Source: Cryomorphaceae bacterium
GTDB taxonomy: Bacteria > Bacteroidota > Bacteroidia > Flavobacteriales_G > Salibacteraceae
Assembly: GCA_040221375.1 (NCBI GenBank)
Contig: JAVKEP010000072.1
Location: forward strand, 6,036 to 70,035
Direction of reading: 5' to 3'
Length of the DNA: 64,000 nucleotides
Shown here: positions 1-64,000 of the stretch, piece by piece
How positions within the stretch are numbered: the stretch's first letter is position 1
How the letters are laid out: each line of letters begins with the position of its first letter
The notes under the pieces: model-generated
Told to the model about the DNA's origin: nothing
Databases searched by the model: none
What the model saw: the letters and a program-made list of their open reading frames with translations, nothing else
Translations under genes and position numbers: made by a program

Positions 1-2
1 AA

Positions 3-443
3 AACCTTTCTTTTTCCAGTTTAACAATTCATTTATTAGGTTGCTTAAAAGAAGCGGTTTGGAATGAAGACTATGAATCTGCCCACTTATTAAAAATCGA
101 GATATCAACTAATATTGGATGTATCGAAACTAAGTTATTAGAAAGGGGAGCGCAATTATTAACTGATTTCGATGAAGGGTGCAACAAGTCAAACCATCTT
201 CGAGGCTTTACACCTCTGTCAAATTATCTAAGACTTCAATGGGAATACCAAGTCAAGCTCTCCAATTTTGAAATTATTCTGACAAGATTGAGACGCGAAA
301 TGAAAATCCTAAGCATTTTAGATTTAGATGAGGAAATAGATGATTCCATCTTCACCGAGCACTACTCTCACCCAGTTTTGACTTTTGATTATCTGGATTT
401 CTACTTCAGCTTACTAATACCTTCGGATCTCTCTTCCAACTGA
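3..443 (+). CDS. Hypothetical protein, C-terminal fragment (ORF enters from the left edge)
   Basis: Frame 3 is open from position 3 to the TGA at 441-443 (147 codons, ...EIDDSIFTEHYSHPVLTFDYLDFYF...). Not in the ORF track because it has no start in the window. No recognisable motifs. Confidence 0.35.
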   Translation, partial: NLSFSSLTIHLLGCLKEAVWNEDYESAHLLKIEISTNIGCIETKLLERGAQLLTDFDEGCNKSNHLRGFTPLSNYLRLQWEYQVKLSNFEIILTRLRREMKILSILDLDEEIDDSIFTEHYSHPVLTFDYLDFYFSLLIPSDLSSN

Positions 444-1038
444 TGTATTTTCTCACTTTAATCACGGTGTTCATTGAGCACTTCAAGCGACCCGCAATAT
501 CTCTTACACTTTTCCCTTTGCTCAGAAGTCCAATAATCTCTTTGCTCTTCGGTTTTTCAAGAAATTTTTTGACACTCTCATTTGATTTTTCTGGCCGCCC
601 AATTTTCCCACCATTAGCAACATAAACCTCTCGTCCAATTCTGGTGCGGTTTAACAAATTCTCTCTCTCAAGCTGATAAAGACTAGACAAACATGCGGTA
701 AGAATCCCCCATATTTCATTCTTCCTTCCATTCACCCTTGAGCAAAGGTTACCCATGGATTTAATTATTACTGTGACCTCGTTTTGATCTAGCCAATCGA
801 GAACATTGATGGTGTCAACCATATTCCTACCAATATCTCTCAATTCTTCAACGGTGATAGATGCTATCTGACCCGATTCAACCATTTGATTGAGTTTGGA
901 TGCTTCAGTCCTTTGTCTAAATGGAAGCGTACCACTCACTCCCTTATCAAATAGGGTCAAATCATAGATTTCCTTATCGGCTTGAAATCTATTTCCATGT
1001 TGTTGTAAAGTGGATGTCCGTTGATATTTTACCCTCAT
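406..1038 (-). CDS. Small serine recombinase (resolvase/invertase family)
   Basis: N-terminus MRVKYQRTSTLQQ fits the YxRVSTxxQ catalytic-serine motif. Also FDKGVSGT, LRDIGRN (DRLGR-like) and a C-terminal HTH (SVRDIAGRLKCSMNTVIKV). 210 aa. Confidence 0.85.
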   Translation of the reverse strand: MRVKYQRTSTLQQHGNRFQADKEIYDLTLFDKGVSGTLPFRQRTEASKLNQMVESGQIASITVEELRDIGRNMVDTINVLDWLDQNEVTVIIKSMGNLCSRVNGRKNEIWGILTACLSSLYQLERENLLNRTRIGREVYVANGGKIGRPEKSNESVKKFLEKPKSKEIIGLLSKGKSVRDIAGRLKCSMNTVIKVRKYISWKRDPKVLVS

Positions 1039-1042
1039 TTCA

Positions 1043-1077
1043 GTGTTGTATTTAATGTCTGAGATTTAATATAACAC
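1043..1077. promoter_or_regulatory. Imperfect 35-bp palindrome just upstream of the recombinase start (candidate res/operator site)
   Basis: GTGTTGTATTTAAT-gtctgag-ATTTAATATAACAC, with 12 of 14 arm positions complementary. Lies 5 nt from the recombinase ATG. Confidence 0.3.
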
Positions 1078-1185
1078 AGGAATACCGGTCCACCTAGGGT
1101 TTAGAGTGATTTTTTCTGTAGGTGCTGCTGTCAATTATATTTTGACTTAAATCACAACGAATCAATAATTTTAACCGTGTGGTTT

Positions 1186-2178
1186 TCAGAAGCCATTAAA
1201 AATGTCATTATACACTCTGAATTTCCATGAATCCTTTCCCCCAAAGTCAATACAATCTTGTCTTTTTAGTGAAATGGATATAGCATCGCGTTTAGTTTTG
1301 AATTTTCCTATATGAGGTCTTCCTAGGAACCAAAGTCGATTTGGGTTCTTACACGCGGAGTCAATTTTCAGTCTTACCAATTTCCCTTCGCTTGTAAAGT
1401 ATTCATGTGACAATATGAAATTGACTTTATTGAAGAGAATTGTTTGATATTCCTTAACCAACGTTGCTCTAATTTTATTTAGATCAGTTTTAGTGTATCC
1501 ATTGCTTTTCCATTTCTTGAAGTTCAATAAGGCTTCATCTGAAAGATCAATTTTCAGAATTGGTCTAATGGTATTTGAAGGGCTCATTAGAACAGAATAT
1601 ATCGAGAAGTGCTTACTAATCGCGTCAATCACTTCTTGATTGTTATCGATTGGCAGATCGATGTCTAACGCCATTAGTTGTGTGTGACTATCCATTTCAG
1701 AGCACTCGATTAAGTCACTCTTCGCGTTGAATGTTCCAAAGACAATACCCGGATTCAACTCTTTGAACAAGCTGTAAACACCCTTTTTTGCTTTCTTTTT
1801 TATGACATCAAATACGTTATTGGGTATCCCTTCAATATCTATAAAATCACCTCTTGAAATAGGATCCATTGAGTATCGGTTGATTTTGGTGAACTTCAAG
1901 AGATCTATTTCATCGCAGTTGTAGATTGAATAATGAAAAAAAGCTAAGTAACTCCAGTGTTTTTCAAGATCCTCCCAATCTTCATTAATCACAATACTTT
2001 GAGCTCTCCTTCTTAGGCTTTCAAGAGCACTTTGGTAACCAAGATTTTTTAATCCTTGAGTAAATTTTCGATCAGATTTCTCATTGTATAAATTGATAAT
2101 TTCTTTGAGAGAAATTATCTTTCTACTCAATTCTTTTTGAAAGCGAAAGTTGTTTAAGAAGGTGATTTTTTCATTCAT
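1186..2178 (-). CDS. Hypothetical protein with AEP-primase-like motifs (BT4734/VirE-N-like)
   Basis: 330 aa. Motifs ALDIDLP (DxD), MSPSNTIRPILKI and KIDSACKNPNRLWFLGRP appear in the order expected for archaeo-eukaryotic primase domains of Bacteroidota mobile elements. Motif level only. Confidence 0.45.
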   Translation of the reverse strand: MNEKITFLNNFRFQKELSRKIISLKEIINLYNEKSDRKFTQGLKNLGYQSALESLRRRAQSIVINEDWEDLEKHWSYLAFFHYSIYNCDEIDLLKFTKINRYSMDPISRGDFIDIEGIPNNVFDVIKKKAKKGVYSLFKELNPGIVFGTFNAKSDLIECSEMDSHTQLMALDIDLPIDNNQEVIDAISKHFSIYSVLMSPSNTIRPILKIDLSDEALLNFKKWKSNGYTKTDLNKIRATLVKEYQTILFNKVNFILSHEYFTSEGKLVRLKIDSACKNPNRLWFLGRPHIGKFKTKRDAISISLKRQDCIDFGGKDSWKFRVYNDIFNGF

Positions 2179-2349
2179 TATAAGGGTTATAGATTTAACT
2201 GGGAAAAAGTTTAATTTTCTTCTATTATCCTATTTCCCTCCCTAAATGATTCAAATGAAATTCCCGTAACCTTCTGTACATCAGTATTTATGGGCAATTC
2301 AATTAACAACTAAAACCCTCCCCCCCTTTAGTCGAGAACCGTCCCCAAT

Positions 2350-3576
2350 TTAAACGCTCGTGTTAAGTCCTATTTCCCTCGCACAGTTGTTCATTATATT
2401 CCTCACAATTGCTTCATTGCTTTTCTCTACTAAAAGTGCATCGTAGATATAAATGGCTGGTATGTGAAGCGCTCTAAGCTGGTTAATCACTTCGGTCATA
2501 AGCTTAGTTTCAATTCTAAATAAATCATGACTCACCTTCTTATATCCGTATACATCCTTGATTAGAACAATTTCATCAAGCATAGAAGGAAACTCACTTT
2601 GATAATATTCGAAGAGAGGACATGCTTTCATATCCTTTACCCTTTTGTTGAAGAAAGACATGTTCATGATCTTAGCCTCTTTCTTATCAATTTTCAGAAA
2701 ATTAGCTGCGTCTGTATGTGAGATTGTATTCTTATTATTTCCGTAAATGTGATTGGCTATGTTTGGGTGGAGAGTGCTATAGTCTAGCTCCACCAGCTCG
2801 GAATTATTGACTGTTAATGAAGATCTAATCCACTTGGGCATAAGCGAAAAGGAATCGTAAACTCTACCGCCACATCGCGTTGATCCAATCGTTGGAACTT
2901 TAAAGCCCCCTTTTGTGAGTCTCTCATAAAGCAGAATGTCATCTTCGATATATCTGACATTTTTCCTTTTTAGAGAATTCAATCTTGATTTATGACCCCT
3001 TTGTTTCAGGAACTTTCCTTTTGAAGTTGAATATCCACTCTTTACATGATTTTGACCAATTTCGAGGAGTTCCTTTTTGGATTTGAGTTGGATGTTAGGG
3101 TAGACTTCTTCTATTAAGAAGGATGAAATTGGGTTTTCTAGAGCATGGGCAGTTACGTCTTCATGTCTTTGAAGGAGCTTCTTACGGATTTTCTCATTAA
3201 CAATTTGATATTCTGTAATTCCCGATGTGACATACTCATCACGCATCTCATATTTATATGACTGTTTTCCTGGGATGTAATATTCGAAAACATTGATTAC
3301 ACCTTTCCGGATTAATAGCTCTCTTAATTTATTATAAGATGCGCCTACGTTATCTCTTAAATAGATTGATTTAAGTGAAATCCAAGGATCCTCTTTGCGA
3401 CACTTTTTGAAAAAGCTTCTGTTTAGCTCCGAACAGAACACTAAAACAAGCTCCTTAGCTCTGTCCGTGTTTGGACTTATGCTTTTTAATTCTTGCTCCG
3501 AAAACGCGCTAAGCTCGTTGAGTAATTTTCGATTTACCCAAAGTATACACGGGTCTTTTGCTAGTTGTAAATTCAA
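2350..3576 (-). CDS. Miniature family-A-polymerase-like protein (TTG start)
   Basis: 408 aa. The C-terminal half is collinear with PolA motifs: GGRVYDSF, LVELDYSTLHPNI (motif A), ISHTDAANFL, KKEAKIMNMSFFN (motif B), IYIYDALLVE (motif C). No exonuclease domains. Confidence 0.55.
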   Translation of the reverse strand: MNLQLAKDPCILWVNRKLLNELSAFSEQELKSISPNTDRAKELVLVFCSELNRSFFKKCRKEDPWISLKSIYLRDNVGASYNKLRELLIRKGVINVFEYYIPGKQSYKYEMRDEYVTSGITEYQIVNEKIRKKLLQRHEDVTAHALENPISSFLIEEVYPNIQLKSKKELLEIGQNHVKSGYSTSKGKFLKQRGHKSRLNSLKRKNVRYIEDDILLYERLTKGGFKVPTIGSTRCGGRVYDSFSLMPKWIRSSLTVNNSELVELDYSTLHPNIANHIYGNNKNTISHTDAANFLKIDKKEAKIMNMSFFNKRVKDMKACPLFEYYQSEFPSMLDEIVLIKDVYGYKKVSHDLFRIETKLMTEVINQLRALHIPAIYIYDALLVEKSNEAIVRNIMNNCAREIGLNTSV

Positions 3577-3577
3577 T

Positions 3578-3621
3578 TATCATATCCATGATTTTTTAGT
3601 CCACATCAAGTGGATATGATA
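3578..3621. promoter_or_regulatory. 11-bp perfect inverted repeat with 22-bp spacer, 2 nt upstream of the polymerase-like gene start
   Basis: TATCATATCCA (3578-3588) and TGGATATGATA (3611-3621) are exact reverse complements. The spacer holds a small CCAC-atcaa-GTGG hairpin. Not statistically compelling on its own. Confidence 0.25.
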
Positions 3622-3725
3622 TATATTGAAAAAACAGATTTTGTTTATCTAGAGCCCCCTGATCTATGTTACCATAGGTTGAGTACTTCTTAGACACATG
3701 TCTCTTCTGAGTGTAACTTTACGGA

Positions 3726-4124
3726 ATGGAAACCCTTAAACCAATTCTTATCGGTTTTTTAACCGAGTATTATATTCCTATATCGATCTATCTATTAACC
3801 TCTTTTGTACTAATTGTTTACTTAGTCCTAAGAAGAAATTCTAAACATGATAAAGCCAGAAGATTAGCAAAATCGAGTATAAATCTTTGGTTATACAAGA
3901 GAGAAGATGAATATGAAAAGGATGATCAATATTCAGTTCTAGTTGAGGAAAATGAAACTTTAAAAACAAAGCTAGATCACTCAAAAAAACAAGTAAGAAA
4001 CATCTCCTTCTTTTTCATTGTAACGGTGCTCGCAATGATCATTGTCTCTTGGTTTAACAATTCGATACGAGTCACTAAAAAAGGCGATAAATCGGCTTTA
4101 GTAAATGATGAAGAGAATTCATGA
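3726..4124 (+). CDS. Hypothetical membrane protein with two predicted TM helices flanking a coiled-coil segment
   Basis: 132 aa. Hydrophobic stretches are ISIYLLTSFVLIVYLVL and FFFIVTVLAMIIVSWF; the charged segment between them is EDEYEKDDQYSVLVEENETLKTKLD. Confidence 0.5.
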   Translation: METLKPILIGFLTEYYIPISIYLLTSFVLIVYLVLRRNSKHDKARRLAKSSINLWLYKREDEYEKDDQYSVLVEENETLKTKLDHSKKQVRNISFFFIVTVLAMIIVSWFNNSIRVTKKGDKSALVNDEENS

Positions 4125-4180
4125 ATGTTTGAAGATTCACTTGAGCTGTTGTTCTAATCAATGGATTTTAATTAGAACTA

Positions 4181-4954
4181 TTATCTTTTAAAAAACTTGA
4201 CCACCGTTCCGTCTACTTGAATAAAGTACGCTCCCTTAGAAATTTCGTCCAAATTCAGTTCTCCACTTGAATATCCTCTCTTTACAACCTGACCATTTAG
4301 ATTAATTATTGAATACTCCACATTTTGAGGTGTGTTAAGAGTTCCGCTAGTTGGGTTTGGAAATACTATGAAGCCATGTGTTTCAATAGTTTCAATTGAT
4401 TGTGGATAATCCAATGTGATATATACTGTTGTGTTTACTGTAGTATCATACTCAACATCGTCATGAGTTATTGAGATCGAGTAGTTAAACCTACCCATAT
4501 TAGATGAAATGAAATTGATAATATCATTTGAATTTTGATTAAGAGTAGTCTCAAAATTTCCATTAAATGGTGCGTTATTAAACTCGTTATTTTCCTTCCA
4601 CAATAAAGTATCGGAACTATTAACATTAACCATAACATTTCCAGTATTAGTAGTAGCCAATCTCCAAGCTCGAAGACTAACAGTACTATTATCATATGAT
4701 ACTGTGTGTGAAGCCGAAACTACTGGATTGGAAGCATCACTTTGTAGGTGAGCAGAATCAATCGATAGATCTGTAATTTCAGTTACAGTAGAGTCTACAA
4801 GCGTTTCTACAACAGTTGTAGTGTCAATTTCCACTAGGGTACTACCAGTTGGACGATTTGTGGTTGTGTCGCCATTAAAGACATACACTGTGTCTTGCGA
4901 ATAGACTAAAAAATTTAATCCAATCAATAGAATACTCATTAAACATCTGATCAT
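4181..4954 (-). CDS. Secreted protein with a T9SS C-terminal sorting domain
   Basis: N-terminal signal peptide (MSILLIGLNFLVYSQ). C-terminus FPNPTSGTLNT...IINLNGQVVKRG...ISKGAYFIQV is typical of Por/T9SS CTDs. Confidence 0.7.
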   Translation of the reverse strand: MIRCLMSILLIGLNFLVYSQDTVYVFNGDTTTNRPTGSTLVEIDTTTVVETLVDSTVTEITDLSIDSAHLQSDASNPVVSASHTVSYDNSTVSLRAWRLATTNTGNVMVNVNSSDTLLWKENNEFNNAPFNGNFETTLNQNSNDIINFISSNMGRFNYSISITHDDVEYDTTVNTTVYITLDYPQSIETIETHGFIVFPNPTSGTLNTPQNVEYSIINLNGQVVKRGYSSGELNLDEISKGAYFIQVDGTVVKFFKR

Positions 4955-5052
4955 AATAGTCTAGGTTTGATAGTATCAAATGTAATACTAAACTACTTCA
5001 TGTAGTACTATAAGGTTACAGCCTAATGCCGAGTTCCCATGACATTTGAGAT

Positions 5053-5301
5053 GTGGCGGAACTTTCCAATAAAGAAATTAATAAAATCAAAATTGATGTA
5101 CCGATTCTAATCGGAAATAACATCAGAAATCTCCGCATGGAAAAGGGTCTATCTCAGACTGAATTGGCGGATAGAATTCTTAGCGATAGACAATACCTGT
5201 ATAAAATAGAAACTGCCAAGGTTGGTGTTACAATTACCAAATTAACGATGATCGCTCGTGCATTGGATGTTCCTGTATCGCGTCTGGTTTATGGAGTTTA
5301 G
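5053..5301 (+). CDS. XRE-family helix-turn-helix transcriptional regulator (GTG start)
   Basis: 82 aa. IGNNIRNLRMEKGLSQTELADRI...IARALDV fits the Cro/C1-type HTH pattern. Confidence 0.8.
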   Translation: MAELSNKEINKIKIDVPILIGNNIRNLRMEKGLSQTELADRILSDRQYLYKIETAKVGVTITKLTMIARALDVPVSRLVYGV

Positions 5302-5312
5302 TACAAGCTTGA

Positions 5313-6428
5313 CTAAACAAAGACTTTAACAGAGCCGCTCCAAACTTCCCCGTTACCCCAAACTAATTTCAATCGTAGAGGAATCCTGTTATTCTCTTTT
5401 GCGATTGATTCTACCTCTACTTCTTCTATGCGATTAATAAAACTCAAGGCTGGTTTCTCAGCATTGTCAACAAAAAAATCAGGATAAGGAATTGACACTA
5501 ACCTTGTGATTTCAATTTTCATCATTCGATTAAGCAATTCAGAATTGTCTTTAAACTTATTATAGTATTGGGAAAAGTATGAGCCTACCAAGGGAGCGTG
5601 GGAATAGTCTCCATGCTTTGTTCCTAAAAGACTGGTAATATTCTGTTTCGCCATGTCTACTCCTCTGATTATTTTAATATCCCCATTTTCTATTATAATA
5701 TCTCCATCATCTCCAAGGGCAATGTCCCCACCAAGACCATTTGGATCTATTCTTAATTGCTTTTCCTCAATCAATGTTTCAATTTGATATTTCCCACCTT
5801 CATTACTCCATATAAATTCACTTATTATTCGACCATCTCCTTGTGACTCTACAACTATGTAATTGTCTTGTGTTTTTGATGTTTTAAGGACTGAAAACTC
5901 TCTCAATTCTTCAATTGATCCAACAATAAACTGACCAACTTCAAAATACCATCGATTATTAGTTGCTGATTTCCAAATACCCTCGAAAATGAGTCTTTGA
6001 CCTAGACTAATCAAGGTGTAAGACAAGTCATAGTCTGCTTTCAATTCTACTAATTGACTATAAATGTTGCGTTCAGCGTTGTGTTTCCATTGTTTCAATG
6101 TTGCCGAGGAATAATTCAAATAATCTGTATCGATCATCCGCGCATGATGTCGACACATCCAAATTCCATTATCAATTGATTTTCGCTCATCGTTGGTCAT
6201 GCTTGGATCGTATCTAGGTCCACCTTTAGAAGCTGCGTTTATATGCGCTGCTTCTCCAAGATTTTGAACAGACTTTGAATCCTCTGTCCCTGGTCCACAA
6301 GTAATCCGTTTACACCCAGAATAGGAACACCTATACGCCACTCTAAGAGCCAGTTTGGTTTTGGTATCCTTGCTAAAATTATCGCGCATCATGTATTCCT
6401 TTCGCCTGAATCGATTCGAATTTATCAC
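5313..6428 (-). CDS. HNH nuclease fused to an uncharacterised middle region and a gp25/W-like C-terminal domain
   Basis: 371 aa. HNH signature: CSYSGC..C, GEAAHINAASKGGPRYD, NGIWMCRHHARMID. C-terminus: GDIALGDDGDIIIENGDIKIIRGVDMAKQNITSLLGTKHGDYSHAPLVGSYF. Confidence 0.7.
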   Translation of the reverse strand: MINSNRFRRKEYMMRDNFSKDTKTKLALRVAYRCSYSGCKRITCGPGTEDSKSVQNLGEAAHINAASKGGPRYDPSMTNDERKSIDNGIWMCRHHARMIDTDYLNYSSATLKQWKHNAERNIYSQLVELKADYDLSYTLISLGQRLIFEGIWKSATNNRWYFEVGQFIVGSIEELREFSVLKTSKTQDNYIVVESQGDGRIISEFIWSNEGGKYQIETLIEEKQLRIDPNGLGGDIALGDDGDIIIENGDIKIIRGVDMAKQNITSLLGTKHGDYSHAPLVGSYFSQYYNKFKDNSELLNRMMKIEITRLVSIPYPDFFVDNAEKPALSFINRIEEVEVESIAKENNRIPLRLKLVWGNGEVWSGSVKVFV

Positions 6429-6493
6429 TTATTTATTGAGGATTATAAATCCTTGTCTAGTAGTTATTACTTTCGAAAGACAACACTCTTGCC

Positions 6494-6892
6494 ATGACAA
6501 CAGAAGAAGCATTTAACAGGAAAATCTCAAGGTTTTTACGTGACGAGCCAGAATCGAGCGCGTCTCACACAATTCGAAAAATCCTAGATAATGTTCCTTA
6601 TTCTGGGTCGTATATGTTCAAAATTGAAGAGTTCGCCTACAGTTTAGGACTAGGATTTCATCTACGAGAAATTGAAATAAGTAAAGGCAAAACCAGATTC
6701 ATTCCTTGTTTCAAATACTATCCTGAAAACGTGTTAAATGAAACTCCGCGAACGGAGGATTTGATTGGTCAGTTCATGCCAATGACGAAAATCGATGCCT
6801 ATTCATTTGTAGCTAAAGAACTCGTCTATCGCTTAATGAGAGTTGAAAACCTCGATCAGTATTTGACTAAAATGGAAGAATCTCCGATCTAG
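6494..6892 (+). CDS. Hypothetical protein, divergent from the HNH gene across a 65-bp gap
   Basis: 132-aa ORF with no recognisable motifs. Its position suggests co-regulation with 5313-6428. Confidence 0.5.
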   Translation: MTTEEAFNRKISRFLRDEPESSASHTIRKILDNVPYSGSYMFKIEEFAYSLGLGFHLREIEISKGKTRFIPCFKYYPENVLNETPRTEDLIGQFMPMTKIDAYSFVAKELVYRLMRVENLDQYLTKMEESPI

Positions 6893-7207
6893 ATTAGCTT
6901 GAATTTAGATTTTATCTTGTGACCCTGAAAGAGTGATTCGTAAAATAGGCTTATTCAAAGGATCTCTCAAGCCAAGCGTTACTGTGCTAGAGAAAAAAAC
7001 GTATTATGGGGTTAGCTGAAATATTAGAATAGTATCCCATACTATTTTTTGTAAGAGAAGGTAGACGTTAGTTCAGAAACGCAATTAGATCAAATTTTTA
7101 GTGATCACTTAGCTTTAAATCAATTTAAATAGTGTATTCCAAGGCAGGATCTACCGTTAGTAAATGTCGAGTGTATTATTTTCATTGTATTGATTAACGA
7201 ACTGCTT

Positions 7208-9124
7208 CTAAAATTTCATTCCTTGAATTCTTACCGCATTAAAAATGGCTAAAAGTGCGACCCCCACATCAGCAAAAACTGCCTCCCACATAGTTGCAAC
7301 CCCACCAGCTCCCAAAACCAGCACAATCAGTTTTACTCCAAAAGCTAATCCAATGTTTTGCCAAACAATTTGTTTGGTGACCTTACCTATTTTGATAGCT
7401 GTGGCAATTTTAGACGGGTGATCAGTTTGTATAACCACATCAGCCGTTTCAATGGCTGCATCACTTCCCAGTCCACCCATTGCCATTCCTACATCGGCAA
7501 TCGTAATAACCGGAGCATCGTTTACGCCATCTCCAATAAAAGCAACTAAACGCCCTTCGCTTTTCAGCCGTTCTACTTCTTTCACTTTGTCTTCCGGCAA
7601 CAATCCTCCATAGGCTTTATCCAGTCCCAATTGATTGGCTATCTTTTGTACGACAGCCTGCTTGTCTCCTGAGAGCATTATGACCTCTTTAATTTTCGCT
7701 TGATACAAGGCTTTTATGGCAACTTCTGCATCATCTTTCAGCGTATCGGCAATGGTAATGTAACCGGCAAACTTACCGTTGGCAGCTACTAATACAGTCG
7801 TATCGGTTAACATATTAAGTTGCTTATCAAAATCCACATTGAATTTATCGAGCAGTTTTCCATTTCCTGCCAACACTTCATTATTGTTCACTCTTCCCTT
7901 TAATCCATGCCCGGATATTTCTTCTACCTCTGTAACTGAAACTTCTTTGTAAGCCTCTCCGACATATTCGACAATGGCTTGTGCTATGGGATGAGTGGAG
8001 TTCACCTCCAACGCTGCTACCATTTTTACAAACTCTGTTTTGTCCAATTCTTTTGAAACCACATCCTGCACTTCAAAAATGCCTTTGGTGAGGGTTCCAG
8101 TTTTGTCCATCACTACAGTATCTACTTTAGTAATTTGGTCAAGAAAATTAGAGCCTTTGAACAGAATCCCGTTTCGGGATGCTGCTCCGATACCTCCAAA
8201 GTATCCCAGTGGAATAGAAACGACTAATGCACACGGACAAGAAATAACCAAAAAAACGAGTGCCCTGTATAGCCAGTCGATAAAGACATAAGCATCTACA
8301 AAAAAGTATGGCAGAAAAGTTAATGCCACCGCCAGAAAAACAACAATGGGTGTATATACTTTAGCAAAACTGGTGATGAATCGCTGTGTTTTTGCTTTTC
8401 TTCCAGTGGCTTCTTGTACCAGTTTCAGAATTTTAGAAAGCTTGGTATCTTCATATTTACTGGTAACTTTTATCTCTGCCAACGTATTCAAGTTGACCAT
8501 ACCAGCCAACACCGTATCGCCTTTATTCTTGTCGTCTGGTACTGATTCACCAGTAAGTGCTGCGGTATTAAAAGCTGCATGTTCAGTAAGCAATTCTCCA
8601 TCCAATGCCACCTTTTCACCCGATTTGATCTGAATGACCTGCCCAATTTCAACTTCTTTCGGATGTTTTATGAAAGATTCTCCATTATCTATTACTGTAA
8701 CTTGTTCCACCTGCAATTTGAGTAGGGATTCGATTGATCGTTTTGCCCTATTCACGGCTGCTTCCTGAAACAATTCACCTATAGTGTAGAATAGCATCAC
8801 GGCCACTGCCTCGGCATATTCACCAATGGCAAACGCACCAATAGTGGCAAGGCTCATCAGGAAGAATTCATTGAACAGGTCGACTGTGAATAGTTTTTTC
8901 AATGCCTTCCATACCACCATTCTACCAACAGCGAAGTAGGCAATACCATACATCAATAACTGCAATTCCTGGTTGAATGTTTTCGGGCTTACTTGCTCCA
9001 GAATAATACCGGTTAGCAGAAATGAGAAGCTTAAGACTGCCGGAAAATAAGGGCGGAACTTTTCTAACAGAGAAGTTTCACCCTGTTGATTACTCAATAC
9101 TTCATTAGAAGAACTTTTACTCAT
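7208..9124 (-). CDS. Heavy-metal translocating P1B-type ATPase (Zn/Cd/Pb-type signature)
   Basis: DKTGTLT, GDGVNDAP, TM6 CPCALVVSIP (CPCx4SxP), NIGLAFGVK (Nx7K) and ADVGV (DxG). No N-terminal CxxC/HMA domain. Confidence 0.95.
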   Translation of the reverse strand: MSKSSSNEVLSNQQGETSLLEKFRPYFPAVLSFSFLLTGIILEQVSPKTFNQELQLLMYGIAYFAVGRMVVWKALKKLFTVDLFNEFFLMSLATIGAFAIGEYAEAVAVMLFYTIGELFQEAAVNRAKRSIESLLKLQVEQVTVIDNGESFIKHPKEVEIGQVIQIKSGEKVALDGELLTEHAAFNTAALTGESVPDDKNKGDTVLAGMVNLNTLAEIKVTSKYEDTKLSKILKLVQEATGRKAKTQRFITSFAKVYTPIVVFLAVALTFLPYFFVDAYVFIDWLYRALVFLVISCPCALVVSIPLGYFGGIGAASRNGILFKGSNFLDQITKVDTVVMDKTGTLTKGIFEVQDVVSKELDKTEFVKMVAALEVNSTHPIAQAIVEYVGEAYKEVSVTEVEEISGHGLKGRVNNNEVLAGNGKLLDKFNVDFDKQLNMLTDTTVLVAANGKFAGYITIADTLKDDAEVAIKALYQAKIKEVIMLSGDKQAVVQKIANQLGLDKAYGGLLPEDKVKEVERLKSEGRLVAFIGDGVNDAPVITIADVGMAMGGLGSDAAIETADVVIQTDHPSKIATAIKIGKVTKQIVWQNIGLAFGVKLIVLVLGAGGVATMWEAVFADVGVALLAIFNAVRIQGMKF

Positions 9125-9134
9125 AACTCTTTAA

Positions 9135-9734
9135 TTATATCCATCTTCTAACAGCATTCATATATTCAACATAGGTGTTTCCATGTGTCTTCTTTAGGTA
9201 TTCCTCTTCAAGCCTAACCTGTATCTGAAGTATTACGAATGTCAGAAGCATTATTGCAAAGCTCAGCGCATTCGGAATGATTAAGAACGTTCCGATGTAT
9301 GAAACAATGACACCGAGAAAAATCGGATTACGTGAAACCCTAAATAGTCCTGTCTTCTTTAACTCAGTTTTCTCCTCATAGTTAATTCCAATTCTCCATG
9401 AATTTGACATTTGATTCTGGGCGATTATTATCCAAACGAAGGAGATAAATGCCAATGCAAACCCTAAGTGTTGTGCCCAACCAAAATCCAAATACCAAAA
9501 GGGTAACAGAAACTTATACTGGCTCGGAAAAAATGAATAGAATACGATTGAAGTCCAAGTGCCAAATATCATGAGCCTATATACCCGCCCGCAAAAGTCA
9601 TGTGGACTTGCTGTATTGCCAAAAACGTAAGGTTTAACCCCAGTTTTTTTCCATTGGATCCAACTCTGGATAACAAATACTTGAAGAATATAGACCAACG
9701 TGAATATTGGTAATGCAATTTGATAAAACGTCAC
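9135..9734 (-). CDS. Isoprenylcysteine carboxyl methyltransferase-family membrane protein (CzcN/NccN-like), GTG start
   Basis: 199 aa, multi-TM. SRNPIFLGVIVSYIG...EEEYLKKTHGNTYVEYMNAVRRWI is typical of the ICMT/PEMT family. Confidence 0.75.
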   Translation of the reverse strand: MTFYQIALPIFTLVYILQVFVIQSWIQWKKTGVKPYVFGNTASPHDFCGRVYRLMIFGTWTSIVFYSFFPSQYKFLLPFWYLDFGWAQHLGFALAFISFVWIIIAQNQMSNSWRIGINYEEKTELKKTGLFRVSRNPIFLGVIVSYIGTFLIIPNALSFAIMLLTFVILQIQVRLEEEYLKKTHGNTYVEYMNAVRRWI

Positions 9735-9746
9735 GATTTGAATTTT

Positions 9747-10964
9747 TTAGTGCTCATGTTCTGCTTCGCCTTTTTTCATCTCAGCGAGTAAGTAATAGGC
9801 ATTATTCCAAGCCACAGTTGCTTTTTCTGGCAATGCATTGAGGAGTTTTATCTCAATCCAACCATCATCTCTGGTTCCAGCAATGACCTCTATGGGCTCA
9901 AATGCCCATTCTATTTTACCGTTGTCATTTTCATTTTTGGCAGTGAATATGAAATACTTCTCTCCTTCACGAACAACAGCAGCTTCCGGTAAAGCGTAGC
10001 TGTGATTGTCATTTATCATTATACGTCCTCTTACATACATACCTGGAATGAGTAATCCTGTTTTGTTTTCGATTTCTGCATGGATGTGAATTGCCTTTGG
10101 ATCTTGCTCGAATGCTTTCCCAACTGAATAAATGGTAGCCTCCAATTCCTGTTTAGGCAAGGATTCAATGGTAAACCGGATTTTCTGACCTTTTTCAACT
10201 TTGTGCATGTCCTTTTCAAACACCATTAAGTCTGCATGAATATGGTCGATGTTGACAATCTCAAACATTTCAGTTTGAGGCTCTACAAACTGTCCTGTTT
10301 TTACTTCCACCAAACGGATGTGTCCGTCAATAGGACTGATAACAGGAACCTGTTCATAGATTTCACCTTGTCTGATTTTGTCAAGACCTAATCCCATCAT
10401 TTTCAATTGAGCTTCATAACCATTTACCATACTTTTCATTGATAGGTAGTCTGCCCGTGTTTTCTGAAACTCCTTTCCTGATCCTACCTTTTCTTCATAC
10501 AGCTTCTTTTGTCGCTGATATTCTTGTTCCAGGTATTGAAGCTGGTTCCAGCTATTCGCATAATCAGTTTGTAGTTTAATTAGGTTGGGATGGCTTAGGT
10601 AGGCCAATACTTGTCCTTTACTAACCTTGTCTCCTTCAATGACTTTAATAAGAGTAACATTGGAACCTACAATAGCCGTAACCGCTGCCTCGTTTTGTGG
10701 TGGCACCTCCAGTTGACCGTTTGCTTCTACGTAGGAGCTGATGTTACGGAAGGGAAGGGTATCAGATTTCATACCCAACGATTGATATTGTTGCTCCGAA
10801 AAATGAACTTCTTCTTCATGTCCTTCTCCGTGTTCATGGTGTTCAGATTCTGCACCGCTTTCATGTTCACCGTGTCCTTCTTCATTATGCCCGGAATCTT
10901 CACAAGCAACCACAAATAAACTTGCTGCAAATAGCAGTATGTATGTTTTTATATTCGATTTCAT
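9747..10964 (-). CDS. RND efflux periplasmic adaptor (CzcB-like) with a His-rich N-terminal segment
   Basis: 405 aa. Lipoprotein-like signal (FVVAC), then HNEEGHGEHESGAESEHHEHGEGHEEEVH, then the coiled-coil/barrel pattern of membrane fusion proteins. Confidence 0.9.
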   Translation of the reverse strand: MKSNIKTYILLFAASLFVVACEDSGHNEEGHGEHESGAESEHHEHGEGHEEEVHFSEQQYQSLGMKSDTLPFRNISSYVEANGQLEVPPQNEAAVTAIVGSNVTLIKVIEGDKVSKGQVLAYLSHPNLIKLQTDYANSWNQLQYLEQEYQRQKKLYEEKVGSGKEFQKTRADYLSMKSMVNGYEAQLKMMGLGLDKIRQGEIYEQVPVISPIDGHIRLVEVKTGQFVEPQTEMFEIVNIDHIHADLMVFEKDMHKVEKGQKIRFTIESLPKQELEATIYSVGKAFEQDPKAIHIHAEIENKTGLLIPGMYVRGRIMINDNHSYALPEAAVVREGEKYFIFTAKNENDNGKIEWAFEPIEVIAGTRDDGWIEIKLLNALPEKATVAWNNAYYLLAEMKKGEAEHEH

Positions 10965-10981
10965 AATATTCAGTTTTTTAG

Positions 10982-13900
10982 TTATTGACCAATGAGATAT
11001 TCCAGGTTAATAATAGCCTGATTGTACCCGTTTAATGTATTGAGGTAAGTGAGTTTTAGTTCCGGACCTTGATTTAGGTTTTGGAAGTATTCGACATAAT
11101 TAATGGCTCCATTCTCAAAGCTCTTTTGAGCATTACCAATGACCAAGTTCGCCTGTGGAACTGCCTTATCCCTGTAATAGCTTAAACTACCCCTGTATTT
11201 TAATACTTCCTGCAACTGCTGTTCATACTGTCCTTGAAGCACGTTATGGTAGTAGTCAGCATTGGTTTGAGCCATTTGTTCTTTTAGTTTGGCTGATTTT
11301 ATACTCGCCTTGTAAGAACCATAAAACAAAGGGATGGATATACCAGCCTGAACACCCGAAAACCGAGTGGATCCTCCAGCAATATCTCCATTTACAGTAG
11401 GGTTACCTATTTGGGATTGATTAAAATAACCAACCGATAAATCAGGAAGCATCTTAGCTGATTGTACTGCTTTTTCTGCGTTGGTAATGTCAATCTGCTG
11501 TTGTGCATAGGCTAACATTGGGTTACTACTCAATTGTGTAGAATCCTGTATATTGGCCAGAACTCTTTCATCCAAAGGAGCTGGAACAAAACTTAAACCG
11601 GTTGTATCGTTCAATAGTATCCGAAGTTGTTTCTCCTGAATACTTATGTCAGATGCTATCAGTTTAAGTTCATTTTGTATTTCCATCATCATGGTTTCTG
11701 CTGTTGCCTTTTCCAAATATGAGGTAGCCTCGGTTTCATACCGGATAGTGGCTGCATGAAGGAACCTACCATAAATGGTGTCCTGGTATAAGAGTAGCTT
11801 TTCCTTTTCTTGGAGATAAACTAAATCATACCAAGTCTGCCTGATGTCTCGTTTCAAGCCATTTTCAGTGATCGCCAATTGCATTTGGCTTCCTTCTGTT
11901 TTTTCTATCGCCAGTTTTCGTTGGGAAGTATAAACAGTCGGAAATTCAATGCTCTGATTCAGGTCAAAGGCAAAGTCATTTTCAAAACTGTTGTACTGAC
12001 CGTATTGAAAACCAACGCTTGTTTTCCCCAGATTAAAAGCCTCTTTTTCACCTTGTTGTTGTAACTCTATAATGGTTTTAGCTACCTGCACATTCCCATT
12101 ATTGGATAGTCCTATTTTGACTACTTCATCCAATGTGGTAATGGTTTTGCCATTGACATCCTGGGCTTTGAGTTCACCAGAAGAAAAAAGAGAAATTCCA
12201 CCTATCAACAATATAACAGTCAATGCTTTTGGCATAACCACTTTTACACTTCTATTTTCTACCCAACGGTAGAGTATAGGCAACACGAATAGTGTTAAGA
12301 GTGTAGCAGATATCATTCCGCCAATAACTACTGTGGCTAATGGTTGTTGAACTTCAGCTCCGGCAGAGGTAGATATTGCCATCGGTAAAAAGCCCAAGAC
12401 ATCGGTTAATGCTGTGAGTAGGATAGGTCTAATCCTCCTTCTTGCCCCTTGCTTGATCCGTTCGTTCAAATCTGACATGCCCTCTTCTTTAAGCTCGTTC
12501 CATCCACTTATCAAGACGAGACCATTCAATACAGCAACGCCAAATAGCACGATAAATCCTACACCTGCAGATATACTAAAAGGCATATCTCGTAGCCATA
12601 AGGAGAAGACCCCTCCAATGGCTGCCAGTGGGATGGCCATATATATCATCATGGATTGTTTGAATGATTTTAATGCAAAAAATATGAGTAGGAATATTAA
12701 CCCTAATGCAATAGGAACGACTATTTGTAATCGCTTACTTGCTCTTTCAAGATTCTCAAATGCACCACCGTAACGTATATAATAACCGGGTGGAAGATCG
12801 AGCTGTGCATCAAGCTTTTGTTGAATTTCTTCCACCAACGACTTTATATCACGACCTCTCACATTGATACCCACGTAAGTCCTTCGATTTGTATTATCCC
12901 GACTTATTTGCATTGGCCCTGATTGATAGCTAATATCTGCAACTTCCTTTAATGGTATTTGCGCACCACTGGCCAGGTTGACGTAAAGGTTTTTAAGATC
13001 ATCTATACTTTTGCGGTGCTGTTCATCCAAACGAACAACTAAGTCAAAGCGTTTTTCACCTTCAAATATGACTCCCGCCTTTCCCCCTGCAAACGCAGAT
13101 TGAATAACCGTGTTCAAGTCTTCTACATGTAAGCCATATTGAGCCAATTTGTACCTGTTGTATTTCACGGTCATTTGTGGAAGTCCACTGGTTGCTTCCA
13201 CTTTCATGTCGGCTACCCCTTTTACAGTAGAGATGATTTTACCCATTTCCTCTGCCTTGACCGCAAGCATATTCAAGTCTTCGCCAAAAAGTTTCACGGC
13301 TATATCTTCCCTTACACCAGTAATCAATTCATTGAACCGCATTTCGATGGGTTGGGTAAATTCATAATTAATTCCAGGAACCTTCTCGACTGCTTCTTTC
13401 ATTTTATCTATCAACTCCTCTTTGCTGTCAGCTGAAACCCATTCATCTTGCGGTTTGAGAATAACAAAAACATCTGCTATATCCATTGGCATGGGATCGG
13501 TGGGTACATCTGCAACTCCAATTCGACTGAGTATATGTATGACTTCCGGAAAATTGGATTTTACAACTTGCTCAATTTTTGTCGTTGTCTCGATGGTTTC
13601 CGTTAGAGAACTTCCCGGTTTCAGGATGGCGTGAAATGCTATATCACCTTCATCCAGTTGAGGCACAAATTCGCCTCCCAATCGCGAGAAAGTAAATACT
13701 GCTAACCCCAGGAGAACTATTGCCGAACCCAATATCCATTTGGCTCTTTTCAGCGCTTTTCCGAGCAGGGGTTCGTATAAATCTTCCAACCAAATAACGA
13801 AACGATCACCCCAGGACGTCTTATTCTTATTACCCATTCGCATAAACCAGGCTGACATCATGGGAACATAGGTCAAGCAGAGAATCATAACACCTATCAT

Positions 13901-15352
13901 GGCGAACATGAAAGTAAGTGCCATTGGCTTGAACATTTTGCCTTCAACTCCCTCTAATGCCAGTATTGGAATAAATACTATCAGGATGATTAACTGACCG
14001 AAAAAAGCGGAGTTCATCATTTTACTAGACGATCCGTAAGCTACATCATCCCGTACTTTGGAAGTAATATTTTGCTTTTTAAGTACTTTGTCATGCAGGA
14101 GAAATACGGTGCTTTCAACTATTATTACTGCACCATCTATGATGATTCCAAAGTCAATAGCTCCTAAACTCATTAGGTTTGCCCACACTCCGAATACATT
14201 CATCAGAATAAAAGCAAAGAGTAAGGATAGTGGAATCGTAGAGGCCACAATTAAACCACCTCTCCAATTACCAAGTAAGAAAACCAATACAAAAATGACA
14301 ATCAATGCCCCTTCCATTAAATTTTGGCTAACCGTACCAGTAGTTTTTGCTATTAATGCACTTCTATCTAGGAATGGTTCAATGCTTACACCTTCGGGTA
14401 ATGATTTTTGAATATCTATGATTCGTTCTTTTACCGCTGCGATTACATTATTGGAGTTGGCTCCGTTTAGCATGAGGATCATTCCACCAACAGCTTCTCC
14501 TTTTCCGTCCTTAGTAAAAGAACCATATTTGACAGCTTTTCCAAATTGGACTTTTGCCACATCCTTAATGGTAATAGGCAAGCCATTTATGTTTGTAATG
14601 ACAATATTTTCGATGTCCTGAATACTCCGCGCTAACCCTTCGCCCCGAATAAAATTGGCGTAGTGGTCTTTTTCAATGTAAGCTCCACCAGTATTTTGAT
14701 TGTTCTTTTCAAGGGCAATGAAAATATCAGTAATGGTCAGTCCGATAGCTTTAAGTTCATCAGGATTAACGGCTACTTCATACTGCTTTACATCACCACC
14801 AAAAGCATTGACTTCTACTACACCAGCGACCATTGCCATTTGCCTTCGTACTATCCAATCTTGCATAGTACGCAGGTCGGATGAAGAATACTGGTCTGTG
14901 TAAGCCGAATCTACTTCTAAGGTGTATTGGTATATTTCTCCTAATCCGGTAGATATTGGCCCCATGGCCGGCTCCCCGAACCCTTTAGGTATTTCTTCTT
15001 TTACCTCCGTGAGCTTTTCGGCTACAAGTTGCCTTGGCAAATATGTTCCCATGTCGTCTTCAAAAACGATAGTAACAACGGATAATCCGAATCGGGAAAC
15101 AGATCGAATTTCCTTTACTCCTGGTAAGTTGGCCATTGCCACTTCAACTGGGTAGGTGACAAATTGCTCAATATCCTCCGTCCCTAAACTGGGTGCTTGA
15201 GTTATAACCTGTACCTGGTTATTCGTAATATCCGGAACGGCATCAAGCGGAACCTGGCTGGCACTCCATAACCCCCCAACAATAAGGGCAACGGTAAGCA
15301 AGCCAATAATGAGCTTGTTCTTTATTGAGAATAATATTATTTGATTAATCAT
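10982..15352 (-). CDS. CzcA/CusA-family heavy-metal RND permease fused in frame to a TolC/CzcC-like outer-membrane factor
   Basis: 1456 aa in one uninterrupted frame. The RND part is aa 1 to ~1035. At aa 1040 (nt 12235-12233) comes the signal-peptide-like MPKALTVILLIGGISLFSSGELKAQ, followed by ~390 aa of OMF-like sequence. Confidence 0.9.
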   Translation of the reverse strand: MINQIILFSIKNKLIIGLLTVALIVGGLWSASQVPLDAVPDITNNQVQVITQAPSLGTEDIEQFVTYPVEVAMANLPGVKEIRSVSRFGLSVVTIVFEDDMGTYLPRQLVAEKLTEVKEEIPKGFGEPAMGPISTGLGEIYQYTLEVDSAYTDQYSSSDLRTMQDWIVRRQMAMVAGVVEVNAFGGDVKQYEVAVNPDELKAIGLTITDIFIALEKNNQNTGGAYIEKDHYANFIRGEGLARSIQDIENIVITNINGLPITIKDVAKVQFGKAVKYGSFTKDGKGEAVGGMILMLNGANSNNVIAAVKERIIDIQKSLPEGVSIEPFLDRSALIAKTTGTVSQNLMEGALIVIFVLVFLLGNWRGGLIVASTIPLSLLFAFILMNVFGVWANLMSLGAIDFGIIIDGAVIIVESTVFLLHDKVLKKQNITSKVRDDVAYGSSSKMMNSAFFGQLIILIVFIPILALEGVEGKMFKPMALTFMFAMIGVMILCLTYVPMMSAWFMRMGNKNKTSWGDRFVIWLEDLYEPLLGKALKRAKWILGSAIVLLGLAVFTFSRLGGEFVPQLDEGDIAFHAILKPGSSLTETIETTTKIEQVVKSNFPEVIHILSRIGVADVPTDPMPMDIADVFVILKPQDEWVSADSKEELIDKMKEAVEKVPGINYEFTQPIEMRFNELITGVREDIAVKLFGEDLNMLAVKAEEMGKIISTVKGVADMKVEATSGLPQMTVKYNRYKLAQYGLHVEDLNTVIQSAFAGGKAGVIFEGEKRFDLVVRLDEQHRKSIDDLKNLYVNLASGAQIPLKEVADISYQSGPMQISRDNTNRRTYVGINVRGRDIKSLVEEIQQKLDAQLDLPPGYYIRYGGAFENLERASKRLQIVVPIALGLIFLLIFFALKSFKQSMMIYMAIPLAAIGGVFSLWLRDMPFSISAGVGFIVLFGVAVLNGLVLISGWNELKEEGMSDLNERIKQGARRRIRPILLTALTDVLGFLPMAISTSAGAEVQQPLATVVIGGMISATLLTLFVLPILYRWVENRSVKVVMPKALTVILLIGGISLFSSGELKAQDVNGKTITTLDEVVKIGLSNNGNVQVAKTIIELQQQGEKEAFNLGKTSVGFQYGQYNSFENDFAFDLNQSIEFPTVYTSQRKLAIEKTEGSQMQLAITENGLKRDIRQTWYDLVYLQEKEKLLLYQDTIYGRFLHAATIRYETEATSYLEKATAETMMMEIQNELKLIASDISIQEKQLRILLNDTTGLSFVPAPLDERVLANIQDSTQLSSNPMLAYAQQQIDITNAEKAVQSAKMLPDLSVGYFNQSQIGNPTVNGDIAGGSTRFSGVQAGISIPLFYGSYKASIKSAKLKEQMAQTNADYYHNVLQGQYEQQLQEVLKYRGSLSYYRDKAVPQANLVIGNAQKSFENGAINYVEYFQNLNQGPELKLTYLNTLNGYNQAIINLEYLIGQ

Positions 15353-15455
15353 ATTGATTTAATTTCTTGTTAAAATGAATATAGGATTGCCTCTCCGGGG
15401 AATCCGAAAAAGGGAATATGAATACCTGCCCGATTAAATTATCGGGCACAAACTC

Positions 15456-15944
15456 TTAGCAAGAAAGGGATGGTGGTCCCCGGTGTGGGGAATCTCCTAT
15501 CGGTGGTGATAGGCAGACAGTAGCAACTTCACTACTAAATTCGGAGAGAGCCTTGTTGGAATCTGTAAAACCAAAAACCGTAAGTAATATTGATACAAGC
15601 TTGGCATTGGTAAGTCGTATATCAACGTTATCATTTGTTTTTGAAAGAAGATAATGTTGCAAGTTGCAATCCTGATACGGATGCTCCATGTCACCTAATA
15701 AGCATACCACTAAATCGTATACGCCACCATCCAAATGATCATTATGAACGATATCCTCATGGTCAATATGCTTATCATCAAAAGCATGCTGATGATGTTC
15801 ATGATGGTGATGTGGATTCCCCTCATGAGCAGCTACTTGGTGTTCAATATTGTTGGCTTCACAATGGGGAATAAGGTAATGTGCAAACCCTAATGAGTAG
15901 GTAAGTAATAAAAGTAACGATATGAGTGCTCTTTTAATTTGCAT
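15456..15944 (-). CDS. Secreted histidine-rich protein (putative periplasmic metal binder)
   Basis: Signal peptide, then AAHEGNPHHHHEHHQHAFDDKHIDHEDIVHNDH. First structural gene after the regulators in the metal operon. Confidence 0.6.
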   Translation of the reverse strand: MQIKRALISLLLLLTYSLGFAHYLIPHCEANNIEHQVAAHEGNPHHHHEHHQHAFDDKHIDHEDIVHNDHLDGGVYDLVVCLLGDMEHPYQDCNLQHYLLSKTNDNVDIRLTNAKLVSILLTVFGFTDSNKALSEFSSEVATVCLSPPIGDSPHRGPPSLSC

Positions 15945-15993
15945 TTAAGGACAAATAAAACTAATGTTTTCGTGCAATGGTATTGCAAAGCTA

Positions 15994-16407
15994 CTATTTG
16001 CAATTTCCACATGTTCCTTTTATGACCATACTAATTTCGTTAAGCTCAAAATTAACAGGCAGTTGCACCATGGGCACACTTGTTTGAATTAAACAAAAAG
16101 TTTCCTTACAATCGGTACAATGAAAGTGGATATGAAGGTCTTCAGGATTACATTCACATCCTTCAAGACAAAGTGCGTATTTAGGAACACCGGTTCCATC
16201 GTCAATGCTATGAATGAGTTTGTTTTTTTCAAACGTTTTTAAAGTGCGGTATAAGGTCGTTCGATCTACCAGTTCAAATGAACTTTCCAATTCGGTCAAA
16301 CCTACAGCACTAGAAAGCTGCATCAATTGTTGCAGCACCAATAACCGCATTGCAGTGGGTTTTATTTTTCTTGATAGTAGTTTGTGCTCTAAATTTTCAT
16401 TCATCAC
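15994..16407 (-). CDS. Fur-family metalloregulator
   Basis: 137 aa. IKPTAMRLLVLQQL winged-helix start, then Cys pairs HCTDCKETFC and GTCGNC. Confidence 0.8.
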   Translation of the reverse strand: MMNENLEHKLLSRKIKPTAMRLLVLQQLMQLSSAVGLTELESSFELVDRTTLYRTLKTFEKNKLIHSIDDGTGVPKYALCLEGCECNPEDLHIHFHCTDCKETFCLIQTSVPMVQLPVNFELNEISMVIKGTCGNCK

Positions 16408-17065
16408 CTTTTTTGATAATTATATTTTTACAAACTTGATGGGAGATTATTTTTTCTGATTCATCTTTGGTTTTAATGACATAAGATTTGTCATAATCAA
16501 TGATATTAACTACCGATATTTGCCCTCCCAAGCTAAACTCAAGGCTTTCTAGGTACTTCAAAAAATTGGGTGAATGGTCTTTTACTCCGACCATCACTAC
16601 TTGATCTCCTGATTCAACTTTGTCTAGCGTTTTTTCAACTCTTTGAATAATCATTCCATTTTTATCTGGAATCGGATCACCGTGAGGATCAAATTGCGGG
16701 TAGTCCAAAAACTCATCTAAACGGGTGACAAGTTCCGGAGAATTAATATGTTCAAGTTGTTCTGCAATGGCATGTACTTCATCCCATTTAAACTTAAATT
16801 TTTCAACCAGAAATGTTTCCCATAAACGATGTTTCCTGATAATCTTTAAGGCAATCGTCTCTCCCTCTTTTGTTAGCGAAACTCCTTTATAGCGAGCATA
16901 TTTTATCAACTTTTTATCACTTAGTTTCTTCAACATATCAGAAACAGTTGGTGGTTTTATTTCCAACATATCTCCAATAGACTTTGTTGCCACCTCTTTG
17001 GGTTGGAGTTTAGACAACTTGTAGATGGCTTTTAAATAATTTTCTTCAGTTTGACTGTATTCCAT
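16397..17065 (-). CDS. DtxR/MntR-family metal-dependent transcriptional regulator with FeoA/SH3-like C-terminal domain
   Basis: 222 aa. MEYSQTEENYLKAIYKL...TVSDMLKKL...RKHRLWETFL is typical of iron-dependent repressors. Overlaps the Fur-like gene by 11 nt. Confidence 0.85.
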   Translation of the reverse strand: MEYSQTEENYLKAIYKLSKLQPKEVATKSIGDMLEIKPPTVSDMLKKLSDKKLIKYARYKGVSLTKEGETIALKIIRKHRLWETFLVEKFKFKWDEVHAIAEQLEHINSPELVTRLDEFLDYPQFDPHGDPIPDKNGMIIQRVEKTLDKVESGDQVVMVGVKDHSPNFLKYLESLEFSLGGQISVVNIIDYDKSYVIKTKDESEKIISHQVCKNIIIKKGDE

Positions 17066-17174
17066 GATAAGACCTTATATGGGCACAAAACTACAATAAA
17101 TGTTTAGCCAATACACTAAATTATGATTAGATAAGACTAATAATAATATTAGATTTGCAGAAATATAGTCGATT
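17066..17174. promoter_or_regulatory. Divergent promoter region with two Bacteroidota-type -7 boxes (TAnnTTTG)
   Basis: TAGTTTTG on the minus strand (17086-17093) lies upstream of the DtxR-like gene. TAGATTTG on the plus strand (17150-17157) lies 17 nt before the ATG at 17175. No clear -33 TTG at ideal spacing. Confidence 0.3.
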
Positions 17175-18371
17175 ATGAAAAAGCAACTAATAGTTTTATG
17201 TGGTGTTTTCTCAACCGCTTTGTTTGTTATTGCCTGTGAAAAAACAATGCCTCCTGCTCCTGATGAAAATGAGGTGCTAGATGGGCCAATTGAAGGGTTA
17301 AGCACTGCGGAACAAGCCCAATTCCTCAAAGGAGATGGAGCCTTTGGTGATGTATTTACCATTGAAAAAGGACTGGGTCCGATATTTGTCGCCAACCAAT
17401 GTTCCAGTTGTCACCCAGGGGATGGAAAAGGTTCTCCTTTTGTGAAATTTACAAGGTTTGGGCAGCCCGATACATTAGGCAACCAGTTCCTTAGTTTTGG
17501 CGGGCCTCAGTTGCAGCATAAGGCCATACCGGGCTACCAGCCTGAACAGCTTCCTTCCGGTGCTGCTTTTAGTGATTTGATTGCTCCGGCAGTGTCGGGC
17601 TTGGGTTTTCTGGATGCTGTTCCTGATGCAGACCTTATTGCTTTATCGGACCCGAATGATTTCGATGGAGATGGAATCAGCGGACGACCTCACTGGAATA
17701 CAATTCCAAACTATGTTACGCTGCGCCCAAATAGCGTATCACAAAACGGAAAATACATCTCAAGGTTTGGAAAGAAAGGAGGAGCTTATGATTTATTACA
17801 CCAAACTTCCGGAGCCTATAACCAAGATATGGGTATCACTTCATTATTTGAACCTATTGACCCATATAGTGGCTTGGAGGTAAATCCGGAAGTAAACAAC
17901 CAAACGGTTCATGATGTGGTTTTTTATCTTAAAACCTTAAAAGCTCCTATCCCAAGAAACCAGGATGATCCTGATGTGATAGACGGGAAGCAGATTTTTA
18001 CGCAAATTCAGTGTGCTTCCTGTCATACCCCTACATTGACTACTGGATTTTCGACTCTCAGTGTGCTATCTAACAAAGATTTTCATCCTTATACTGATCT
18101 GTTGTTGCATGATATGGGGAGTGGGCTGGATGATGGTTATACCGAAGGGTTTGCACTCACCTCTGAATGGAAAACACCTGCCCTGTGGGGACTTGGATTA
18201 TCCAAAGATGCACAAGGAGGAATTTATTTCCTGCTGCATGATGGACGTGCTTTGAATATTGAGGATGCCATTTTGCAACATGGAGGTGAAGCTCAACAAT
18301 CCAAAACGAATTACACGCAGCTTTCCAGCATTGAAAAGGAACAGCTAATTAAATTCCTTGAATCTCTTTAA
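17175..18371 (+). CDS. Di-heme c-type oxidoreductase (DUF1111 / cytochrome-c-peroxidase-like)
   Basis: 398 aa with a lipoprotein-like signal (FVIAC). Two CxxCH heme motifs (CSSCHP, CASCHTP). Confidence 0.8.
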   Translation: MKKQLIVLCGVFSTALFVIACEKTMPPAPDENEVLDGPIEGLSTAEQAQFLKGDGAFGDVFTIEKGLGPIFVANQCSSCHPGDGKGSPFVKFTRFGQPDTLGNQFLSFGGPQLQHKAIPGYQPEQLPSGAAFSDLIAPAVSGLGFLDAVPDADLIALSDPNDFDGDGISGRPHWNTIPNYVTLRPNSVSQNGKYISRFGKKGGAYDLLHQTSGAYNQDMGITSLFEPIDPYSGLEVNPEVNNQTVHDVVFYLKTLKAPIPRNQDDPDVIDGKQIFTQIQCASCHTPTLTTGFSTLSVLSNKDFHPYTDLLLHDMGSGLDDGYTEGFALTSEWKTPALWGLGLSKDAQGGIYFLLHDGRALNIEDAILQHGGEAQQSKTNYTQLSSIEKEQLIKFLESL

Positions 18372-18372
18372 A

Positions 18373-18813
18373 ATGGAACGCAGAAAGTTCATAAAAACTT
18401 GTTGTTACTGTGCAATTGGTATTCCTTTAGGAACTGCTTTGCTACAGTCTTGTGGAGCTATTTTTTATGCTGCTTCCACCCGTGATGCAGGCAAGCTCGT
18501 TGTTGCCCTGTCTGAGTTTACGAAGGTTAAGAAAAACAAACAGAAGAGCCGTGATTTTGTCCTGCTAAAAACAGATAGCATGGGTTTCCCTATTTGCCTG
18601 TATAAAACAAATGAAGGCAAATACATTGCTTCACTGCTTAAATGCACACACAATGGCTGTGAGTTGAATGTAGGAGGTGGGATTTATAGCTGCCCCTGTC
18701 ATGGTAGCGAGTTTTCTACAACCGGAAAAGTGTTGGAAGGCCCAGCAGACCGAGATTTAAAAACGTTTAAAACTGAAACTGATCATGAGAATATTTACGT
18801 TTATCTATCCTAA
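18373..18813 (+). CDS. Rieske [2Fe-2S] protein with Tat-like signal
   Basis: Starts MERRKFIKTCCYCAIG. Rieske boxes CTHNGCEL and CPCHGSEF. The ATG lies 2 nt after the upstream stop. Confidence 0.85.
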   Translation: MERRKFIKTCCYCAIGIPLGTALLQSCGAIFYAASTRDAGKLVVALSEFTKVKKNKQKSRDFVLLKTDSMGFPICLYKTNEGKYIASLLKCTHNGCELNVGGGIYSCPCHGSEFSTTGKVLEGPADRDLKTFKTETDHENIYVYLS

Positions 18814-18820
18814 ACAATGG

Positions 18821-20035
18821 ATGCTTGGATGCCTGTTTGTAATCTTTGCCGGCAGTTTGAAGGCACAAACACTGGATTCGCTAATCACCCGTATTCCAAC
18901 CGATACGGCATCCACAATAATGAACATGGATGCTGCTTATAACCGTCCTTTCCTAACCGTTAATAAGATGCCGGTAGCACTGGGCGGATACTTGGAAGCC
19001 AATTCATTCTACAGTTCGGAAGATGGAGTGTCGGAAGGCTTATCGTTTCAGGCACGCAGGTTAACCATGTTTATGTCGGCCTCTATCACCAAACGGATTA
19101 AGTTTCTTTCGGAATTAGAGTTTGAGAACGGAACAAAGGAAATAGGGATCGAGTTTGCTGCGATGGACGTGGCTTTTCATCCGGCACTGAATTTCAGGGG
19201 CGGGATTATAATGAACCCCATTGGCGCTTTTAACCAAAACCATGACGGCCCGAAATGGGAGTTTGTAGAACGTCCTGATGTAGGAGTAAATATGTTGCCT
19301 GCCACCTGGTCGAATGCCGGGTTTGGTCTGTATGGAAAAACATACAAAGGGAATTGGATGTTGGGCTATGAAGCTTATTTATCCAATGGGTTCGATAACA
19401 GCATCATTGACAATGAGGAAAACAAAACCTTTTTACCTGCTACCAAAGAGAATGAAGAACGCTTTGAAGAAAATAACAGTGGCAAGGCTTTAATGAGCGG
19501 TAAAATAGCCATCAAAAACCGTAAAATTGGTGAGATTGGATTTTCTTACATGGGTGGTGTTTACAACAAGTTTGAGGACGATGGAGTAACCCTTGACCAG
19601 AAAAGAAGGTTGGATGTTTTCGCTGTTGACATGAATACAACAATAAAGAAGACAGGAACTTATTTTGTTGGTGAAGCAGTTTGGGTATTGATAGATGTTC
19701 CATCTACCTACACTCAGCAATTTGGAAATAAACAGCAAGGTGCATTTATTGATATTGTACAACCTGTAATGAAACGAGAGGTGTTTAACTGGGAAAATGC
19801 TGTTCTCAACCTTTCTGTACGAATGGATTACGTTGATTGGAATGTTGGTAAATTCAATAAAACAAACACCGAAATTGGTGATAATCTGTGGGCAATTACA
19901 CCTGCTGTTAGTTTCCGGCCTTCTACGCAAACAGTATTCAGGTTGAATTACCGTTACCAGTGGCAGACAGACATCCTGAATAATCCACCTGCCAGAACCG
20001 CAACATGGCTGTTTGGGTTCAGTACTTATTTCTAA
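18821..20035 (+). CDS. Outer-membrane beta-barrel, porin O/P-like
   Basis: Signal peptide MLGCLFVIFAGSLKAQ. FQARRLTMFM...FAAMDVAFHPALNFRGG pattern and a C-terminal aromatic residue (GFSTYF). Confidence 0.55.
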   Translation: MLGCLFVIFAGSLKAQTLDSLITRIPTDTASTIMNMDAAYNRPFLTVNKMPVALGGYLEANSFYSSEDGVSEGLSFQARRLTMFMSASITKRIKFLSELEFENGTKEIGIEFAAMDVAFHPALNFRGGIIMNPIGAFNQNHDGPKWEFVERPDVGVNMLPATWSNAGFGLYGKTYKGNWMLGYEAYLSNGFDNSIIDNEENKTFLPATKENEERFEENNSGKALMSGKIAIKNRKIGEIGFSYMGGVYNKFEDDGVTLDQKRRLDVFAVDMNTTIKKTGTYFVGEAVWVLIDVPSTYTQQFGNKQQGAFIDIVQPVMKREVFNWENAVLNLSVRMDYVDWNVGKFNKTNTEIGDNLWAITPAVSFRPSTQTVFRLNYRYQWQTDILNNPPARTATWLFGFSTYF

Positions 20036-20039
20036 AAAA

Positions 20040-20252
20040 TTAACAGCATTTTTTACTTTTTTGAATAGAGGGACAAAGTACAGTTCCATAGGAGCAATAA
20101 ACGCAACAATCTCCTTCTTTTGGTTTGATAATTTTTTGACAGCTCACACAGTCGTAGAAATAATGACAAGCATCCGTAGGCATGGTTTCCGCTTTCTGAT
20201 AACTGCAATGAGGGCAGGTGAAAGTTGATTGTAATTTAACTTGATTTTTCAT
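20040..20252 (-). CDS. Small Cys-rich protein with GDCCVxC motif
   Basis: 70 aa with 13 Cys: CPHC, CVSC, EGDCCVYCSYG and a C-terminal KKCC. I recall a named GDCCVxC (seleno)protein family, unverified. Confidence 0.7.
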   Translation of the reverse strand: MKNQVKLQSTFTCPHCSYQKAETMPTDACHYFYDCVSCQKIIKPKEGDCCVYCSYGTVLCPSIQKSKKCC

Positions 20253-20400
20253 ACTATTTTGTAATATTCTTTTTCGTTATTGGGTATATTCCGATTCTTT
20301 CCGATGGCTAATAATAATTCTACATAAACAAAAGATATCGCATTCACGCATCATTCAATAGCTTTAAGATCTGATTTTTAAGGTATTATAGTTGTTGTTC

Positions 20401-20859
20401 TCAAGTTAAGAAATCGTAAAGATCATTTGGATATATAACGGCTTGCAAAAGTCTTTCTAACGTATCGATCTCCTTATCAATAGAGCTAAAGTAGTCTCTC
20501 ATTTTCTGATTCTCTGTAATAATCATCTCATCATCCGAGCCTAGAAAACATTCCAAAAATTCACAGGCACCATTTATTCTAATAATCTGACTTTCTATTA
20601 ATTCTCCAAGCCTCTGAGAGCTGATATTGTATAAATATTTTCTAACATTAAAGTGGTGTTTACCAATTGGACTCAAATTGACTTTGGCTAAATTCATGAA
20701 GCAGTGAATTTCAATGACTTGTCGCCTTATTTCACCAACTTTTATGTATATGTGATAACCTTTAGTTAATTTACGTAGAGAGGTTCGAACATGTTTGACC
20801 ACCTCAAAGTGATCATCTAATATTTCATTTAGGTCTGGTTCGTTTTCAAGAGTGCTCAT
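20401..20859 (-). CDS. Hypothetical protein (predicted all-alpha)
   Basis: 152-aa ORF in AT-rich island DNA with no convincing motif. Confidence 0.45.
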   Translation of the reverse strand: MSTLENEPDLNEILDDHFEVVKHVRTSLRKLTKGYHIYIKVGEIRRQVIEIHCFMNLAKVNLSPIGKHHFNVRKYLYNISSQRLGELIESQIIRINGACEFLECFLGSDDEMIITENQKMRDYFSSIDKEIDTLERLLQAVIYPNDLYDFLT

Positions 20860-21104
20860 AATGGATCTAATTATTGATTTTTATTCAGTTTCAATTTCCT
20901 CGTCAAACGAGGTTTTTGATTACAATTCATATAGCAATTGAAAAGCAAAAAGTTTATTTTATTAATTATGTTTTCTCATTATAATAATTGATTGTGACTT
21001 TGTAAGTCTAATAGCTCCGTTAAGGTTGAATATTATATTCTTCCGAAGTTTCATCAAGCAGCTTAATATACCAGTAGTAGATTCTACATCAACTTTCTGC
21101 ATTA

Positions 21105-21284
21105 ATGAAGCCCGATATAGCCTTGATATTTTCTAACGATCCAACATCCGATAAAATGGTATATGTAGTGATCGTTGAATTAAAGAAGAAGGGAATTACA
21201 CTTGAAAAAACCATGGTTGTTGAAACTCAATTGAAGAGCCGTGCTATCAAACTCATAAAGCATTATGGAAATAGAATTTATTGA
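21105..21284 (+). pseudogene. 59-aa ORF resembling the core of a PD-(D/E)xK nuclease; possibly a remnant
   Basis: MKPDIALIF...VVIVELKKKG gives PD-x20-ELK. A stop codon lies immediately upstream of the ATG. Overlaps the next ORF (21265) in another frame. Confidence 0.25.
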
Positions 21285-21519
21285 TGAGATTGAACAACAC
21301 TTGAGATCAGATTTTAAGCAGCTCCATTCAACTGGAAAAATGTACTACCGATCTACCGATGCTGTCACACAGCTCGAACCAGAGATTAGGCCTCAAATTG
21401 GAATATTTACGATGGATTTCGATTCAGTCGTTATCGATGCTGATTCTCGGAACTCCAGGTTTCTTAATCTTATCATGAGTAAGTTTATTCACGTCAGGAA
21501 TAAAGACTCAAACACATAA
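21265..21519 (+). CDS. Hypothetical protein
   Basis: 84-aa ORF with no motifs. May be the out-of-frame continuation of 21105-21284. Confidence 0.35.
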   Translation: MEIEFIDEIEQHLRSDFKQLHSTGKMYYRSTDAVTQLEPEIRPQIGIFTMDFDSVVIDADSRNSRFLNLIMSKFIHVRNKDSNT

Positions 21520-21556
21520 TTGAGATAGAATCAATACTAAACTAGTGGGATTGATC

Positions 21557-21748
21557 TTAGTTAATCTCCATATTTTCTATTTCCTCGATGAGTTGAAAAA
21601 TCTCATATTCGATATCGAACGTATTGATACTAGGACATTTTTGCTTGATTTCATCAAGTTTCTTGACTAATTCTTCTTTCATTTCTAATAGCTCTTTTAA
21701 GCTTAATTCCTCCTTGGGTTCTCCGTTCGTTAGTTGTTCATTTTTCAT
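21557..21748 (-). CDS. Hypothetical small acidic coiled-coil protein
   Basis: The ORF track gives 21557-21787. The internal ATG at 21748 (MKNEQLTNGEPKEE...) is the more plausible start. Confidence 0.4.
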   Translation of the reverse strand: MKNEQLTNGEPKEELSLKELLEMKEELVKKLDEIKQKCPSINTFDIEYEIFQLIEEIENMEIN

Positions 21749-22127
21749 GGAGTATATATAAAATCTTGGGCTCCATTCAGCGACCAATATTCAATCTAAA
21801 CCTTTTTCAACTTTCTTATATAATCACAAATAAGTGGTCACTGACTCAAGAAGGTTTGAATTACCCAATATCTATTGAACTTAAAGCAATAAAGAAATTA
21901 AACGTTCTGCTCAACGATTATGTAGAAGTTGGTGCATTTCAAGCTATGACATACAGCGCCTCACTAAGGTCTCGTAATGGACTGAGGTTGGCTTTAGCTC
22001 ATTCAATGAAAATGTAGAATTAATGACTTGTTCTTAATAGATTTGAAGTCTCTGGCTCATTCTAGAATAAACAAGTTCTCGAACTTTGGAATTGATTCAG
22101 TATAGAAAGTATGATCAATTATTATCC

Positions 22128-22150
22128 AAAAAGAACACAAAAAAGAACAC
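22128..22150. repeat. Imperfect tandem duplication AAAAAGAACAC / AAAAAAGAACAC at the island/tRNA-terminator junction
   Basis: Read directly at 22128-22138 and 22139-22150. The second copy forms the T-tract and the base of the terminator stem on the minus strand. Confidence 0.8.
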
Positions 22151-22173
22151 CTACCCTTGGAAGGGTAGGTGTT
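22139..22173 (-). terminator. Rho-independent terminator of the tRNA gene
   Basis: 11-bp stem (22146-22156 with 22163-22173) and a 6-nt loop. On the minus strand it is followed by TTTTTT. Confidence 0.7.
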
Positions 22174-22186
22174 ACTGAGAGTGTTG

Positions 22187-22260
22187 TGGTCCCACCTGGG
22201 CTCGAACCAGGGACCACCTGATTATGAGTCAGGTGCTCTAACCAACTGAGCTATAGGACC
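22187..22260 (-). tRNA. tRNA with CAT anticodon (elongator Met, or Ile2 read via lysidine)
   Basis: 74-nt cloverleaf GGTCCTA-TA-GCTC-AGTTGGTTA-GAGC-A-CCTGA-CTCATAA-TCAGG-TGGTC-CCTGG-TTCGAGC-CCAGG-TGGGACC-A. G1:C72 and no GGG/CCC anticodon stem, so not an initiator. C4:G69/C5:G68 hint at Ile2. CCA is not encoded. Confidence 0.93.
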
Positions 22261-22285
22261 AAGAAATGAATCTCATTTCCGCGGC

Positions 22286-22293
22286 CAAAAGTA
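22286..22293 (-). promoter_or_regulatory. Possible -7 box (TACTTTTG) for the tRNA gene
   Basis: Matches TAnnTTTG on the minus strand, 25 nt upstream of the tRNA 5' end. No clear -33 TTG. Confidence 0.25.
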
Positions 22294-22329
22294 AGCATCC
22301 GAACCATACGTAGATCGTACCTTTCACCC

Positions 22330-22965
22330 ATGGGAATCGATTGGAATAAAATCAACGCGGTCATCCTGGATTTGGGCGGCGTCATCCTCAACATCGACTA
22401 CCAATTGACCATCGATGCCTACCGGAATTTGGGCTTCAATGACTTCGATCAGCAGTACTCCAAGATGCAACAGTCCGGATTGTTTGATCGCTTGGAAAAG
22501 GGCCAGATCCAACCTGACGATTACGTTGCCGCAATGCAAGATCACCTTCCCCATGCTACCCCAACCCAAATCATCGAAGCCTGGAACGCCATGCTCCTAG
22601 ATTTTCCTCAAGGGCGGGTTCAAACCGTCCGGCGCATTGGTGAACGGTGGCCTACCTTCCTATTGAGCAACACGAATGTCATCCACTACAAAAGCTTCAC
22701 TGAAACCTTGCGCAAACAGACTGAATTAAGCGATATCAAGCCGCTTTTCAAACGCGCATATCTGTCGCACGAAATCGGCATGCGCAAACCCGACGCCGAG
22801 GTCTTTCAAATCATCTTGGCTGAGAATCAACTGGTGCCCGATGAGGTCCTCTTCGTAGATGACTCACCACAGCACATAGAAGGTGCTAGAAAACTCGGGA
22901 TTCAGGCTTACCATCTCGAGGAACCGGAAAGCTTGGAGGATCTATTCGGCCCGTTCCTGACATAG
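22330..22965 (+). CDS. HAD-superfamily hydrolase (YihX-like phosphatase)
   Basis: VILDLGGVIL motif I, LLSNTN motif II, LFVDDSPQHIEGA motif III/IV. Confidence 0.85.
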   Translation: MGIDWNKINAVILDLGGVILNIDYQLTIDAYRNLGFNDFDQQYSKMQQSGLFDRLEKGQIQPDDYVAAMQDHLPHATPTQIIEAWNAMLLDFPQGRVQTVRRIGERWPTFLLSNTNVIHYKSFTETLRKQTELSDIKPLFKRAYLSHEIGMRKPDAEVFQIILAENQLVPDEVLFVDDSPQHIEGARKLGIQAYHLEEPESLEDLFGPFLT

Positions 22966-23343
22966 CTCCACTAGCACGCCGTTGGCGCTCTTGGGGTGAA
23001 AGAAACACACCCACTTATTGTCGGCACCCTGTTTAATTTCTCCAATGGCTTGGAATCCCTCTTGAATCAACCGCGCTCGTTCTTGGTGGATATCGACAAC
23101 ATCATAGGCGATGTGGTGAATGCCTTCCCCCCTTTTTGCGATGTACTTGGCAATGGCGCTGTCCTCATGGGTCGCCTGGAGCAATTCAACTTTGGAATCA
23201 CCTACCATGAAGAAGGAAGTGCTCACGCCTTCGCTCTCTACCACTTCCATCTTATATGGCGGCGCGTTGAATAACCTGGTGTAGTTAGCATTTGCAGCTT
23301 CGATGTCAGCCACTGCAATCCCGATGTGTTCGATCTTTCTCAT
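22942..23343 (-). CDS. Methylmalonyl-CoA epimerase (VOC/glyoxalase fold)
   Basis: 133 aa. MRKIEHIGIAVADIE...GEGIHHIAYDV...VELCQ pattern. Confidence 0.8.
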   Translation of the reverse strand: MRKIEHIGIAVADIEAANANYTRLFNAPPYKMEVVESEGVSTSFFMVGDSKVELLQATHEDSAIAKYIAKRGEGIHHIAYDVVDIHQERARLIQEGFQAIGEIKQGADNKWVCFFHPKSANGVLVELCQERAE

Positions 23344-23354
23344 GGTCTGGAAAT

Positions 23355-23378
23355 AAAAAACCCCTCACGAAGGAGGGG
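23355..23378 (-). terminator. Rho-independent terminator after 23406-24248
   Basis: CCCCTC-acgaag-GAGGGG hairpin (23361-23378), followed on the minus strand by TTTTTT. Confidence 0.6.
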
Positions 23379-23405
23379 AAAAAAAAGAAAACTTAAGTCA
23401 ATGTC

Positions 23406-24197
23406 TTATTTCTTCTTCATGAACTCGCTGGTGGAGTTGTCATAATTCAGATAGTAAAGGCCTTTCTTCAAATTGGAAGCGTCGATGTCTCCTGAGAATC
23501 CTTTCTTCACGATGTTTCCGTGAATGTCAAACACCTCGTACATCGTTTCCGCCGTGAACGTGATGGTGCCTTCAACGCCTTTCTTGGGATTGAAATCTAC
23601 CAATGCCATGTCTGACATGTAAGTCGCCGTAGGGGAGTACCTGGGTACAGCCGTATAATCCACTTGCTTGACGCGAAATTTGTTCTCACCGGAATGGGGA
23701 GTGATCTTAAAGCTGTAATTGTTGACTTTTCCCGTGCGGCCAGCGCCTTCCACCTCTCCTACGTATACCCACTTATTCCAGCGGTATTGCTCCACTACGT
23801 AGGTAAGAACGCCCGCTTCGTTAGTCGTAGACCACTTCAAAATGCCGTCATTGCTCACTGCAATGCTTTCGGTTTCAAAGGTGCTTTGAGGATTGAGTAC
23901 TTCGGGATTCAACACTTTCGGTGCGCAATCATCCTTGTGCTTGATCACCACCACCAAGCGATCACCTGGCTCTAGGTTGTGAATGGACAGGTCTACTTCG
24001 AATGCACTTGAATTCCACTCGTCTGTTGTGACGCTTCCGTTCACAGTGACTTCGTAGGTGCAAAAACCCACGCCTGAACCGGCGAAAGGATTCCTGACAT
24101 ATAAATTCTTACCCTGGTAATTGCCTTCAAGTACAATGTTTCCTGCGAATGACAGGGCCGTACTGAAGATAAGAAGCAACGCTAGCAACAGTCTCAT
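23406..24197 (-). CDS. Secreted protein with a T9SS C-terminal sorting domain
   Basis: Likely start MRLLLALLLIFSTALSFAG (ATG at 24197). C-terminus ...YEVFDIHGNIVKKGFSG..LKKGLYYLNY. Confidence 0.65.
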   Translation of the reverse strand: MRLLLALLLIFSTALSFAGNIVLEGNYQGKNLYVRNPFAGSGVGFCTYEVTVNGSVTTDEWNSSAFEVDLSIHNLEPGDRLVVVIKHKDDCAPKVLNPEVLNPQSTFETESIAVSNDGILKWSTTNEAGVLTYVVEQYRWNKWVYVGEVEGAGRTGKVNNYSFKITPHSGENKFRVKQVDYTAVPRYSPTATYMSDMALVDFNPKKGVEGTITFTAETMYEVFDIHGNIVKKGFSGDIDASNLKKGLYYLNYDNSTSEFMKKK

Positions 24198-24275
24198 CAA
24201 GGGTCTTCTTTCGGTTGATTGGTTTAGAATCGGGTTCATTAGCAGCACAAATTTAGCATTCCATTTAATCTAACA

Positions 24276-24827
24276 TCAAGATGCAGCACTATTTGGGGTA
24301 ATATGATTCACACTTTCCATCATCAAGCGCACAATCGACTCGGCAAATGGGCCTTCATCCTTGTTGTCTTTGAACTCATAAGTCGTGCCATTCACGTCTT
24401 TAACCATATAAAAATGGAATTCAGTATCCAATGGCGAACCTTCGATAACCGATTTATAAATGATATAATTATCTCCTTCTTCTACGATGGTATTGGTAAA
24501 CATCAGGTCATCCATCACCTCCGCTTTCTTGGTGGCAACATCTCCCCCTTCGGCGATCACTAGGTTGTAAACGCTGCCCACGCGTACGATGGTTTCACCG
24601 TATCCCGTCTCTTCTACTTCTGCGTACCCCCTGGATGAATCGGGGACAAGCATGGTAAACGGCATAAAATACTCAGATAGGTTTAATTCGGTCATGCCGC
24701 GTGAAAGCACCGCAGGCAAGGCCTGTGCTGCGCTGTCTTGTGCATCGACATCTCCGTCGGCACCCGAACCGCAAGATTGTGTTATCAGGGCAATCGCTGT
24801 GAGGGCTAAGAATAAAAATCGTTTCAT
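24276..24827 (-). CDS. Hypothetical lipoprotein
   Basis: Lipobox LITQSC after a signal peptide. 183 aa. Confidence 0.6.
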   Translation of the reverse strand: MKRFLFLALTAIALITQSCGSGADGDVDAQDSAAQALPAVLSRGMTELNLSEYFMPFTMLVPDSSRGYAEVEETGYGETIVRVGSVYNLVIAEGGDVATKKAEVMDDLMFTNTIVEEGDNYIIYKSVIEGSPLDTEFHFYMVKDVNGTTYEFKDNKDEGPFAESIVRLMMESVNHITPNSAAS

Positions 24828-24874
24828 AAAGGTGGAAATTGAGGCGAAATTTAATGGAAAATACCGAGCAATGA

Positions 24875-25822
24875 TTAGAACAAAGTAGTCGGAAGGCTAA
24901 AGAGTTGCATCAGACCGATGAGCATGAGCCACTTCAAGCCTTTATTGAGGCGCGGTGCTGCCTCGGAAAATCCGAGTTTTTGGATCCAACGCACGAACAT
25001 CAACAGCAAGAAAAAAACGACCGCAGAAAATACCGAAAGCAGCAAGGAGCGCGGTAAAAGAGCGACCATCAGCGTTTGTACCCCCGCAATCATGAGTAAA
25101 AACGCCGTCATCAGCAGGCTTGTTCCAGCCACCCCAATGCGCAGCGGAAAGCTTCTTCCGTTCACCGCTTGATCTCCACGCATGTCTTCCACATCTTTGG
25201 AGAGCTCCCTCGCTAAGTTGCTAAAAAACATGAGTGCGGCATAGCAGAGCAGCAGTTTGGTCACGCTTTCAAAATGAACGGGTGAAGCGTCCTTTAGGCC
25301 TTGAAAAAGTTCGATTTCGGCGAGGATCCAGAGCATCGGCAAGGCAGCAATCATAAAGCTGACGAACGAGTTGCCCCACAACCCCCAAAATTTTCCGTGC
25401 CTTGCGTAGAAAAACAACCCCAATACAGCCGCGGGATACAACCCCATCCATTCCAGGCGACCTTCCCAATAGCCGATCGCTGCGGTCAGGCAAAGTCCAA
25501 TCGCAACGAGCCATACAACCCAGGCCTTTGCCTTACTGGCGTACGCCGGATAGCGAACTAAAAATCGATCTGGGCGGTTGATGCTGTCGGTCGCAACGTC
25601 TTGTAGGTCGTTTAACCAATACCCGATCAACGTCACGATCAAGACATCCAGGATCAAGAGCACCCGGGGGATGCCATCCAAGGCCGGGGGCATTCCAATC
25701 GAAGCGCTAATGGCACCCACAACTGCTTGGTCAAAAACGAGCAGAAACAAGGTGATCAATAGCAAATTTGGCCAGCGCAAGAACCTCAAGAATGCATCGA
25801 GGGAAGGACGCGCGGCTTTCAT
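24875..25822 (-). CDS. UbiA-family prenyltransferase
   Basis: Multi-TM protein with NDLQDVATD (NDxxDxxxD) and a second Asp-rich motif KDVEDMRGD. Confidence 0.8.
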   Translation of the reverse strand: MKAARPSLDAFLRFLRWPNLLLITLFLLVFDQAVVGAISASIGMPPALDGIPRVLLILDVLIVTLIGYWLNDLQDVATDSINRPDRFLVRYPAYASKAKAWVVWLVAIGLCLTAAIGYWEGRLEWMGLYPAAVLGLFFYARHGKFWGLWGNSFVSFMIAALPMLWILAEIELFQGLKDASPVHFESVTKLLLCYAALMFFSNLARELSKDVEDMRGDQAVNGRSFPLRIGVAGTSLLMTAFLLMIAGVQTLMVALLPRSLLLSVFSAVVFFLLLMFVRWIQKLGFSEAAPRLNKGLKWLMLIGLMQLFSLPTTLF

Positions 25823-25827
25823 TGATC

Positions 25828-26982
25828 CTAGGCTGAGAGGGCTTGTTCCAGATCAGACAGGATGTCTTCAATGTCTTCTACCCCTACGCTCAGTCTGATC
25901 AAGGAATCGGTGATGCCCACCTTCACGCGCTCCGCTTTGGGAATGGCTGCGTGGGTCATGCTGGCGGGGTGGCCTGCCAGCGACTCTACGCCTCCCAAGG
26001 ACTCGGCCAAGGTGAATACTTCCATTTTAGAGACTATATCAAAAGCCTCTTCCATGCTGTCGCCTTTCAATGTGAAACTGATCATGCCGCCAAAATCGCG
26101 CATTTGTCGTTTGGCTACTTCGTGGTTGCTGTGTGATTCAAAGCCAGGCCAATACACCTTATCCACTCGTGGGTGGTCTTTGAGCCAGTGTGCAACGGCG
26201 GCTCCATTTTGACAGTGGCGCTCCATTCGGAGGTGGAGTGTCTTGATACCGCGTAGCACCAAAAAGCTGTCCATCGGGCCAGGAATGGCTCCTACTGAGT
26301 TTTGTATGAACGCTAGGTCTTCCCTCAATTGATCATCGTTCAAGGCCAAAAAGCCCATCACCACGTCGCTATGGCCGCCGATGTATTTGGTGACGCTATG
26401 CATCACGATGTCCGCCCCCAAATCCAAAGGGTTTTGAAGGTAGGGTGAGGCGAAGGTGTTATCGGCTACGAGGATCAAACCGTGCTCCTTAGCAACCTTG
26501 GAAAACGCCTCGATGTCGATGATGTTCATCGTGGGATTGGTCGGCGTCTCCACCCAAATCATCTTGGTGTTCTCGTTTATCAGGCCCTTGATGTCATCCG
26601 CGGATTGCATTCCTGTGAAATGAAACTTTAGTCCGTATTTCTCGTGGACTTTTGTAAAAAGTCGGTAGGTACCTCCGTAGAGATCGTTGGTGCTGATTAC
26701 CTCATCTCCAGGAGACAAAAGGCGAAGGCATGCATCAATGGACGCCAATCCGCTGCCGAAGGCCAAGCCGTGCTTCCCGTTCTCCAAGGCAGCGAGGTTT
26801 TTTTCCAAGGCGTCGCGCGTAGGATTAAGTGTTCGGCTGTATTCATATCCTTTATGCTCTCCCGGGCGGGGTTGGGCATAGGTTGATGTTTGATAAATAG
26901 GGGTCATGATTGCCCCGGTGGCCAGATCTGGCTCCAATCCCGCGTGTATGGCCTTTGTGCCAAATTTCATTCCTTTCTTCAT
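25828..26982 (-). CDS. PLP-dependent Cys/Met metabolism enzyme (cystathionine gamma-synthase/beta- or gamma-lyase)
   Basis: MKKGMKFGTKAIHAG..., SVTKYIGGHSD (PLP lysine). The start was moved to the ATG at 26982; the ORF-track N-terminal extension is implausible. Confidence 0.9.
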   Translation of the reverse strand: MKKGMKFGTKAIHAGLEPDLATGAIMTPIYQTSTYAQPRPGEHKGYEYSRTLNPTRDALEKNLAALENGKHGLAFGSGLASIDACLRLLSPGDEVISTNDLYGGTYRLFTKVHEKYGLKFHFTGMQSADDIKGLINENTKMIWVETPTNPTMNIIDIEAFSKVAKEHGLILVADNTFASPYLQNPLDLGADIVMHSVTKYIGGHSDVVMGFLALNDDQLREDLAFIQNSVGAIPGPMDSFLVLRGIKTLHLRMERHCQNGAAVAHWLKDHPRVDKVYWPGFESHSNHEVAKRQMRDFGGMISFTLKGDSMEEAFDIVSKMEVFTLAESLGGVESLAGHPASMTHAAIPKAERVKVGITDSLIRLSVGVEDIEDILSDLEQALSA

Positions 26983-27217
26983 GGGTGCGAAATTATACGC
27001 TTGATCTCGATTACCAATTCTTTTGCCGATCCTCAAGAAATGTGCACTTTTCATCCATGGTAAGTGCCCCTGTGGATGCGAATGCGTTCGCCTTGAACAC
27101 CTCATTCACACTTTCTCTTTCTGCGCACAGGATTTCAGGAATGGTCAGTAACTTCGAGCCGTTGGTCCTTTGCGCACCCAGTTTACGTCGCTCTGTACGA
27201 ATAACCGATCCAACCCT

Positions 27218-27658
27218 ATGACCGATCCAAATCATTTTGGCAAGCTAGAACGCATGTACCTTGGTGCCAGGATAAATCGCCAAGTGTACGTGGGAACGCG
27301 TATCAAAATCACCCATGGCGAGGCACGGATTGAGTACGATGTGACCCCTCATCTTCACCACGCTGCAAATGCGATGCACGGATCGGTCTATTTCAAGTTG
27401 TTGGATGACGCAGCCTATTTTGCCGTCGCCTCATTGGTCTTGGACGTTTTTGTGTTGACAAAATCATTCACGATCGATTTAAAACGGCCATTTACCGAGG
27501 GCCTCGTTAGATGCGAAGGCCGGGTAGCGTCGATCGGAGATAGTGAATTCATCGCCACCTCTGTCCTCACCACGGAGGACGGAAAAATCCTCGCAGAAGG
27601 AAAAGGCCACTTCGTACGCGGCCGTACGGCGCTGGATACCGTCATAGAATATCGTTGA
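27218..27658 (+). CDS. PaaI-type hotdog-fold thioesterase
   Basis: Start MTDPNHFGKLERMYL. The HGSVYFKLLDDAAYFA pattern is typical of PaaI/4HBT thioesterases. Confidence 0.7.
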   Translation: MTDPNHFGKLERMYLGARINRQVYVGTRIKITHGEARIEYDVTPHLHHAANAMHGSVYFKLLDDAAYFAVASLVLDVFVLTKSFTIDLKRPFTEGLVRCEGRVASIGDSEFIATSVLTTEDGKILAEGKGHFVRGRTALDTVIEYR

Positions 27659-27772
27659 GGGCTCGTCATGCTTCCGATTCGACTCCTTGGTCGAATGCTC
27701 CAACCAACAACATTATACGTGGCAAGAGCTGAGCCGAAGAGCGACCGAAGCCATCTCCAACAGGTGTTTCGT

Positions 27773-28888
27773 TCAAGACTTAGGTGTCTTGAATGAAATG
27801 AGTTTTCTTCCTAGGTAGACCCGTTGAATCCACCTCGGCAAGATGATGGCCCCCAGCAGTAGGTAAGGATAATACGAAATGATCCTCCAAATGACCCCGA
27901 TCGAAATGGCGAGCCCCATCGGCGAAATGAACTGTTGTAAAAACCCTGAAAAAGCGACTTCGGCAACACCGCTGCCTCCGGGCGTTGGCGAAATCAAGAG
28001 GATGACCCACATCACCAATTGACGGGCATAGATCATGAAATGGTCTAGCAAGGAAAGGTCTGTCAAGGTAAACGACAAAATCAAAAAATTCACCACCCAG
28101 AACCGGGCCGTCCATGAAAGAAACGTTGCCACAAACGCTTTGGTCCAAAAACTGAACGGTTTGGATCTCAGCTCGAAACTCGTGGTGATCAGATCATTGC
28201 CTGTGTCAACTGCTCCCCTTCGCCATTTCTTCAAAAATGGAAGGGTAAAAACCCAGACAATCAACCTTTTTGCGGCGGTCGGATAGCGGAAAATTCCCAG
28301 CCAGATCATCGTGATCAACAACAAGATAAATACATAGCCAACGATGAATATTTCCCTCGCTCCGAGGGTGACGCCGAAGAGCTCTTTCTGCAGTGCTACG
28401 GGGAAAAGTTCGGACCACCCAACGATCAGCAACAAGAGTGGAACCATCAGCACGTAGAACAATTCATCCAAGAAGGCAGTAATCATCACCACGGCGGTAC
28501 TGCGCCCCAGGGGAATGTTTTCTCTGTTCACTATAAAAATGGCTACGCTGGAACCGCCTACGATGCTCGGTGTCACCGAAGATGCAAACTCCCAGAGCAT
28601 GATCACGTCAAAGGCTTGGCGCCAATTGAGGTGATTATCGGTCAAGATGCGTATCCGGATCATGTAACCCACGTCTCTGAGTGCCACCATGATCAACGCA
28701 ACTCCAAACCACATGGTCGATTTCCAGCTCCATTGAATCATGCTGAGCGCTTCTCTTTGGGCCGTGAAGTCTTGGATTAAAAAGTATGCAACGATTGCCA
28801 AACCGATTCCGATCGGAATGAAGACTTTGCTCGGTGAAAGCAGTTGCCGTATTGGATTTCGTCGCTTTGACATGGACTTCTCCTGCAA
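27773..28888 (-). CDS. Flippase-like membrane protein (lysyl-PG synthase TM-domain family, UPF0104)
   Basis: 371 aa, ~8 TM helices, PTPGGSGVAE motif. Confidence 0.7.
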   Translation of the reverse strand: MQEKSMSKRRNPIRQLLSPSKVFIPIGIGLAIVAYFLIQDFTAQREALSMIQWSWKSTMWFGVALIMVALRDVGYMIRIRILTDNHLNWRQAFDVIMLWEFASSVTPSIVGGSSVAIFIVNRENIPLGRSTAVVMITAFLDELFYVLMVPLLLLIVGWSELFPVALQKELFGVTLGAREIFIVGYVFILLLITMIWLGIFRYPTAAKRLIVWVFTLPFLKKWRRGAVDTGNDLITTSFELRSKPFSFWTKAFVATFLSWTARFWVVNFLILSFTLTDLSLLDHFMIYARQLVMWVILLISPTPGGSGVAEVAFSGFLQQFISPMGLAISIGVIWRIISYYPYLLLGAIILPRWIQRVYLGRKLISFKTPKS

Positions 28889-28983
28889 AGAAAACCTATA
28901 AAAAACAGGATTTCGGATTGACCCGAGATAAATTCATTGCAAGCATTTGCGTAAGCCTAACTTTGGGCTTGAAAAGTGAACCG

Positions 28984-29334
28984 ATGAAGAAGATTCTTTA
29001 CCTGAGTTCTTGCGATACGTGTAAACGCATCATGAAAGAGACCGGCGCCGATGGTTTTGAGCTTCAAGACATCAAAGTAAATCCCATCGATGCAGAGACC
29101 TTGGACCGATTGTACGCAGAACATGGCAGCTATGAGGCATTGTTCAACAAACGGGCTGTAAAGTACCGCGCTAAAGGGCTCAATCAGCAAGGCCTGAGCG
29201 ATGACGCATACCGCTCGTTGATCCTCGATGAATACACTTTTCTAAAACGGCCTGTTTACATCATCGGACCTTCTTCGTTTGTCGGAAACAGCAAACAAAC
29301 CGTAGAAGCCATCAAAGCGGCATTGGGTGAATAA
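28984..29334 (+). CDS. ArsC/Spx-family thioredoxin-fold protein
   Basis: Start MKKILYLSSCDTCKR at ATG 28984. The FNKRAVKYRAKGL pattern is present. The ORF-track upstream extension overlaps the opposite-strand gene. Confidence 0.75.
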   Translation: MKKILYLSSCDTCKRIMKETGADGFELQDIKVNPIDAETLDRLYAEHGSYEALFNKRAVKYRAKGLNQQGLSDDAYRSLILDEYTFLKRPVYIIGPSSFVGNSKQTVEAIKAALGE

Positions 29335-30241
29335 CGTCACCAAGGCACATATCGCCCTAGTGGCAGTTGGGATTTTCTACGCCGTAAACTATATCGTAGC
29401 TAAGGGCATCATGCCTGACTACATCGGTCCCTCTGGTTTCATTTTCTATCGCGTATTTGGGGCCACAATCCTCTTTTGGATCGTACACCGATTTATCTCC
29501 AAGGAGAAGATTTTGCGTGAAGATTACCCTCGTTTCATTCAAGCCGCCTTGTTTGGTGTTGCAATCAACCAGCTCTTTTTCTTCAATGGACTCAACTTGA
29601 CATCGCCACTGAATGCGAGTGTAATCATGACCTCCAATCCAATTTTGGTGTTATTGGCTGCCGCGGTGATACTGAGGGAAAGAATCACGGTGTACAAAGT
29701 AGCGGGGATCTCCCTTGGCCTCGTTGGCTCGCTTTCGTTGATCATACTACCCGTGCTGCTAGGTTTCAGCGATTTAGAATGGCGCGCAGGCGACCCCGTT
29801 GGGGATGGCATGGTACTGATCAACGCCTTGAGCTACGGCATTTACTTGGTCACCGTGAAGCCCTTGATGACCAAATACCAACCCATGACCGTGATCAAGT
29901 GGGTATTCACCTTTGGCTGCGTGATGGTATTTCCTTTTGGTTACGACCAGGCCTTGGAGGTAGACTGGGCAAACATGCCGAACGAAATCCTTTGGGGAGT
30001 TGTGTACGTAGTCGTTGGAGTTACGTTTTTAGCGTATTTCTTAAACGTCTATGCTATGAAGACAGTCAGTCCGTCCGTAGTGAGCGCATACATCTATCTG
30101 CAACCCGTGCTCGCTGGCACGATGAGCATTGCCCTAGGCATGGAAGAGATCCATTGGGTTAAAATCCTCGCCGCTGTGATGATCTTTTCTGGGGTCTATT
30201 TAGTCAGCATGCGGGTCCAACCCTCGCGACCTACTGAATGA
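29327..30241 (+). CDS. EamA/DMT-family transporter (GTG start)
   Basis: 304 aa, ~10 TM helices, two EamA-like halves. Confidence 0.85.
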   Translation: MNNVTKAHIALVAVGIFYAVNYIVAKGIMPDYIGPSGFIFYRVFGATILFWIVHRFISKEKILREDYPRFIQAALFGVAINQLFFFNGLNLTSPLNASVIMTSNPILVLLAAAVILRERITVYKVAGISLGLVGSLSLIILPVLLGFSDLEWRAGDPVGDGMVLINALSYGIYLVTVKPLMTKYQPMTVIKWVFTFGCVMVFPFGYDQALEVDWANMPNEILWGVVYVVVGVTFLAYFLNVYAMKTVSPSVVSAYIYLQPVLAGTMSIALGMEEIHWVKILAAVMIFSGVYLVSMRVQPSRPTE

Positions 30242-32651
30242 TCAACGGCTTCACGCGAAGACCCTTGTCGGCCGTTCCAATGCGTAAGAAGTAAGTTCCT
30301 GGCTCAAAGGATGAGACATCCAAGCTTCTGCTCAAGCTCGTCCCGGTCCATGCGCCCGATTGAACGCGCCTTCCACTCAAATCGAGGATTTCAATCGAAA
30401 CGATGGCCGTACTCGCCTTCACGGTGACCCGGTCTTCGGCTGGGTTGGGGAAGATGACCAAGTCATTTTCAGGGCTTGCATTGCCGATGCCAACACCGGT
30501 ATTGCTCACCCGGAAATTCCAGTTATCGCTCCATTCTGTGTAGACGCCGCCCTTACTTGCCCGCACCCTCCAGTAGTACTTTTGATCGAGCGTGAGGTCT
30601 TCGATCAAGGCTTCGGTATCTTCATTCTCTGGAGATTCATCCAAATAATCCTTCGATCCAGTGCGGAGTTCTGGCGTATCAAACGATGTTTCGGTGTCGA
30701 TCTCATATTCGTAGAAATCGACGTCTCCGACAGACTTCCAATCAAGTTTTACATCCTTCGCCAGACCTAGCTTTCCATTGTATGGGGCGTTGAGGAATAC
30801 CTTGTTCTTGTAGGTGCCTGAAATCGAAATGTCATCCAAGAAAAGGTTGTTCCCTCCGTCACCGCGAAACTGGAATTTTATCATCGCACCTTCTCGTTTA
30901 TAGCTATTCCCGATATTGAGGGTGTGGGTTTTCCATTCCGTCGTATCCGCCGGCGTCCAAGCGCCAAATTCTAGGCTTTCGACGGAAGCGAGGGTTGTTC
31001 CACCCACTACTGCTACAAGATCCCAAGTCACTCCGTAGTCTTTACTCATCCAAATCCTGATGTTGTCGCTGTTGTCATCGGTACGTCGTGCAAAGGCTGC
31101 CTTGAAGTTGAGCGAAGCTTGATTGAAAGGTTCTAGATCCAGTGTGTTGGAAATCAGTTCGTCCTGTGTGGATCCGCATAGACCATGATTCTCGATCATG
31201 ATTGACGCTTCGCCGCTAAACGACGCTTCTGTGGTCTTTTGCCAAGTGATTCCATCTTCATCCAAATCAACCACGTGCCATTCTTCTCTATCAAACAATT
31301 GACCTTCTTCAAAGGATTCGATGAAGGGTACCGGCACTCCGCGCTCTGAGACCACCAACACTTCCTTCTCAGCGCTCAGACTATCTGAACCACTGAATGC
31401 GGTGAGACTCACGGGCATTCGCCCTGTTTGAATAAAGGTCACTTCCGGATTCTGTTGGCTTGCTTTCGGTGGGAAGCTCGAAGGTCCAAAATCCCATTTC
31501 CAATCATCTGACTCATAACGCGTGTGGTCTTCAAACGACGTCGGTCTGTCGGCTACGATGATGTCATTCGCGGGTGCAAAATTTGCTTCCAAGAAGCCCG
31601 CAACACCAGTTGCTTCTAGATTGTCTTCATCCACCAAATCCTTGATCTTGTATGCGCTTGTAGTCGTTGCCTGGGTCATTCGGGTTACCTGCCCTTCTGT
31701 AAAGATTGCGCGACAACTGCTGTAACTCATGATGTTTTCCATCATATCAGGCGCATCAGAGCTATAAGGAGAACCCGAGCCTGTGAATCCACATGTATTT
31801 GCCAGGGATGAGCAATCCCAACGGATTTCTCCAACGGGTGGTGTATCGCATACCTGGTCCCCAGCACTGCACGACATTACAGATGAGCAAGCCGAACCGC
31901 CAGCCTCGATGGGATAGAACGTATGCCATAGGTTAAAGCAATGGCCCACTTCATGTGACAACGTGGTTGGATCTGAACCCGCAGTTCCTGTCGTTCCAAA
32001 TCGATCGTGCCTGATAACGAGGCCCCACTTGCGCCAATCGACTCCTCCGTTGGCTGGAATCATTCCAAATCCATTGACTTGTCCAGACACGCCCAAGTTG
32101 ATCTCCTCGACCACCCAAATATGGAAGTACTTCCGCGCCGAAGAGGAAAGCATATCGCCCCAACGGTAGTCATCGCGTACGTCATTTCCCTGGGTGTTGA
32201 CGTTCAAGGTAATCGAGTTTTTGTCTCGATTGATGCCGTTGGTCGGGTTCCCAGAAGGATCAATTCCTGCGAGCCTGAACTCGATGTCCATCGCTCCCAT
32301 GTGCGGTTGAAAAACAGGTCTCACGCTGCTCGTATCCGGTACTTGTAGGTTGAATGATTGATTGAGAAAGTCAATTCCACTCTTGACTTGTGCCGTTGAA
32401 ATATTGGCCTCACAATTCCACCAAATAACGTGCACCACCACGGGCACGACGATTTTCCCAGTTCTTCGTGAAGCATCCGACTGAGCAAATTCGGCGCGGA
32501 TCAAGCTGTCTTGCACACGTTGCTCTTCCAAGAGGTTTGGATTGTTTTGAAAGGCTTCTTTGATGAAGAGCTCGGTTCCGCACGAAGCGTTTTGCCCAAA
32601 AGCAAATGAAGTGATCACCCCAAACAAGGTGAGTGCTATTATATTTTTCAT
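30231..32651 (-). CDS. Secreted M43-type (pappalysin/cytophagalysin-like) zinc metalloprotease with T9SS CTD
   Basis: Signal peptide, HEVGHCFNLWHTF zinc site, C-terminal VIFPNPAEDRVTV...GTYFLRI sorting domain. 806 aa. Confidence 0.8.
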   Translation of the reverse strand: MKNIIALTLFGVITSFAFGQNASCGTELFIKEAFQNNPNLLEEQRVQDSLIRAEFAQSDASRRTGKIVVPVVVHVIWWNCEANISTAQVKSGIDFLNQSFNLQVPDTSSVRPVFQPHMGAMDIEFRLAGIDPSGNPTNGINRDKNSITLNVNTQGNDVRDDYRWGDMLSSSARKYFHIWVVEEINLGVSGQVNGFGMIPANGGVDWRKWGLVIRHDRFGTTGTAGSDPTTLSHEVGHCFNLWHTFYPIEAGGSACSSVMSCSAGDQVCDTPPVGEIRWDCSSLANTCGFTGSGSPYSSDAPDMMENIMSYSSCRAIFTEGQVTRMTQATTTSAYKIKDLVDEDNLEATGVAGFLEANFAPANDIIVADRPTSFEDHTRYESDDWKWDFGPSSFPPKASQQNPEVTFIQTGRMPVSLTAFSGSDSLSAEKEVLVVSERGVPVPFIESFEEGQLFDREEWHVVDLDEDGITWQKTTEASFSGEASIMIENHGLCGSTQDELISNTLDLEPFNQASLNFKAAFARRTDDNSDNIRIWMSKDYGVTWDLVAVVGGTTLASVESLEFGAWTPADTTEWKTHTLNIGNSYKREGAMIKFQFRGDGGNNLFLDDISISGTYKNKVFLNAPYNGKLGLAKDVKLDWKSVGDVDFYEYEIDTETSFDTPELRTGSKDYLDESPENEDTEALIEDLTLDQKYYWRVRASKGGVYTEWSDNWNFRVSNTGVGIGNASPENDLVIFPNPAEDRVTVKASTAIVSIEILDLSGRRVQSGAWTGTSLSRSLDVSSFEPGTYFLRIGTADKGLRVKPLIIQ

Positions 32652-32672
32652 GTACGTACTGTTCTTCGCTGA

Positions 32673-35069
32673 TTAACGGCTTATTGTGAACCGTTGATTC
32701 CAATGATTATCCGCGCTTTTGGCTTGAATGAAGTAAATCCCGTTTGGCAGGCCATTGACAGGAATGCTAAGGTCTTGATCCGATTGCATGGATGCCACAT
32801 TGCGCCGATCCATGAGCTGTCCGTTCATCGAATAAATCGAAACTTGCAGGTCTTGGACGGAAGTAGGAAGCCTCAAATTGATTTGCCCCTTCGATGGGTT
32901 TGGATACACGATAAGCTCTTGAGCTGAAAGCTCGGATAATCCTACGCCATCATCTGCAACCGTAAAGCTCCAAGCATCACTCCATTCGCTGTTCGTACCT
33001 CCGCTTACCGTCCGTACACGCCAAAAGTAGGTCTGCCCAAATTCAAGGTCGCTTGTCTTGAATCGCGTGTCTTCTTTTCCAGAATCTTCGTCGTCTATGG
33101 CCTCTTGGGTTCCCGACGCAACATTCGCTGTGAAGGATGCATTCTTGCTCAATTGAAACTCGTAAGCATCGGCACCGGGTACGGCCCGCCAATCAAGCAC
33201 AACGTCGCTGTTCATTTGCGAGGCGTTGTTATCAGGATAGACCAAGAAGGGCACGATGGAGTACTCTCCGTCGATGTTGATGTTGTCAATGTACAGTTGA
33301 TTTCCCCCTCCAGGCTCGAAATCGAACTTGATCATCGCATTTGGCCCTAACCAAGTAAGTGGAACATTCGAAATCGAAAAGCTCTCCCAGTCACTTTGGG
33401 AGGAAGGCTTAAAAACGCTCGTCGTAAGGGGTTTGCCGCCGTTGAGCTGACCTGAGGTCGCTGACCAGATGGTTTTCCACGTATCGCCGCAATCGTTGCT
33501 GATCAGCACGAAGAGCTTGTCGTTGTCGTCATTATTCGTTTTGCCATAGGCCACCTTAAAGTCGATATCTACTTGCGTCATAGAACGAAAGTCCACTCCT
33601 GCTAGGATAAGTTCATCGTGATTCTTATCGTCATTTCCGATGTTGTAGACCATATAGGATTCATCGTCGTCGTACCCGACGTCGGTTTTGTATTGCCACT
33701 TATACTTGTCGTCGTCTATTCCAGTATTTACCGTTATCCATTGATCTGCCGGCGAAGAAAAATCCTCTCGGAATGGCATCGGGGCTCCATATACATCCGT
33801 GACGAAGAATGCATCATCATCGCTGACGGTCATCGTTATGGAACCTTGCGTTACTGTCAGTTCTACGGAGTACATCCCTGGAACATCAAACGTGAACGTC
33901 GGGTTTTTCTCAGAGGAAGTGAAGTTCTGTGGTCCCGTGATGTTCCAATCCCAGGTTTCAGCATCGTACCTTGAATCGTCGAAGAATTGAACAGCTTCTC
34001 CCCTGCACGCTGTATGCCGGGCAACGCGGTAAGCCGCTGACGTAAGTTCAGTCATTCCTGTAGCCGCATAATTCGCTTCCGTATGCAACGACTTTCTGGC
34101 CGCAAAGGCGGCATTGCTCGAACTGTTCAGTGCCGCCCTCATTCTGGCGACCTGCCCTTCGGTAAACATTGCTTCACAACTCGCATAATCCATATGGTTC
34201 TGGACATTGTCCAAGGATCCGCACGTGGTCTGAGCTGTATTGCAAGAAGAATTATCGACTCCCAAGCAATTAGGCGTGTCGCTCACGCCGTCATCGTCCG
34301 AACAATTGTCTAAGCCAAAGCAAGGATCATTTGAATTGGTTGCTGTTCCGTCACAACCAGGAAAGTTCCCCGTACCCCATGTATGATGAAGGTTAAAAAA
34401 GTGACCCGACTCATGCGTCAATGTGTGTCCATCAGAGATGGCAGTCCCTATCGTTCCTAAGTACCGGTGGTTTGAAATGATGCCATCTGTACCTGCTTGA
34501 GGATCATATACTGGCATAGTAGAAAAGGCAGAGGCACTTGCCCCAACGACAGTAATCACATCAGACACCCAAAAGTTTAGGTACATAGATCGTGGCCATC
34601 CGGATATTTTTGAGCCGTTGTCGCCAACGTAGGTTTCCATGGATTCAATGCGTTGGATTCCCGTAGTGAAATTTCCATTTGGATCCTTGGCTGCTAATCT
34701 GAACTCCAATTCAGCATCTCCGATGATACCTTGGAAGGCGCTAACCACATCATCTAATTCAGCATTCTCGGCATTAAACCCCTCATTGAGCACTCGAAGT
34801 GCATCGCGGATTTGATCATCTACAATGTGCTCAGGGCCATTGTCGTGAAGGATGGTAAATACTACTGGAATAATGATGGTTTCTGCTCTACCGCTGCGCA
34901 CCTCCTCAAGTTGAGCTTGCAATAAGCTTGGATCCAATTCATCCGGCGCACCAATCTCGGGGTGGATTGACCGCATGTGGTTCGCATGAATGGCCGTGCC
35001 ACATTCGTCTTGGGCATCTGCGAAAAAAGGAATGCAAACCAAAAGTGCAAAGAGTAAAAAATTCCTCAT
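32673..35069 (-). CDS. Secreted M43-type zinc metalloprotease with T9SS CTD (paralogue of 30231-32651)
   Basis: Start MRNFLLFALLVCIPFFADAQ (ATG 35069). HESGHFFNLHHTW zinc site. C-terminal IVYPNPSKGQINL...GIYFIQA. Confidence 0.8.
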   Translation of the reverse strand: MRNFLLFALLVCIPFFADAQDECGTAIHANHMRSIHPEIGAPDELDPSLLQAQLEEVRSGRAETIIIPVVFTILHDNGPEHIVDDQIRDALRVLNEGFNAENAELDDVVSAFQGIIGDAELEFRLAAKDPNGNFTTGIQRIESMETYVGDNGSKISGWPRSMYLNFWVSDVITVVGASASAFSTMPVYDPQAGTDGIISNHRYLGTIGTAISDGHTLTHESGHFFNLHHTWGTGNFPGCDGTATNSNDPCFGLDNCSDDDGVSDTPNCLGVDNSSCNTAQTTCGSLDNVQNHMDYASCEAMFTEGQVARMRAALNSSSNAAFAARKSLHTEANYAATGMTELTSAAYRVARHTACRGEAVQFFDDSRYDAETWDWNITGPQNFTSSEKNPTFTFDVPGMYSVELTVTQGSITMTVSDDDAFFVTDVYGAPMPFREDFSSPADQWITVNTGIDDDKYKWQYKTDVGYDDDESYMVYNIGNDDKNHDELILAGVDFRSMTQVDIDFKVAYGKTNNDDNDKLFVLISNDCGDTWKTIWSATSGQLNGGKPLTTSVFKPSSQSDWESFSISNVPLTWLGPNAMIKFDFEPGGGNQLYIDNINIDGEYSIVPFLVYPDNNASQMNSDVVLDWRAVPGADAYEFQLSKNASFTANVASGTQEAIDDEDSGKEDTRFKTSDLEFGQTYFWRVRTVSGGTNSEWSDAWSFTVADDGVGLSELSAQELIVYPNPSKGQINLRLPTSVQDLQVSIYSMNGQLMDRRNVASMQSDQDLSIPVNGLPNGIYFIQAKSADNHWNQRFTISR

Positions 35070-35152
35070 GTTGTTCTCGTTAGGGCTAACGAAATTAGCG
35101 AATAGGAATTTGACCTTCGGCACGAATTAGCGCGGATAGAGGTGGCCTAATG

Positions 35153-35848
35153 CTAGCAGTTGATGTCTGTGAAGCGCTGAATATCCTTTACCAAGCCAAA
35201 GACCATCAGTGTATCGTTCTCCGTAATCGTCGTCTTCGAACTTGGAACACCCAGCACGTGCTGCTCGGTGATCTGTTGGCCATTCTTGGTTTCGAGAAAC
35301 TCGCGCTTGATAGTGATTACAGTCAATTTGTACTTATCCCTCAGCCCGATGTCTTCCAGCGAGCGGTTGATAATTCCCTTCGGCGCTTTGATTTCTACGA
35401 TCTCATAGCTGTCAGGAAGTTCGAGGTAACTCAAGATGTTTGGATTCAACAATCGTTCGGCGACGATCTTCCCGACTTCGTCTTCTGGAGAGAGGATTTC
35501 GCTCACCCCTATGCGCTCCAAGATCATGCGTTGGTGTTGACCATGCGCCCGGGCGATGATGCGCTTTACATCCAATTCGAGCAGGTGAGCCGCGCAGAGA
35601 AGGAGCGCTTCGAAATCTTTACCTATTGCCAATACAACGGCATCTACTTCATGAACGCCTTGAGACATAAGCGCCTTCTTATCCGTGGCATCCATCGTAA
35701 TGGCGTGGGCAACATCGTCTTTGATCGACTCGATGTGGACTGGATTATTGTCGATGGCAATCACCTCGGCGCCTTTACCTGCCAACACAGAAGCAATCGC
35801 CCTTCCGAATTGTCCCAGACCGATTACCGCATACCTTTTTGTTGTCAT
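35153..35848 (-). CDS. TrkA/KtrA-type potassium transporter regulatory subunit (RCK N and C domains)
   Basis: MTTKRYAVIGLGQFGRAIA Rossmann start (ATG at 35848). The TTG at 35869 in the ORF track is less likely. Confidence 0.85.
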   Translation of the reverse strand: MTTKRYAVIGLGQFGRAIASVLAGKGAEVIAIDNNPVHIESIKDDVAHAITMDATDKKALMSQGVHEVDAVVLAIGKDFEALLLCAAHLLELDVKRIIARAHGQHQRMILERIGVSEILSPEDEVGKIVAERLLNPNILSYLELPDSYEIVEIKAPKGIINRSLEDIGLRDKYKLTVITIKREFLETKNGQQITEQHVLGVPSSKTTITENDTLMVFGLVKDIQRFTDINC

Positions 35849-35918
35849 ATTTCTTGTTAGAGAGAACAAACATAAACAGGATACTCCGATCGCTTTTTTA
35901 AAAATATTTACTGTCCGC

Positions 35919-35944
35919 TGTAACTTTACGGCATCCGCATCGTC
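35919..35944 (+). promoter_or_regulatory. ECF-type promoter (TGTAAC-N16-CGTC) upstream of the ECF sigma gene
   Basis: cTGTAACTT (35918-35926), then CGTC at 35941-35944, 25 nt before the TTG start. Same architecture as at 37523-37548. Confidence 0.5.
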
Positions 35945-35968
35945 TCATCTTCAGCAACCTCAACCACC

Positions 35969-36451
35969 TTGACCGTAAAAGAGTACAATGGATTTGTAGA
36001 TCGATGGGCCGATGGCCTGTATAGATTTGCTTTGTCCATGTGCAAGGACCGAGATGTTGCGAAAGACGCCGTCCAAGAATCGTTTGTCAAACTATGGGAG
36101 CGAAAGGATCAAGTAGATCCCTCCAAGGTGAAGAGCTATCTCTTCACTACCGTACATCACAAAATTATCGATGGATTCCGGAGAGACAATAAGCACGAAG
36201 CGATCGAAAACGCTTCCATCCAACAGACTACGCATCAGGGCAATCACGATTTACAAGAGGTCCTTCACGAAGCGCTCAACACGCTTTCAGAATTGCAACG
36301 AAGTGTGATTCTACTGCGGGACTACGAAGGGTATAACTACGAGGAAATCACGGAGATTACTGGGCTCTCGCTTTCGCAGGTGAAGGTCTATATTTTTCGA
36401 GGGCGACAAAAATTGAAGCAATACATCGGAAGCATTGAAGCAGTATTATGA
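35969..36451 (+). CDS. ECF-family RNA polymerase sigma factor (TTG start)
   Basis: 160 aa. Region 2 (DAVQESFVKLWE) and region 4 (LRDYEGYNYEEITEITGLSLSQVKVYIFRGRQKL). Confidence 0.9.
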   Translation: MTVKEYNGFVDRWADGLYRFALSMCKDRDVAKDAVQESFVKLWERKDQVDPSKVKSYLFTTVHHKIIDGFRRDNKHEAIENASIQQTTHQGNHDLQEVLHEALNTLSELQRSVILLRDYEGYNYEEITEITGLSLSQVKVYIFRGRQKLKQYIGSIEAVL

Positions 36452-37509
36452 GTCAAGTCATTGACATATCAACGTACGAACACTACGCCTTAGACTATAT
36501 CGAAGGAAGCTTGAGCCCTTCTCTCATGGAAGCGTTCGATGCTTTTCTTTTGACCCATCCCGAAATTGCAGCGGAGGTTGATTCACTCCGAGATGCTGAA
36601 GTGTTGATGCCACAGGACTTGGCATTTGACAAAGCATCTCTAAAAATCAACGTGACGGCGACCAGCGAAATTGACGAGGGCAATTATGAATCCTTCTTCA
36701 TCCAAGACGTTGAAGGAATGATTGATCCATCCATTCAGCAGGAGTTGGTTCGTTTCTTAGCGCTCAACCCCTCGCTTTCCAGGGATTACCAGTTATATCA
36801 GCAGACGAAACTCTTACCCAACCAAAACGTTGTCTATCCCGGGAAATCGAACCTCCGTCGTGCCATTCCTCTGTGGGAGACGACCATGACCTACGCTTAT
36901 CGAGTCGCCGCAATCTTGGTGCTTGCTCTTGGCGCTGTGACCGCCATGAATTGGCTTGCCGATGAAGTTTATTTGCCGCGCACCGGCAGTTCAGCCTTTA
37001 CCGTCATGGACGAGCTCAAAGATCCAGTGAAGTCTTCCATTGCCAAGACCGAAGCACCCACACCAATCGGGAAACACAGTGCGTCATCCCCTAGCCTAGC
37101 TCAGGATGCATCACCCAGTGCAGGATCTTCTAAAGTTCGGGCAGAATTACCTGAGCAGATACCAACGCTATTGGCCCAAATCAAACATCCCATTCGATCG
37201 AAAATTGAAGACCGAGACGTCGGTTCATATATTCCGCAAGTTGCGGCTTGGGCGACAGAAGAAGTGTACGCTCAGAATGAATCTTCCCAGGGGCAGTCGA
37301 TGAACTTGTCGCAATTTATTGGAAAACGAATTCTGGGAATTGACCCACAAAAAACACCCACGACAAAGGATTTGCTCCGAGAAGGATTATTCAAAACCAT
37401 CGACGACCGTGAGTCGGTTTCGTTGAGTACCTCAGACCCCGATGATAACAAGCGGTCATTCGAATTCTTGGCTGGAAATTTTGAGTTCAGACGCGTGAAC
37501 TACAAATAA
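36448..37509 (+). CDS. Putative anti-sigma factor (single-pass membrane protein)
   Basis: 4-nt overlap with the sigma gene. One central TM (VAAILVLALGAVTAMNWL). No conserved zinc motif seen. Confidence 0.5.
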   Translation: MSQVIDISTYEHYALDYIEGSLSPSLMEAFDAFLLTHPEIAAEVDSLRDAEVLMPQDLAFDKASLKINVTATSEIDEGNYESFFIQDVEGMIDPSIQQELVRFLALNPSLSRDYQLYQQTKLLPNQNVVYPGKSNLRRAIPLWETTMTYAYRVAAILVLALGAVTAMNWLADEVYLPRTGSSAFTVMDELKDPVKSSIAKTEAPTPIGKHSASSPSLAQDASPSAGSSKVRAELPEQIPTLLAQIKHPIRSKIEDRDVGSYIPQVAAWATEEVYAQNESSQGQSMNLSQFIGKRILGIDPQKTPTTKDLLREGLFKTIDDRESVSLSTSDPDDNKRSFEFLAGNFEFRRVNYK

Positions 37510-37522
37510 TCTTTCCTTCCCC

Positions 37523-37548
37523 TGTAACTTCTTTCGGGTCCCACCGTC
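37523..37548 (+). promoter_or_regulatory. Second ECF-type promoter (TGTAAC-N16-CGTC) upstream of the beta-barrel gene
   Basis: cTGTAACTT (37522-37530), then CGTC at 37545-37548, 24 nt before the ATG at 37573. Confidence 0.5.
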
Positions 37549-37572
37549 CTACATCAAACAACAAGGAAAAAC

Positions 37573-38484
37573 ATGAAAACTCCTATACTATTTACTTTGG
37601 TTTTGAGCTTGATGGTCTCCATGGCATTTGCCCAAAATGATACCGGTCAAACTCCCAAACCCGACACAGGCGATGTTGAAGTGGTCATCTCTCCAAAAAG
37701 AGGGCAAGACTCAACAATCGTAAGGGTTGCAGGCATGAAAATCATCGTGTTGAGCGACAATAAAAAAGACGACGACGCGAGCGTTGTGGATCAAGCAAAA
37801 GAAAACGATGAGGACTGGGAAGATGACGACGACAAAGACGACGACAACAAACAGGATCCCGTTAGCCATTGGGCGGGAATTCGGCTAGGGGTGAACGGAT
37901 ATTTTGCGGGCTATTCTGACCTCCCCCTCCAAACGGGCGACGAGAACCTTGAATTGGATTATGGACGAAGCGTGAGCTGGGACTTGAACCTCATTGAAAA
38001 GGACTTTAGGATTTACAAAGAGTACGTGGAAGTAGTAACAGGGCTCGGATTTCACTTCGCGAACTATTCCTTCAATAGCCAATACGCCACCTTGCGACCA
38101 ACGACTCCTTTCACTTACGCCGTCGACAGCGCGCGCATATTGACCCGCAACAAGTTAAAGGCCGTTTACGTCACAGCGCCATTGATGATCGGTTTTAGCA
38201 CGCATAAAAAAGAAGAGAAGGCCTTTCGATTCGCCGCTGGCGGTCAAGTTTCTTGGAGGATCAACTCAAAGCTCAAGCAGCGATACGCTGAGAACGGTGA
38301 CAACAATACGACTAAGTACAAAGGAGATTTCGATTTGAATCCCTTCTTATTTCATGCTACGGCGAGCTTGGGATATGGACCAGTTAACATTTACGCCAAC
38401 TACGGTCTCAATTCACTCTTTCAAAACGGAAGAACGAACGGTGACCTCCGGCCCTTTGACGTAGGCGTTCAGCTGATGTTCTAA
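37573..38484 (+). CDS. Outer-membrane beta-barrel protein (PorT/OmpA-beta-barrel-like) with an acidic N-terminal linker
   Basis: Signal peptide, then a D/E-rich stretch (KKDDDASVVDQAKENDEDWEDDDDKDDDNKQD), then alternating beta-strand pattern ending in ...VGVQLMF. Confidence 0.7.
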   Translation: MKTPILFTLVLSLMVSMAFAQNDTGQTPKPDTGDVEVVISPKRGQDSTIVRVAGMKIIVLSDNKKDDDASVVDQAKENDEDWEDDDDKDDDNKQDPVSHWAGIRLGVNGYFAGYSDLPLQTGDENLELDYGRSVSWDLNLIEKDFRIYKEYVEVVTGLGFHFANYSFNSQYATLRPTTPFTYAVDSARILTRNKLKAVYVTAPLMIGFSTHKKEEKAFRFAAGGQVSWRINSKLKQRYAENGDNNTTKYKGDFDLNPFLFHATASLGYGPVNIYANYGLNSLFQNGRTNGDLRPFDVGVQLMF

Positions 38485-38510
38485 AAGATCTCTGTTTAGT
38501 TAGGTTGCAA

Positions 38511-38547
38511 GAAGGTTTCGTTCATCGCTGGCGAAACCTTCTTTTTT
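38511..38547 (+). terminator. Rho-independent terminator
   Basis: 10-bp stem GAAGGTTTCG/CGAAACCTTC with an 11-nt loop, followed by TTTTTT. Confidence 0.7.
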
Positions 38548-39949
38548 ATGGCCTTCTTTTGTACAAATAGGTATCGGAGACGGGGAAACGTTTCAAAAAT
38601 TCCACGTCCTTGCCATCCACGCAATCCACATCTTTCGCGAACAAATAATAGTAAGGCGTTTCACCGGCTTCGTCGCAGAACTCCAAGCCCGCAGGTAGAA
38701 TTTGATGCACATCCAATTGCCGCTTGTAAAACATGATGGTCGCATTCATGTATGTCGACTTTCCGATGTGAAACCTTGCTTCTGGTGCAGCGTGTTCTTG
38801 GATGATGCGGATTGCTTTCCCCGTGTCTGCGTGTTCTTTAAAATCCAATTGATAAGAGAAGTTCAGGTTGAGCGCCGTGTTAACCATACAAGCGGCGGCA
38901 AGCAGAATTCCTATTCTGTATTTCCAAGGCGAAGACCTGGAATTGAAGAGCAACCAATAGCCACTCAACAACAACAAGGGAAGCAGAAAAAGTGCCGTTC
39001 TGTCGATCAAATAGGGTGAACCGATGAGGTAGTGCTGAGCCACGCTTCCCCCGCTGGTTAAAACCATGATCCACGCTATCCAAAACCCAATCTGTTTATA
39101 CGTTCCCCGCGCTAAATTGAGCAAGAGCAACCCCGACGCTAGGGCTAAGGTCATCGCATAAAAGACGCTCAAATAGAACCCGCCAAAACGGTTGTACAAT
39201 GTCCTGTTGGCCAACGACCCCAACGTGTCGGTAAAGAACCCTGTGCTCCCACCGTAGTATAGTTCGTTCGCTTCAATTAGCCTTGAAATTGGTGCGTAGT
39301 ACATCAGAATGGCTACGAAAAGTCCGGAGATTACCGGCCACAAGAATCGCTTGCCGTTCTTGTCTTTCAAGTAGCCAAAAACCAATGCGAGCATGGCACT
39401 GCAGAGCACAAGTAAGTACGTGAAATTCGCGTAGGCAGCCAAGAGACTGAAGCCTATTGCCCACCAAGCATCGGTACTGCGTTGTTTGGTAAACAAGCGG
39501 TCAAGGTGGTAGATGACACCCGACGTACATGCGAGCGCCAGTGCGTACCCTCTTGCGGTCGCAAAATAATCGAGCAAATAAGGCTGATAAAGCACAGAGA
39601 AAAAGGGCAGCCACCACCACTTGCTGTGCAGTCGCAACGACAGTTTGAACAAGAAGTACATAAACACCAGCATGCTGACCAACACAGGAATGCGCAATGC
39701 ATATTCGGAAGTGCCGAACAAGGCAGCCGTGAGTTTCATGGCCAAGGAGTGTAACACGTGGTTGTTGGCCGCTGGATTTGCGTTGGTCAGGACGCTCAAA
39801 ATGTCAGATGAAGCATACCCTAAAAACGTCCAACACTCATCGTACGTGAAATCGAGACAGGCGGCCCTAAAGTGCACGATCAGTACGACCGGAATCGACA
39901 TTAGAATTGCCGCAAAAGATGGCCGTATGTTGATCTGCGAAATACGCAT
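38546..39949 (-). CDS. GT-C-fold membrane glycosyltransferase-like protein (ArnT/PMT-like)
   Basis: 467 aa, ~11 TM helices. First-loop acidic motif TYDECW matches the position of RLWDE in the two suf-embedded paralogues. Soluble C-terminal domain. Confidence 0.55.
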
Positions 39950-40044
39950 GGCTTGTTATCTCAAGAGCCGACCAATACGCTGAACTTTACTTAGTTTTGG
40001 CCGCCATCGGAAAGGTAGCGTACCTAAAACTAAGATCACAAGGC

Positions 40045-41586
40045 ATGAGAGAAAAGTTTGAACGATTAGAAGCGAAAAAGTCCGAAGCAAAGCTCGGAGG
40101 AGGTAAGAAGCGCATAGAATCGCAGCATAAAAAAGGAAAGCTTACGGCCAGGGAACGGATCGAACTTTTGTTTGACAAAGGGTCATTCGAAGAGATCGGC
40201 ATGTTGGTTACCCACCGCAGCACCCATTTCGGATTGGACAAGCAGAAGTTTCTTGGTGATGGAGTTGTCACCGGATACGGAAAAGTAAACGGTCGATTGG
40301 TCTACGCCTTTTCTCAGGACTTTACCGTTCTAGGAGGTTCTCTCGCGGAGGCTCATGCTGAGAAGATTGTAAAAGTGATGGACTTGGCGATGCAGAACGG
40401 TGCCCCAGTCATCGGATTGAATGATTCAGGCGGCGCTCGGATTCAGGAAGGGGTGGTATCGTTGGGAGGATATGCAGATATATTTTACCGTAATACCCTA
40501 TCCAGTGGGGTGATTCCTCAAATCAGCGCAATTTTAGGCCCCTGCGCTGGTGGGGCTGTGTACTCCCCAGCACTGACCGATTTTATCTTGATGGTTGAGC
40601 ATACGAGCTACATGTTCGTAACCGGACCAAACGTCGTTAAGACGGTGACAAACGAAGACGTTACTGCTGAAGAGCTAGGAGGCGCAGATACCCACGCCTC
40701 TAAATCCGGAGTGACCCATTTTGCGTGCGAAAACGAAGTGGAAGCCTTGGAACGCATCAAGCAACTGTTGAGCTACATGCCTTCGAATTGCGAAGATGAG
40801 CCGCCGATGCTGCCGTACGAGCCCGGTAACGAAAGTCGGCCAGCACTCAATGAAATCATTCCTGAAAACCCGAACCAACCTTATGACATACGCACGGTCA
40901 TCGACGGTACGGTAGACGATGATTCTTTTCTTGAAGTGCACAAGGATTACGCGGAAAATATTGTGGTAGGATTTGCCCGACTGGCGGGTAGAAGCATAGG
41001 CATTGTGGCCAACCAACCCCAAGTGCTCGCAGGCGTACTCGACGTGAATTCGTCGAAAAAAGGCGCGCGGTTTGTACGATTTTGTGACTGTTTCAATATT
41101 CCGCTCTTGGTTTTTGAGGACGTGCCAGGATTTCTTCCGGGAACTGACCAAGAATGGAATGCCATCATCACCAACGGCGCAAAATTGCTCTATGCCTTTA
41201 GTGAAGCCACCGTGCCGAGGGTTACGGTAATCACGAGAAAAGCATACGGTGGCGCTTACGACGTGATGAATTCGAAACACATTGGCGCGGACATGAATTT
41301 TGCGTGGCCAAATGCTGAAATCGCGGTTATGGGTGCCAAAGGTGCTGCAGAAATCATCTTCAGAAAAGAGATCACGGAATCGGCAGACCCAGCTGCGAAG
41401 CTGAGGGAAAAGGAAATCGAATACGCTGAGTTATTCGCCAACCCTTACAACGCTGCTGCTAGAGGCTATGTGGATGAAGTAATTCTACCAGAAAAAACGA
41501 GGGAGAAGCTGATCCGAGCGTTTGAGATGCTCGAAAACAAGGTCACTACCTTGCCGAGAAAGAAGCACGGAAACATTCCCCTTTAA
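40045..41586 (+). CDS. Acyl-CoA carboxyltransferase (propionyl-CoA carboxylase beta / methylmalonyl-CoA decarboxylase alpha)
   Basis: [42 protein letters not shown]... and the full-length carboxyl_trans pattern. Confidence 0.93.
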
Positions 41587-41593
41587 TCGTTCG

Positions 41594-41995
41594 TCAATTC
41601 AGGGAAGCATCGATGAAAAACGTTCCATCGCGGGAGAAGGATGGTTGTTGCCTTAACGAGCAGCCTCCATTGAGAATTTTCTCATAGCCATTGTGAATAG
41701 TGGCATCCAGAAAGTGCGTAACGCCGGTGGGCTGGAACCGTATGATGAACATCTCGTCGAAATCAACGCGGCTGTACAATCGTCGGTGTGTGAACTCCAT
41801 GTTGGTAAACTGTACCGATTGTCCTGGCTCTAGTGGAACCAATTCGGTAATCGAGTACTCGCCTAATACGTCCCCTTCGGAAATGGCGTACGCTACTTGA
41901 ACTTGGCATTTGGTCTGGTCGCTGCTGCTGATGGTTTGTGCATCGGCGCAAGACAGCATGAGGACGAAGGTCAACGTCGCGAGTAGATGTCTCAT
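41594..41995 (-). CDS. Hypothetical secreted/lipoprotein
   Basis: Signal peptide MRHLLATLTFVLMLSCADAQ. 133 aa. Confidence 0.5.
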   Translation of the reverse strand: MRHLLATLTFVLMLSCADAQTISSSDQTKCQVQVAYAISEGDVLGEYSITELVPLEPGQSVQFTNMEFTHRRLYSRVDFDEMFIIRFQPTGVTHFLDATIHNGYEKILNGGCSLRQQPSFSRDGTFFIDASLN

Positions 41996-42080
41996 AAAAG
42001 TTAGTTCGGTTCAACCCAAAGATTGTCTTTTCAGATTCAAATCCAAAACAGAAACGGCGCTAAATCGGGAGAACGATTGA

Positions 42081-42779
42081 TTAGGTGAGCAGCACCCGTA
42101 CGAAGTTTACCCCTTCACGGAGGATCACTCCCAGCCCCATTTTGCTGAACGTCACGTCGTTACGAAGTTTCACAACGACCGGTTCAATCACGAGTCCTTC
42201 GGTTCTGACGGCTCGTTTGATGAAGTCCATGTCGACCAAAAAACGATTGATTCGAGTAGCTAAAAACACATCCCGCCCTTTGCGATTCATTCCTTTCAAA
42301 CCACATTGTGTATCGGTTATAGGGAAATGCAGTATGCGTTTTAACAAAAATCGAAACGATTCACTCATGCCTTTTCTAAACCATGGTACGCTCGCGTAGT
42401 AGTCTTGTTCACGATATCCAAGCGCGATATCAACGCCATTTTCTACGGCATGGGTGATGGCAGTCATGCTCTCGACGGTATAAGGAAAATCTGCATCGGT
42501 GTACAAAATGACATCACTGCTTGCGTTGAGCACGCCTTGACGCAAGGCAGCGCCTTTCCCTGAATTGTCTTTTATACGGATGACTCGGACGTTTTGGTCT
42601 CGACCCACCAAGGCATCAAAAGGAGCGGTGCTAGTTGAACCATCATCCACCACGATCAAGCGTACGTTTTTTCCGGAAGCCGTCGCTAGCTGATGCTTTC
42701 GTTCCAAGGTTTCCTCGACCCACCCTTCGCTAGGGTTGAGTACCGGAAGTACGACGTCTATGGAGTGCTCTTCGTTCAC
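42081..42779 (-). CDS. Family 2 glycosyltransferase, polyprenyl-phosphate hexosyltransferase-like (DPG-synthase-like)
   Basis: VVLPVLN, VVDDGST, NSGKGAALRQG, TDADFPY, DTQCGLKG motifs. Confidence 0.85.
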   Translation of the reverse strand: MNEEHSIDVVLPVLNPSEGWVEETLERKHQLATASGKNVRLIVVDDGSTSTAPFDALVGRDQNVRVIRIKDNSGKGAALRQGVLNASSDVILYTDADFPYTVESMTAITHAVENGVDIALGYREQDYYASVPWFRKGMSESFRFLLKRILHFPITDTQCGLKGMNRKGRDVFLATRINRFLVDMDFIKRAVRTEGLVIEPVVVKLRNDVTFSKMGLGVILREGVNFVRVLLT

Positions 42780-42811
42780 GGGTGCTCAAATGTAAGGATG
42801 TGCTGTCACGC

Positions 42812-44179
42812 CTATCCAAACAAGGATCGAAACACCTCATCGATTCGTTTGACTGGGTGTATGGTAATGCCAAATGCCTTTGTATCCAGCCCTTTCAGTC
42901 CATACCCAGAGATGTAAATGTCTTCAAAGCCGAGTTTCTCCGCTTCTCGAATGCGTTGCTCGATGCGCGTAACGGGCCTTATTTCGCCACTCAAACCGAC
43001 CTCACCTGCAAAACACGTGTGGCCTGGTATCGGATAGTCTTCCGAACTCGAAAGCGCGGAACAAACGACAGCAAGGTCGATGGCAGGGTCATCAACTCGT
43101 ATTCCTCCGGCCATGTTGACAAACACATCGAATTTACCAATCGCCAATCCGCATCGTTTTTCGAGGACGGCCAAAAGCATGTGCAATCGGCGTTGGTCGA
43201 ATCCCGTGGTGGTGCGTTGTGGCGTTCCATACGCTGCGGTGCTCACCAGGCTCTGTACTTCGATCATCATCGGCCGGGCTCCTTCCATGCTGGCGGCGAT
43301 GGCAGATCCACTCAGGCCTTCGTCTCGTTGCGACAGCAAGACTTGTGAAGGGTTGTCAACCTCCTTCAAGCCGCTTCCCTGCATCTCATAGATGCCCAGT
43401 TCGTTCGTAGACCCAAATCGATTCTTTGATGATCTCAATAGGCGATAGAGGTGCTGTCGATCCCCTTCAAACTGCAGAACCACATCTACCATGTGCTCCA
43501 TGACCTTAGGCCCGGCGATATTTCCTTCTTTGGTGATATGGCCGATCAGAATGACCGGGGTTTCAGATTCTTTCGCAAACTGGATCAATTCGCCTGTGCA
43601 TTCGCGAATCTGAGCGACCGAACCGGGTACGGAATCAATTTCGGGGCTCTGGAGGGTTTGGATCGAATCTATGATGACCAAATCGGGGTTGGATTCGTCG
43701 ATGCGTTCCATGACGCGCTCCAGTGATGTGTCGGTAAGAAGGAGCAGTTGATCGTGTAAATCGCCAATACGTTCGGCGCGCATCTTGATCTGATTGGCGC
43801 TCTCTTCACCAGATACATAAAGGGTTTTGGCCGATTTGAATCGCAATCCCAGTTGGAGAAGTAAGGTGGATTTTCCTATTCCAGGATCGCCTCCAATGAG
43901 GGTCACGCTGCCAGGCACGAGCCCACCACCGAGCACTCGACTCAATTCACTATCGGGGATTGGAATGCGTTCGGCGGTATCCGAACTTACCTGGGTAATC
44001 GGAACGGGCTTCTTGGCGAGGTTGTCTGAGTAATTCCGTTTGATTCCGGATTTTGACTCCTTATAGATCACCTCCTCGATGAGGGTATTCCACTCTGCAC
44101 AAGAGGAACATTTCCCCATCCATTTAGGGAAATTTGAGCCACAGTTTTGGCAGACGAATGCTGTTTTAGTTTTGGCCAT
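42812..44179 (-). CDS. radA: DNA repair protein RadA/Sms
   Basis: N-terminal zinc finger CQNCGS...CSSC, Walker A GGDPGIGKST, KNRFG motif, Lon-like C-terminal domain. Confidence 0.95.
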   Translation of the reverse strand: MAKTKTAFVCQNCGSNFPKWMGKCSSCAEWNTLIEEVIYKESKSGIKRNYSDNLAKKPVPITQVSSDTAERIPIPDSELSRVLGGGLVPGSVTLIGGDPGIGKSTLLLQLGLRFKSAKTLYVSGEESANQIKMRAERIGDLHDQLLLLTDTSLERVMERIDESNPDLVIIDSIQTLQSPEIDSVPGSVAQIRECTGELIQFAKESETPVILIGHITKEGNIAGPKVMEHMVDVVLQFEGDRQHLYRLLRSSKNRFGSTNELGIYEMQGSGLKEVDNPSQVLLSQRDEGLSGSAIAASMEGARPMMIEVQSLVSTAAYGTPQRTTTGFDQRRLHMLLAVLEKRCGLAIGKFDVFVNMAGGIRVDDPAIDLAVVCSALSSSEDYPIPGHTCFAGEVGLSGEIRPVTRIEQRIREAEKLGFEDIYISGYGLKGLDTKAFGITIHPVKRIDEVFRSLFG

Positions 44180-44230
44180 GATAGGGGGCGAAAGATGCGA
44201 AAATCAAGTGAGTAAAGCAGTCCAAATGAA

Positions 44231-45460
44231 TCAAGATAACATCGTCACCGCTTTCTTTAGGGCTTCGATGAAAAGGTCCACTTCGTGCTTGGTGTTGTAC
44301 ACCGCAAACGATGCTCGCACGGTGCCAGGAATGCCAAATCGATCCATCAGTGGTTGGGTGCAGTGGTGGCCTGTCCTCACCGCGACGCCTTGTTGGTCTA
44401 AAATGGTACCGACATCCGAAGGGTGTGTTCCTTCCACAAGAAAGGAAACGACCCCCGCCTTCTCATCGGCAGTGCCGATGAATCGGATTCCAGGAATCGC
44501 CATCATGGCGTCAACGGCATAGTTGTGCAGCTCGGTCTCCCATTGTGCGATTTCCTCGATGCCTATCTCGTGGATAAAATCCATGGCGGCTCCCAGCGCG
44601 ATGGTATCGGCTATGTTGGGTGTACCTGCCTCAAACTTGAAGGGTAAGGCGTTGTAGGTAGTTTCTTCGAAGGTCACTGACTCGATCATTTCTCCGCCCC
44701 CGTGATACGGAGGCATGTCGTTGAGCCAATATTCCTTGCCGTATAAAAATCCGATGCCGGTGGGACCGTACATTTTATGTCCTGAAACACAATAAAAATC
44801 GGCATCGAGTTCCTGTACGTCAATCGCGAGGTGTGGAGCACCTTGGGCGCCATCGATCAAAACTGCCGCGCCTACCTTATGTGCCTTAGTAATGATTTCC
44901 TCCACTGGGTTCACGGTGCCTAAGGCATTGCTGACGTGACTAACCGCTACGATTCTGGTCTTCCCTGAGAGCAGTTCGTCGAAGCGGTCCATGATGATTT
45001 CTCCTTTGTCATCGATTGGGATCACCTTCAGCACAGCACCCCAATCTTGACACATCATTTGCCACGGAACAATGTTGCTGTGGTGCTCCATCGTAGAAAT
45101 CAAGACCTCATCTCCTTCTTCAATGAATGCTTTGCCAAAAGAGGTCGCAACCAGGTTGATCGCTTCGGTCACCCCTCGTGTGAAGATGATCTCGTGCTCG
45201 TGTTCAGCGTTGACGAAGGCCTGTGCTTTGCGTCGCACCGCTTCGAACTTATCGGTCGCTCGCTGGCTTAGAAAATGCACACCGCGATGGACATTCGCGT
45301 GCTCTTTGGTATAGTAGTGCTGCAGCGCTTCTACCACGCAGATCGGTTTCTGTGAAGAGGCTGCATTATCAAAGTAGACCAGTGGTCGGCCATTGACCTC
45401 TTGATCCAAGATGGGAAACTGTGCTCTTATTTTGTCGATATCAAGCATCGAGGTCTTCAA
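44231..45460 (-). CDS. sufS: Cysteine desulfurase SufS
   Basis: FDNAASSQKP, SGHKMYGPTGIG (PLP lysine) and the RTGHHC active-site loop. The start may be the internal ATG at 45448. Confidence 0.93.
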   Translation of the reverse strand: MKTSMLDIDKIRAQFPILDQEVNGRPLVYFDNAASSQKPICVVEALQHYYTKEHANVHRGVHFLSQRATDKFEAVRRKAQAFVNAEHEHEIIFTRGVTEAINLVATSFGKAFIEEGDEVLISTMEHHSNIVPWQMMCQDWGAVLKVIPIDDKGEIIMDRFDELLSGKTRIVAVSHVSNALGTVNPVEEIITKAHKVGAAVLIDGAQGAPHLAIDVQELDADFYCVSGHKMYGPTGIGFLYGKEYWLNDMPPYHGGGEMIESVTFEETTYNALPFKFEAGTPNIADTIALGAAMDFIHEIGIEEIAQWETELHNYAVDAMMAIPGIRFIGTADEKAGVVSFLVEGTHPSDVGTILDQQGVAVRTGHHCTQPLMDRFGIPGTVRASFAVYNTKHEVDLFIEALKKAVTMLS

Positions 45461-46709
45461 ATTTCTGTTGAAGGAATTGTTCCGTATAGATGCGTAGCGC
45501 TTCGATGTCGATGTGCTCAGTTACTTCACCGGCGAAGGCTTGAACCAGCAACTTGCCTGCGGCCTCCTTGCTGAGGCCTCTGGTTTGTAGGTAAAACATC
45601 GCCTCTTCATCCAACTGTCCGATGGTGCATCCGTGCGAGCATTTTACGTCATCCGCGTAAATTTCGAGCTCGGGCTTGGTATTGATCGTCGCCTTATCCG
45701 AAAGTAGAATGTTTTGGTTGCTCTGGAAAGCGTTGGTCTGTTGAGCTTCGCGGTGCACCATGATCTTCCCGTTAAAGACTCCGGTAGATCGATCGGTCAT
45801 CACGCCCTTGTACAACTCATTGCTGTTGCAATTTGGCGCCAAGTGGTCAACATAGGTATGGTTGTCGATGTGCTGTTTCCCTGAGGTGAAATACACTCCG
45901 TACATATTGCTTTCGCAACCTGTTCCGTTCACTGTGAAGTTTAAGTTGTTTCGCACCAAATTCCCAGAACTGGTGATCGTCACCACCTTGCTGGTGCTGT
46001 CCTTTTCTTGCGCAACCTGCGTAGAGTGAATTTGTGCACTCTCCGAGCCTTCGTCTTGCATCAAGTAGAGGGAGGCATTCGCGCCTTCTCCAATGCTCAT
46101 CTCGGTCACGGCGTTTGTGAATGCTCCTTGGTTATTCTGCCCGGCAAACAACTGAACGAATTCCGCTTTCGCGTTTGCGCCCACCAAAATGAGGTTACGC
46201 GCATTGTTGGCTTGAAGTTTACCGGCGCTGATTTGCAGTATACAAATTGGCTTTTCAACCTGAGCGCCATCAGCGACGGTAATGAATGCGCCGTCCTGAA
46301 AATAGCTCGTATTGAGCGCATTAAAGGCATGTCGGTCTCGGTCAACATAGCGATCTAAGTGATCGAGCATTTGGTCTTTTCGCGCACCTTCTGCCTTGCT
46401 CATCGCTGTCATTTCTACCCCTTGGATTGACCCGGTATCAGAAAGCCGTTCTGAGTATTTGCCGTTGATGAAAACGAGGTAATGGGCGTCGAGGTGGTCG
46501 ATTCGGAACGATTCAATGGAATCTATGTTGACCAAATTCCTTGCATAACTTGCCCCCAACAACGCCTGAACACGCGTGTATTTCCAATACTCATCCCGTG
46601 TAGTCGGAAACTCCATTCCGTTGTGAATAACGGCCCTGGCCGACCCCTGCGCCGGGAAGAGGGCAGTCAATTCATCGAACTGTTTTAGAAAATCTAGTTT
46701 ATTCGCCAT
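45441..46709 (-). CDS. sufD: Fe-S cluster assembly protein SufD
   Basis: 422 aa. WKYT motif near the N-terminus and a beta-helix repeat region. Sits between sufC and sufS. Confidence 0.9.
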   Translation of the reverse strand: MANKLDFLKQFDELTALFPAQGSARAVIHNGMEFPTTRDEYWKYTRVQALLGASYARNLVNIDSIESFRIDHLDAHYLVFINGKYSERLSDTGSIQGVEMTAMSKAEGARKDQMLDHLDRYVDRDRHAFNALNTSYFQDGAFITVADGAQVEKPICILQISAGKLQANNARNLILVGANAKAEFVQLFAGQNNQGAFTNAVTEMSIGEGANASLYLMQDEGSESAQIHSTQVAQEKDSTSKVVTITSSGNLVRNNLNFTVNGTGCESNMYGVYFTSGKQHIDNHTYVDHLAPNCNSNELYKGVMTDRSTGVFNGKIMVHREAQQTNAFQSNQNILLSDKATINTKPELEIYADDVKCSHGCTIGQLDEEAMFYLQTRGLSKEAAGKLLVQAFAGEVTEHIDIEALRIYTEQFLQQKFEDLDA

Positions 46710-46718
46710 GGTTATCGT

Positions 46719-47483
46719 TTAGACTGCTTCTACTTCGTTGATGATCCAATCGTATCCTTTTTCTTCGAGTTCCAAGGCCAATGTCTTATCCCCTGACTTA
46801 ACGATTCTTCCATTGTACAATACATGGACAAAATCCGGGACGATATAGTTGAGCAAACGCTGATAGTGTGTGATAAGGATGAAGGCATTGTCCTTCGATT
46901 TCAGTTTATTCACCCCATTCGCAACGATTTTGAGCGCGTCGATATCGAGTCCAGAATCGGTTTCATCCAGAATGCCGAGTCGGGGTTGTAACATTGCCAT
47001 TTGGAAGATCTCGTTGCGCTTCTTTTCTCCTCCCGAAAAGCCTTCATTGACCGAACGATTGGCGAGTGATTGCTTGAGCTCAACCAGGGCCTGTTTTTCC
47101 TTGACCAATTGCATAAACTCTTTGGCCGATATGTCCTCCAAGCCTTGATGCGCCCGCTTGGCATTGATGGCGGCTTTGAGAAAGTTTATGTTGCTCACGC
47201 CTGGAATTTCGACTGGATACTGAAAGGCCAAGAACAGTCCTTCGCGCGAGCGCTCTTCCGGTGCCATTTCCAGCAGGTCCTTCCCAAGGAATTTAACGTG
47301 GTCGGCTTCAACTTCGTACTCCTCCCTACCTGCTAATACAGACGACAAGGTACTTTTCCCGCTCCCATTGGGACCCATAATTGCATGTACTTCTCCCGCG
47401 TTTACTTCAAGGTTGATCCCCTTTAAAATCTGGTTGCCCTCGATTGAGGCGTGAAGGTTTTTAACGTCTAAAAAATCACTCAT
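46719..47483 (-). CDS. sufC: Fe-S cluster assembly ATPase SufC
   Basis: Walker [10 protein letters not shown], signature FSGGEKKR, Walker [13 protein letters not shown]. Confidence 0.95.
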
Positions 47484-48909
47484 TTCTCTTTGCTTTTATG
47501 TAGTAAACAATTGCGTTTTCTAATTGATCGATGGTGTCGACCGAATAACCTGTTCTTATCTTGGCTTTCATCTCCGAATTACTCGCCAAAACCTTGTCGC
47601 CAGGATGAATATCCCAGTTCGTAATCTGAATGGACTGGCCTTGGCTCTCAAGCTTGTGTTTATAAAATATCAACGCCCCACTGAACCCTTTGTGCATCAC
47701 TTTCAAGCCATCTATATCCTTGTCTGACTTGGATGCTTGCCATAAGTACCTGGCACTCATCTCGTCCTTGGCGTGTCCAGATTCCATATAATTCGCCTGG
47801 GATTTTCCAAACATCCTGATGCTCGGCAACACCAATAACAAGGCGACCATTATCATTGTTTGCTTGTCCCCCATTGCATTTGAGACCCGAGCGCCTAAAT
47901 AGGCAATCATCAACGCGAACAACGGCAGGACTGGGTTTAAGTAGTGTTCATATCGCGTACTGGAAAGGTTGAGAACGAGTAAGAAGCTTATGGCCATTAC
48001 CGCTATGAGCTTTTGGACGTTACCTTCTTTGTATCGATCCTTAAGCGCTACGTATATCGCAACCAAAGCTATGCTGGTCCATTGAACAAACCTCGCCGAC
48101 GTGAGGGTCTTGATATAGTGGTCGTTCGATTTAAAGTATCCCATTGCTTCTGTGTACCGACCAATGTGTCGTTCAAACATGAAGGATAGGAAGCCGGGGT
48201 GGGCCGACTCTCTGAGTGCGATGTACAGCACAGGTATTCCCAACCCGATGCCCAGTGCCACATAAAACCCCTTCATTGTAAAGAGCTTTGGAATGCTTTC
48301 ACGCTTGTACAGCATCAAGTACACCGCCATGCCAGGAACGAACAAAAAGCCTGCTACCGACTTGGTTAAAAACGAAAGAGCTATCGCCGACCCCAATAAT
48401 ACCACCGACGCATTGTCTTCCTTCGCAAGGAACCTCTTGAATGCCAATAATTGCAGCAACATGGTGAACGCGAGCAAGGCGTCGGCCTCCATTCCTCTTC
48501 CTGTATGGTAGTGAATAAAGCCGCCACTGGTCAGAAGCACCCCTGCGCCAAGCCAACCAGCGAGCGTTCCAAATTCGCGCTTTGCGAAAAAGAACACCAT
48601 CAATACCGAGAGGGCTGCCGCAATTGCGCTCGGAAGCCTCAGCGCCAATTCATTGATTCCAAGCGTCTTCAGAAACAGGATTTGAATCCAAGATTGCAAA
48701 GGCGGCTTCGTACCAAGGTTGATCGGCGACCCGTCAAAATATGGGACCAACCATGAATTATGCATCATCATTTCGGTTGCGTGTACCGCGAAATAACTCT
48801 CGTCCCAAAGCCTCACTGGAAAACTGTCTAGCTTCAGAAAGATGAACAGATAAATAGGAATTGTCAGCAGCAACCAACTCCATTCTTTGTATGAGCGGCT
48901 CGTGGTCAT
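47476..48909 (-). CDS. GT-C-fold membrane glycosyltransferase (ArnT/PMT_2-like), copy 2
   Basis: [15 protein letters not shown] and RLPSAIAA motifs; ~11 TM helices. 8-nt overlap with the sufC start and ATGA overlap with copy 1. Confidence 0.7.
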
Positions 48910-50393
48910 GGCTGTATGACTTGCGTTTCAAACGGTGTTACAGAACTGTCTTTAGGAAGGACGGTCTTCTTCGAAATGATCTCAAACAGGTACACGTTTT
49001 CTAACTGATCCAATGTGTCCAAAACAAACAAGGAGTCGATCTCTTTCTTGTGCTTATCAGAATCCACGAGCGCTAGTTCGCCTACCTTCAAATCGAGGTT
49101 ATTCTGCAGGTTGATATGTTGACCTGCAATCTTGAATTTATATTTATAGAACAAGAGCGCGCCATCAAAATGGTCATGCACGACATTCAAACCATCGATG
49201 TTTCGGCCTTCGTTGTACGCGTTGAATAGGTACTGCTCTTCCATTTCGTAATACTTAGACCACATGTCAATTTTGTTTTCTTGCGTTTTTCGCAACATCA
49301 CATGGCATGGCCATGCAAATAAGAGTGCAATTAAAATTGCTTTTTGCCATGCTTTTAGTGGGGTAATCGCCAAGGAAACCAGGTAGCCCAAGCTCACCCC
49401 AATCAAGGGGTAAATTGGCATTAAGTACCACTCAAGCTTACTTCGCGCGATGCTGATTAGTAAAAAATACACGAGGGTCAGCGTTGAGGCAAATTGGAAG
49501 GGCTTGGCCGCTGGATCTTTTTTAAAGAACGGAAGAAAAACGGCCACCATCGCAAAGGGCAAATACATGCGAAGTCGCTCGTCTTTAAGTCGGTTGAAAT
49601 AATAATCAATGGGTTGATCGTGCCCTACATCATTGACCAAGCGTCCGGCTTGTCGTCCAATTAAAAAGCTCATGTGGCCGGGTTGTGCAAGTTCGCGCAC
49701 CAACAAATAGCTGAGTCCACCCAACACGCCTGTGCCGATGATTAAGTAGGTTTCTTTGGCCTTCAACGCGTCGATCAGGCTGCGTCGGTCGTAGAGCAAG
49801 AGGTACATCAAAAACCCAGGAAGCATCATGAATCCGGCGACATTCTTTACCCAGAAGGAGATGGCGATCATGGCCGCAAGTCCCCAAAGCGCCTTTTTTT
49901 GTTTCGATGTTAGCCAGTTCCAAAAGAAGTATACTTGGGCAATAATAGTCAGCGTAAGCAGGGCGTCAGCCTCGCCACCTCTCGCTGTATGGAAGTGCAC
50001 AAACCCGTCTATTGTGAGCATAAACAACGCGGCCATCCATGCCACCGACTCAGAAGACACCTTGCGTACCCAATGAAAAATTAGGAGAACTGTGAGTCCA
50101 GCGGCGATTGCGCTTGGCAAGCGAACAGCCAGTTCATTGTATCCGATCGCCTTAATGAAAACCATCTGAAGCCACGTCTGCAAAGGAGGCTTGCTGCCAT
50201 AAAACACAGCCTCCCCGTTGTAGTACGGGACGAGCAGCGATCCACGTTCGAGCATTTCATATGCGTGAACCACGAACCAGCCTTCATCCCATAATCGAAT
50301 ATGGAACGCGCCCAACTTCACGAATAAGAATGCATAGATAGGGACGAGCAAGAGGACCCAACTCAGGTGGCGGTATTTCGAGAAAAACTCCAT
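48906..50393 (-). CDS. GT-C-fold membrane glycosyltransferase (ArnT/PMT_2-like), copy 1
   Basis: RLWDEGWF, KPPLQTW and RLPSAIAA motifs. Collinear with copy 2. Starts 6 nt after the sufB stop. Confidence 0.7.
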   Translation of the reverse strand: MEFFSKYRHLSWVLLLVPIYAFLFVKLGAFHIRLWDEGWFVVHAYEMLERGSLLVPYYNGEAVFYGSKPPLQTWLQMVFIKAIGYNELAVRLPSAIAAGLTVLLIFHWVRKVSSESVAWMAALFMLTIDGFVHFHTARGGEADALLTLTIIAQVYFFWNWLTSKQKKALWGLAAMIAISFWVKNVAGFMMLPGFLMYLLLYDRRSLIDALKAKETYLIIGTGVLGGLSYLLVRELAQPGHMSFLIGRQAGRLVNDVGHDQPIDYYFNRLKDERLRMYLPFAMVAVFLPFFKKDPAAKPFQFASTLTLVYFLLISIARSKLEWYLMPIYPLIGVSLGYLVSLAITPLKAWQKAILIALLFAWPCHVMLRKTQENKIDMWSKYYEMEEQYLFNAYNEGRNIDGLNVVHDHFDGALLFYKYKFKIAGQHINLQNNLDLKVGELALVDSDKHKKEIDSLFVLDTLDQLENVYLFEIISKKTVLPKDSSVTPFETQVIQP

Positions 50394-50399
50394 GAACGA

Positions 50400-51848
50400 T
50401 TAACCGACGCTTCCTTCTAGGGATATGCTCAGCAGTTTCTGTGCTTCAATGGCGAATTCCATGGGGAGCTTATTCAGGACTTCTTTGGCGTACCCGTTGA
50501 CAATTAGGCTAACCGCCTTTTCTTCATCAATACCCCGTTGCAGGCAGTAGAATATTTGATCCTCTCCAATCTTAGAGGTGGTGGCTTCATGCTCTACCTT
50601 GGATGTGCTGTTCTGCGTTTCAATGTATGGAAAGGTGTGCGCTCCACATTCGCTTCCTAAGAGGAGCGAATCGCACTGGCTAAAGTTCCTTGAATTGCTT
50701 GCTTTAGGCAGTATTTTCACCAAGCCTCGGTAACTGTTATTGCTCTTTCCGGCCGAAATTCCTTTCGAGATGATCGTGCTCTTGGTGTTTTTGCCAATGT
50801 GGATCATCTTGGTGCCCGTGTCAGCTTGTTGGTGGTTATTGGTCACGGCTACGGAATAAAATTCTCCAACGGAATGATCGCCTTTTAAGATGCAACTCGG
50901 ATATTTCCACGTAATCGCCGATCCGGTCTCAACTTGGGTCCAGCTGATTTTCGAATTATTTCCCTCGCAAAGTCCACGCTTCGTCACAAAATTGTAGATA
51001 CCCCCTTTTCCGTTCTCGTCTCCCGGATACCAGTTCTGAACTGTGCTGTACTTGATTTCAGCATCGTCCATGGCAATCAACTCAACTACTGCTGCGTGCA
51101 ATTGATTTTCATCCCGTTGTGGAGCCGTGCATCCTTCCAAATAGCTCACGTAGCTTCCTGATTCAGCCACGACCAACGTGCGTTCAAACTGGCCCGTTTG
51201 CGCTTCATTGATGCGGAAATAGGTGCTCAACTCCATCGGGCATCGTACCCCCTTGGGAATGTAGCAGAAAGATCCGTCTGTAAAAACAGCAGAGTTCAGC
51301 GCGGCGTAAAAATTGTCGTTGGAAGGCACCACTGTTCCCAGGTACTTCTTCACCAATTCAGGATGTTCCTTGACTGCTTCAGAAAACGAACAAAAGATGA
51401 TGCCCAGCTCACCGAGTTTCGCTTTGAACGAAGTCTCTACACTTACGCTGTCGATCACCACGTCAACCGCCACGCCGACAAGTCTTTTTTGTTCCTCGGT
51501 GCTGATGCCCAACTTGTCGTACATGCTCTTGAGCTCGGGATCTACCTCATCCAAACTGTTGAGCTTCTTCTTAGTCTTGGGGGCGGAGTAGTAATAGATA
51601 TCTTGAAAATCGACTTCAGGGTAATGCACATGTGCCCATGTTGGCTCCTGCATTTCCAGCCAGATTTTATATGCATTAAGCCGGTATTCGAGCAGCCACT
51701 CTGGCTCTTCTTTCTTGGCGGAAATCAAACGAATGATGTCTTCGTTCAATCCTTTCGGAGCCTTGTCCGACTCGAAATTTGAAACAAAGCCGAATTCGTA
51801 CTTCTTCTGCTTTAAGTCTTTTGCTAATTCTTCTTCTGTGTATGCCAT
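50400..51848 (-). CDS. sufB: Fe-S cluster assembly scaffold SufB
   Basis: 482 aa. [12 protein letters not shown]...KYEFGF... and the conserved C-terminal region typical of SufB. Confidence 0.95.
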
Positions 51849-51863
51849 CCTCGATGCTTAGGT

Positions 51864-52190
51864 TCAAATAGAAAAACTCTCGCCGCACCCGCACGTGCGA
51901 TTCGCGTTTGGGTTGATAAAGGAGAAGCCCTTTCCATTGAGTCCTCCGGCAAAATCCAATTCGGTTCCTACCAAGTAGAGGAAGCTCTTTTTATCGACCA
52001 CGATTCGGACGCCCTTGTCTTCAAAGACCTTATCGTCTTCACGTAGTTGGGTATCGAAGTCCATCAAATAGGTCAACCCCGAACACCCTCCGCCTTTCAC
52101 TCCTACACGGATGAAGGAATCCTGACTCACTTGTTGATCGGCCTTCAATTTGAAGACTTGATCCTTCGCGTTATCGCTTACCTTAATCAT
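51864..52190 (-). CDS. sufA: A-type Fe-S carrier (IscA/SufA/ErpA family)
   Basis: MIKVSDNAKDQ...GGGCSG...CGCGESF. ATG at 52190 preferred over the TTG at 52199. Confidence 0.9.
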   Translation of the reverse strand: MIKVSDNAKDQVFKLKADQQVSQDSFIRVGVKGGGCSGLTYLMDFDTQLREDDKVFEDKGVRIVVDKKSFLYLVGTELDFAGGLNGKGFSFINPNANRTCGCGESFSI

Positions 52191-52228
52191 GCTATTCAAA
52201 CAGTTTGAGTTTCTATTGGATTTGGGTC

Positions 52229-52249
52229 TATTTAGATTAAGTCTAAATA
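52229..52249. promoter_or_regulatory. 8-5-8 palindrome upstream of the suf operon (candidate operator)
   Basis: TATTTAGA-ttaag-TCTAAATA, 39 nt upstream of the sufA ATG. AT-only arms, so weak statistically. Confidence 0.25.
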
Positions 52250-52327
52250 AAAACCAAAATCACCGCGAAAATACCGCAAATAGGGGAAAGAAGCAAGGTC
52301 TCCGACTTAAAACTTATCCGTTGGGCA

Positions 52328-53035
52328 TCATCCAGCCACTTCTTGCGCAAACTTGAGTTTCAATCGTTTACGAATGAGCCAGGTACAGAAGTAGAGCACG
52401 GGAGTATCGGCGAGCGCTGCCAGCGACTTGAACATCCAGCCATCTCTGACGAAACCGCCGATTTGTTCCCATGACAACGTTCCAGCAAATAGTACCACGA
52501 CCACCAGCGTTGTGTCTACCAATTGAGAAACGACGGTCGATGCGTTGTTTCGTAGCCATAAATACCTTCCTCCTGTCAATTTTTTCCAAAAATGGAAGAG
52601 GCGTACATCCACGAGTTGAGCTATGATATAGGCCACCATCGACGACATGATTACGCGCCAAGAATTGCCGTAGGCGGTTTGGTACAACTCATCCGATACT
52701 GGGGATTCAGCGATCGATGGGAAGCGACTTCCCAGCCATAGGATGGCAAGAGTAAACACCAATGCTGCGAAACCCATCAGGACTACCTGATTGGTCTTTC
52801 GTTTTCCGTAAATTTCGGATAGAATATCGGTGACCAAGAAGGTGATTGGATAGGGCAAGACGCCCGCCGAAAGGATGAAGGTTTTGAATCCCAAATCGAC
52901 CGTCACAAACTTATTTGCGATCAAATTGCACACGATGAGCGCCGTAACAAACAGCGTAGCGAGTAATAAATAGAGCCCGTCAGCTTTCTTTCGAGTAGCA
53001 CGATTCATGGACACAAATGAATGGAATTTAGGCAT
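52328..53035 (-). CDS. yhhQ: Queuosine-precursor transporter (YhhQ/VUT family)
   Basis: Multi-TM with the VLPYPITFLVTDILSEIYGK motif typical of YhhQ/DUF165. Confidence 0.85.
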   Translation of the reverse strand: MPKFHSFVSMNRATRKKADGLYLLLATLFVTALIVCNLIANKFVTVDLGFKTFILSAGVLPYPITFLVTDILSEIYGKRKTNQVVLMGFAALVFTLAILWLGSRFPSIAESPVSDELYQTAYGNSWRVIMSSMVAYIIAQLVDVRLFHFWKKLTGGRYLWLRNNASTVVSQLVDTTLVVVVLFAGTLSWEQIGGFVRDGWMFKSLAALADTPVLYFCTWLIRKRLKLKFAQEVAG

Positions 53036-53090
53036 GGATCCTTTGAAAAACTTGCTTATGGCCTTGCGTCAAAAGTCCTGAACTGCGTCT

Positions 53091-55385
53091 GTGCACAGGA
53101 CATTTCTTCATTCCACAATTTACCTCGAATGCATACCTTGGCTTTCCAATATTAAAGTTGCTCGACTCTTGAAACTGTTATCTATTCTTTTGATAGTCGT
53201 CTGTCTAGCAGGCGAGGCCGTCGCTCAGAATCCAGAAATCGATTCGCTTCGAAAGCGCATGCGGGCAAATCCTGATGTTGGGGTAATTGCATGTGAACTG
53301 TGCGAAGCGTTTGTTCGCTACACCATGCCAGACAGTGCAAGGATTTGCTTGAATCGAACGCAGTTGAGGCGAAGCAACTCAGACGAAATCAAGATCCGTG
53401 CGCAACTCACCGCTTCGCGAATAGAAACGATCACCTATCAATATAAGCGCGCGAAGGTGCATTACGACAGTGCACTTAGGATTATGCGGTCGGGCAAACC
53501 TAGTTTTCGGACCGCACAAAACGTCTATGAAACCATCTTGGTTCAAAGCGCTTTTTTCGCAGACTGCGATTATGGGTCGCTCTTGGCCGATGAATTTATC
53601 CGGCTCTGTCAAAAGCAAAAAAATGATTCTCTCTACTTAGTGTCGATCATGCAAAAAGCGCGCTTCTTAGAATGTCAAGCCGCTGGTGATTCTGCTCATG
53701 TAGCATTGATTGAGGAAGCAGAAGAACTTTGCTTCAGGCATCCAGAGCTTTACGGAGCGTATTACGAACTTCTCGGCAACCATCACTATTACTTCGGTCG
53801 ACTTCCTAAGTCCATTGAATTTTGTCTCCTCGCGGAGAATGCGTACAGACAAAACAATGACCTAAAAAGGCTAGAAGGCCTTTACGGGATATTCGTGAGC
53901 GCGTACGAAGAAATGTCAGATTTCGATCGAGCCCTGCAATACATGTTGCTCGCCCAGCCGATGGTGGAAAGTGAAGTAGACGAAACGTGGGCGGAGTATT
54001 ACAATACCCTAGGTTGGATCTATTACCGCTTAGGAATGGTAGACAGTGCGCTTTCGGCCATCAGAACATCGTCGAAGCACCACAAAGAGCTTACGCCGGG
54101 CAATCCAGAGCTCGCTTATCCCATCGGAAACCTCGGTCTGATTTTCAAAGCCTTGGGCGAACTGGATAGCGCGAAAATGTATTCAAATCGGGCGATTGAG
54201 TTATTTACAATTCTGAATCTCGATAATGGTGTCGCGGAAGCACTGAATAACTTGGGAGCCATAGCATTGGAAGAATCTCAGGTTGATTTGGCTATTCAAT
54301 ACTTTGATCGGGCACTACAACTCCTCGAAGAAAATGTGGTTGATCGTTACGAAGAAATGAAGTCTTTGGAGGGTCTTTACTTAGCACTTCAAGACCGGGA
54401 TCCGAAGCGTGCAATTCGACATTTTCAGCGATTCACTGAACTGAAAATTGCTTTGCTCAGTAAGGAGGAAGCGTTGAAAGCGCTCCAACTCGAGGCCGAG
54501 TTCTATCAAGACCGTAACGAGGACCGCATCCGTGAACTGAAGTACGAATCTCAGCTCAAGTCGCTGGAAATAGAGCAGAAGAACAACCGTATCCTACTTA
54601 CTTCGTTTGCCTTGCTCTTCATGATTTTCGTATCTGGCCTCATATTTTTTTATTGGCTACAACGCAGGAGCATGATTGCTTCTCTCGAAGAATCGAACAT
54701 GGTCAATGAGCGAATCATTTCAATGATCAGCCACGACTTCAGGGGTCCGCTCAACAATGTGAAAGTTACCTTGGAGTTATTGCAGTCTAAGGACATGGAT
54801 ATCAATGAATTCATGATCATTTCTAAAGACCTTTACAGGCAGAGTTCGGATCTTTCTCTCATGTTCGATTCATTCGTCGGATGGGCAATTTCTCAGCGAG
54901 ACGGCTACTTGCCTGCCAAGGTGTCTTTTAAGTGGTCGGTAATCGTTGACGAAGTGATCAGCCTCTCTGAACCGCTGGCAAAGCTTAAAAACATACGGAT
55001 CAAGCTCAAGGCGCTTTCCGATGTACATCTCGAAACGGACCGGATGGCTGCCTCGCTCATTCTACGCAATCTCTTGGCCAACGCCATCAAATATTCCCAC
55101 GATAATTCTTCCATCGAAATCGAATACTTTCAAGAAGAAAATTGGGTACACACCTCGGTCAGAGATTATGGCATCGGCATTTCTCAAGATAAGTTACACC
55201 GCTTACTGACCACGGGAGATGGTTCCACCATGGGGACGAAAAATGAATATGGGGCTGGACTCGGCCTTCGAATGGTCATTCGATATATAAAAAGCATTGG
55301 TGGAAGCATCAAAGCCGAAAGTGAAAAGGGAAAAGGGACCAAATTCATGGTCAGCATTCCTTTGACGCTCACCTCAACGCGCTGA
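53091..55385 (+). CDS. TPR-repeat sensor histidine kinase (GTG start uncertain)
   Basis: About 400 aa of TPR-like repeats, a coiled coil, one TM, H-box SMISHDFRGPLN, N-box NLLANAIKYS and G-boxes DYGIG and GAGLGL. Confidence 0.85.
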   Translation: MHRTFLHSTIYLECIPWLSNIKVARLLKLLSILLIVVCLAGEAVAQNPEIDSLRKRMRANPDVGVIACELCEAFVRYTMPDSARICLNRTQLRRSNSDEIKIRAQLTASRIETITYQYKRAKVHYDSALRIMRSGKPSFRTAQNVYETILVQSAFFADCDYGSLLADEFIRLCQKQKNDSLYLVSIMQKARFLECQAAGDSAHVALIEEAEELCFRHPELYGAYYELLGNHHYYFGRLPKSIEFCLLAENAYRQNNDLKRLEGLYGIFVSAYEEMSDFDRALQYMLLAQPMVESEVDETWAEYYNTLGWIYYRLGMVDSALSAIRTSSKHHKELTPGNPELAYPIGNLGLIFKALGELDSAKMYSNRAIELFTILNLDNGVAEALNNLGAIALEESQVDLAIQYFDRALQLLEENVVDRYEEMKSLEGLYLALQDRDPKRAIRHFQRFTELKIALLSKEEALKALQLEAEFYQDRNEDRIRELKYESQLKSLEIEQKNNRILLTSFALLFMIFVSGLIFFYWLQRRSMIASLEESNMVNERIISMISHDFRGPLNNVKVTLELLQSKDMDINEFMIISKDLYRQSSDLSLMFDSFVGWAISQRDGYLPAKVSFKWSVIVDEVISLSEPLAKLKNIRIKLKALSDVHLETDRMAASLILRNLLANAIKYSHDNSSIEIEYFQEENWVHTSVRDYGIGISQDKLHRLLTTGDGSTMGTKNEYGAGLGLRMVIRYIKSIGGSIKAESEKGKGTKFMVSIPLTLTSTR

Positions 55386-55581
55386 GCAGGAAGTCGCATA
55401 AACGTTGGCCATGGGCCGCAAAGGGCTACCAGAATGTGGGTCGTTTAACGCAGAACCGTGGAGACCACAGGCGCACGCTTAGCAAGACTCCTAGCAGTTG
55501 CATCGCGCGGATTTATTATGCCTGGCAAGAGAACAATAGCAGCTTGGTGTATGTTTGAACGATCCGTCCTAATCCCATCCC

Positions 55582-57054
55582 ATGCACACCGTAATCATAG
55601 GTTCTGGAATAGCCGCACTTGCCGCTGCAATTCGCTTGCGTGCCAAGGGAATGCACGTTTCGGTGTACGAAGCAAATGAAGTAGCCGGCGGCAAACTCCA
55701 TTCATTTCAACTTGGCGATTATCGGTTTGATGGCGGACCTTCCCTTTTCACCATGCCCCAGTTCATCGATGAACTGTACGAACTCGCCGGACGCGATCCA
55801 CGTGCTCACTTCAATTATATTCCGTGCACAGAGGCGTGTCGCTATTTCTGGGAGGACGGAAAGCAAATACATGCCCATTCCAATCCCACGCTATTTGCTG
55901 CCGAAGCCGAACGTGTGTTTGGTTTCCCTTCAGAAGAGTTATTGGATTACTTTGATCACATTAAGAACATATACGACCGTTCTGGGAAAATTTTCTTGGA
56001 GCGCTCTTTGCACACCGCCGCCACCTGGCTCAGTAAAGACACGCTCCATGCATTGATGGACATCAGAAAGTACGACCTTTTCCGATCAATGCATCAAGCA
56101 AACTCGATACGCATCGGAGAACCGCATTTGGTGCAACTCTTTGACAGATTTGCCACTTACAACGGCTCCAATCCGTACAAAGCCCCTGGCATCCTAAACG
56201 TCATTCCTTGGTTAGAACACGGCTTTGGTACCTTTTTTCCATCCGGTGGCATGGCTGAAATTCCCCGTGCGCTGGTAAAGCTTGGGAGGGAAATGGGAAT
56301 TAAATACCATTTCGAGAAGCGCGTGGAACGCATACGAACCGAGCGGGGAAAGGCAGTGGGAATCGAAGTAGATGGTCATGTCGTAATGGCCGATACGGTG
56401 ATCAGCAACATGGATGTGTACTACACCTACCGCTACCTCCTGCCAGAACAACCCGCTCCTGAGCGCATCCTCAACCAAGAACGATCGAGCTCGGCGATGG
56501 TTTTTTATTGGGGCATTCAAGCAAGTTTTGACGAGATTGGCCTCCACAATATATTTTTCAGTGACGACTACAAGCAAGAATTTTCGCAACTGTTTGAAGG
56601 AAAGGTCATGGCAACCGACCCTACGGTTTACGTGAATGTTTCGTCCAAACTAGAACCCACTGACGCTCCCAATGGATGCGAAAACTGGTTTGTCATGGTG
56701 AACGCTCCGGCCGATGAAGGCCAGGATTGGGAAGGCCAAGCAACAAAGGTCAGAGCAATCGTTTTGAACAAACTCTCCAGGCGACTCGGGCGTGAGATCG
56801 CACCCTTGATCAAGGAGGAACGCATATGGGATCCAAAAGGAATCGAAGAGGACACCCTGAGCTATAAAGGGGCACTCTACGGCAACAGTTCAAACGATCG
56901 ATTCGCGGCGTTTCTTCGCCACCCGAACATGAGCAATCGAATACAGGGCCTTTACTTCTGTGGCGGAAGTGTCCATCCAGGCGGAGGGATACCTTTAGCT
57001 TTGTTATCGGCTAAAATCACTGCTGAATTGGTCAACGGAAAAAATGGCAAGTAA
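55582..57054 (+). CDS. Phytoene-desaturase-family carotenoid desaturase (CrtI/CrtD-like)
   Basis: FAD fold MHTVIIGSGIAALAAAIRL. 490 aa, with C-terminal GGSVHPGGGIP. Confidence 0.85.
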   Translation: MHTVIIGSGIAALAAAIRLRAKGMHVSVYEANEVAGGKLHSFQLGDYRFDGGPSLFTMPQFIDELYELAGRDPRAHFNYIPCTEACRYFWEDGKQIHAHSNPTLFAAEAERVFGFPSEELLDYFDHIKNIYDRSGKIFLERSLHTAATWLSKDTLHALMDIRKYDLFRSMHQANSIRIGEPHLVQLFDRFATYNGSNPYKAPGILNVIPWLEHGFGTFFPSGGMAEIPRALVKLGREMGIKYHFEKRVERIRTERGKAVGIEVDGHVVMADTVISNMDVYYTYRYLLPEQPAPERILNQERSSSAMVFYWGIQASFDEIGLHNIFFSDDYKQEFSQLFEGKVMATDPTVYVNVSSKLEPTDAPNGCENWFVMVNAPADEGQDWEGQATKVRAIVLNKLSRRLGREIAPLIKEERIWDPKGIEEDTLSYKGALYGNSSNDRFAAFLRHPNMSNRIQGLYFCGGSVHPGGGIPLALLSAKITAELVNGKNGK

Positions 57055-57664
57055 GCACAACATATCCATCGCTGTATTAATCGTCTTCCACGCAGTAGGC
57101 ATTGGTGGTATTCTTTATGGCGACGCGGCAACTTTCCTCCGGCTTACTCCGCTCAACTTGTTGCTGACCTTCGGAATAATTTGTCTGAATCATCTGGATT
57201 GGAAGCGGGCGTGGATCTTCATTCTCACTTATTTCGTAGGCTTTGGAGTCGAAGTTTTAGGCGTGCAAACCGGGGTGCCGTTTGGAAATTACGCATACGG
57301 CCCTGTGCTCGGGCCAAAGCTTTGGTCAACTCCTTTGCTCATTGGGGTCAATTGGATTATCCTGTTGTATGGCGCGAATGCCCTCGCTCGAAAATTCGCG
57401 ATGACTCCATGGGCGCAAGCACTAGTAGCGGCGGGGTTAATGGTGCTGTTGGACTATCTGATCGAACCCGTTGCCATCCGTTTCGATTTTTGGAGCTGGG
57501 AGAACGGTGTACCGCCTCTCTCTAATTATTTGGGTTGGTTCGGGACGGCGTTGACACTTTCACTTGTATGGCAGTATGCTCGTTTTCGCCTAAACACTTC
57601 AGTGGCCATGGCTGTTTATGCGGTTGAATTGGCCTTCTTTGGAACCGTGAATTTGATCCCATGA
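57044..57664 (+). CDS. Carotenoid biosynthesis membrane protein (DUF422, CruF-like hydratase family)
   Basis: 206 aa, multi-TM. 11-nt overlap with the desaturase gene. Family assignment from memory. Confidence 0.65.
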   Translation: MASKHNISIAVLIVFHAVGIGGILYGDAATFLRLTPLNLLLTFGIICLNHLDWKRAWIFILTYFVGFGVEVLGVQTGVPFGNYAYGPVLGPKLWSTPLLIGVNWIILLYGANALARKFAMTPWAQALVAAGLMVLLDYLIEPVAIRFDFWSWENGVPPLSNYLGWFGTALTLSLVWQYARFRLNTSVAMAVYAVELAFFGTVNLIP

Positions 57665-58122
57665 ACGTACTCATCAATGCATCGCTTCTCATTGGAACCT
57701 TCTTCTTCATGGAATTCATGGCTTGGGCTGCACACAAATTCGTGATGCACGGACTGGGATGGCACTTTCATCGAGATCATCACCAACACGAGCCAGGAAT
57801 TTTTGAAAAAAACGACGTCTTCTTTCTCATTTTTGCCATTCCAAGTTGGTTATTTATCATGTGGGGAATGATGGCTGGTAACGATTGGCGACTTTGGGTT
57901 GGGTTGGGTATAGCCGTTTATGGCTTGGCCTATTTTCTGGTTCACGATGTGTTCATCCATCAACGACTGCCATGGTTCAAGCGAACGGATAACCTCTATT
58001 TTCGAGCGATCAGAAAGGCTCATAAGGTGCATCACAAGCGTCTGGGCAGAGAAGACGGAGAGTGCTTTGGCATGCTCCTCGTACCGATGAAATACTTTAA
58101 AGAGGCCAGTCGTTCCCAATGA
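57661..58122 (+). CDS. crtZ: Beta-carotene hydroxylase CrtZ
   Basis: His boxes HKFVMHG, HRDHH, HDVFIHQR and HKVHH. 153 aa. Confidence 0.85.
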   Translation: MNVLINASLLIGTFFFMEFMAWAAHKFVMHGLGWHFHRDHHQHEPGIFEKNDVFFLIFAIPSWLFIMWGMMAGNDWRLWVGLGIAVYGLAYFLVHDVFIHQRLPWFKRTDNLYFRAIRKAHKVHHKRLGREDGECFGMLLVPMKYFKEASRSQ

Positions 58123-58823
58123 TTCCAGAGCACTACCACTACCTTCTAATCAACGCAATCACGATTGCCTATCCGCTTGCACAAAGCTATGAACGGAGAA
58201 TTCGATTTTTGGCGAACTGGCGCGCTATTTTGATGGGAACCGCCGTGGCTGGCGGCATCTACCTCGCTTGGGACGAGCTCTTCACCTCGCTTGGCATTTG
58301 GGGGTTCAACGAGGACTACTTGCTTGGTGTTTACATCGGAAAGCTCCCGCTAGAAGAATACAATTTCTTTCTGACCGTTCCCTTTGCCTGCCTCTTTATC
58401 TATGAAGTACTCATCCATTTCATCAAGAAAGACCCGCTGTATGATCACCACCAAACGATCACTTTTTTCTTCTTGTTGTGCACCCTCTTTCTAGGAGTCT
58501 ACTTCTATCCCCGTCTGTATACTAGCGTCTGCTTCTTGCTCACCGCCTTGCTCATGGCCTTGCAATTCTTTGTATTCAAATTCCGATGGATGGGGCGGTT
58601 CTATGCTGGATACTTCGTTTCGTTGGCGCCTTTTCTTGTGCTCAACGCTTGGTTAACAGGGGCGTTTACGCAAGAGCCGATTGTCTGGTACAACGATCTC
58701 GAAACCATGGGTTTACGTATAATTACGATTCCTATTGAGGACACGATCTACTTGCTCAGCTTCCTCTTCTTGGTAACGATATTCTATGAGCGAAGCAAAA
58801 CCAATTCGGCTTCTCTGCGCTAA
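58119..58823 (+). CDS. Lycopene cyclase, fused heterodimeric (CrtYc/CrtYd) type
   Basis: 234 aa with two repeats, each carrying the hPhEE-type motif (KLPLEEYNFF and IPIEDTIYL). Confidence 0.8.
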   Translation: MIPEHYHYLLINAITIAYPLAQSYERRIRFLANWRAILMGTAVAGGIYLAWDELFTSLGIWGFNEDYLLGVYIGKLPLEEYNFFLTVPFACLFIYEVLIHFIKKDPLYDHHQTITFFFLLCTLFLGVYFYPRLYTSVCFLLTALLMALQFFVFKFRWMGRFYAGYFVSLAPFLVLNAWLTGAFTQEPIVWYNDLETMGLRIITIPIEDTIYLLSFLFLVTIFYERSKTNSASLR

Positions 58824-58862
58824 GTGCAGGAGGAAGTAACTATCTTTGAGTGCCTAGACTCA

Positions 58863-59264
58863 ATGGCTATGAAAGTCCTAACAACTTGCATTCTTGTCCT
58901 CTGCATTTGCACATTAACTGCCCAAGACAGTGTACATCGCTTCGAGGCATCCCGGGTAAACATCAATAAGAAAGGCGAACGCATGGAGACGTCCACCGTG
59001 GAGCCCGCGAAAATCACCGTTGACTTGGGTGCTGGAACCGTGACCGTTGAAACCGGAAACACAGATATTCGAGAACTGTTCAAGGAAAAAATGGTGTTCA
59101 ACATTGACCGCCAAATGGGAGATATTGGGCCCCAATACAGCTTGCAATTGGACCAATTTATTTTTGCCCATTTCTATTTAAACATGGGCATGATCATCTT
59201 TACGCGCAATGACATCCATCCGCTAGAATGGGGCGTCCAATTCAAAGAAGTGCAGAAGCTTTAG
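58863..59264 (+). CDS. Hypothetical secreted protein
   Basis: Start MAMKVLTTCILVLCICTLTAQ at ATG 58863. Confidence 0.45.
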   Translation: MAMKVLTTCILVLCICTLTAQDSVHRFEASRVNINKKGERMETSTVEPAKITVDLGAGTVTVETGNTDIRELFKEKMVFNIDRQMGDIGPQYSLQLDQFIFAHFYLNMGMIIFTRNDIHPLEWGVQFKEVQKL

Positions 59265-59266
59265 GG

Positions 59267-59881
59267 CTATCCCCAGTTGAAAAGGAGCGGTAGATATACA
59301 GCAACAAACCCTGTTCCCCATCCCAAGTAAATTTGACGCAAATCGTGCGACTCCAGAATGTAGCGAGCACTGCCCACCATTCCGCTCGCTAGAATGCTCA
59401 ACATGATCAATCCAACAATGGGCAGGTCATAGCTCTGTCCAATCCCGTAAAGCGCCGCCGTGAGTCCTCCCATACCGATCATGTGGATGCTGATTTTTGT
59501 GAAGAAGGTGAAGGCGAATGCCGCGGCTACGGCCAGGCTGCTGCCAAAGAAAATGGAATACAAAATCTCTGGAAGTGGAACATCCAGCATCAAGTAGTAG
59601 TTCATGAAATACAACGTCATGGCGAAGGCAAACGGAACGAGTCGGTCCTTTCTTGAATGAAGTTGGATGGAATCCACTAGGTTTCTCCACCTTAAAAACA
59701 AGGTAAACATCAACGGAATGACCACCGTGTTGATGAAAATCCAAGCCACAACGAAAAATTGTTTAGGCAGAGGGGTGGTTTGCGCGATGTAGGTATTCAA
59801 GCTGAAGACGAACATCAATCCCGCCGTGGGTAAGAAGATCGGGTGAAAGAGATACGATGTAATTAAGGCAGCTTTCCTCAT
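59267..59881 (-). CDS. Membrane protein with weak PAP2-like motifs
   Basis: 204 aa, ~6 TM helices. SIHMIG and ARYILESHDLRQ loosely resemble PAP2 motifs C2/C3. Confidence 0.5.
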   Translation of the reverse strand: MRKAALITSYLFHPIFLPTAGLMFVFSLNTYIAQTTPLPKQFFVVAWIFINTVVIPLMFTLFLRWRNLVDSIQLHSRKDRLVPFAFAMTLYFMNYYLMLDVPLPEILYSIFFGSSLAVAAAFAFTFFTKISIHMIGMGGLTAALYGIGQSYDLPIVGLIMLSILASGMVGSARYILESHDLRQIYLGWGTGFVAVYLPLLFNWG

Positions 59882-61338
59882 AATTCCTTGCGCAATCGGG
59901 CCACCGGAATATCCAGCTGTTCTCGATACTTGGCCACCGTTCTGCGTGCAATATTATAGCCTTTTGCCTTCAATTCTTTCGCCAAGCGCTCATCCGTTAA
60001 CGGCTTGCGCTTGTCTTCTGTGCTGAGCAGCTCCTCCAAAATTTTCTTCACCTCACGCGTGCTGACTTCTTCACCGTCGTCATTCGTCAAAGACTCTGAG
60101 AAGAAATACTTCAGCGGAAACGTACCGTAGGAAGTTTGCACGTACTTGCTGTTTGATACCCTGCTGATCGTACTGATATCCATCCCTACTATTTCCGCGA
60201 TATCCTTTAAGATCATCGGTTTCAACTTGGTTTCATCGCCGGTTTCGAAATAAGCTTTTTGGTATTGCACGATCGCCTCCATGGTCCGGATCAGCGTGTT
60301 CTGCCGTTGCAATATGGCATCGACAAACCATTTCGCGCTGTCCAACTTTTGTTTCACAAACATCATCGCCTCTTTTTGGGCCTTGTTTGGCTGGCCTTTG
60401 ATCTGCGAAAACTCTTGAAGCATATCTGAATACTTCTTTGAAAGCCTCAACTCGGGGGCATTTCGTCCATTGAGCAACACCTGTATATCATCCCCTTCGT
60501 GTACGAGGGAAAAGTCAGGAATAACTTGTTCAACGGGCCGTGAAGACTCGTTCAATGAATTCCCCGGCTTTGGGTTTAGGTTGGTGATCTCATCGATCGC
60601 CTCGCGCAGGTCTTCATCGCTGATCTCTAATTTATGCGTGATTTTATCGTAGTGCTTTTTGACAAAGGCGATGTAGTGTTTTTCTAGAATCTCTAAGGCC
60701 GTCTTCACAGTGACCGTAGCTTCCATTCTTCGCATTTGCACCAACAAGCACTCTTGCAAATCTCTCGCTCCAACGCCGGCAGGATCCAGGTCCTGGATGC
60801 AGGTGGTCAGCAATCGCTCCACTTCTTCTTCACTGGTCATGATGCCTTGTGAAAACGCCAAGTCATCCACTACCGCAATGATCTCTCGTCTCAGGTAACC
60901 GCTGTCATCTAGGCTGCCAATCAGGTGTTCACAAATGAGGTACTCCTGCTCAGACATGGATCTCATATGCAGTTGGTCAAGCAAGCGGTCGTGAAATGTG
61001 GTTGACGTGGTAACGGGAATCGTTTTCTCTTCGTCGTCAGAGGAGTAATTATTGGCTTTATAGCGATACTCGGGCGTGTCGTCGTCGTCCATGTAATCGC
61101 TAAAATCAAACTCCTTCTCTGCTTCGCTTATCTCATTGCCGTAATCATCGTTGTCAAGGTCGTCGTATTCATCTCCCTTGTCTTCTTTACCCTCCTCCAA
61201 CGCAGGATTCGATTCTATCTCCTCCTTAATCCGTGCCTCGAGCGCGATGGTGGGAAGCTGCAGCATCTTCATCAACTGAATCTGCTGAGGACTCAGTTTT
61301 TGAAGGAGCTTTTGTTGTAATGATTGCTTCAATGCCAT
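59878..61338 (-). CDS. rpoN: RNA polymerase sigma-54 factor
   Basis: N-terminal LQQKLLQKLSPQQIQLMKML, an acidic region, and the C-terminal RpoN box ARRTVAKYRE. Confidence 0.95.
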   Translation of the reverse strand: MALKQSLQQKLLQKLSPQQIQLMKMLQLPTIALEARIKEEIESNPALEEGKEDKGDEYDDLDNDDYGNEISEAEKEFDFSDYMDDDDTPEYRYKANNYSSDDEEKTIPVTTSTTFHDRLLDQLHMRSMSEQEYLICEHLIGSLDDSGYLRREIIAVVDDLAFSQGIMTSEEEVERLLTTCIQDLDPAGVGARDLQECLLVQMRRMEATVTVKTALEILEKHYIAFVKKHYDKITHKLEISDEDLREAIDEITNLNPKPGNSLNESSRPVEQVIPDFSLVHEGDDIQVLLNGRNAPELRLSKKYSDMLQEFSQIKGQPNKAQKEAMMFVKQKLDSAKWFVDAILQRQNTLIRTMEAIVQYQKAYFETGDETKLKPMILKDIAEIVGMDISTISRVSNSKYVQTSYGTFPLKYFFSESLTNDDGEEVSTREVKKILEELLSTEDKRKPLTDERLAKELKAKGYNIARRTVAKYREQLDIPVARLRKEL

Positions 61339-61418
61339 GGTTCGAGCCTAAGGGTTCGGTAAGTTACACGCATTCGCATGATCGAACTGCCGTCTTTCAA
61401 AATTGAGAAAAGAAATCG

Positions 61419-62840
61419 TTAGAATTCGGCATTTTTTGGAGTTCGGGGAAATGGGATGACATCTCGGATATTCGTCATGCCGGTGATGAAAATCATTAGA
61501 CGTTCGAATCCCAAGCCGAATCCACTGTGAACGCAGGTTCCAAACTTTCTGGTTTCGAGGTACCACTCCAACGACTCCTCTTCTATCCCGAAATCTTGGA
61601 TCTTTTGTTTGAGTACATCGTATCGTTCTTCCCGCTGAGATCCCCCTACAATTTCTCCAATTCCAGGAAACAATATATCCATAGCCCGTACCGTGTTGCC
61701 GTCTTCGTTCAGCCTCATATAAAACGCCTTTATTTTAGCAGGATAGTCATACAAAATCACGGGCTTCCCAAAGTGCTTTTCTACCAAGAAGCGTTCGTGT
61801 TCACTTTGCAGATCCGCTCCCCACTCCTCTATTAGGTACTGGAATTTTTTCTTCTTATTTGGCTTAGAGTTCTTCAATATCTCTATCGCTTCCGTGTAGC
61901 TGCAACGGACGAACTCATTCTTCGAGACAAATTCGAGCTTTTCGAGCAAGGGCATGGTCCTTTTGTCCTGGGGTAGCTGCTTTTCCTCATCTTGCTGGCG
62001 GTCGTGGAGGAGTTGTAAGTCAACCTTGCAGTTTTCGAGCACGTAATTGATCACGTTCTTCAAGCAGTCTTCGGCCAACTCCATGTTATCAAACAAGTCG
62101 TTGAAGGCGACTTCTGGCTCGATCATCCAAAACTCAGCCAAATGCCGAGTGGTGTTGGAGTTTTCGGCACGAAAGGTTGGGCCGAACGTGTACACCTTTC
62201 CCAGTCCCAGCGCAAACAGCTCTGCCTCCAGTTGGCCCGAAACGGTCAGGTTTGTTTCCTTTCCAAAAAAATCTTCTTTCCAGTTTACTTCGCCGTCGTC
62301 GGTGAGGGGGGGACGCTTGGGGTCCAAGGTAGAAACCCTGAACATCTCGCCAGCCCCTTCCGCATCCGAACCGGTGACGATCGGAGTGTGCACCATGAAG
62401 AATCCGTTGTCATTGAAATACTTGTGGATGGCAAATTGCAAAGCGTGCCTTAACCGGAAAATAGCACCAAACGTCTGGGTTCGCGGTCTTAGATGCGCAT
62501 TCTCTCGCAAAAATTCCATCGAATGCTTTTTGGGCTGAAGTGGATAGTCCTCCGCATCGGCATCGCCTAGTACTTCGATTTCAGTAGCCATCAATTCTAC
62601 CCTTTGCCCCTTACCTTGCGATTCGGCTACATCTCCTTTGATGCGCAGGCAAGCGCCGGTTGTAATACGCCGAAGCTGTTCTTCGCTCTCCTTCTCGAAA
62701 TCAACCACCACTTGCAGGTTCATGGAAGTAGAACCATCATTCAATGCGATGAAACGGTTGCTTCTAAATGTTCTGACCCAGCCTTTGATCTCCAAGGACT
62801 CACCGATCGGTTCTTTTTCTATTATTTGCTTAATATGCAT
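61419..62840 (-). CDS. asnS: Asparagine--tRNA ligase
   Basis: OB-fold N-terminus ([20 protein letters not shown]). Class II motifs FRAE and [10 protein letters not shown]-terminus PFPRTP. Confidence 0.95.
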
Positions 62841-63046
62841 CTAGCCTGCTGTATTAGAGAGCCGCAAAGGAACAAACAAAGAGTGAATCTGTGCATTCTG
62901 CGCTGAATTGTTTGAAGCGTTGCATCTGCCTAGTCATTCTCCCTTCCGCGACCGACTATCCTTTTCTCAAACCATTCAACACATTGGAAACATTTTTTTC
63001 ATGTAATGTTTCCAATGTTGCGTTTGTGTTTACATTCGCACCCCGA

Positions 63047-63682
63047 ATGAAAAACTGGACAATGGACGAACGAGGCATAGAAATATTAGGCAAAACGGCA
63101 CAACTGTTCATGCGGAATGGCATCAAAAGCATGACCATGGATGATATTGCGCGGCAACTGGGCGTGTCGAAAAAAACGCTTTATCTCTATGTATCAGATA
63201 AGAACGATTTGGTACTGAAAGTGATGCAGCAGATCGTAGAGCACGAAAAGGTGTTGGCCAATCAGCTGTGTGAGAAACATCAGAATGCCATCGACATGTT
63301 GTTCGAATTGAGCAAAGACATCAGCCAAAAATTTGGACAAATCCACCCTTCGATCAACTACGACATGCAGAAATATCATCCAGAGGCATGGACGGTGTTC
63401 GAAAATTTCAGAACGGTGTTCATCGCCGACTGCATTCAGGAAAACATCGAACGAGGGATTGAGCATGGCCTTTATCGCGAAAATATAGAACCGTACATCG
63501 TATCAAGGATGTACGCCGCCAAAATGGATATGTGCACCGACAGTGAAGTCTTTCCTCCAGACAAATACAACTTCCGTACGATCCACCTTGAACTCATGCG
63601 CTACCACATCCGAGGAATCGCAAGCGAAAAAGGTTTGAACTATTTGAAAGCCAAAGTCAAACAAGAAAACATCGAACTCTAA
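63047..63682 (+). CDS. TetR-family transcriptional regulator
   Basis: ILGKTAQLFMRNGIKSMTMDDIARQLGVSKKTLYLYV HTH. Start moved to ATG 63047. Confidence 0.85.
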   Translation: MKNWTMDERGIEILGKTAQLFMRNGIKSMTMDDIARQLGVSKKTLYLYVSDKNDLVLKVMQQIVEHEKVLANQLCEKHQNAIDMLFELSKDISQKFGQIHPSINYDMQKYHPEAWTVFENFRTVFIADCIQENIERGIEHGLYRENIEPYIVSRMYAAKMDMCTDSEVFPPDKYNFRTIHLELMRYHIRGIASEKGLNYLKAKVKQENIEL

Positions 63683-63685
63683 ACC

Positions 63686-64000
63686 ATGAAAAACTACCTA
63701 TTGTACCTAATGTTGGGCGCTTTTTCGCTCAGCAGCATGGCCCAGTCGACCTACTCTTTGGAAGAAGCCGTTGGTGCAGCGCTCAAGCAGAATGAACAGC
63801 TTAGGCAAGCTGGACTCGACGTTGAGATCTCACGTGCCAAGGTCAGGGAGACCACCGCCATCGGCTTGCCCCAGGTTTCTGGGGAAGCTACTATGAATCA
63901 TTTCATAGACATTCCAACCCAAGTAGCACCGGCCAACGCCTTTGATCCTTCTGCACCGTCAGATATTTTGCTCCCGCTGCAATTCGGATTGCCTTACTCT
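63686..64000 (+). CDS. TolC-family outer-membrane efflux protein, N-terminal fragment (runs off the window)
   Basis: Signal peptide MKNYLLYLMLGAFSLSSMAQ, then SLEEAVGAALKQNEQLRQAGLDVEISRAK, typical of OMF N-termini. Confidence 0.8.
   Translation, partial: MKNYLLYLMLGAFSLSSMAQSTYSLEEAVGAALKQNEQLRQAGLDVEISRAKVRETTAIGLPQVSGEATMNHFIDIPTQVAPANAFDPSAPSDILLPLQFGLPYS

Follow-up and report, generated by a model that had tools for sequence, protein, structure and literature searches.

The closest described systems to the gene array analysed here are the TV-Pol elements, in which minimal family-A-like polymerases stand beside gamma-delta-type resolvases (Iyer, Abhiman & Aravind 2008, Biol Direct 3:39; PMC2579912). 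The polymerases of these elements are family-A/T7-RNAP-like proteins of 400-600 aa that lack nuclease domains and carry a beta-hairpin with an invariant Arg, two palm Asp residues and an extra N-terminal domain; gamma-delta-type resolvases, lambda-type integrases and restriction-modification hot spots are their neighbours, they were reported in Bacteroidetes including Psychroflexus and Polaribacter, and a Brucella element of ~4 kb consists of three genes, a TV-Pol, a resolvase and one more (PMC2579912). In all these respects the present locus or its relatives resemble them. A polymerase catalytic domain of the A-family type is also found in an integrative element beside serine recombinases in SCCmec, whose system comprises the CcPol-MP primase, the Cch helicase and the Ccr serine recombinases (Bebel 2020, PMC7581432; Rice 2023, PMC10061031). 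The self-synthesising casposons and pipolins are likewise integrative elements with a polymerase of their own, but theirs belongs to family B, whereas the fold found here is that of family A and the window carries no Cas1.

The locus lies at the left end of a 64-kb stretch of DNA from a member of the Bacteroidota, referred to below as the window, and its layout is exactly as originally predicted. Three intact, full-length ORFs follow one another on the minus strand: gene A (2350..3576; 408 aa, TTG start), which encodes a minimal polymerase-like protein of the family-A/T7-RNAP fold, gene B (1186..2178; 330 aa), which encodes a protein of a very rare family whose motifs resemble those of AEP primases, and gene C (406..1038; 210 aa), which encodes a small serine recombinase of resolvase/invertase architecture. 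The gaps of 171 nt between A and B (2179-2349) and 147 nt between B and C (1039-1185) hold no RNA family known to Rfam. Directly upstream of the start codon of A is a perfect 11-bp inverted repeat with a 22-nt spacer (3578..3621), the arms of which (TATCATATCCA at 3578-3588 and TGGATATGATA at 3611-3621) are 100% complementary. Perfect inverted repeats with arms of 11 bp or more and loops no longer than 40 nt number only four in the 64-kb window, so this one is uncommon, though not extraordinary. Inverted repeats are weakly enriched upstream of other A homologues (mean best arm 7.9 bp vs 6.95 bp in shuffles), and the repeat is a candidate operator or origin. Beyond gene C, a convergent plus-strand ORF (3..443, frame +3) is open at the left window edge, runs for 146 codons from base 3 to a stop at 443 and shares its last 38 nt with the 3' end of C; it has no match in Pfam or PADLOC.

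The prediction that gene A is polymerase-like stands at the level of fold, and no sequence or sequence-profile match to Pfam (DNA_pol_A included) or to any PDB chain accompanies it. The AlphaFold2 model (pLDDT 88.8, pTM 0.84) places the palm and fingers at about residues 225-408, preceded by a winged-helix-like N-terminal region, with no exonuclease domain. Its best PDB match in Foldseek is the apicoplast family-A polymerase 9qun (E 8.5e-4, probability 1.0), followed by mitochondrial and T7 RNA polymerases; TM-scores to the solved polymerases are low (0.38-0.47, global/TMq), with the two kinds of RNA polymerase scoring about as well as the DNA polymerases. The model also matches many phage proteins of 400-450 aa in BFVD that are annotated as DNA polymerase or DNA polymerase I, among them that of Rheinheimera phage Barba31A (E 5.6e-9), and gene A matches phrog_4756 (E 2e-13). 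Seven residues (R238, R251, D265, H270, P271, N272 and H287) are invariant in 102 homologues, as are K302 and D379 save for alignment gaps (two in the case of D379). In the model D265 closes a beta-strand, D379 lies in the turn of a beta-hairpin and R238 falls in a preceding hairpin.

With these features gene A fits the published TV-Pol class, although it differs from the described members in several ways. It shows no sequence link to a named TV-Pol, the candidate of phage Ma-LMM01 included, nor to the Klenow or T7 polymerases; the RxxxK motif of the fingers is reduced in the A family to a single invariant Lys; and its N-terminus is winged-helix-like where TV-PolN was predicted to be all-helical (PMC2579912). 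The divPolA2 proteins, described in barbaviruses and related phages, have a sequence identity of only ~12-15% to gene A; they share with it a similar length (~430 aa), a PolA palm, an unrelated N-terminal globular domain, the lack of an exonuclease and structural matches to both PolA and mitochondrial RNA polymerase, but they reside in lytic phage genomes of 80-85 kb, alongside a regular PolB and with variable neighbours, and no association with recombinases was reported for them (PMC11348598).

The structural matches leave room for a different assignment, that gene A is a single-subunit RNA polymerase which transcribes the genes of the element while B alone serves as replication primase or initiator. 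Mitochondrial and T7 RNA polymerases score about as well against the model as DNA polymerases (TMq 0.38-0.47), the same ambiguity was reported for the structurally related divPolA2 (PMC11348598), and in an alignment made by eye to the DYSQIE motif the position of the Pol I steric-gate Glu (motif A Asp +5) is taken in the A family by an invariant His. We regard this assignment as unlikely, however. The best PDB match and most of the annotated viral matches are DNA polymerases; CcPol, the sole biochemically tested enzyme of the TV-Pol class, is a DNA polymerase/primase (PMC7581432); A is surrounded by recombinases and genes of replication type, not by a set of genes bearing promoters; and A must suffice for any replication role that the module has, because most A-family loci lack a B-like primase.

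Genes of the A family were found at more than 100 loci of Bacteroidota and phages, among them 80 genomic loci and 19 viral contigs, Psychroflexus and Polaribacter being among the genera that carry them. Serine recombinases lie within 6 kb of the A-family gene at 28 loci and tyrosine integrases at about 34, small HTH genes similar to the one at 5053..5301 in the island are neighbours in 22 of 106 loci (neighbour cluster 2), and others have type I restriction-modification or terminase or portal genes in the vicinity. Such surroundings of recombinases and restriction-modification genes are those described for the TV-Pols (PMC2579912).

The identification of gene C as a serine recombinase is upheld by matches to Pfam Resolvase (E 2.2e-12), HTH_7 (E 7e-4) and the 'DNA invertase' family phrog_125 (E 5e-18), and by a catalytic domain with its Ser in the sequence YQRTSTLQQ, followed by a C-terminal HTH. 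Recombinases of this type adjoin A at about nine other loci (L021, L034/L035, L070 and, with small recombinases to which gene C is 31-34% identical, L017, L018, L025, L026 and L044); there the C-type gene lies upstream of A in divergent orientation, an order that the window does not share. Integration by the small recombinase itself appears doubtful: in seven of the eight related loci inspected a tyrosine integrase or a large serine recombinase is present as well, and gene C is therefore more likely a resolvase than the integrase of the element. The recombinases of SCCmec, in contrast to the small resolvase type of gene C, are large serine integrases, and their hosts are Bacillota rather than Bacteroidota (PMC7581432, PMC10061031).

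The case for gene B as an AEP-like primase is more tenuous. Its motifs D172xD174, D273 and R281-hydrophobic are invariant in the family and resemble those of AEP primases, yet the His of AEP motif II is absent; and while most of the top-ranked PDB matches of the AlphaFold2 model (pLDDT 78.9) are AEP enzymes, none reaches significance (best E 0.077). Fusion of the domain to a P-loop domain is seen in two relatives, and in one of them (P0022) the P-loop part matches the 'DNA primase' family phrog_1156; a phage contig that also bears terminase and portal genes encodes the domain N-terminal to the P-loop domain of a primase-helicase-like protein; and other homologues adjoin a Pif1/RecD-like helicase (L113) or lie near a large serine recombinase (L108). 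Gene B thus looks like a replication primase domain. Described AEP primases of the PrimPol-PV1 supergroup are likewise encoded by elements that are integrated at tRNA genes and have tyrosine or serine recombinases (Kazlauskas 2018, PMC5862659), but B has no sequence match or significant structural match to any PrimPol-PV1 family, and six of the seven families were reported absent from Bacteroidetes, where only RepE/RepS is found (PMC5862659). The partner protein that the SCCmec polymerase needs for priming, a point of likeness to the pair proposed here, is a small OB-fold ssDNA-binding protein and not AEP-like (PMC7581432, PMC10061031). TV-Pols and AEP prim-pols, moreover, were described as displacing one another (PMC2579912), whereas A and B occur together in the window.

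The original prediction turned on whether homologues of the three genes occur together elsewhere, and they do so in part. The B family is very rare, with 13 proteins found in all: an exhaustive HMMER search of 1.84 billion representatives gave only four relatives, and a profile search nine members with the window protein included. The A homologue P0002, the nearest of the short form and the sister of gene A in the family tree, has a B homologue (P0023) as its neighbour on contigs from two different samples, one other, independent element in which A and B are adjacent; C-type genes accompany A at the loci named above, and the full trio was found in the window alone. Relatives of B are absent from the other 103 A-family loci, so B is no general partner of A, but with a family this rare its adjacency to A in two independent and highly diverged elements is not a matter of chance.

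The array is contained in a low-GC island (~32-42%) that spans positions 1..22185, ends in a step in composition at ~22 kb and is truncated at the left window edge, so that its length is at least 22 kb; within a marine Bacteroidota genome the island is foreign DNA. Its right end abuts the 3' end of a tRNA(CAT) gene (22186..22260, minus strand; ARAGORN and Rfam), to the right of which housekeeping genes follow, and this gene is probably the integration site. Five of the related A plus C-type loci also abut tRNA(CAT) genes, and a 37-nt repeat of the 3' part of the tRNA bounds the ~15-kb element L026. Among the ORFs scanned at 1-22 kb (the small ones of 20-22 kb in part) there is no helicase, relaxase, capsid or tyrosine integrase, as the original prediction had noted, and the window holds no att repeat, integrase or helicase; in SCCmec a helicase is always present (PMC7581432, PMC10061031).

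That the array might be the replication module of a prophage remnant or of a phage satellite (a phage-parasitising island), and not of a self-sufficient integrative element, seems to us improbable. It is true that A homologues, with their phrog_4756 match, and the B domain of a primase-helicase-like protein lie on viral contigs with terminase and portal genes, that the island carries a small Cro/CI-type HTH_3 regulator (5053..5301, plus strand; Pfam E 1e-12) and an HNH effector-like gene (5313-6428; Pfam and PADLOC matches) of kinds typical of phage-related islands, and that some known marine satellites carry recombinases of both the serine and the tyrosine type (PMC9618062). Yet no terminase, portal, tail or capsid gene is found among the ORFs scanned at 1-22 kb, virion genes are missing from most genomic A-family loci, and the cargo of the island, by its Pfam matches, consists of metal-efflux and regulator genes (7208-20035). 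It is about equally unlikely that the array is a decayed, non-working remnant brought together by chance in an old composite island, with C a stray invertase or resolvase: the separate gaps of 147-171 nt, the gene order unlike that of related loci, the lack of an integrase, helicase or att repeat, and departures from near-invariant residues in A (N305 in place of the H of 99 of 102 homologues, M306 in place of the L of 100) and C ('LRDIGRN' for '(L/I/V)DRLGRN', with RD in place of DR in the catalytic DRLGR motif) would suit such a history, but all three ORFs are intact and of full length, B keeps every invariant residue that was checked and A nearly every other one, and the rare B recurs beside A.

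The reading that we favour, with a probability of somewhat more than one half (about 0.55), is that A, B and C are the replication and recombination core of a TV-Pol-type Bacteroidota integrative element at the 3' end of tRNA(CAT), the array sitting, on this proposal, at the far end of the inserted island. The folds, invariant residues, gene neighbourhoods and island context are shown by the analysis; the enzymatic activities, the origin, the excision and the following division of labour are what we infer. Gene A would recognise the origin of the element, for which the inverted repeat in front of the gene itself is a possible site. It would also start or extend DNA synthesis on the excised circle, a role proposed for the TV-Pols (PMC2579912) and shown for CcPol-MP of SCCmec (PMC7581432). 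Gene B, with its divergent AEP-like domain, would supply or assist priming, A and B together forming a putative primase-polymerase pair; bulk synthesis would be left to the host replisome because no helicase is present. Synthesis of the whole element by gene A, a protein of 408 aa without thumb or exonuclease, is not indicated. Gene C would resolve multimers of the replicating circle rather than integrate the element, for which a tyrosine or large-serine recombinase outside the window, or since lost, would be expected. The copy in the window may be decaying, since the residues N305/M306 of A and RD of C depart from near-invariant ones.

The novelty originally attached to the combination of such a polymerase with an AEP-like primase and a small serine recombinase is not supported in that form, as polymerase-resolvase pairs have been known from TV-Pol elements since 2008 (PMC2579912) and the combination with serine recombinases from SCCmec (PMC7581432, PMC10061031); the added AEP-like gene alone is new. 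More broadly, the A family marks mobile elements in Bacteroidota.

The best reading of the three-gene array near the left edge of the window is that it forms the core for replication and recombination of an integrative Bacteroidota element of the TV-Pol type (TV-Pols being a published class of minimal family-A-like polymerases of transposons and viruses), and that this element lies within, or makes up part of, a tRNA-inserted island. The array runs along the minus strand through gene A (2350-3576, 408 aa, TTG start), gene B (1186-2178, 330 aa) and gene C (406-1038, 210 aa), with gaps of 171 and 147 nt, and these coordinates were re-found in the ORF listing. Both of the landmarks predicted to frame it are present as well, namely a perfect 11-bp inverted repeat with a 22-nt spacer upstream of A (3578-3588 and 3611-3621) and a convergent plus-strand ORF that faces C, its frame being open from the edge of the window as far as 443. 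There are only four such perfect inverted repeats in the 64-kb window, and an inverted repeat 5' of A has a weak echo across the A family. In the host part, two more such repeats (38509-38543 and 62981-63018) are perfect over 12-14 bp and have short loops. A TCCAT half-site possibly shared between the window and L001, a 5.1-kb contig that carries both an A and a B homologue, was considered and is too weak to use. No RNA family was found in the gaps of the array with Rfam, a search for repeats flanking the three genes found none, and a promoter scan with the sigma-70 consensus, which is unsuited to Bacteroidota promoters, returned matches at chance level. An exact 13-nt repeat, TCCTATTTCCCTC, occurs in the A-B gap (2228-2240) and again inside the 3' end of A (2368-2380), 140 nt apart, and may be due to chance.

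The prediction that A is a polymerase held up in structure comparison but found no counterpart in sequence-profile matches. A has no Pfam or NCBIfam match at E up to 1, no PDB match when searched as a single sequence or as a profile, and no tblastn match in plasmid and phage collections; its sole PHROGs match is phrog_4756, a family of unknown function, and a PADLOC search was uninformative. Since the comparison of its profile (hhalign) with E. coli Pol I (Klenow, residues 520-928), T7 RNA polymerase and T7 DNA polymerase (gp5) was not significant, the polymerase assignment rests on the fold and the residue pattern. By sequence, A does not match Pfam DNA_pol_A, there being no profile, PDB or significant hhalign match, and the motif A-like (DYS...) and motif C-like (YxFDAL) strings, which are visible by eye only, were excluded as evidence. 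For the confident AlphaFold (AF2) model, built with the family alignment (pLDDT 88.8, pTM 0.84), the top Foldseek match in the PDB is 9qun, the apicoplast family-A DNA polymerase apPol (E 8.5e-4, probability 1.0), followed by the yeast and human mitochondrial RNA polymerases and T7 RNA polymerase, and the N-terminal part of the protein matches winged-helix regulators. Among predicted viral structures the best matches are phage proteins of 400-450 aa, some of them annotated as DNA polymerase I, with E-values of 5.6e-9 for the protein so annotated in Rheinheimera phage Barba31A and down to 1e-14 for phage proteins annotated as PolA; below them rank canonical PolA proteins of phages and T7-like RNA polymerases. 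Across 102 homologues, residues R238, R251, D265, H270, P271, N272 and H287 are invariant, and K302 is found in 101 (the remaining sequence has an alignment gap). In the model, R238 (in GGRVYDS) lies on a predicted hairpin at ~229-240, D265 ends strand 259-265, and D379, which is present in 100 of the 102 homologues with alignment gaps in the other two, sits in the turn between strands 374-377 and 380-384. As modelled, the arrangement of D265 and D379 is the palm geometry of the family-A/T7-RNAP polymerase superfamily.

TV-Pols, as described by Iyer, Abhiman and Aravind in 2008, are minimal family-A/T7-like polymerases; they are 400-600 aa long, lack nuclease domains, carry a hairpin Arg and two palm Asp residues, and were proposed to be the prim-pols of replicative mobile elements (PMC2579912). 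Bacteroidetes such as Psychroflexus and Polaribacter are among their hosts. TV-Pols of one subset have an additional N-terminal domain and are encoded beside gamma-delta resolvases, lambda-type integrases or transposases, where restriction-modification genes abound, and a Brucella element of ~4 kb consists of a TV-Pol, a resolvase and one more gene (PMC2579912). The A family fits this description in its family-A/T7-RNAP palm and fingers, its hairpin Arg, its two putatively metal-binding Asp residues of the RRM-like palm and its gene neighbourhood, and Pfam places no nuclease domain, and hence no exonuclease domain, in the 408 aa of A. The exception is the literal RxxxK fingers motif, which is absent, the position four before K302 being variable (K, S or V). 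The family is matched to the class by description and not by a reference TV-Pol sequence: recognised members come from Sputnik (V13), SCCmec (CcPol), Ma-LMM01 and Brucella, and the one candidate compared by sequence, the presumed TV-Pol MAP_030 of phage Ma-LMM01, selected for its adjoining IS605-type transposases, gave no significant match to A by HMMER or hhalign.

Homologues of A number 17 in a collection of 5.8 billion proteins, and the family is also found on 19 viral contigs and, in species-representative genomes, at 80 loci, nearly all of these genomes being from Flavobacterium, other Flavobacteriia or Chitinophagaceae. When the ORFs up to 6 kb away from 106 A-family genes were clustered, serine recombinases were found at 28 loci, tyrosine integrases at ~34 (two clusters, of 25 and 9), type I restriction-modification clusters at ~12, along with methylases, and small HTH_3-like regulators at 22, among them the window ORF at 5053-5301; terminase and portal genes lie near the A-family genes of viral contigs. 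Such neighbourhoods agree with those that characterize TV-Pols, with their resolvase, lambda-type integrase or transposase genes and restriction-modification hot spots. The pairing of a family-A-like polymerase with a small serine recombinase, part of the combination that the original prediction had regarded as new, has been in the literature since 2008 (PMC2579912). The TV-Pol-class polymerase CcPol of SCCmec, which has been shown experimentally to act as a primase with its partner MP, is likewise encoded beside serine recombinases (PMC7581432, PMC10061031).

The element type to which the A-family genes belong has a clean example in L026, a locus of Flavobacterium sp. PLA-1-15, where an element of ~15 kb (3224-18342) is bounded by a 37-nt direct repeat of the 3' part of tRNA-Met and contains a small serine recombinase like C, an A-family gene and a tyrosine integrase adjoining the tRNA. 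In an Antarcticibacterium MAG (L043/L044, on contig CAZWSP010000003.1, 54,773 bp), a 13.7-kb stretch with an A-family gene and serine recombinases is repeated at 100% identity with an offset of 27,336 bp. The contig is about twice as long as this offset, and the repeat could represent a tandem duplication or a circular unit of ~27.3 kb that was assembled twice; a SIR2-like gene lies on the unit too, together with genes for a LytTR regulator and a histidine kinase. The A-family elements abut tRNA(CAT) genes of three kinds (initiator-like, elongator Met and, in the window, a third type), by which L018, L021 and L025 are set apart from L017 and L026, and both groups from the window, a difference that might reflect related integrases with shifted targets.

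Gene C bears out the prediction of a serine recombinase, with a Pfam Resolvase match at E 2e-12 (47.7 bits, for a cut-off of 23.3) and the YxRxS nucleophile motif as Y5-x-R7-x-S9. Its C-terminal HTH_7 match (E 7e-4, 20.0 bits) falls under the 23.8-bit cut-off, and its family is labelled 'DNA invertase' in PHROGs; C is a small recombinase of the resolvase/invertase type, not a large serine integrase. One segment of the protein departs from the pattern. Gamma-delta resolvase reads LDRLGRD at the DRLGR motif, with D67 and R68 as the acidic/basic pair, and nearly all of 24 related recombinases that we aligned have xDRL(G/A/S)R, with variants in L021 (CRLGR), L036 (DRWTR) and L086 (SRFSR). The corresponding residues of C, ~65-71, read LRDIGRN, in which the Asp-Arg pair is swapped, and judged from the alignment this may reflect either a catalytic defect or an unusual variant.

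The recombinases that most resemble C form a subgroup of ~203-215 aa, encoded 1-3 kb upstream of A-family genes and divergently transcribed (L017, L018, L021, L025, L026, L034/L035, L044 and L070), the closest being 31-34% identical to C. Five of the eight loci inspected abut tRNA(CAT) genes, and seven contain a tyrosine integrase or a large serine recombinase in addition to the small one. Given this extra integrase and the layout of the L026 element, the small recombinase of the A-family elements is more likely to be a resolvase than an integrase.

Gene B belongs to a much rarer family. Only four relatives turned up when 1.84 billion representative proteins were searched exhaustively with HMMER, and a profile search of the 5.8-billion collection yielded nine family members, the window protein among them. 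None of the members has a Pfam domain, the B domain has no match in Pfam, NCBIfam, PHROG or the PDB, and a PADLOC search was uninformative; nor did we find any description of the family in the literature. The family conserves ALDIDxP (D172, D174), SPSxxxRPI (R205), D273 and NRxW (R281, W283). D172, D174 and D273 are invariant in all eight aligned members and are placed by the model on, or at the ends of, predicted strands 168-170 and 266-269; by position, the first two would correspond to AEP motif I and the third to motif III. Eight residues past D273, the invariant R281 and W283 of NR(L/F/V/A)W(Y/F) have the spacing expected of the Arg-hydrophobic 'motif IV', so that the conserved residues, as far as the alignment can tell, follow the order and spacing of AEP motifs I and III and the 'motif IV' Arg. 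AEP motif II (sxH, whose His contacts the nucleotide) has no counterpart, the family having no conserved His and carrying SPSxxxRPI with its invariant R205 at that place; a loss of this kind has precedent in PrimPol-PV1 families (PMC5862659).

The AlphaFold model of B (pLDDT 78.9) gave no significant PDB match (best E 0.077, probability at most 0.38), and its top-ranked folds are mostly AEPs, namely LigD PolDom, Prim-PolC, CAPP, the herpesvirus helicase-primase and PriS, with the S-2L PrimPol at rank 22. The predicted assignment of B to the AEP primases is tentative and leans on the putative motif I and III Asp residues and 'motif IV' Arg; no motif II His is conserved, and the fold matches are below significance. 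Gene context supports a replication role: in two relatives (P0021 and P0022) the B domain is followed by a Walker-A region, and that of P0022, a protein from a phage contig that also encodes terminase and portal, resembles the helicase portion of phrog_1156 'DNA primase' (E 1.3e-4). A Pif1/RecD-like helicase lies downstream of the B homologue in L113 and a large serine recombinase 1.5 kb from that in L108. On three marine contigs (L106, L108 and L116), B homologues of 317-318 aa are preceded by a conserved 182-aa UvrD_C-like fragment and followed by a conserved 90-aa ORF (81-89% identity between contigs), which suggests a small conserved cassette.

Homologues of A and B meet outside the window at one locus. 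The A homologue P0002 has as its divergent neighbour a protein identical to P0023, a relative of B, and this adjacency recurs on contigs from two different samples with 98.3% DNA identity; the 5.1-kb contig L001 has no terminal overlap and hence cannot be called circular. At all other A-family loci no B homologue was found, even with a permissive HMM search, and no A homologue was found near the other B loci. P0002 and the window A are both short forms of ~408 aa and pair as sisters when 102 family members are placed in a neighbour-joining tree. Because B is so rare, two adjacencies between proteins that are only 30-37% identical cannot be due to chance, and they indicate that, within a single small clade of the A family, A and B make up a module. 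As to the prediction that the three genes travel together, A occurs elsewhere with B (P0002/P0023) and with recombinases like C (the eight loci inspected), but the full trio was found only in the window. In the KxEHLSFFNK motif of A the window copy has N305 and M306, where 99 and 100 of the 102 homologues have H and L, respectively. Together with the RD-for-DR change in C, these substitutions at positions that are nearly invariant elsewhere hint that selection on the window copy is relaxed and that it may be decaying.

The left third of the window, with the array, is a foreign island. Its GC content of 32-42% (1-22185) steps sharply to 45-53% at the 3' end of a minus-strand tRNA(CAT) gene (22186-22260), to the right of which lie housekeeping genes. 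No other copy of the tRNA 3' end and no att repeat is present in the window, so that the island continues leftwards. Its cargo includes a metal-handling cluster (7208-20035) with a P-type ATPase, an HlyD adaptor, an ICMT/PEMT-like methyltransferase, a 1456-aa RND pump fused to an outer-membrane factor domain, Fur-type and DtxR-type regulators, a di-haem oxidoreductase and a Rieske protein; a T9SS-sorted protein is carried as well. The HTH_3 regulator at 5053-5301 adjoins a 371-aa protein (the pair spanning 5053-6428), whose N-terminus matches HNH endonuclease defence effectors in PADLOC (PDC-M68A at E 3e-26, CBASS endonuclease effectors and SduA) and whose C-terminal part has a weak likeness to baseplate and sheath-initiator domains, making the two genes a candidate anti-phage pair.

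Among known systems, casposons and pipolins are set apart by their family-B polymerase and, in casposons, Cas1, since no PolB or Cas1 domain is found in any scanned ORF of the window. The PolA-SSB module of SCCmec includes a Cch/MCM-like helicase, whereas the scan of ORFs at 1-22 kb detected no helicase, and its polymerase partner is a small OB-fold protein, whereas A adjoins the 330-aa B, which is not a small beta-rich protein. The phage divPolA2 proteins are of the same size as A and equally hard to assign, by structure, to DNA or to RNA polymerases (PMC11348598). No description of an AEP-like gene paired with a TV-Pol-type gene was found in the literature.

Within a TV-Pol-type element, A would serve as an origin-tethered polymerase or primase, B as its primase-type partner and C as the resolvase. 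A bolder and rather doubtful proposal, to which we give roughly one chance in five, is that A and B make up an unrecognised two-protein primase-polymerase in which B, as a new AEP clade without the motif II His, would prime and A would extend; in that case A, a miniature family-A enzyme of the TV-Pol type, would be held at the origin by its winged-helix domain.

For annotation, two families of 'hypothetical proteins' gain a working function, and the A-family loci caution that a small serine recombinase beside a polymerase-like gene need not be the integrase of its element. With >100 loci across Flavobacteriia and Chitinophagia, the A family is widespread there, and the tRNA-inserted islands that it marks carry cargo such as metal-efflux and candidate defence genes; the biochemistry of the TV-Pol class comes from a single enzyme, the CcPol-MP of SCCmec. 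Since TV-Pol and AEP domains have been treated as interchangeable in published work, the side-by-side occurrence of A and B is a natural experiment on which of the two provides priming and which extension. If the two-protein proposal is true, B would be to A what the OB-fold protein MP of SCCmec is to CcPol, an independent route to the priming of a family-A polymerase, and A and B together would provide a helicase-less, self-priming start of replication for a small clade of Bacteroidota integrative elements.

Follow-up and report, generated by a model that had tools for sequence, protein, structure and literature searches.

Profile comparisons and a predicted structure indicate that a gene on a low-GC island encodes a minimal member of the family A polymerase superfamily, which includes Pol I and T7 RNA polymerase (RNAP). 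The gene lies in the window, by which we mean the whole 64-kb stretch of DNA that was analyzed. We establish here its homology, fold, active-site conservation, and mobile-element context, and we find that its family belongs to the gene backbone of integrative elements and of small phages in Bacteroidota. By analogy with polymerases of other mobile elements, the protein may be the element's own primase-polymerase, replicating the excised element or the phage, a reading that we hold at a probability of about one half. We infer that the protein is catalytically active, that it can prime chains de novo, and that its N-terminal domain binds DNA; which sugar its product contains is likewise an inference.

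The open reading frame and its predicted fold

The open reading frame (ORF) occupies positions 2350–3576 of the minus strand, starts at a TTG codon, and ends in a stop codon at 2350–2352. Since two in-frame stop codons lie directly upstream of the TTG, the ORF cannot be longer than 408 aa, and NCBI annotates an identical 408-aa protein (P0001) in a Cryomorphaceae MAG. Complete, preceded by stop codons, and matched by an identical annotated protein, the ORF is real.

We modeled the full-length protein using AlphaFold (pLDDT 96.5, pTM 0.92). Residues 1–125 (3202–3576, minus strand) are predicted to form an alpha/beta domain. With Foldseek, this domain gave weak, partial matches to winged helices of the MarR/PadR/TFE type and to Rep proteins (E 0.1–0.7), and its BFVD matches stood at ranks 32 and 40. 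The domain is possibly a winged-helix DNA-binding module. Next comes a helical segment in the position of a thumb, residues 128–179 (3040–3195, minus strand), with predicted helices at 128–146, 149–161, and 167–179. It precedes the palm, as does the "bi-helical coiled-coil thumb" of the TV-Pols (PMC2579912), and its helices may make up the thumb of the protein. Residues 205–408 (2353–2964, minus strand) form the catalytic domain of palm and fingers, as judged from hhalign comparison to the phage family divPolA2 and from Foldseek matches to family A DNA polymerases. The fingers are much reduced, to about 100 residues. As an earlier, sequence-only reading had claimed, the protein has no exonuclease domain, and profile comparison detected no similarity between its N-terminal part and PolA.

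When we searched the model against the PDB, family A DNA polymerases took all 15 top places (probability 1.00, E 2e-4 to 6e-3), with TM scores, normalized to query length, of 0.34–0.43 for the PolA matches. The best were Bst, Taq, M. smegmatis, and apicoplast Pol I and Pol theta. Mitochondrial and T7 RNAPs also appeared (E 0.08–0.3), and the BFVD matches included phage proteins named DNA polymerase I.

Profile methods gave the same assignment, by an indirect route. The Pfam DNA_pol_A search proposed in the sequence-only reading returned nothing: the 408-aa protein matched no model in Pfam (DNA_pol_A and RNA_pol included), NCBIfam, or PADLOC, and a profile search of PDB sequences gave no match at E ≤ 10. 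It did match phrog_4756, which corresponds to divPolA2 (E 2.3e-13). Using hhalign, we aligned the family with divPolA2 over residues 231–398 (163 columns, E 3.5e-13, probability 97.9%), and divPolA2 with a 12-sequence PolA profile (E 2.3e-7). As direct comparison of the family with the PolA profile scored poorly (E 0.015 and 0.004), with part of the alignment out of register, and comparison with single Pol I, T7 DNAP, and T7 RNAP sequences gave nothing significant, we made the link through divPolA2. Two significant profile-profile alignments thus chain the family to divPolA2 and divPolA2 to PolA, which takes the motif line-up of the sequence-only reading beyond chance. Together with the structural matches, the chain supports the view that the C-terminal half is a palm and fingers of the family A type, in which motifs A, B, and C follow one another as they should.

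Kept and replaced residues of the active site

To identify equivalent residues, we mapped Klenow positions transitively through both hhalign alignments. Five of the six motif line-ups in the sequence-only reading were reproduced; the sixth, which paired ISHTDAANFL with DIHRATAAEVF (H287 with H734), was not. The equivalent of the PolA "TGR" motif is CGGR (2863–2874, minus strand), in which R238 corresponds to R668 and is conserved in 99% of 162 cluster representatives. In motif A, ELDYSTLHPN (2761–2790, minus strand), D265 corresponds to the metal ligand D705 and ends a beta-strand (259–265) of the AlphaFold model, while H270 stands at the position of the steric gate, E710; D265, H270, and P271 are invariant among the representatives.

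Motif B, the O-helix, is KKEAKIMNMSFFN (2647–2685, minus strand), where the predicted helix spans residues 298–308. K302 corresponds to K758, K298 stands at R754, and N310 at Y766. Throughout the family K302 and N310 do not vary, whereas the position of R754 does, with K or R there in no more than about half of the members. Of the pattern R...K...F/L...Y, then, the Lys alone is kept and the Tyr has become an invariant Asn. Motif C, YIYDAL (2434–2451, minus strand), has D379 for D882, Y378 for H881, and A380 for E883, so that the motif C Glu is absent, in agreement with the sequence-only reading. Y376 and D379 are invariant, and D379 lies in the turn between predicted strands 374–377 and 380–384. 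Y325 is the equivalent of Y791. R238, D265, and D379 are each flanked by predicted strands.

Of the classical active site, the protein retains only the two metal-binding Asp, the O-helix Lys, and the Arg that contacts the template, and three other active-site positions hold residues that are invariant in the family yet unlike those of Pol I. Only 10 columns of a 149-sequence alignment are invariant, six of them within motifs A, B, and C. Both putative catalytic Asp (D265 and D379), on whose conservation the first assignment hung, are present in 100% of the 162 cluster representatives.

These patterns bear on whether the protein is an enzyme at all. It could be a catalytically dead polymerase fold retained as a DNA-binding initiator or regulator, as R754, Y766, H881, and E883, all important in Pol I, are replaced, and RRM-only, probably inactive relatives occur in similar operons (Rice, 2023, PMC10061031). 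However, 162 divergent representatives conserve the two metal-binding Asp, the Lys of the O-helix, and the Arg of TGR at 99–100%, which is hard to explain without catalysis, and we regard a dead fold as highly improbable. The activity could nonetheless be weak or different, since the R754 position is unconserved, the Tyr is an Asn, and motif C lacks both His and Glu.

Nor do the residues at hand fix the choice of substrate, since His occupies the steric gate, the O-helix Tyr has given way to Asn, and the family does not conserve the Arg of motif B. The sequence-only reading had held template and product specificity to be open, and with the usual substrate-selecting residues replaced, this stands. 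Its lean toward an RNAP fared less well, as the structure favors DNA polymerases (E 2e-4 to 6e-3 versus 0.08–0.3). On this proposal, the protein would be a miniature DNA-dependent RNAP that transcribes element or phage genes and recognizes promoters through its N-terminal domain, as in T7 and N4. Motif C lacks its second acidic residue, as in single-subunit RNAPs, an invariant His replaces the steric-gate Glu, and mitochondrial and T7 RNAPs are among the structural matches. GGRVY in the window protein also resembles the RGRVY segment of T7 RNAP. In contrast, the better model matches DNA polymerases more strongly, Asn is found where T7 RNAP has its rNTP-selecting Tyr (Y639), and the gene sits among recombination and replication genes rather than at the head of a transcription unit. 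Small integrative elements are normally served by the host RNAP, which we also counted against this proposal. Although Yutin et al. raise the same option for divPolA2 (PMC11348598), we consider an RNAP unlikely.

Comparison with the T7-like RNAPs themselves (T7, N4, mitochondrial) points both ways. They share the superfamily fold, and their active site has two Asp but lacks a third acidic residue; they also initiate chains de novo and bind DNA through their N-terminal domains. However, they are two to nine times larger, exceed 700 aa, possess promoter-recognition elements, and keep the O-helix Arg and Tyr and an HDS motif, whereas the window protein, at 408 aa, has Asn at the Tyr position and YDA at motif C.

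Genomic neighborhood and distribution

The gene lies on an island of about 35–40% GC that extends to about 22 kb, beyond which GC content is 47–52%. A tRNA-Met gene (22186–22260, minus strand) marks the right edge of the island. We found no second copy of the 3′ part of this tRNA gene (att) within the window, and the left border of the island falls outside it. Downstream of the polymerase-like gene by 1.3 kb is a gene for a small serine recombinase of the resolvase/invertase type (210 aa; 406–1038, minus strand; Pfam Resolvase, E 2.2e-12), and recombinases of the same cluster occur in 30 of 102 related loci.

Between the two genes, on the same strand, is an orphan ORF of 330 aa (1186–2178, minus strand). 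We considered it as a conserved partner or, from a DxD suspected by eye, as an AEP-like primase, and we rejected both: it matches none of the families of Pfam, PHROGs, NCBIfam, and PADLOC, has no PDB match, is a singleton in neighborhood clustering, and, among 5.8 billion proteins, matches only itself. It is absent from all related loci. A GIY-YIG gene follows the homologues at related loci, and the 330-aa ORF is unrelated to it.

The family is large, falling into 1259 clusters at 50% identity, and few of its members come from outside Bacteroidota; one homologue is in Flavobacterium akiainvivens. Neither Pfam nor NCBIfam has a model for it, and the function of the one PHROG family that it matches is unknown. 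Its members adjoin site-specific recombinases in chromosomes or sit in phage contigs: of 72 well-covered related loci, 48 have a recombinase and 12 have phage portal/terminase genes no more than 10 kb away, 60 in all. Ten loci share a conserved backbone of an integrase, a 114-aa ORF, an AAA_24/Sak4-like ATPase, DUF3871, an 82-aa ORF, and the polymerase-like gene, which closes the series and is followed by variable restriction-modification cargo. The 114- and 82-aa ORFs match nothing in Pfam or PHROGs. On a 34-kb phage contig, of which 21 kb were examined, the polymerase-like gene is the only one with a recognizable replication-type domain. Using the protein and the family consensus in tblastn searches of 50,697 phage and 72,556 plasmid records, we obtained no match, so that no cultured phage or sequenced plasmid in these records carries a close member.

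Because restriction-modification cargo is abundant at related loci, and an HNH-effector-like gene (5313–6428) lies on the window island, we considered a role in anti-phage or inter-element conflict, for example as a polymerase making an untemplated or signaling product. Defense has also been named as an alternative role for PolA-SSB pairs (Rice, 2023, PMC10061031). We set this idea aside as very unlikely: no PADLOC model matches the protein, the gene belongs to the conserved backbone beside integrase and recombination genes whereas defense genes vary downstream of it, and some phage contigs that encode portal and terminase proteins carry it as well.

Related polymerases and the proposed role

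The sequence-only reading could place such an enzyme in no described family. This does not hold, as publications on TV-Pols, divPolA2, and CCPol-MP already cover small polymerases of this kind on mobile elements and phages. The window protein largely fits the description of the TV-Pols, 400–600-aa minimal relatives of PolA and T7 RNAP on mobile elements, including those of bacteroidetes (Iyer et al., 2008, Biol Direct 3:39, PMC2579912). TV-Pols consist of a thumb, an Arg-bearing hairpin, a palm with two Asp, and small fingers, with no nuclease domain, and their hosts include Psychroflexus, Polaribacter, Flavobacteriales, and Cytophaga as well as small viruses (PMC2579912). One subset carries an added N-terminal domain and adjoins a gamma-delta resolvase, a lambda-type integrase, or a transposase, in regions where restriction-modification genes abound; an N-terminal helical domain, TV-PolN, is an optional feature (PMC2579912). 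The window family likewise has an N-terminal domain, recombinase neighbors, and restriction-modification-rich surroundings, and it shares the conserved hairpin Arg before the palm and the two Asp of the RRM-like palm (R238, D265, and D379; 99–100%). It differs in that TV-Pols are defined by an RxxxK motif, of which only the Lys is conserved here, and in that we saw no D5-like helicase near the family genes.

For a direct comparison we used Ma-LMM01 gp030, which we take to be a TV-Pol, with six homologues. Profile comparison of this group with our family gave P 0.68 and with divPolA2 P 0.023, in the right register, and hmmsearch gave no signal; the profile link to our family was not significant. 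By eye only, a shared pattern of GLRxYE, D....H..IA, VK...L...N, and HDGAL can be followed.

Described relatives with a significant profile link are the divPolA2 proteins of phages (about 430 aa), which have an N-terminal globular domain and a PolA palm and fingers, no exonuclease domain, and no known function, and which also resemble Pol I and mitochondrial RNAPs in structure (Yutin et al., 2024, Virol J 21:200, PMC11348598). The window family has the same layout, a similar catalytic-domain profile, and the same two kinds of structural match. However, true divPolA2 members match phrog_4756 end to end at 1e-64 to 1e-126, compared to 2e-13 for the window protein, which makes the window family a sister of divPolA2. 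The two also differ in their active sites: in divPolA2 the Arg and Tyr of motif B are still present, where the window family has K/x...K...N, and motif C of divPolA2 reads FDE in its representative (the consensus is HDS-like), where the window family has YDA. The N-terminal domain is specific to the window family, whose first 224 residues showed no detectable similarity to the divPolA2 N-terminus (P 0.68). Finally, divPolA2 is carried by phages of 80–140 kb that infect Gammaproteobacteria and have a regular polymerase as well (PMC11348598), whereas the window family occurs in integrative elements and small phage contigs of Bacteroidota.

The third relative, CCPol-MP of SCCmec, is an exonuclease-poor PolA on a chromosomal island for which de novo DNA chain initiation, and thus primase-polymerase activity, has been proven experimentally (Bebel et al., 2020, eLife 9:e55478, PMC7581432). 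Like the window protein, CCPol is a family A polymerase without a working exonuclease, carried on a chromosomal island mobilized by a serine recombinase. However, CCPol comes from Bacillota, is much closer to Pol I, and has not lost the exonuclease fold altogether; it depends on MP, a small OB-fold protein, its gene is followed by the helicase gene cch2, and its islands use large serine recombinases (PMC7581432, PMC10061031). None of these partners (small OB-fold protein, helicase, or large serine recombinase) is recognizable in the window, where the 330-aa orphan and then the resolvase follow the gene in place of the OB-fold partner and helicase.

CCPol alone is an ordinary primer-extending polymerase (PMC7581432), and the window protein could act in that way too, filling gaps, repairing, or displacing strands on primers made by the host or by another protein. 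Pol I-type DNA polymerases are its best structural matches, a Sak4-like annealing ATPase is nearby in 10 loci, and repair is among the options given for divPolA2 (Yutin et al., PMC11348598). Yet it has no proofreading domain, its fingers are much reduced, it lacks the equivalents of R754 and Y766, both important for efficient dNTP use, and its hosts have their own Pol I. A purely primer-dependent role therefore seems to us improbable.

The reading that we prefer, an element-encoded primase-polymerase, is the role predicted for the TV-Pols (PMC2579912) and demonstrated for CCPol-MP (PMC7581432). Once the neighboring recombinase had excised the element, or the phage had infected, the polymerase-like protein would bind the element DNA, start a short chain de novo, and extend it a little; synthesis would then pass to the host replication proteins. 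Several findings count against this proposal. A CCPol-type OB-fold partner and helicase are unrecognizable beside the window gene, no plasmid member was found, the profile link to Ma-LMM01 gp030 was not significant, and we saw no origin-like repeats, as our search for iterons and inverted repeats near the gene returned nothing beyond short matches in two copies, such as chance would produce. The replaced residues of motifs B and C, which could make the activity weak or different, count against it as well. A more specific version, which we put forward as doubtful, is that the 408 residues form a self-sufficient, origin-specific primase. Its winged-helix-like N terminus would bind the element DNA, and its reduced active site, with His at the steric gate, Asn in place of the O-helix Tyr, and no motif B Arg, would initiate chains de novo with no need of an SSB-like partner, possibly from ribonucleotides. 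If this version were true, no smaller chain-initiating enzyme would be known in the Pol I/T7 RNAP superfamily, and the protein would be a present-day model of the proposed ancestral state in which primase and polymerase were one.

Although mobile elements were predicted to encode minimal family A polymerases as early as 2008, only CCPol-MP, which is close to Pol I, has been characterized. The Bacteroidota family is reduced much further than CCPol, and so bears on how little of a Pol I-type enzyme suffices for synthesis and priming and on what governs sugar selection once the usual gate residues are gone. With a curated model of the family, many "hypothetical proteins" could be annotated and mobile elements of Bacteroidota more easily marked. 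The family also bears on how integrative elements and small phages replicate in Flavobacteria.

Coding region and genomic island

The polymerase-like protein is encoded on the reverse strand by an ORF (2350-3576) that begins with TTG. Directly 5′ of this start lie two in-frame stop codons, which limit the ORF to 408 aa. NCBI annotates the same 408-aa protein as hypothetical on an 89-kb contig of a Cryomorphaceae MAG.

The GC content of the window is 0.33-0.42 up to ~22 kb and 0.47-0.52 beyond, and a tRNA-Met gene (22186-22260) lies at the end of the low-GC stretch. Its cargo relates to metal efflux and includes a P-type ATPase, an HlyD-type adaptor, an AcrB-type pump in fusion with an outer-membrane factor, and regulators of the Fur and DtxR types. 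The low GC, the tRNA-Met border, and the cargo justify the term "island" used in the sequence-only reading; the left border lies beyond the window.

The pump-channel fusion is a single 1456-aa ORF (10982-15352, reverse strand) with ACR_tran (AcrB/CzcA-type RND pump) at residues 6-1031 and a C-terminal OEP outer-membrane factor domain (best stretch 1274-1455), and it adjoins the HlyD adaptor and P-type ATPase genes. Beside mobile-element genes on the island, 4181-4954 (reverse strand) encodes a 257-aa protein with Por_Secre_tail, the type IX secretion C-terminal sorting domain (E 2.2e-8), consistent with a Bacteroidota host. An Xre-type HTH gene (5053-5301, forward strand) adjoins the gene for a 371-aa protein (5313-6428, reverse strand). 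Models of HNH-type defence effectors (PADLOC PDC-M68A, E 3.2e-26; CBASS/SAVED-HNH effectors; SduA) match the N terminus of this protein. Towards the C terminus it is similar to baseplate/gp25-like proteins of phages (phrog_975, E 1.3e-6; Pfam Sheath_initiator, weak), and phrog_34329 covers it entirely (E 2.5e-54). The two genes are a possible small defence pair whose combination of domains is unusual. The polymerase-like gene is separated from the resolvase by a 330-aa orphan ORF (1186-2178, reverse strand) that matched only itself among 5.8 billion proteins and had no family or PDB match. An "ALDIDL" segment prompted us to consider an AEP primase, for which we found no support.

Homology to family A polymerases

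The window protein had no match in Pfam, NCBIfam, or PADLOC, and a profile of 18 homologues recovered no PDB sequence at E ≤ 10. Its sole library match was phrog_4756 (E 2.3e-13), a PHROG model listed as of unknown function. All tested members of divPolA2, a group of phage PolA-like proteins (Yutin et al., 2024; PMC11348598), match this model end to end (1e-64 to 1e-126), identifying phrog_4756 as divPolA2. In profile comparisons, the family of the window protein (162 sequences) matched nine divPolA2 sequences (representative AUR84708 and eight relatives, one from Vibrio phage ICP1) over residues 231-398 with a probability of 97.9% and E 3.5e-13. divPolA2 in turn matched a 12-sequence PolA profile comprising E. 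coli Pol I, T7 DNAP, and ten diverse phage PolAs (probability 93.5%, E 2.3e-7); the direct match of the family to this profile was weak (E 0.015 and 0.004). The window protein is homologous to the family A superfamily, and its family is a sister of divPolA2. The ICP1 member, a 434-aa protein annotated as hypothetical (MW794156; positions 6001-7305 of our locus L004), is encoded between "GP97.1" and "GP103". ICP1 is a well-studied cholera phage, and experiments on such enzymes could conveniently start from this member.

Structure prediction also placed the protein in family A. For a first model (18 sequences, pLDDT 88.8), an apicoplast family A polymerase was the top PDB match, ahead of RNA polymerases from mitochondria and T7. 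For a second (149 sequences, pLDDT 96.5, pTM 0.92), the best 15 PDB matches were all family A DNA polymerases (probability 1.00, E 2e-4 to 6e-3), including Bst, Taq, M. smegmatis Pol1, apicoplast Pol, and Pol theta; Pol gamma, mitochondrial RNAP, T7 RNAP, and N4 vRNAP ranked after them. The rival reading of an RNA polymerase serving transcription is to be weighed against this order. Query-normalised TM-scores against the PDB matches were 0.34-0.43, indicating that the protein superposes only in part. In a comparison with predicted viral structures, two 403-409-aa proteins, one named "putative DNA polymerase I", matched over the full length (TM 0.60-0.63), and a series of 400-450-aa phage proteins ranked below them. 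These structure matches and the profile chain via divPolA2 bear out the earlier proposal of a stripped-down PolA-type enzyme.

Conservation of the active site

We mapped Klenow residues (E. coli Pol I numbering) onto the window protein through the two significant alignments, family to divPolA2 and divPolA2 to PolA. Klenow R668 corresponds to R238, D705 to D265, E710 to H270, R754 to K298, K758 to K302, F762 to M306, Y766 to N310, Y791 to Y325, H881 to Y378, D882 to D379, and E883 to A380. Five of the six motif line-ups in the sequence-only reading were reproduced; the equivalence of H287 and H734 was not. The secondary structure of the predicted model agrees with the mapping, with D265 at the end of a β-strand, K302 on a helix, and D379 in a β-hairpin turn.

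We searched 1.84 billion cluster representatives exhaustively with a profile and obtained 1259 family matches at E ≤ 1e-3, of which 271 reached E ≤ 1e-30. In 162 representatives, D265, H270, P271, H287, K302, N310, Y325, E356, Y376, and D379 were 100% conserved, among them both putative catalytic aspartates, and R238, R251, and N272 were 99% conserved. The same ten columns were the sole invariant ones in the 149-sequence alignment. Thus, the invariant residues cluster at positions making up the active site of Pol I, which argues for an active enzyme and makes a dead polymerase fold unlikely. The enzyme would be unusual: His invariably takes the place of the steric-gate Glu and Asn that of the O-helix Tyr, the Arg of motif B lacks conservation, and motif C reads Y/F-D-A. 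Most homologues (P0006-P0013 and others) carry an N-terminal extension of 40-190 residues (alignment columns 1-190) with low conservation and a high content of Ser, Asn, Thr, and Tyr. This extension is missing from the window protein and from homologue P0002, which places the window protein among the shortest family members.

Mobile-element setting and relation to known enzymes

We compared 80 genomic loci and 19 IMG/VR viral contigs, clustering neighbours over 102 loci. Bacteroidota account for nearly all of the genomic loci, with Flavobacterium, Psychroflexus, Lutibacter, Kordia, Polaribacter, and Chitinophagaceae among them. A few come from MAGs labelled Rhizobium, Legionella, Akkermansia, or Verrucomicrobiaceae, and may be binning errors or transfers. 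A resolvase-type serine recombinase cluster that includes window ORF 406-1038 occurs in 30 of the 102 loci, and the largest tyrosine-integrase cluster in 27, with two smaller integrase clusters adding more. In the 72 loci that have 14 or more ORFs, a recombinase is present in 48, a phage portal, terminase, or DUF6712 gene in 12, and one or the other in 60, with no overlap between the two settings within 10-kb flanks. Recombinases are present at 52 of 79 genomic loci and phage genes at none, while 13 of 19 viral loci have phage genes. The setting of the family is that of mobile elements. Searches of 72,556 plasmids and of 50,697 deposited phage genomes yielded no member. A 54.8-kb contig from an Antarcticibacterium MAG (CAZWSP010000003.1; loci L053 and L054) holds two copies of the gene, which suggests tandem or neighbouring elements.

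Ten loci share a backbone of an integrase (followed in four by an Xre-type regulator), a 114-aa ORF, an AAA_24/Sak4-like ATPase, DUF3871, an 82-aa ORF, and, last, the polymerase-like gene. The usual next gene encodes a GIY-YIG/NUMOD1 homing-endonuclease-like protein, followed by variable restriction-modification cargo. This ~220-aa protein is encoded directly 3′ of the polymerase-like gene in many related loci (L058, L059, L071, L073, L075, L077, L081, and L091), and in Flagellimonas zhangzhouensis the two are fused into a 720-aa protein (L066:9743-11905). An enzyme of a conflict system is a rival reading in such surroundings. On a 34-kb phage contig, of which 21 kb was read, the polymerase-like gene alone has a recognisable replication-type domain.

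The sequence-only reading held that no described family contains such an enzyme. This claim does not stand, as both divPolA2 and the TV-Pol description cover them. TV-Pols are minimal proteins of 400-600 aa, related to PolA and T7-like RNAPs and carried by mobile elements and small viruses, including those of bacteroidetes; one subset has an extra N-terminal domain, neighbouring gamma-delta resolvases, lambda-type integrases, or transposases, and surroundings rich in restriction-modification genes (Iyer et al., 2008; PMC2579912). The window protein fits this description in size, layout, taxon, and neighbourhood. For a sequence comparison, we used Microcystis phage Ma-LMM01 gp030, a probable TV-Pol encoded beside IS605-like transposases, and six homologues. 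The profile comparison of these seven sequences with the family was not significant (P 0.68), and that with divPolA2 was marginal (P 0.023) but in the correct register. By eye, the gp030 group has the motifs GLRxYE, D....H..IA, VK...L...N, and HDGAL in the same order and with similar spacing as the family, a pattern we regard as a lead.

Primase-polymerase activity was predicted for TV-Pols, among which Iyer et al. counted CCPol of SCCmec (PMC2579912). CCPol is an active polymerase that, when paired with the small protein MP, uses dNTPs to prime DNA synthesis de novo, and the Cch2 helicase adjoins it (Bebel et al., 2020; PMC7581432). The CCPol-MP findings were extended to Bacillota elements, in a study that also noted that a shortened last thumb helix may leave space for the initiating triphosphate (Rice, 2023; PMC10061031). 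We infer that the window protein would serve replication of the excised element or of a phage and that it would most likely do so as a primase-polymerase; the rival reading here is a primer-dependent polymerase for repair or gap filling.

By description, the window protein joins the TV-Pol-like group as a new member that lacks annotation and characterisation; the papers of 2008 and 2024 would lead one to expect such a protein in such a setting. The size of the family, its complete lack of annotation and biochemistry, and its unusual active-site substitutions make it a reasonable experimental target.
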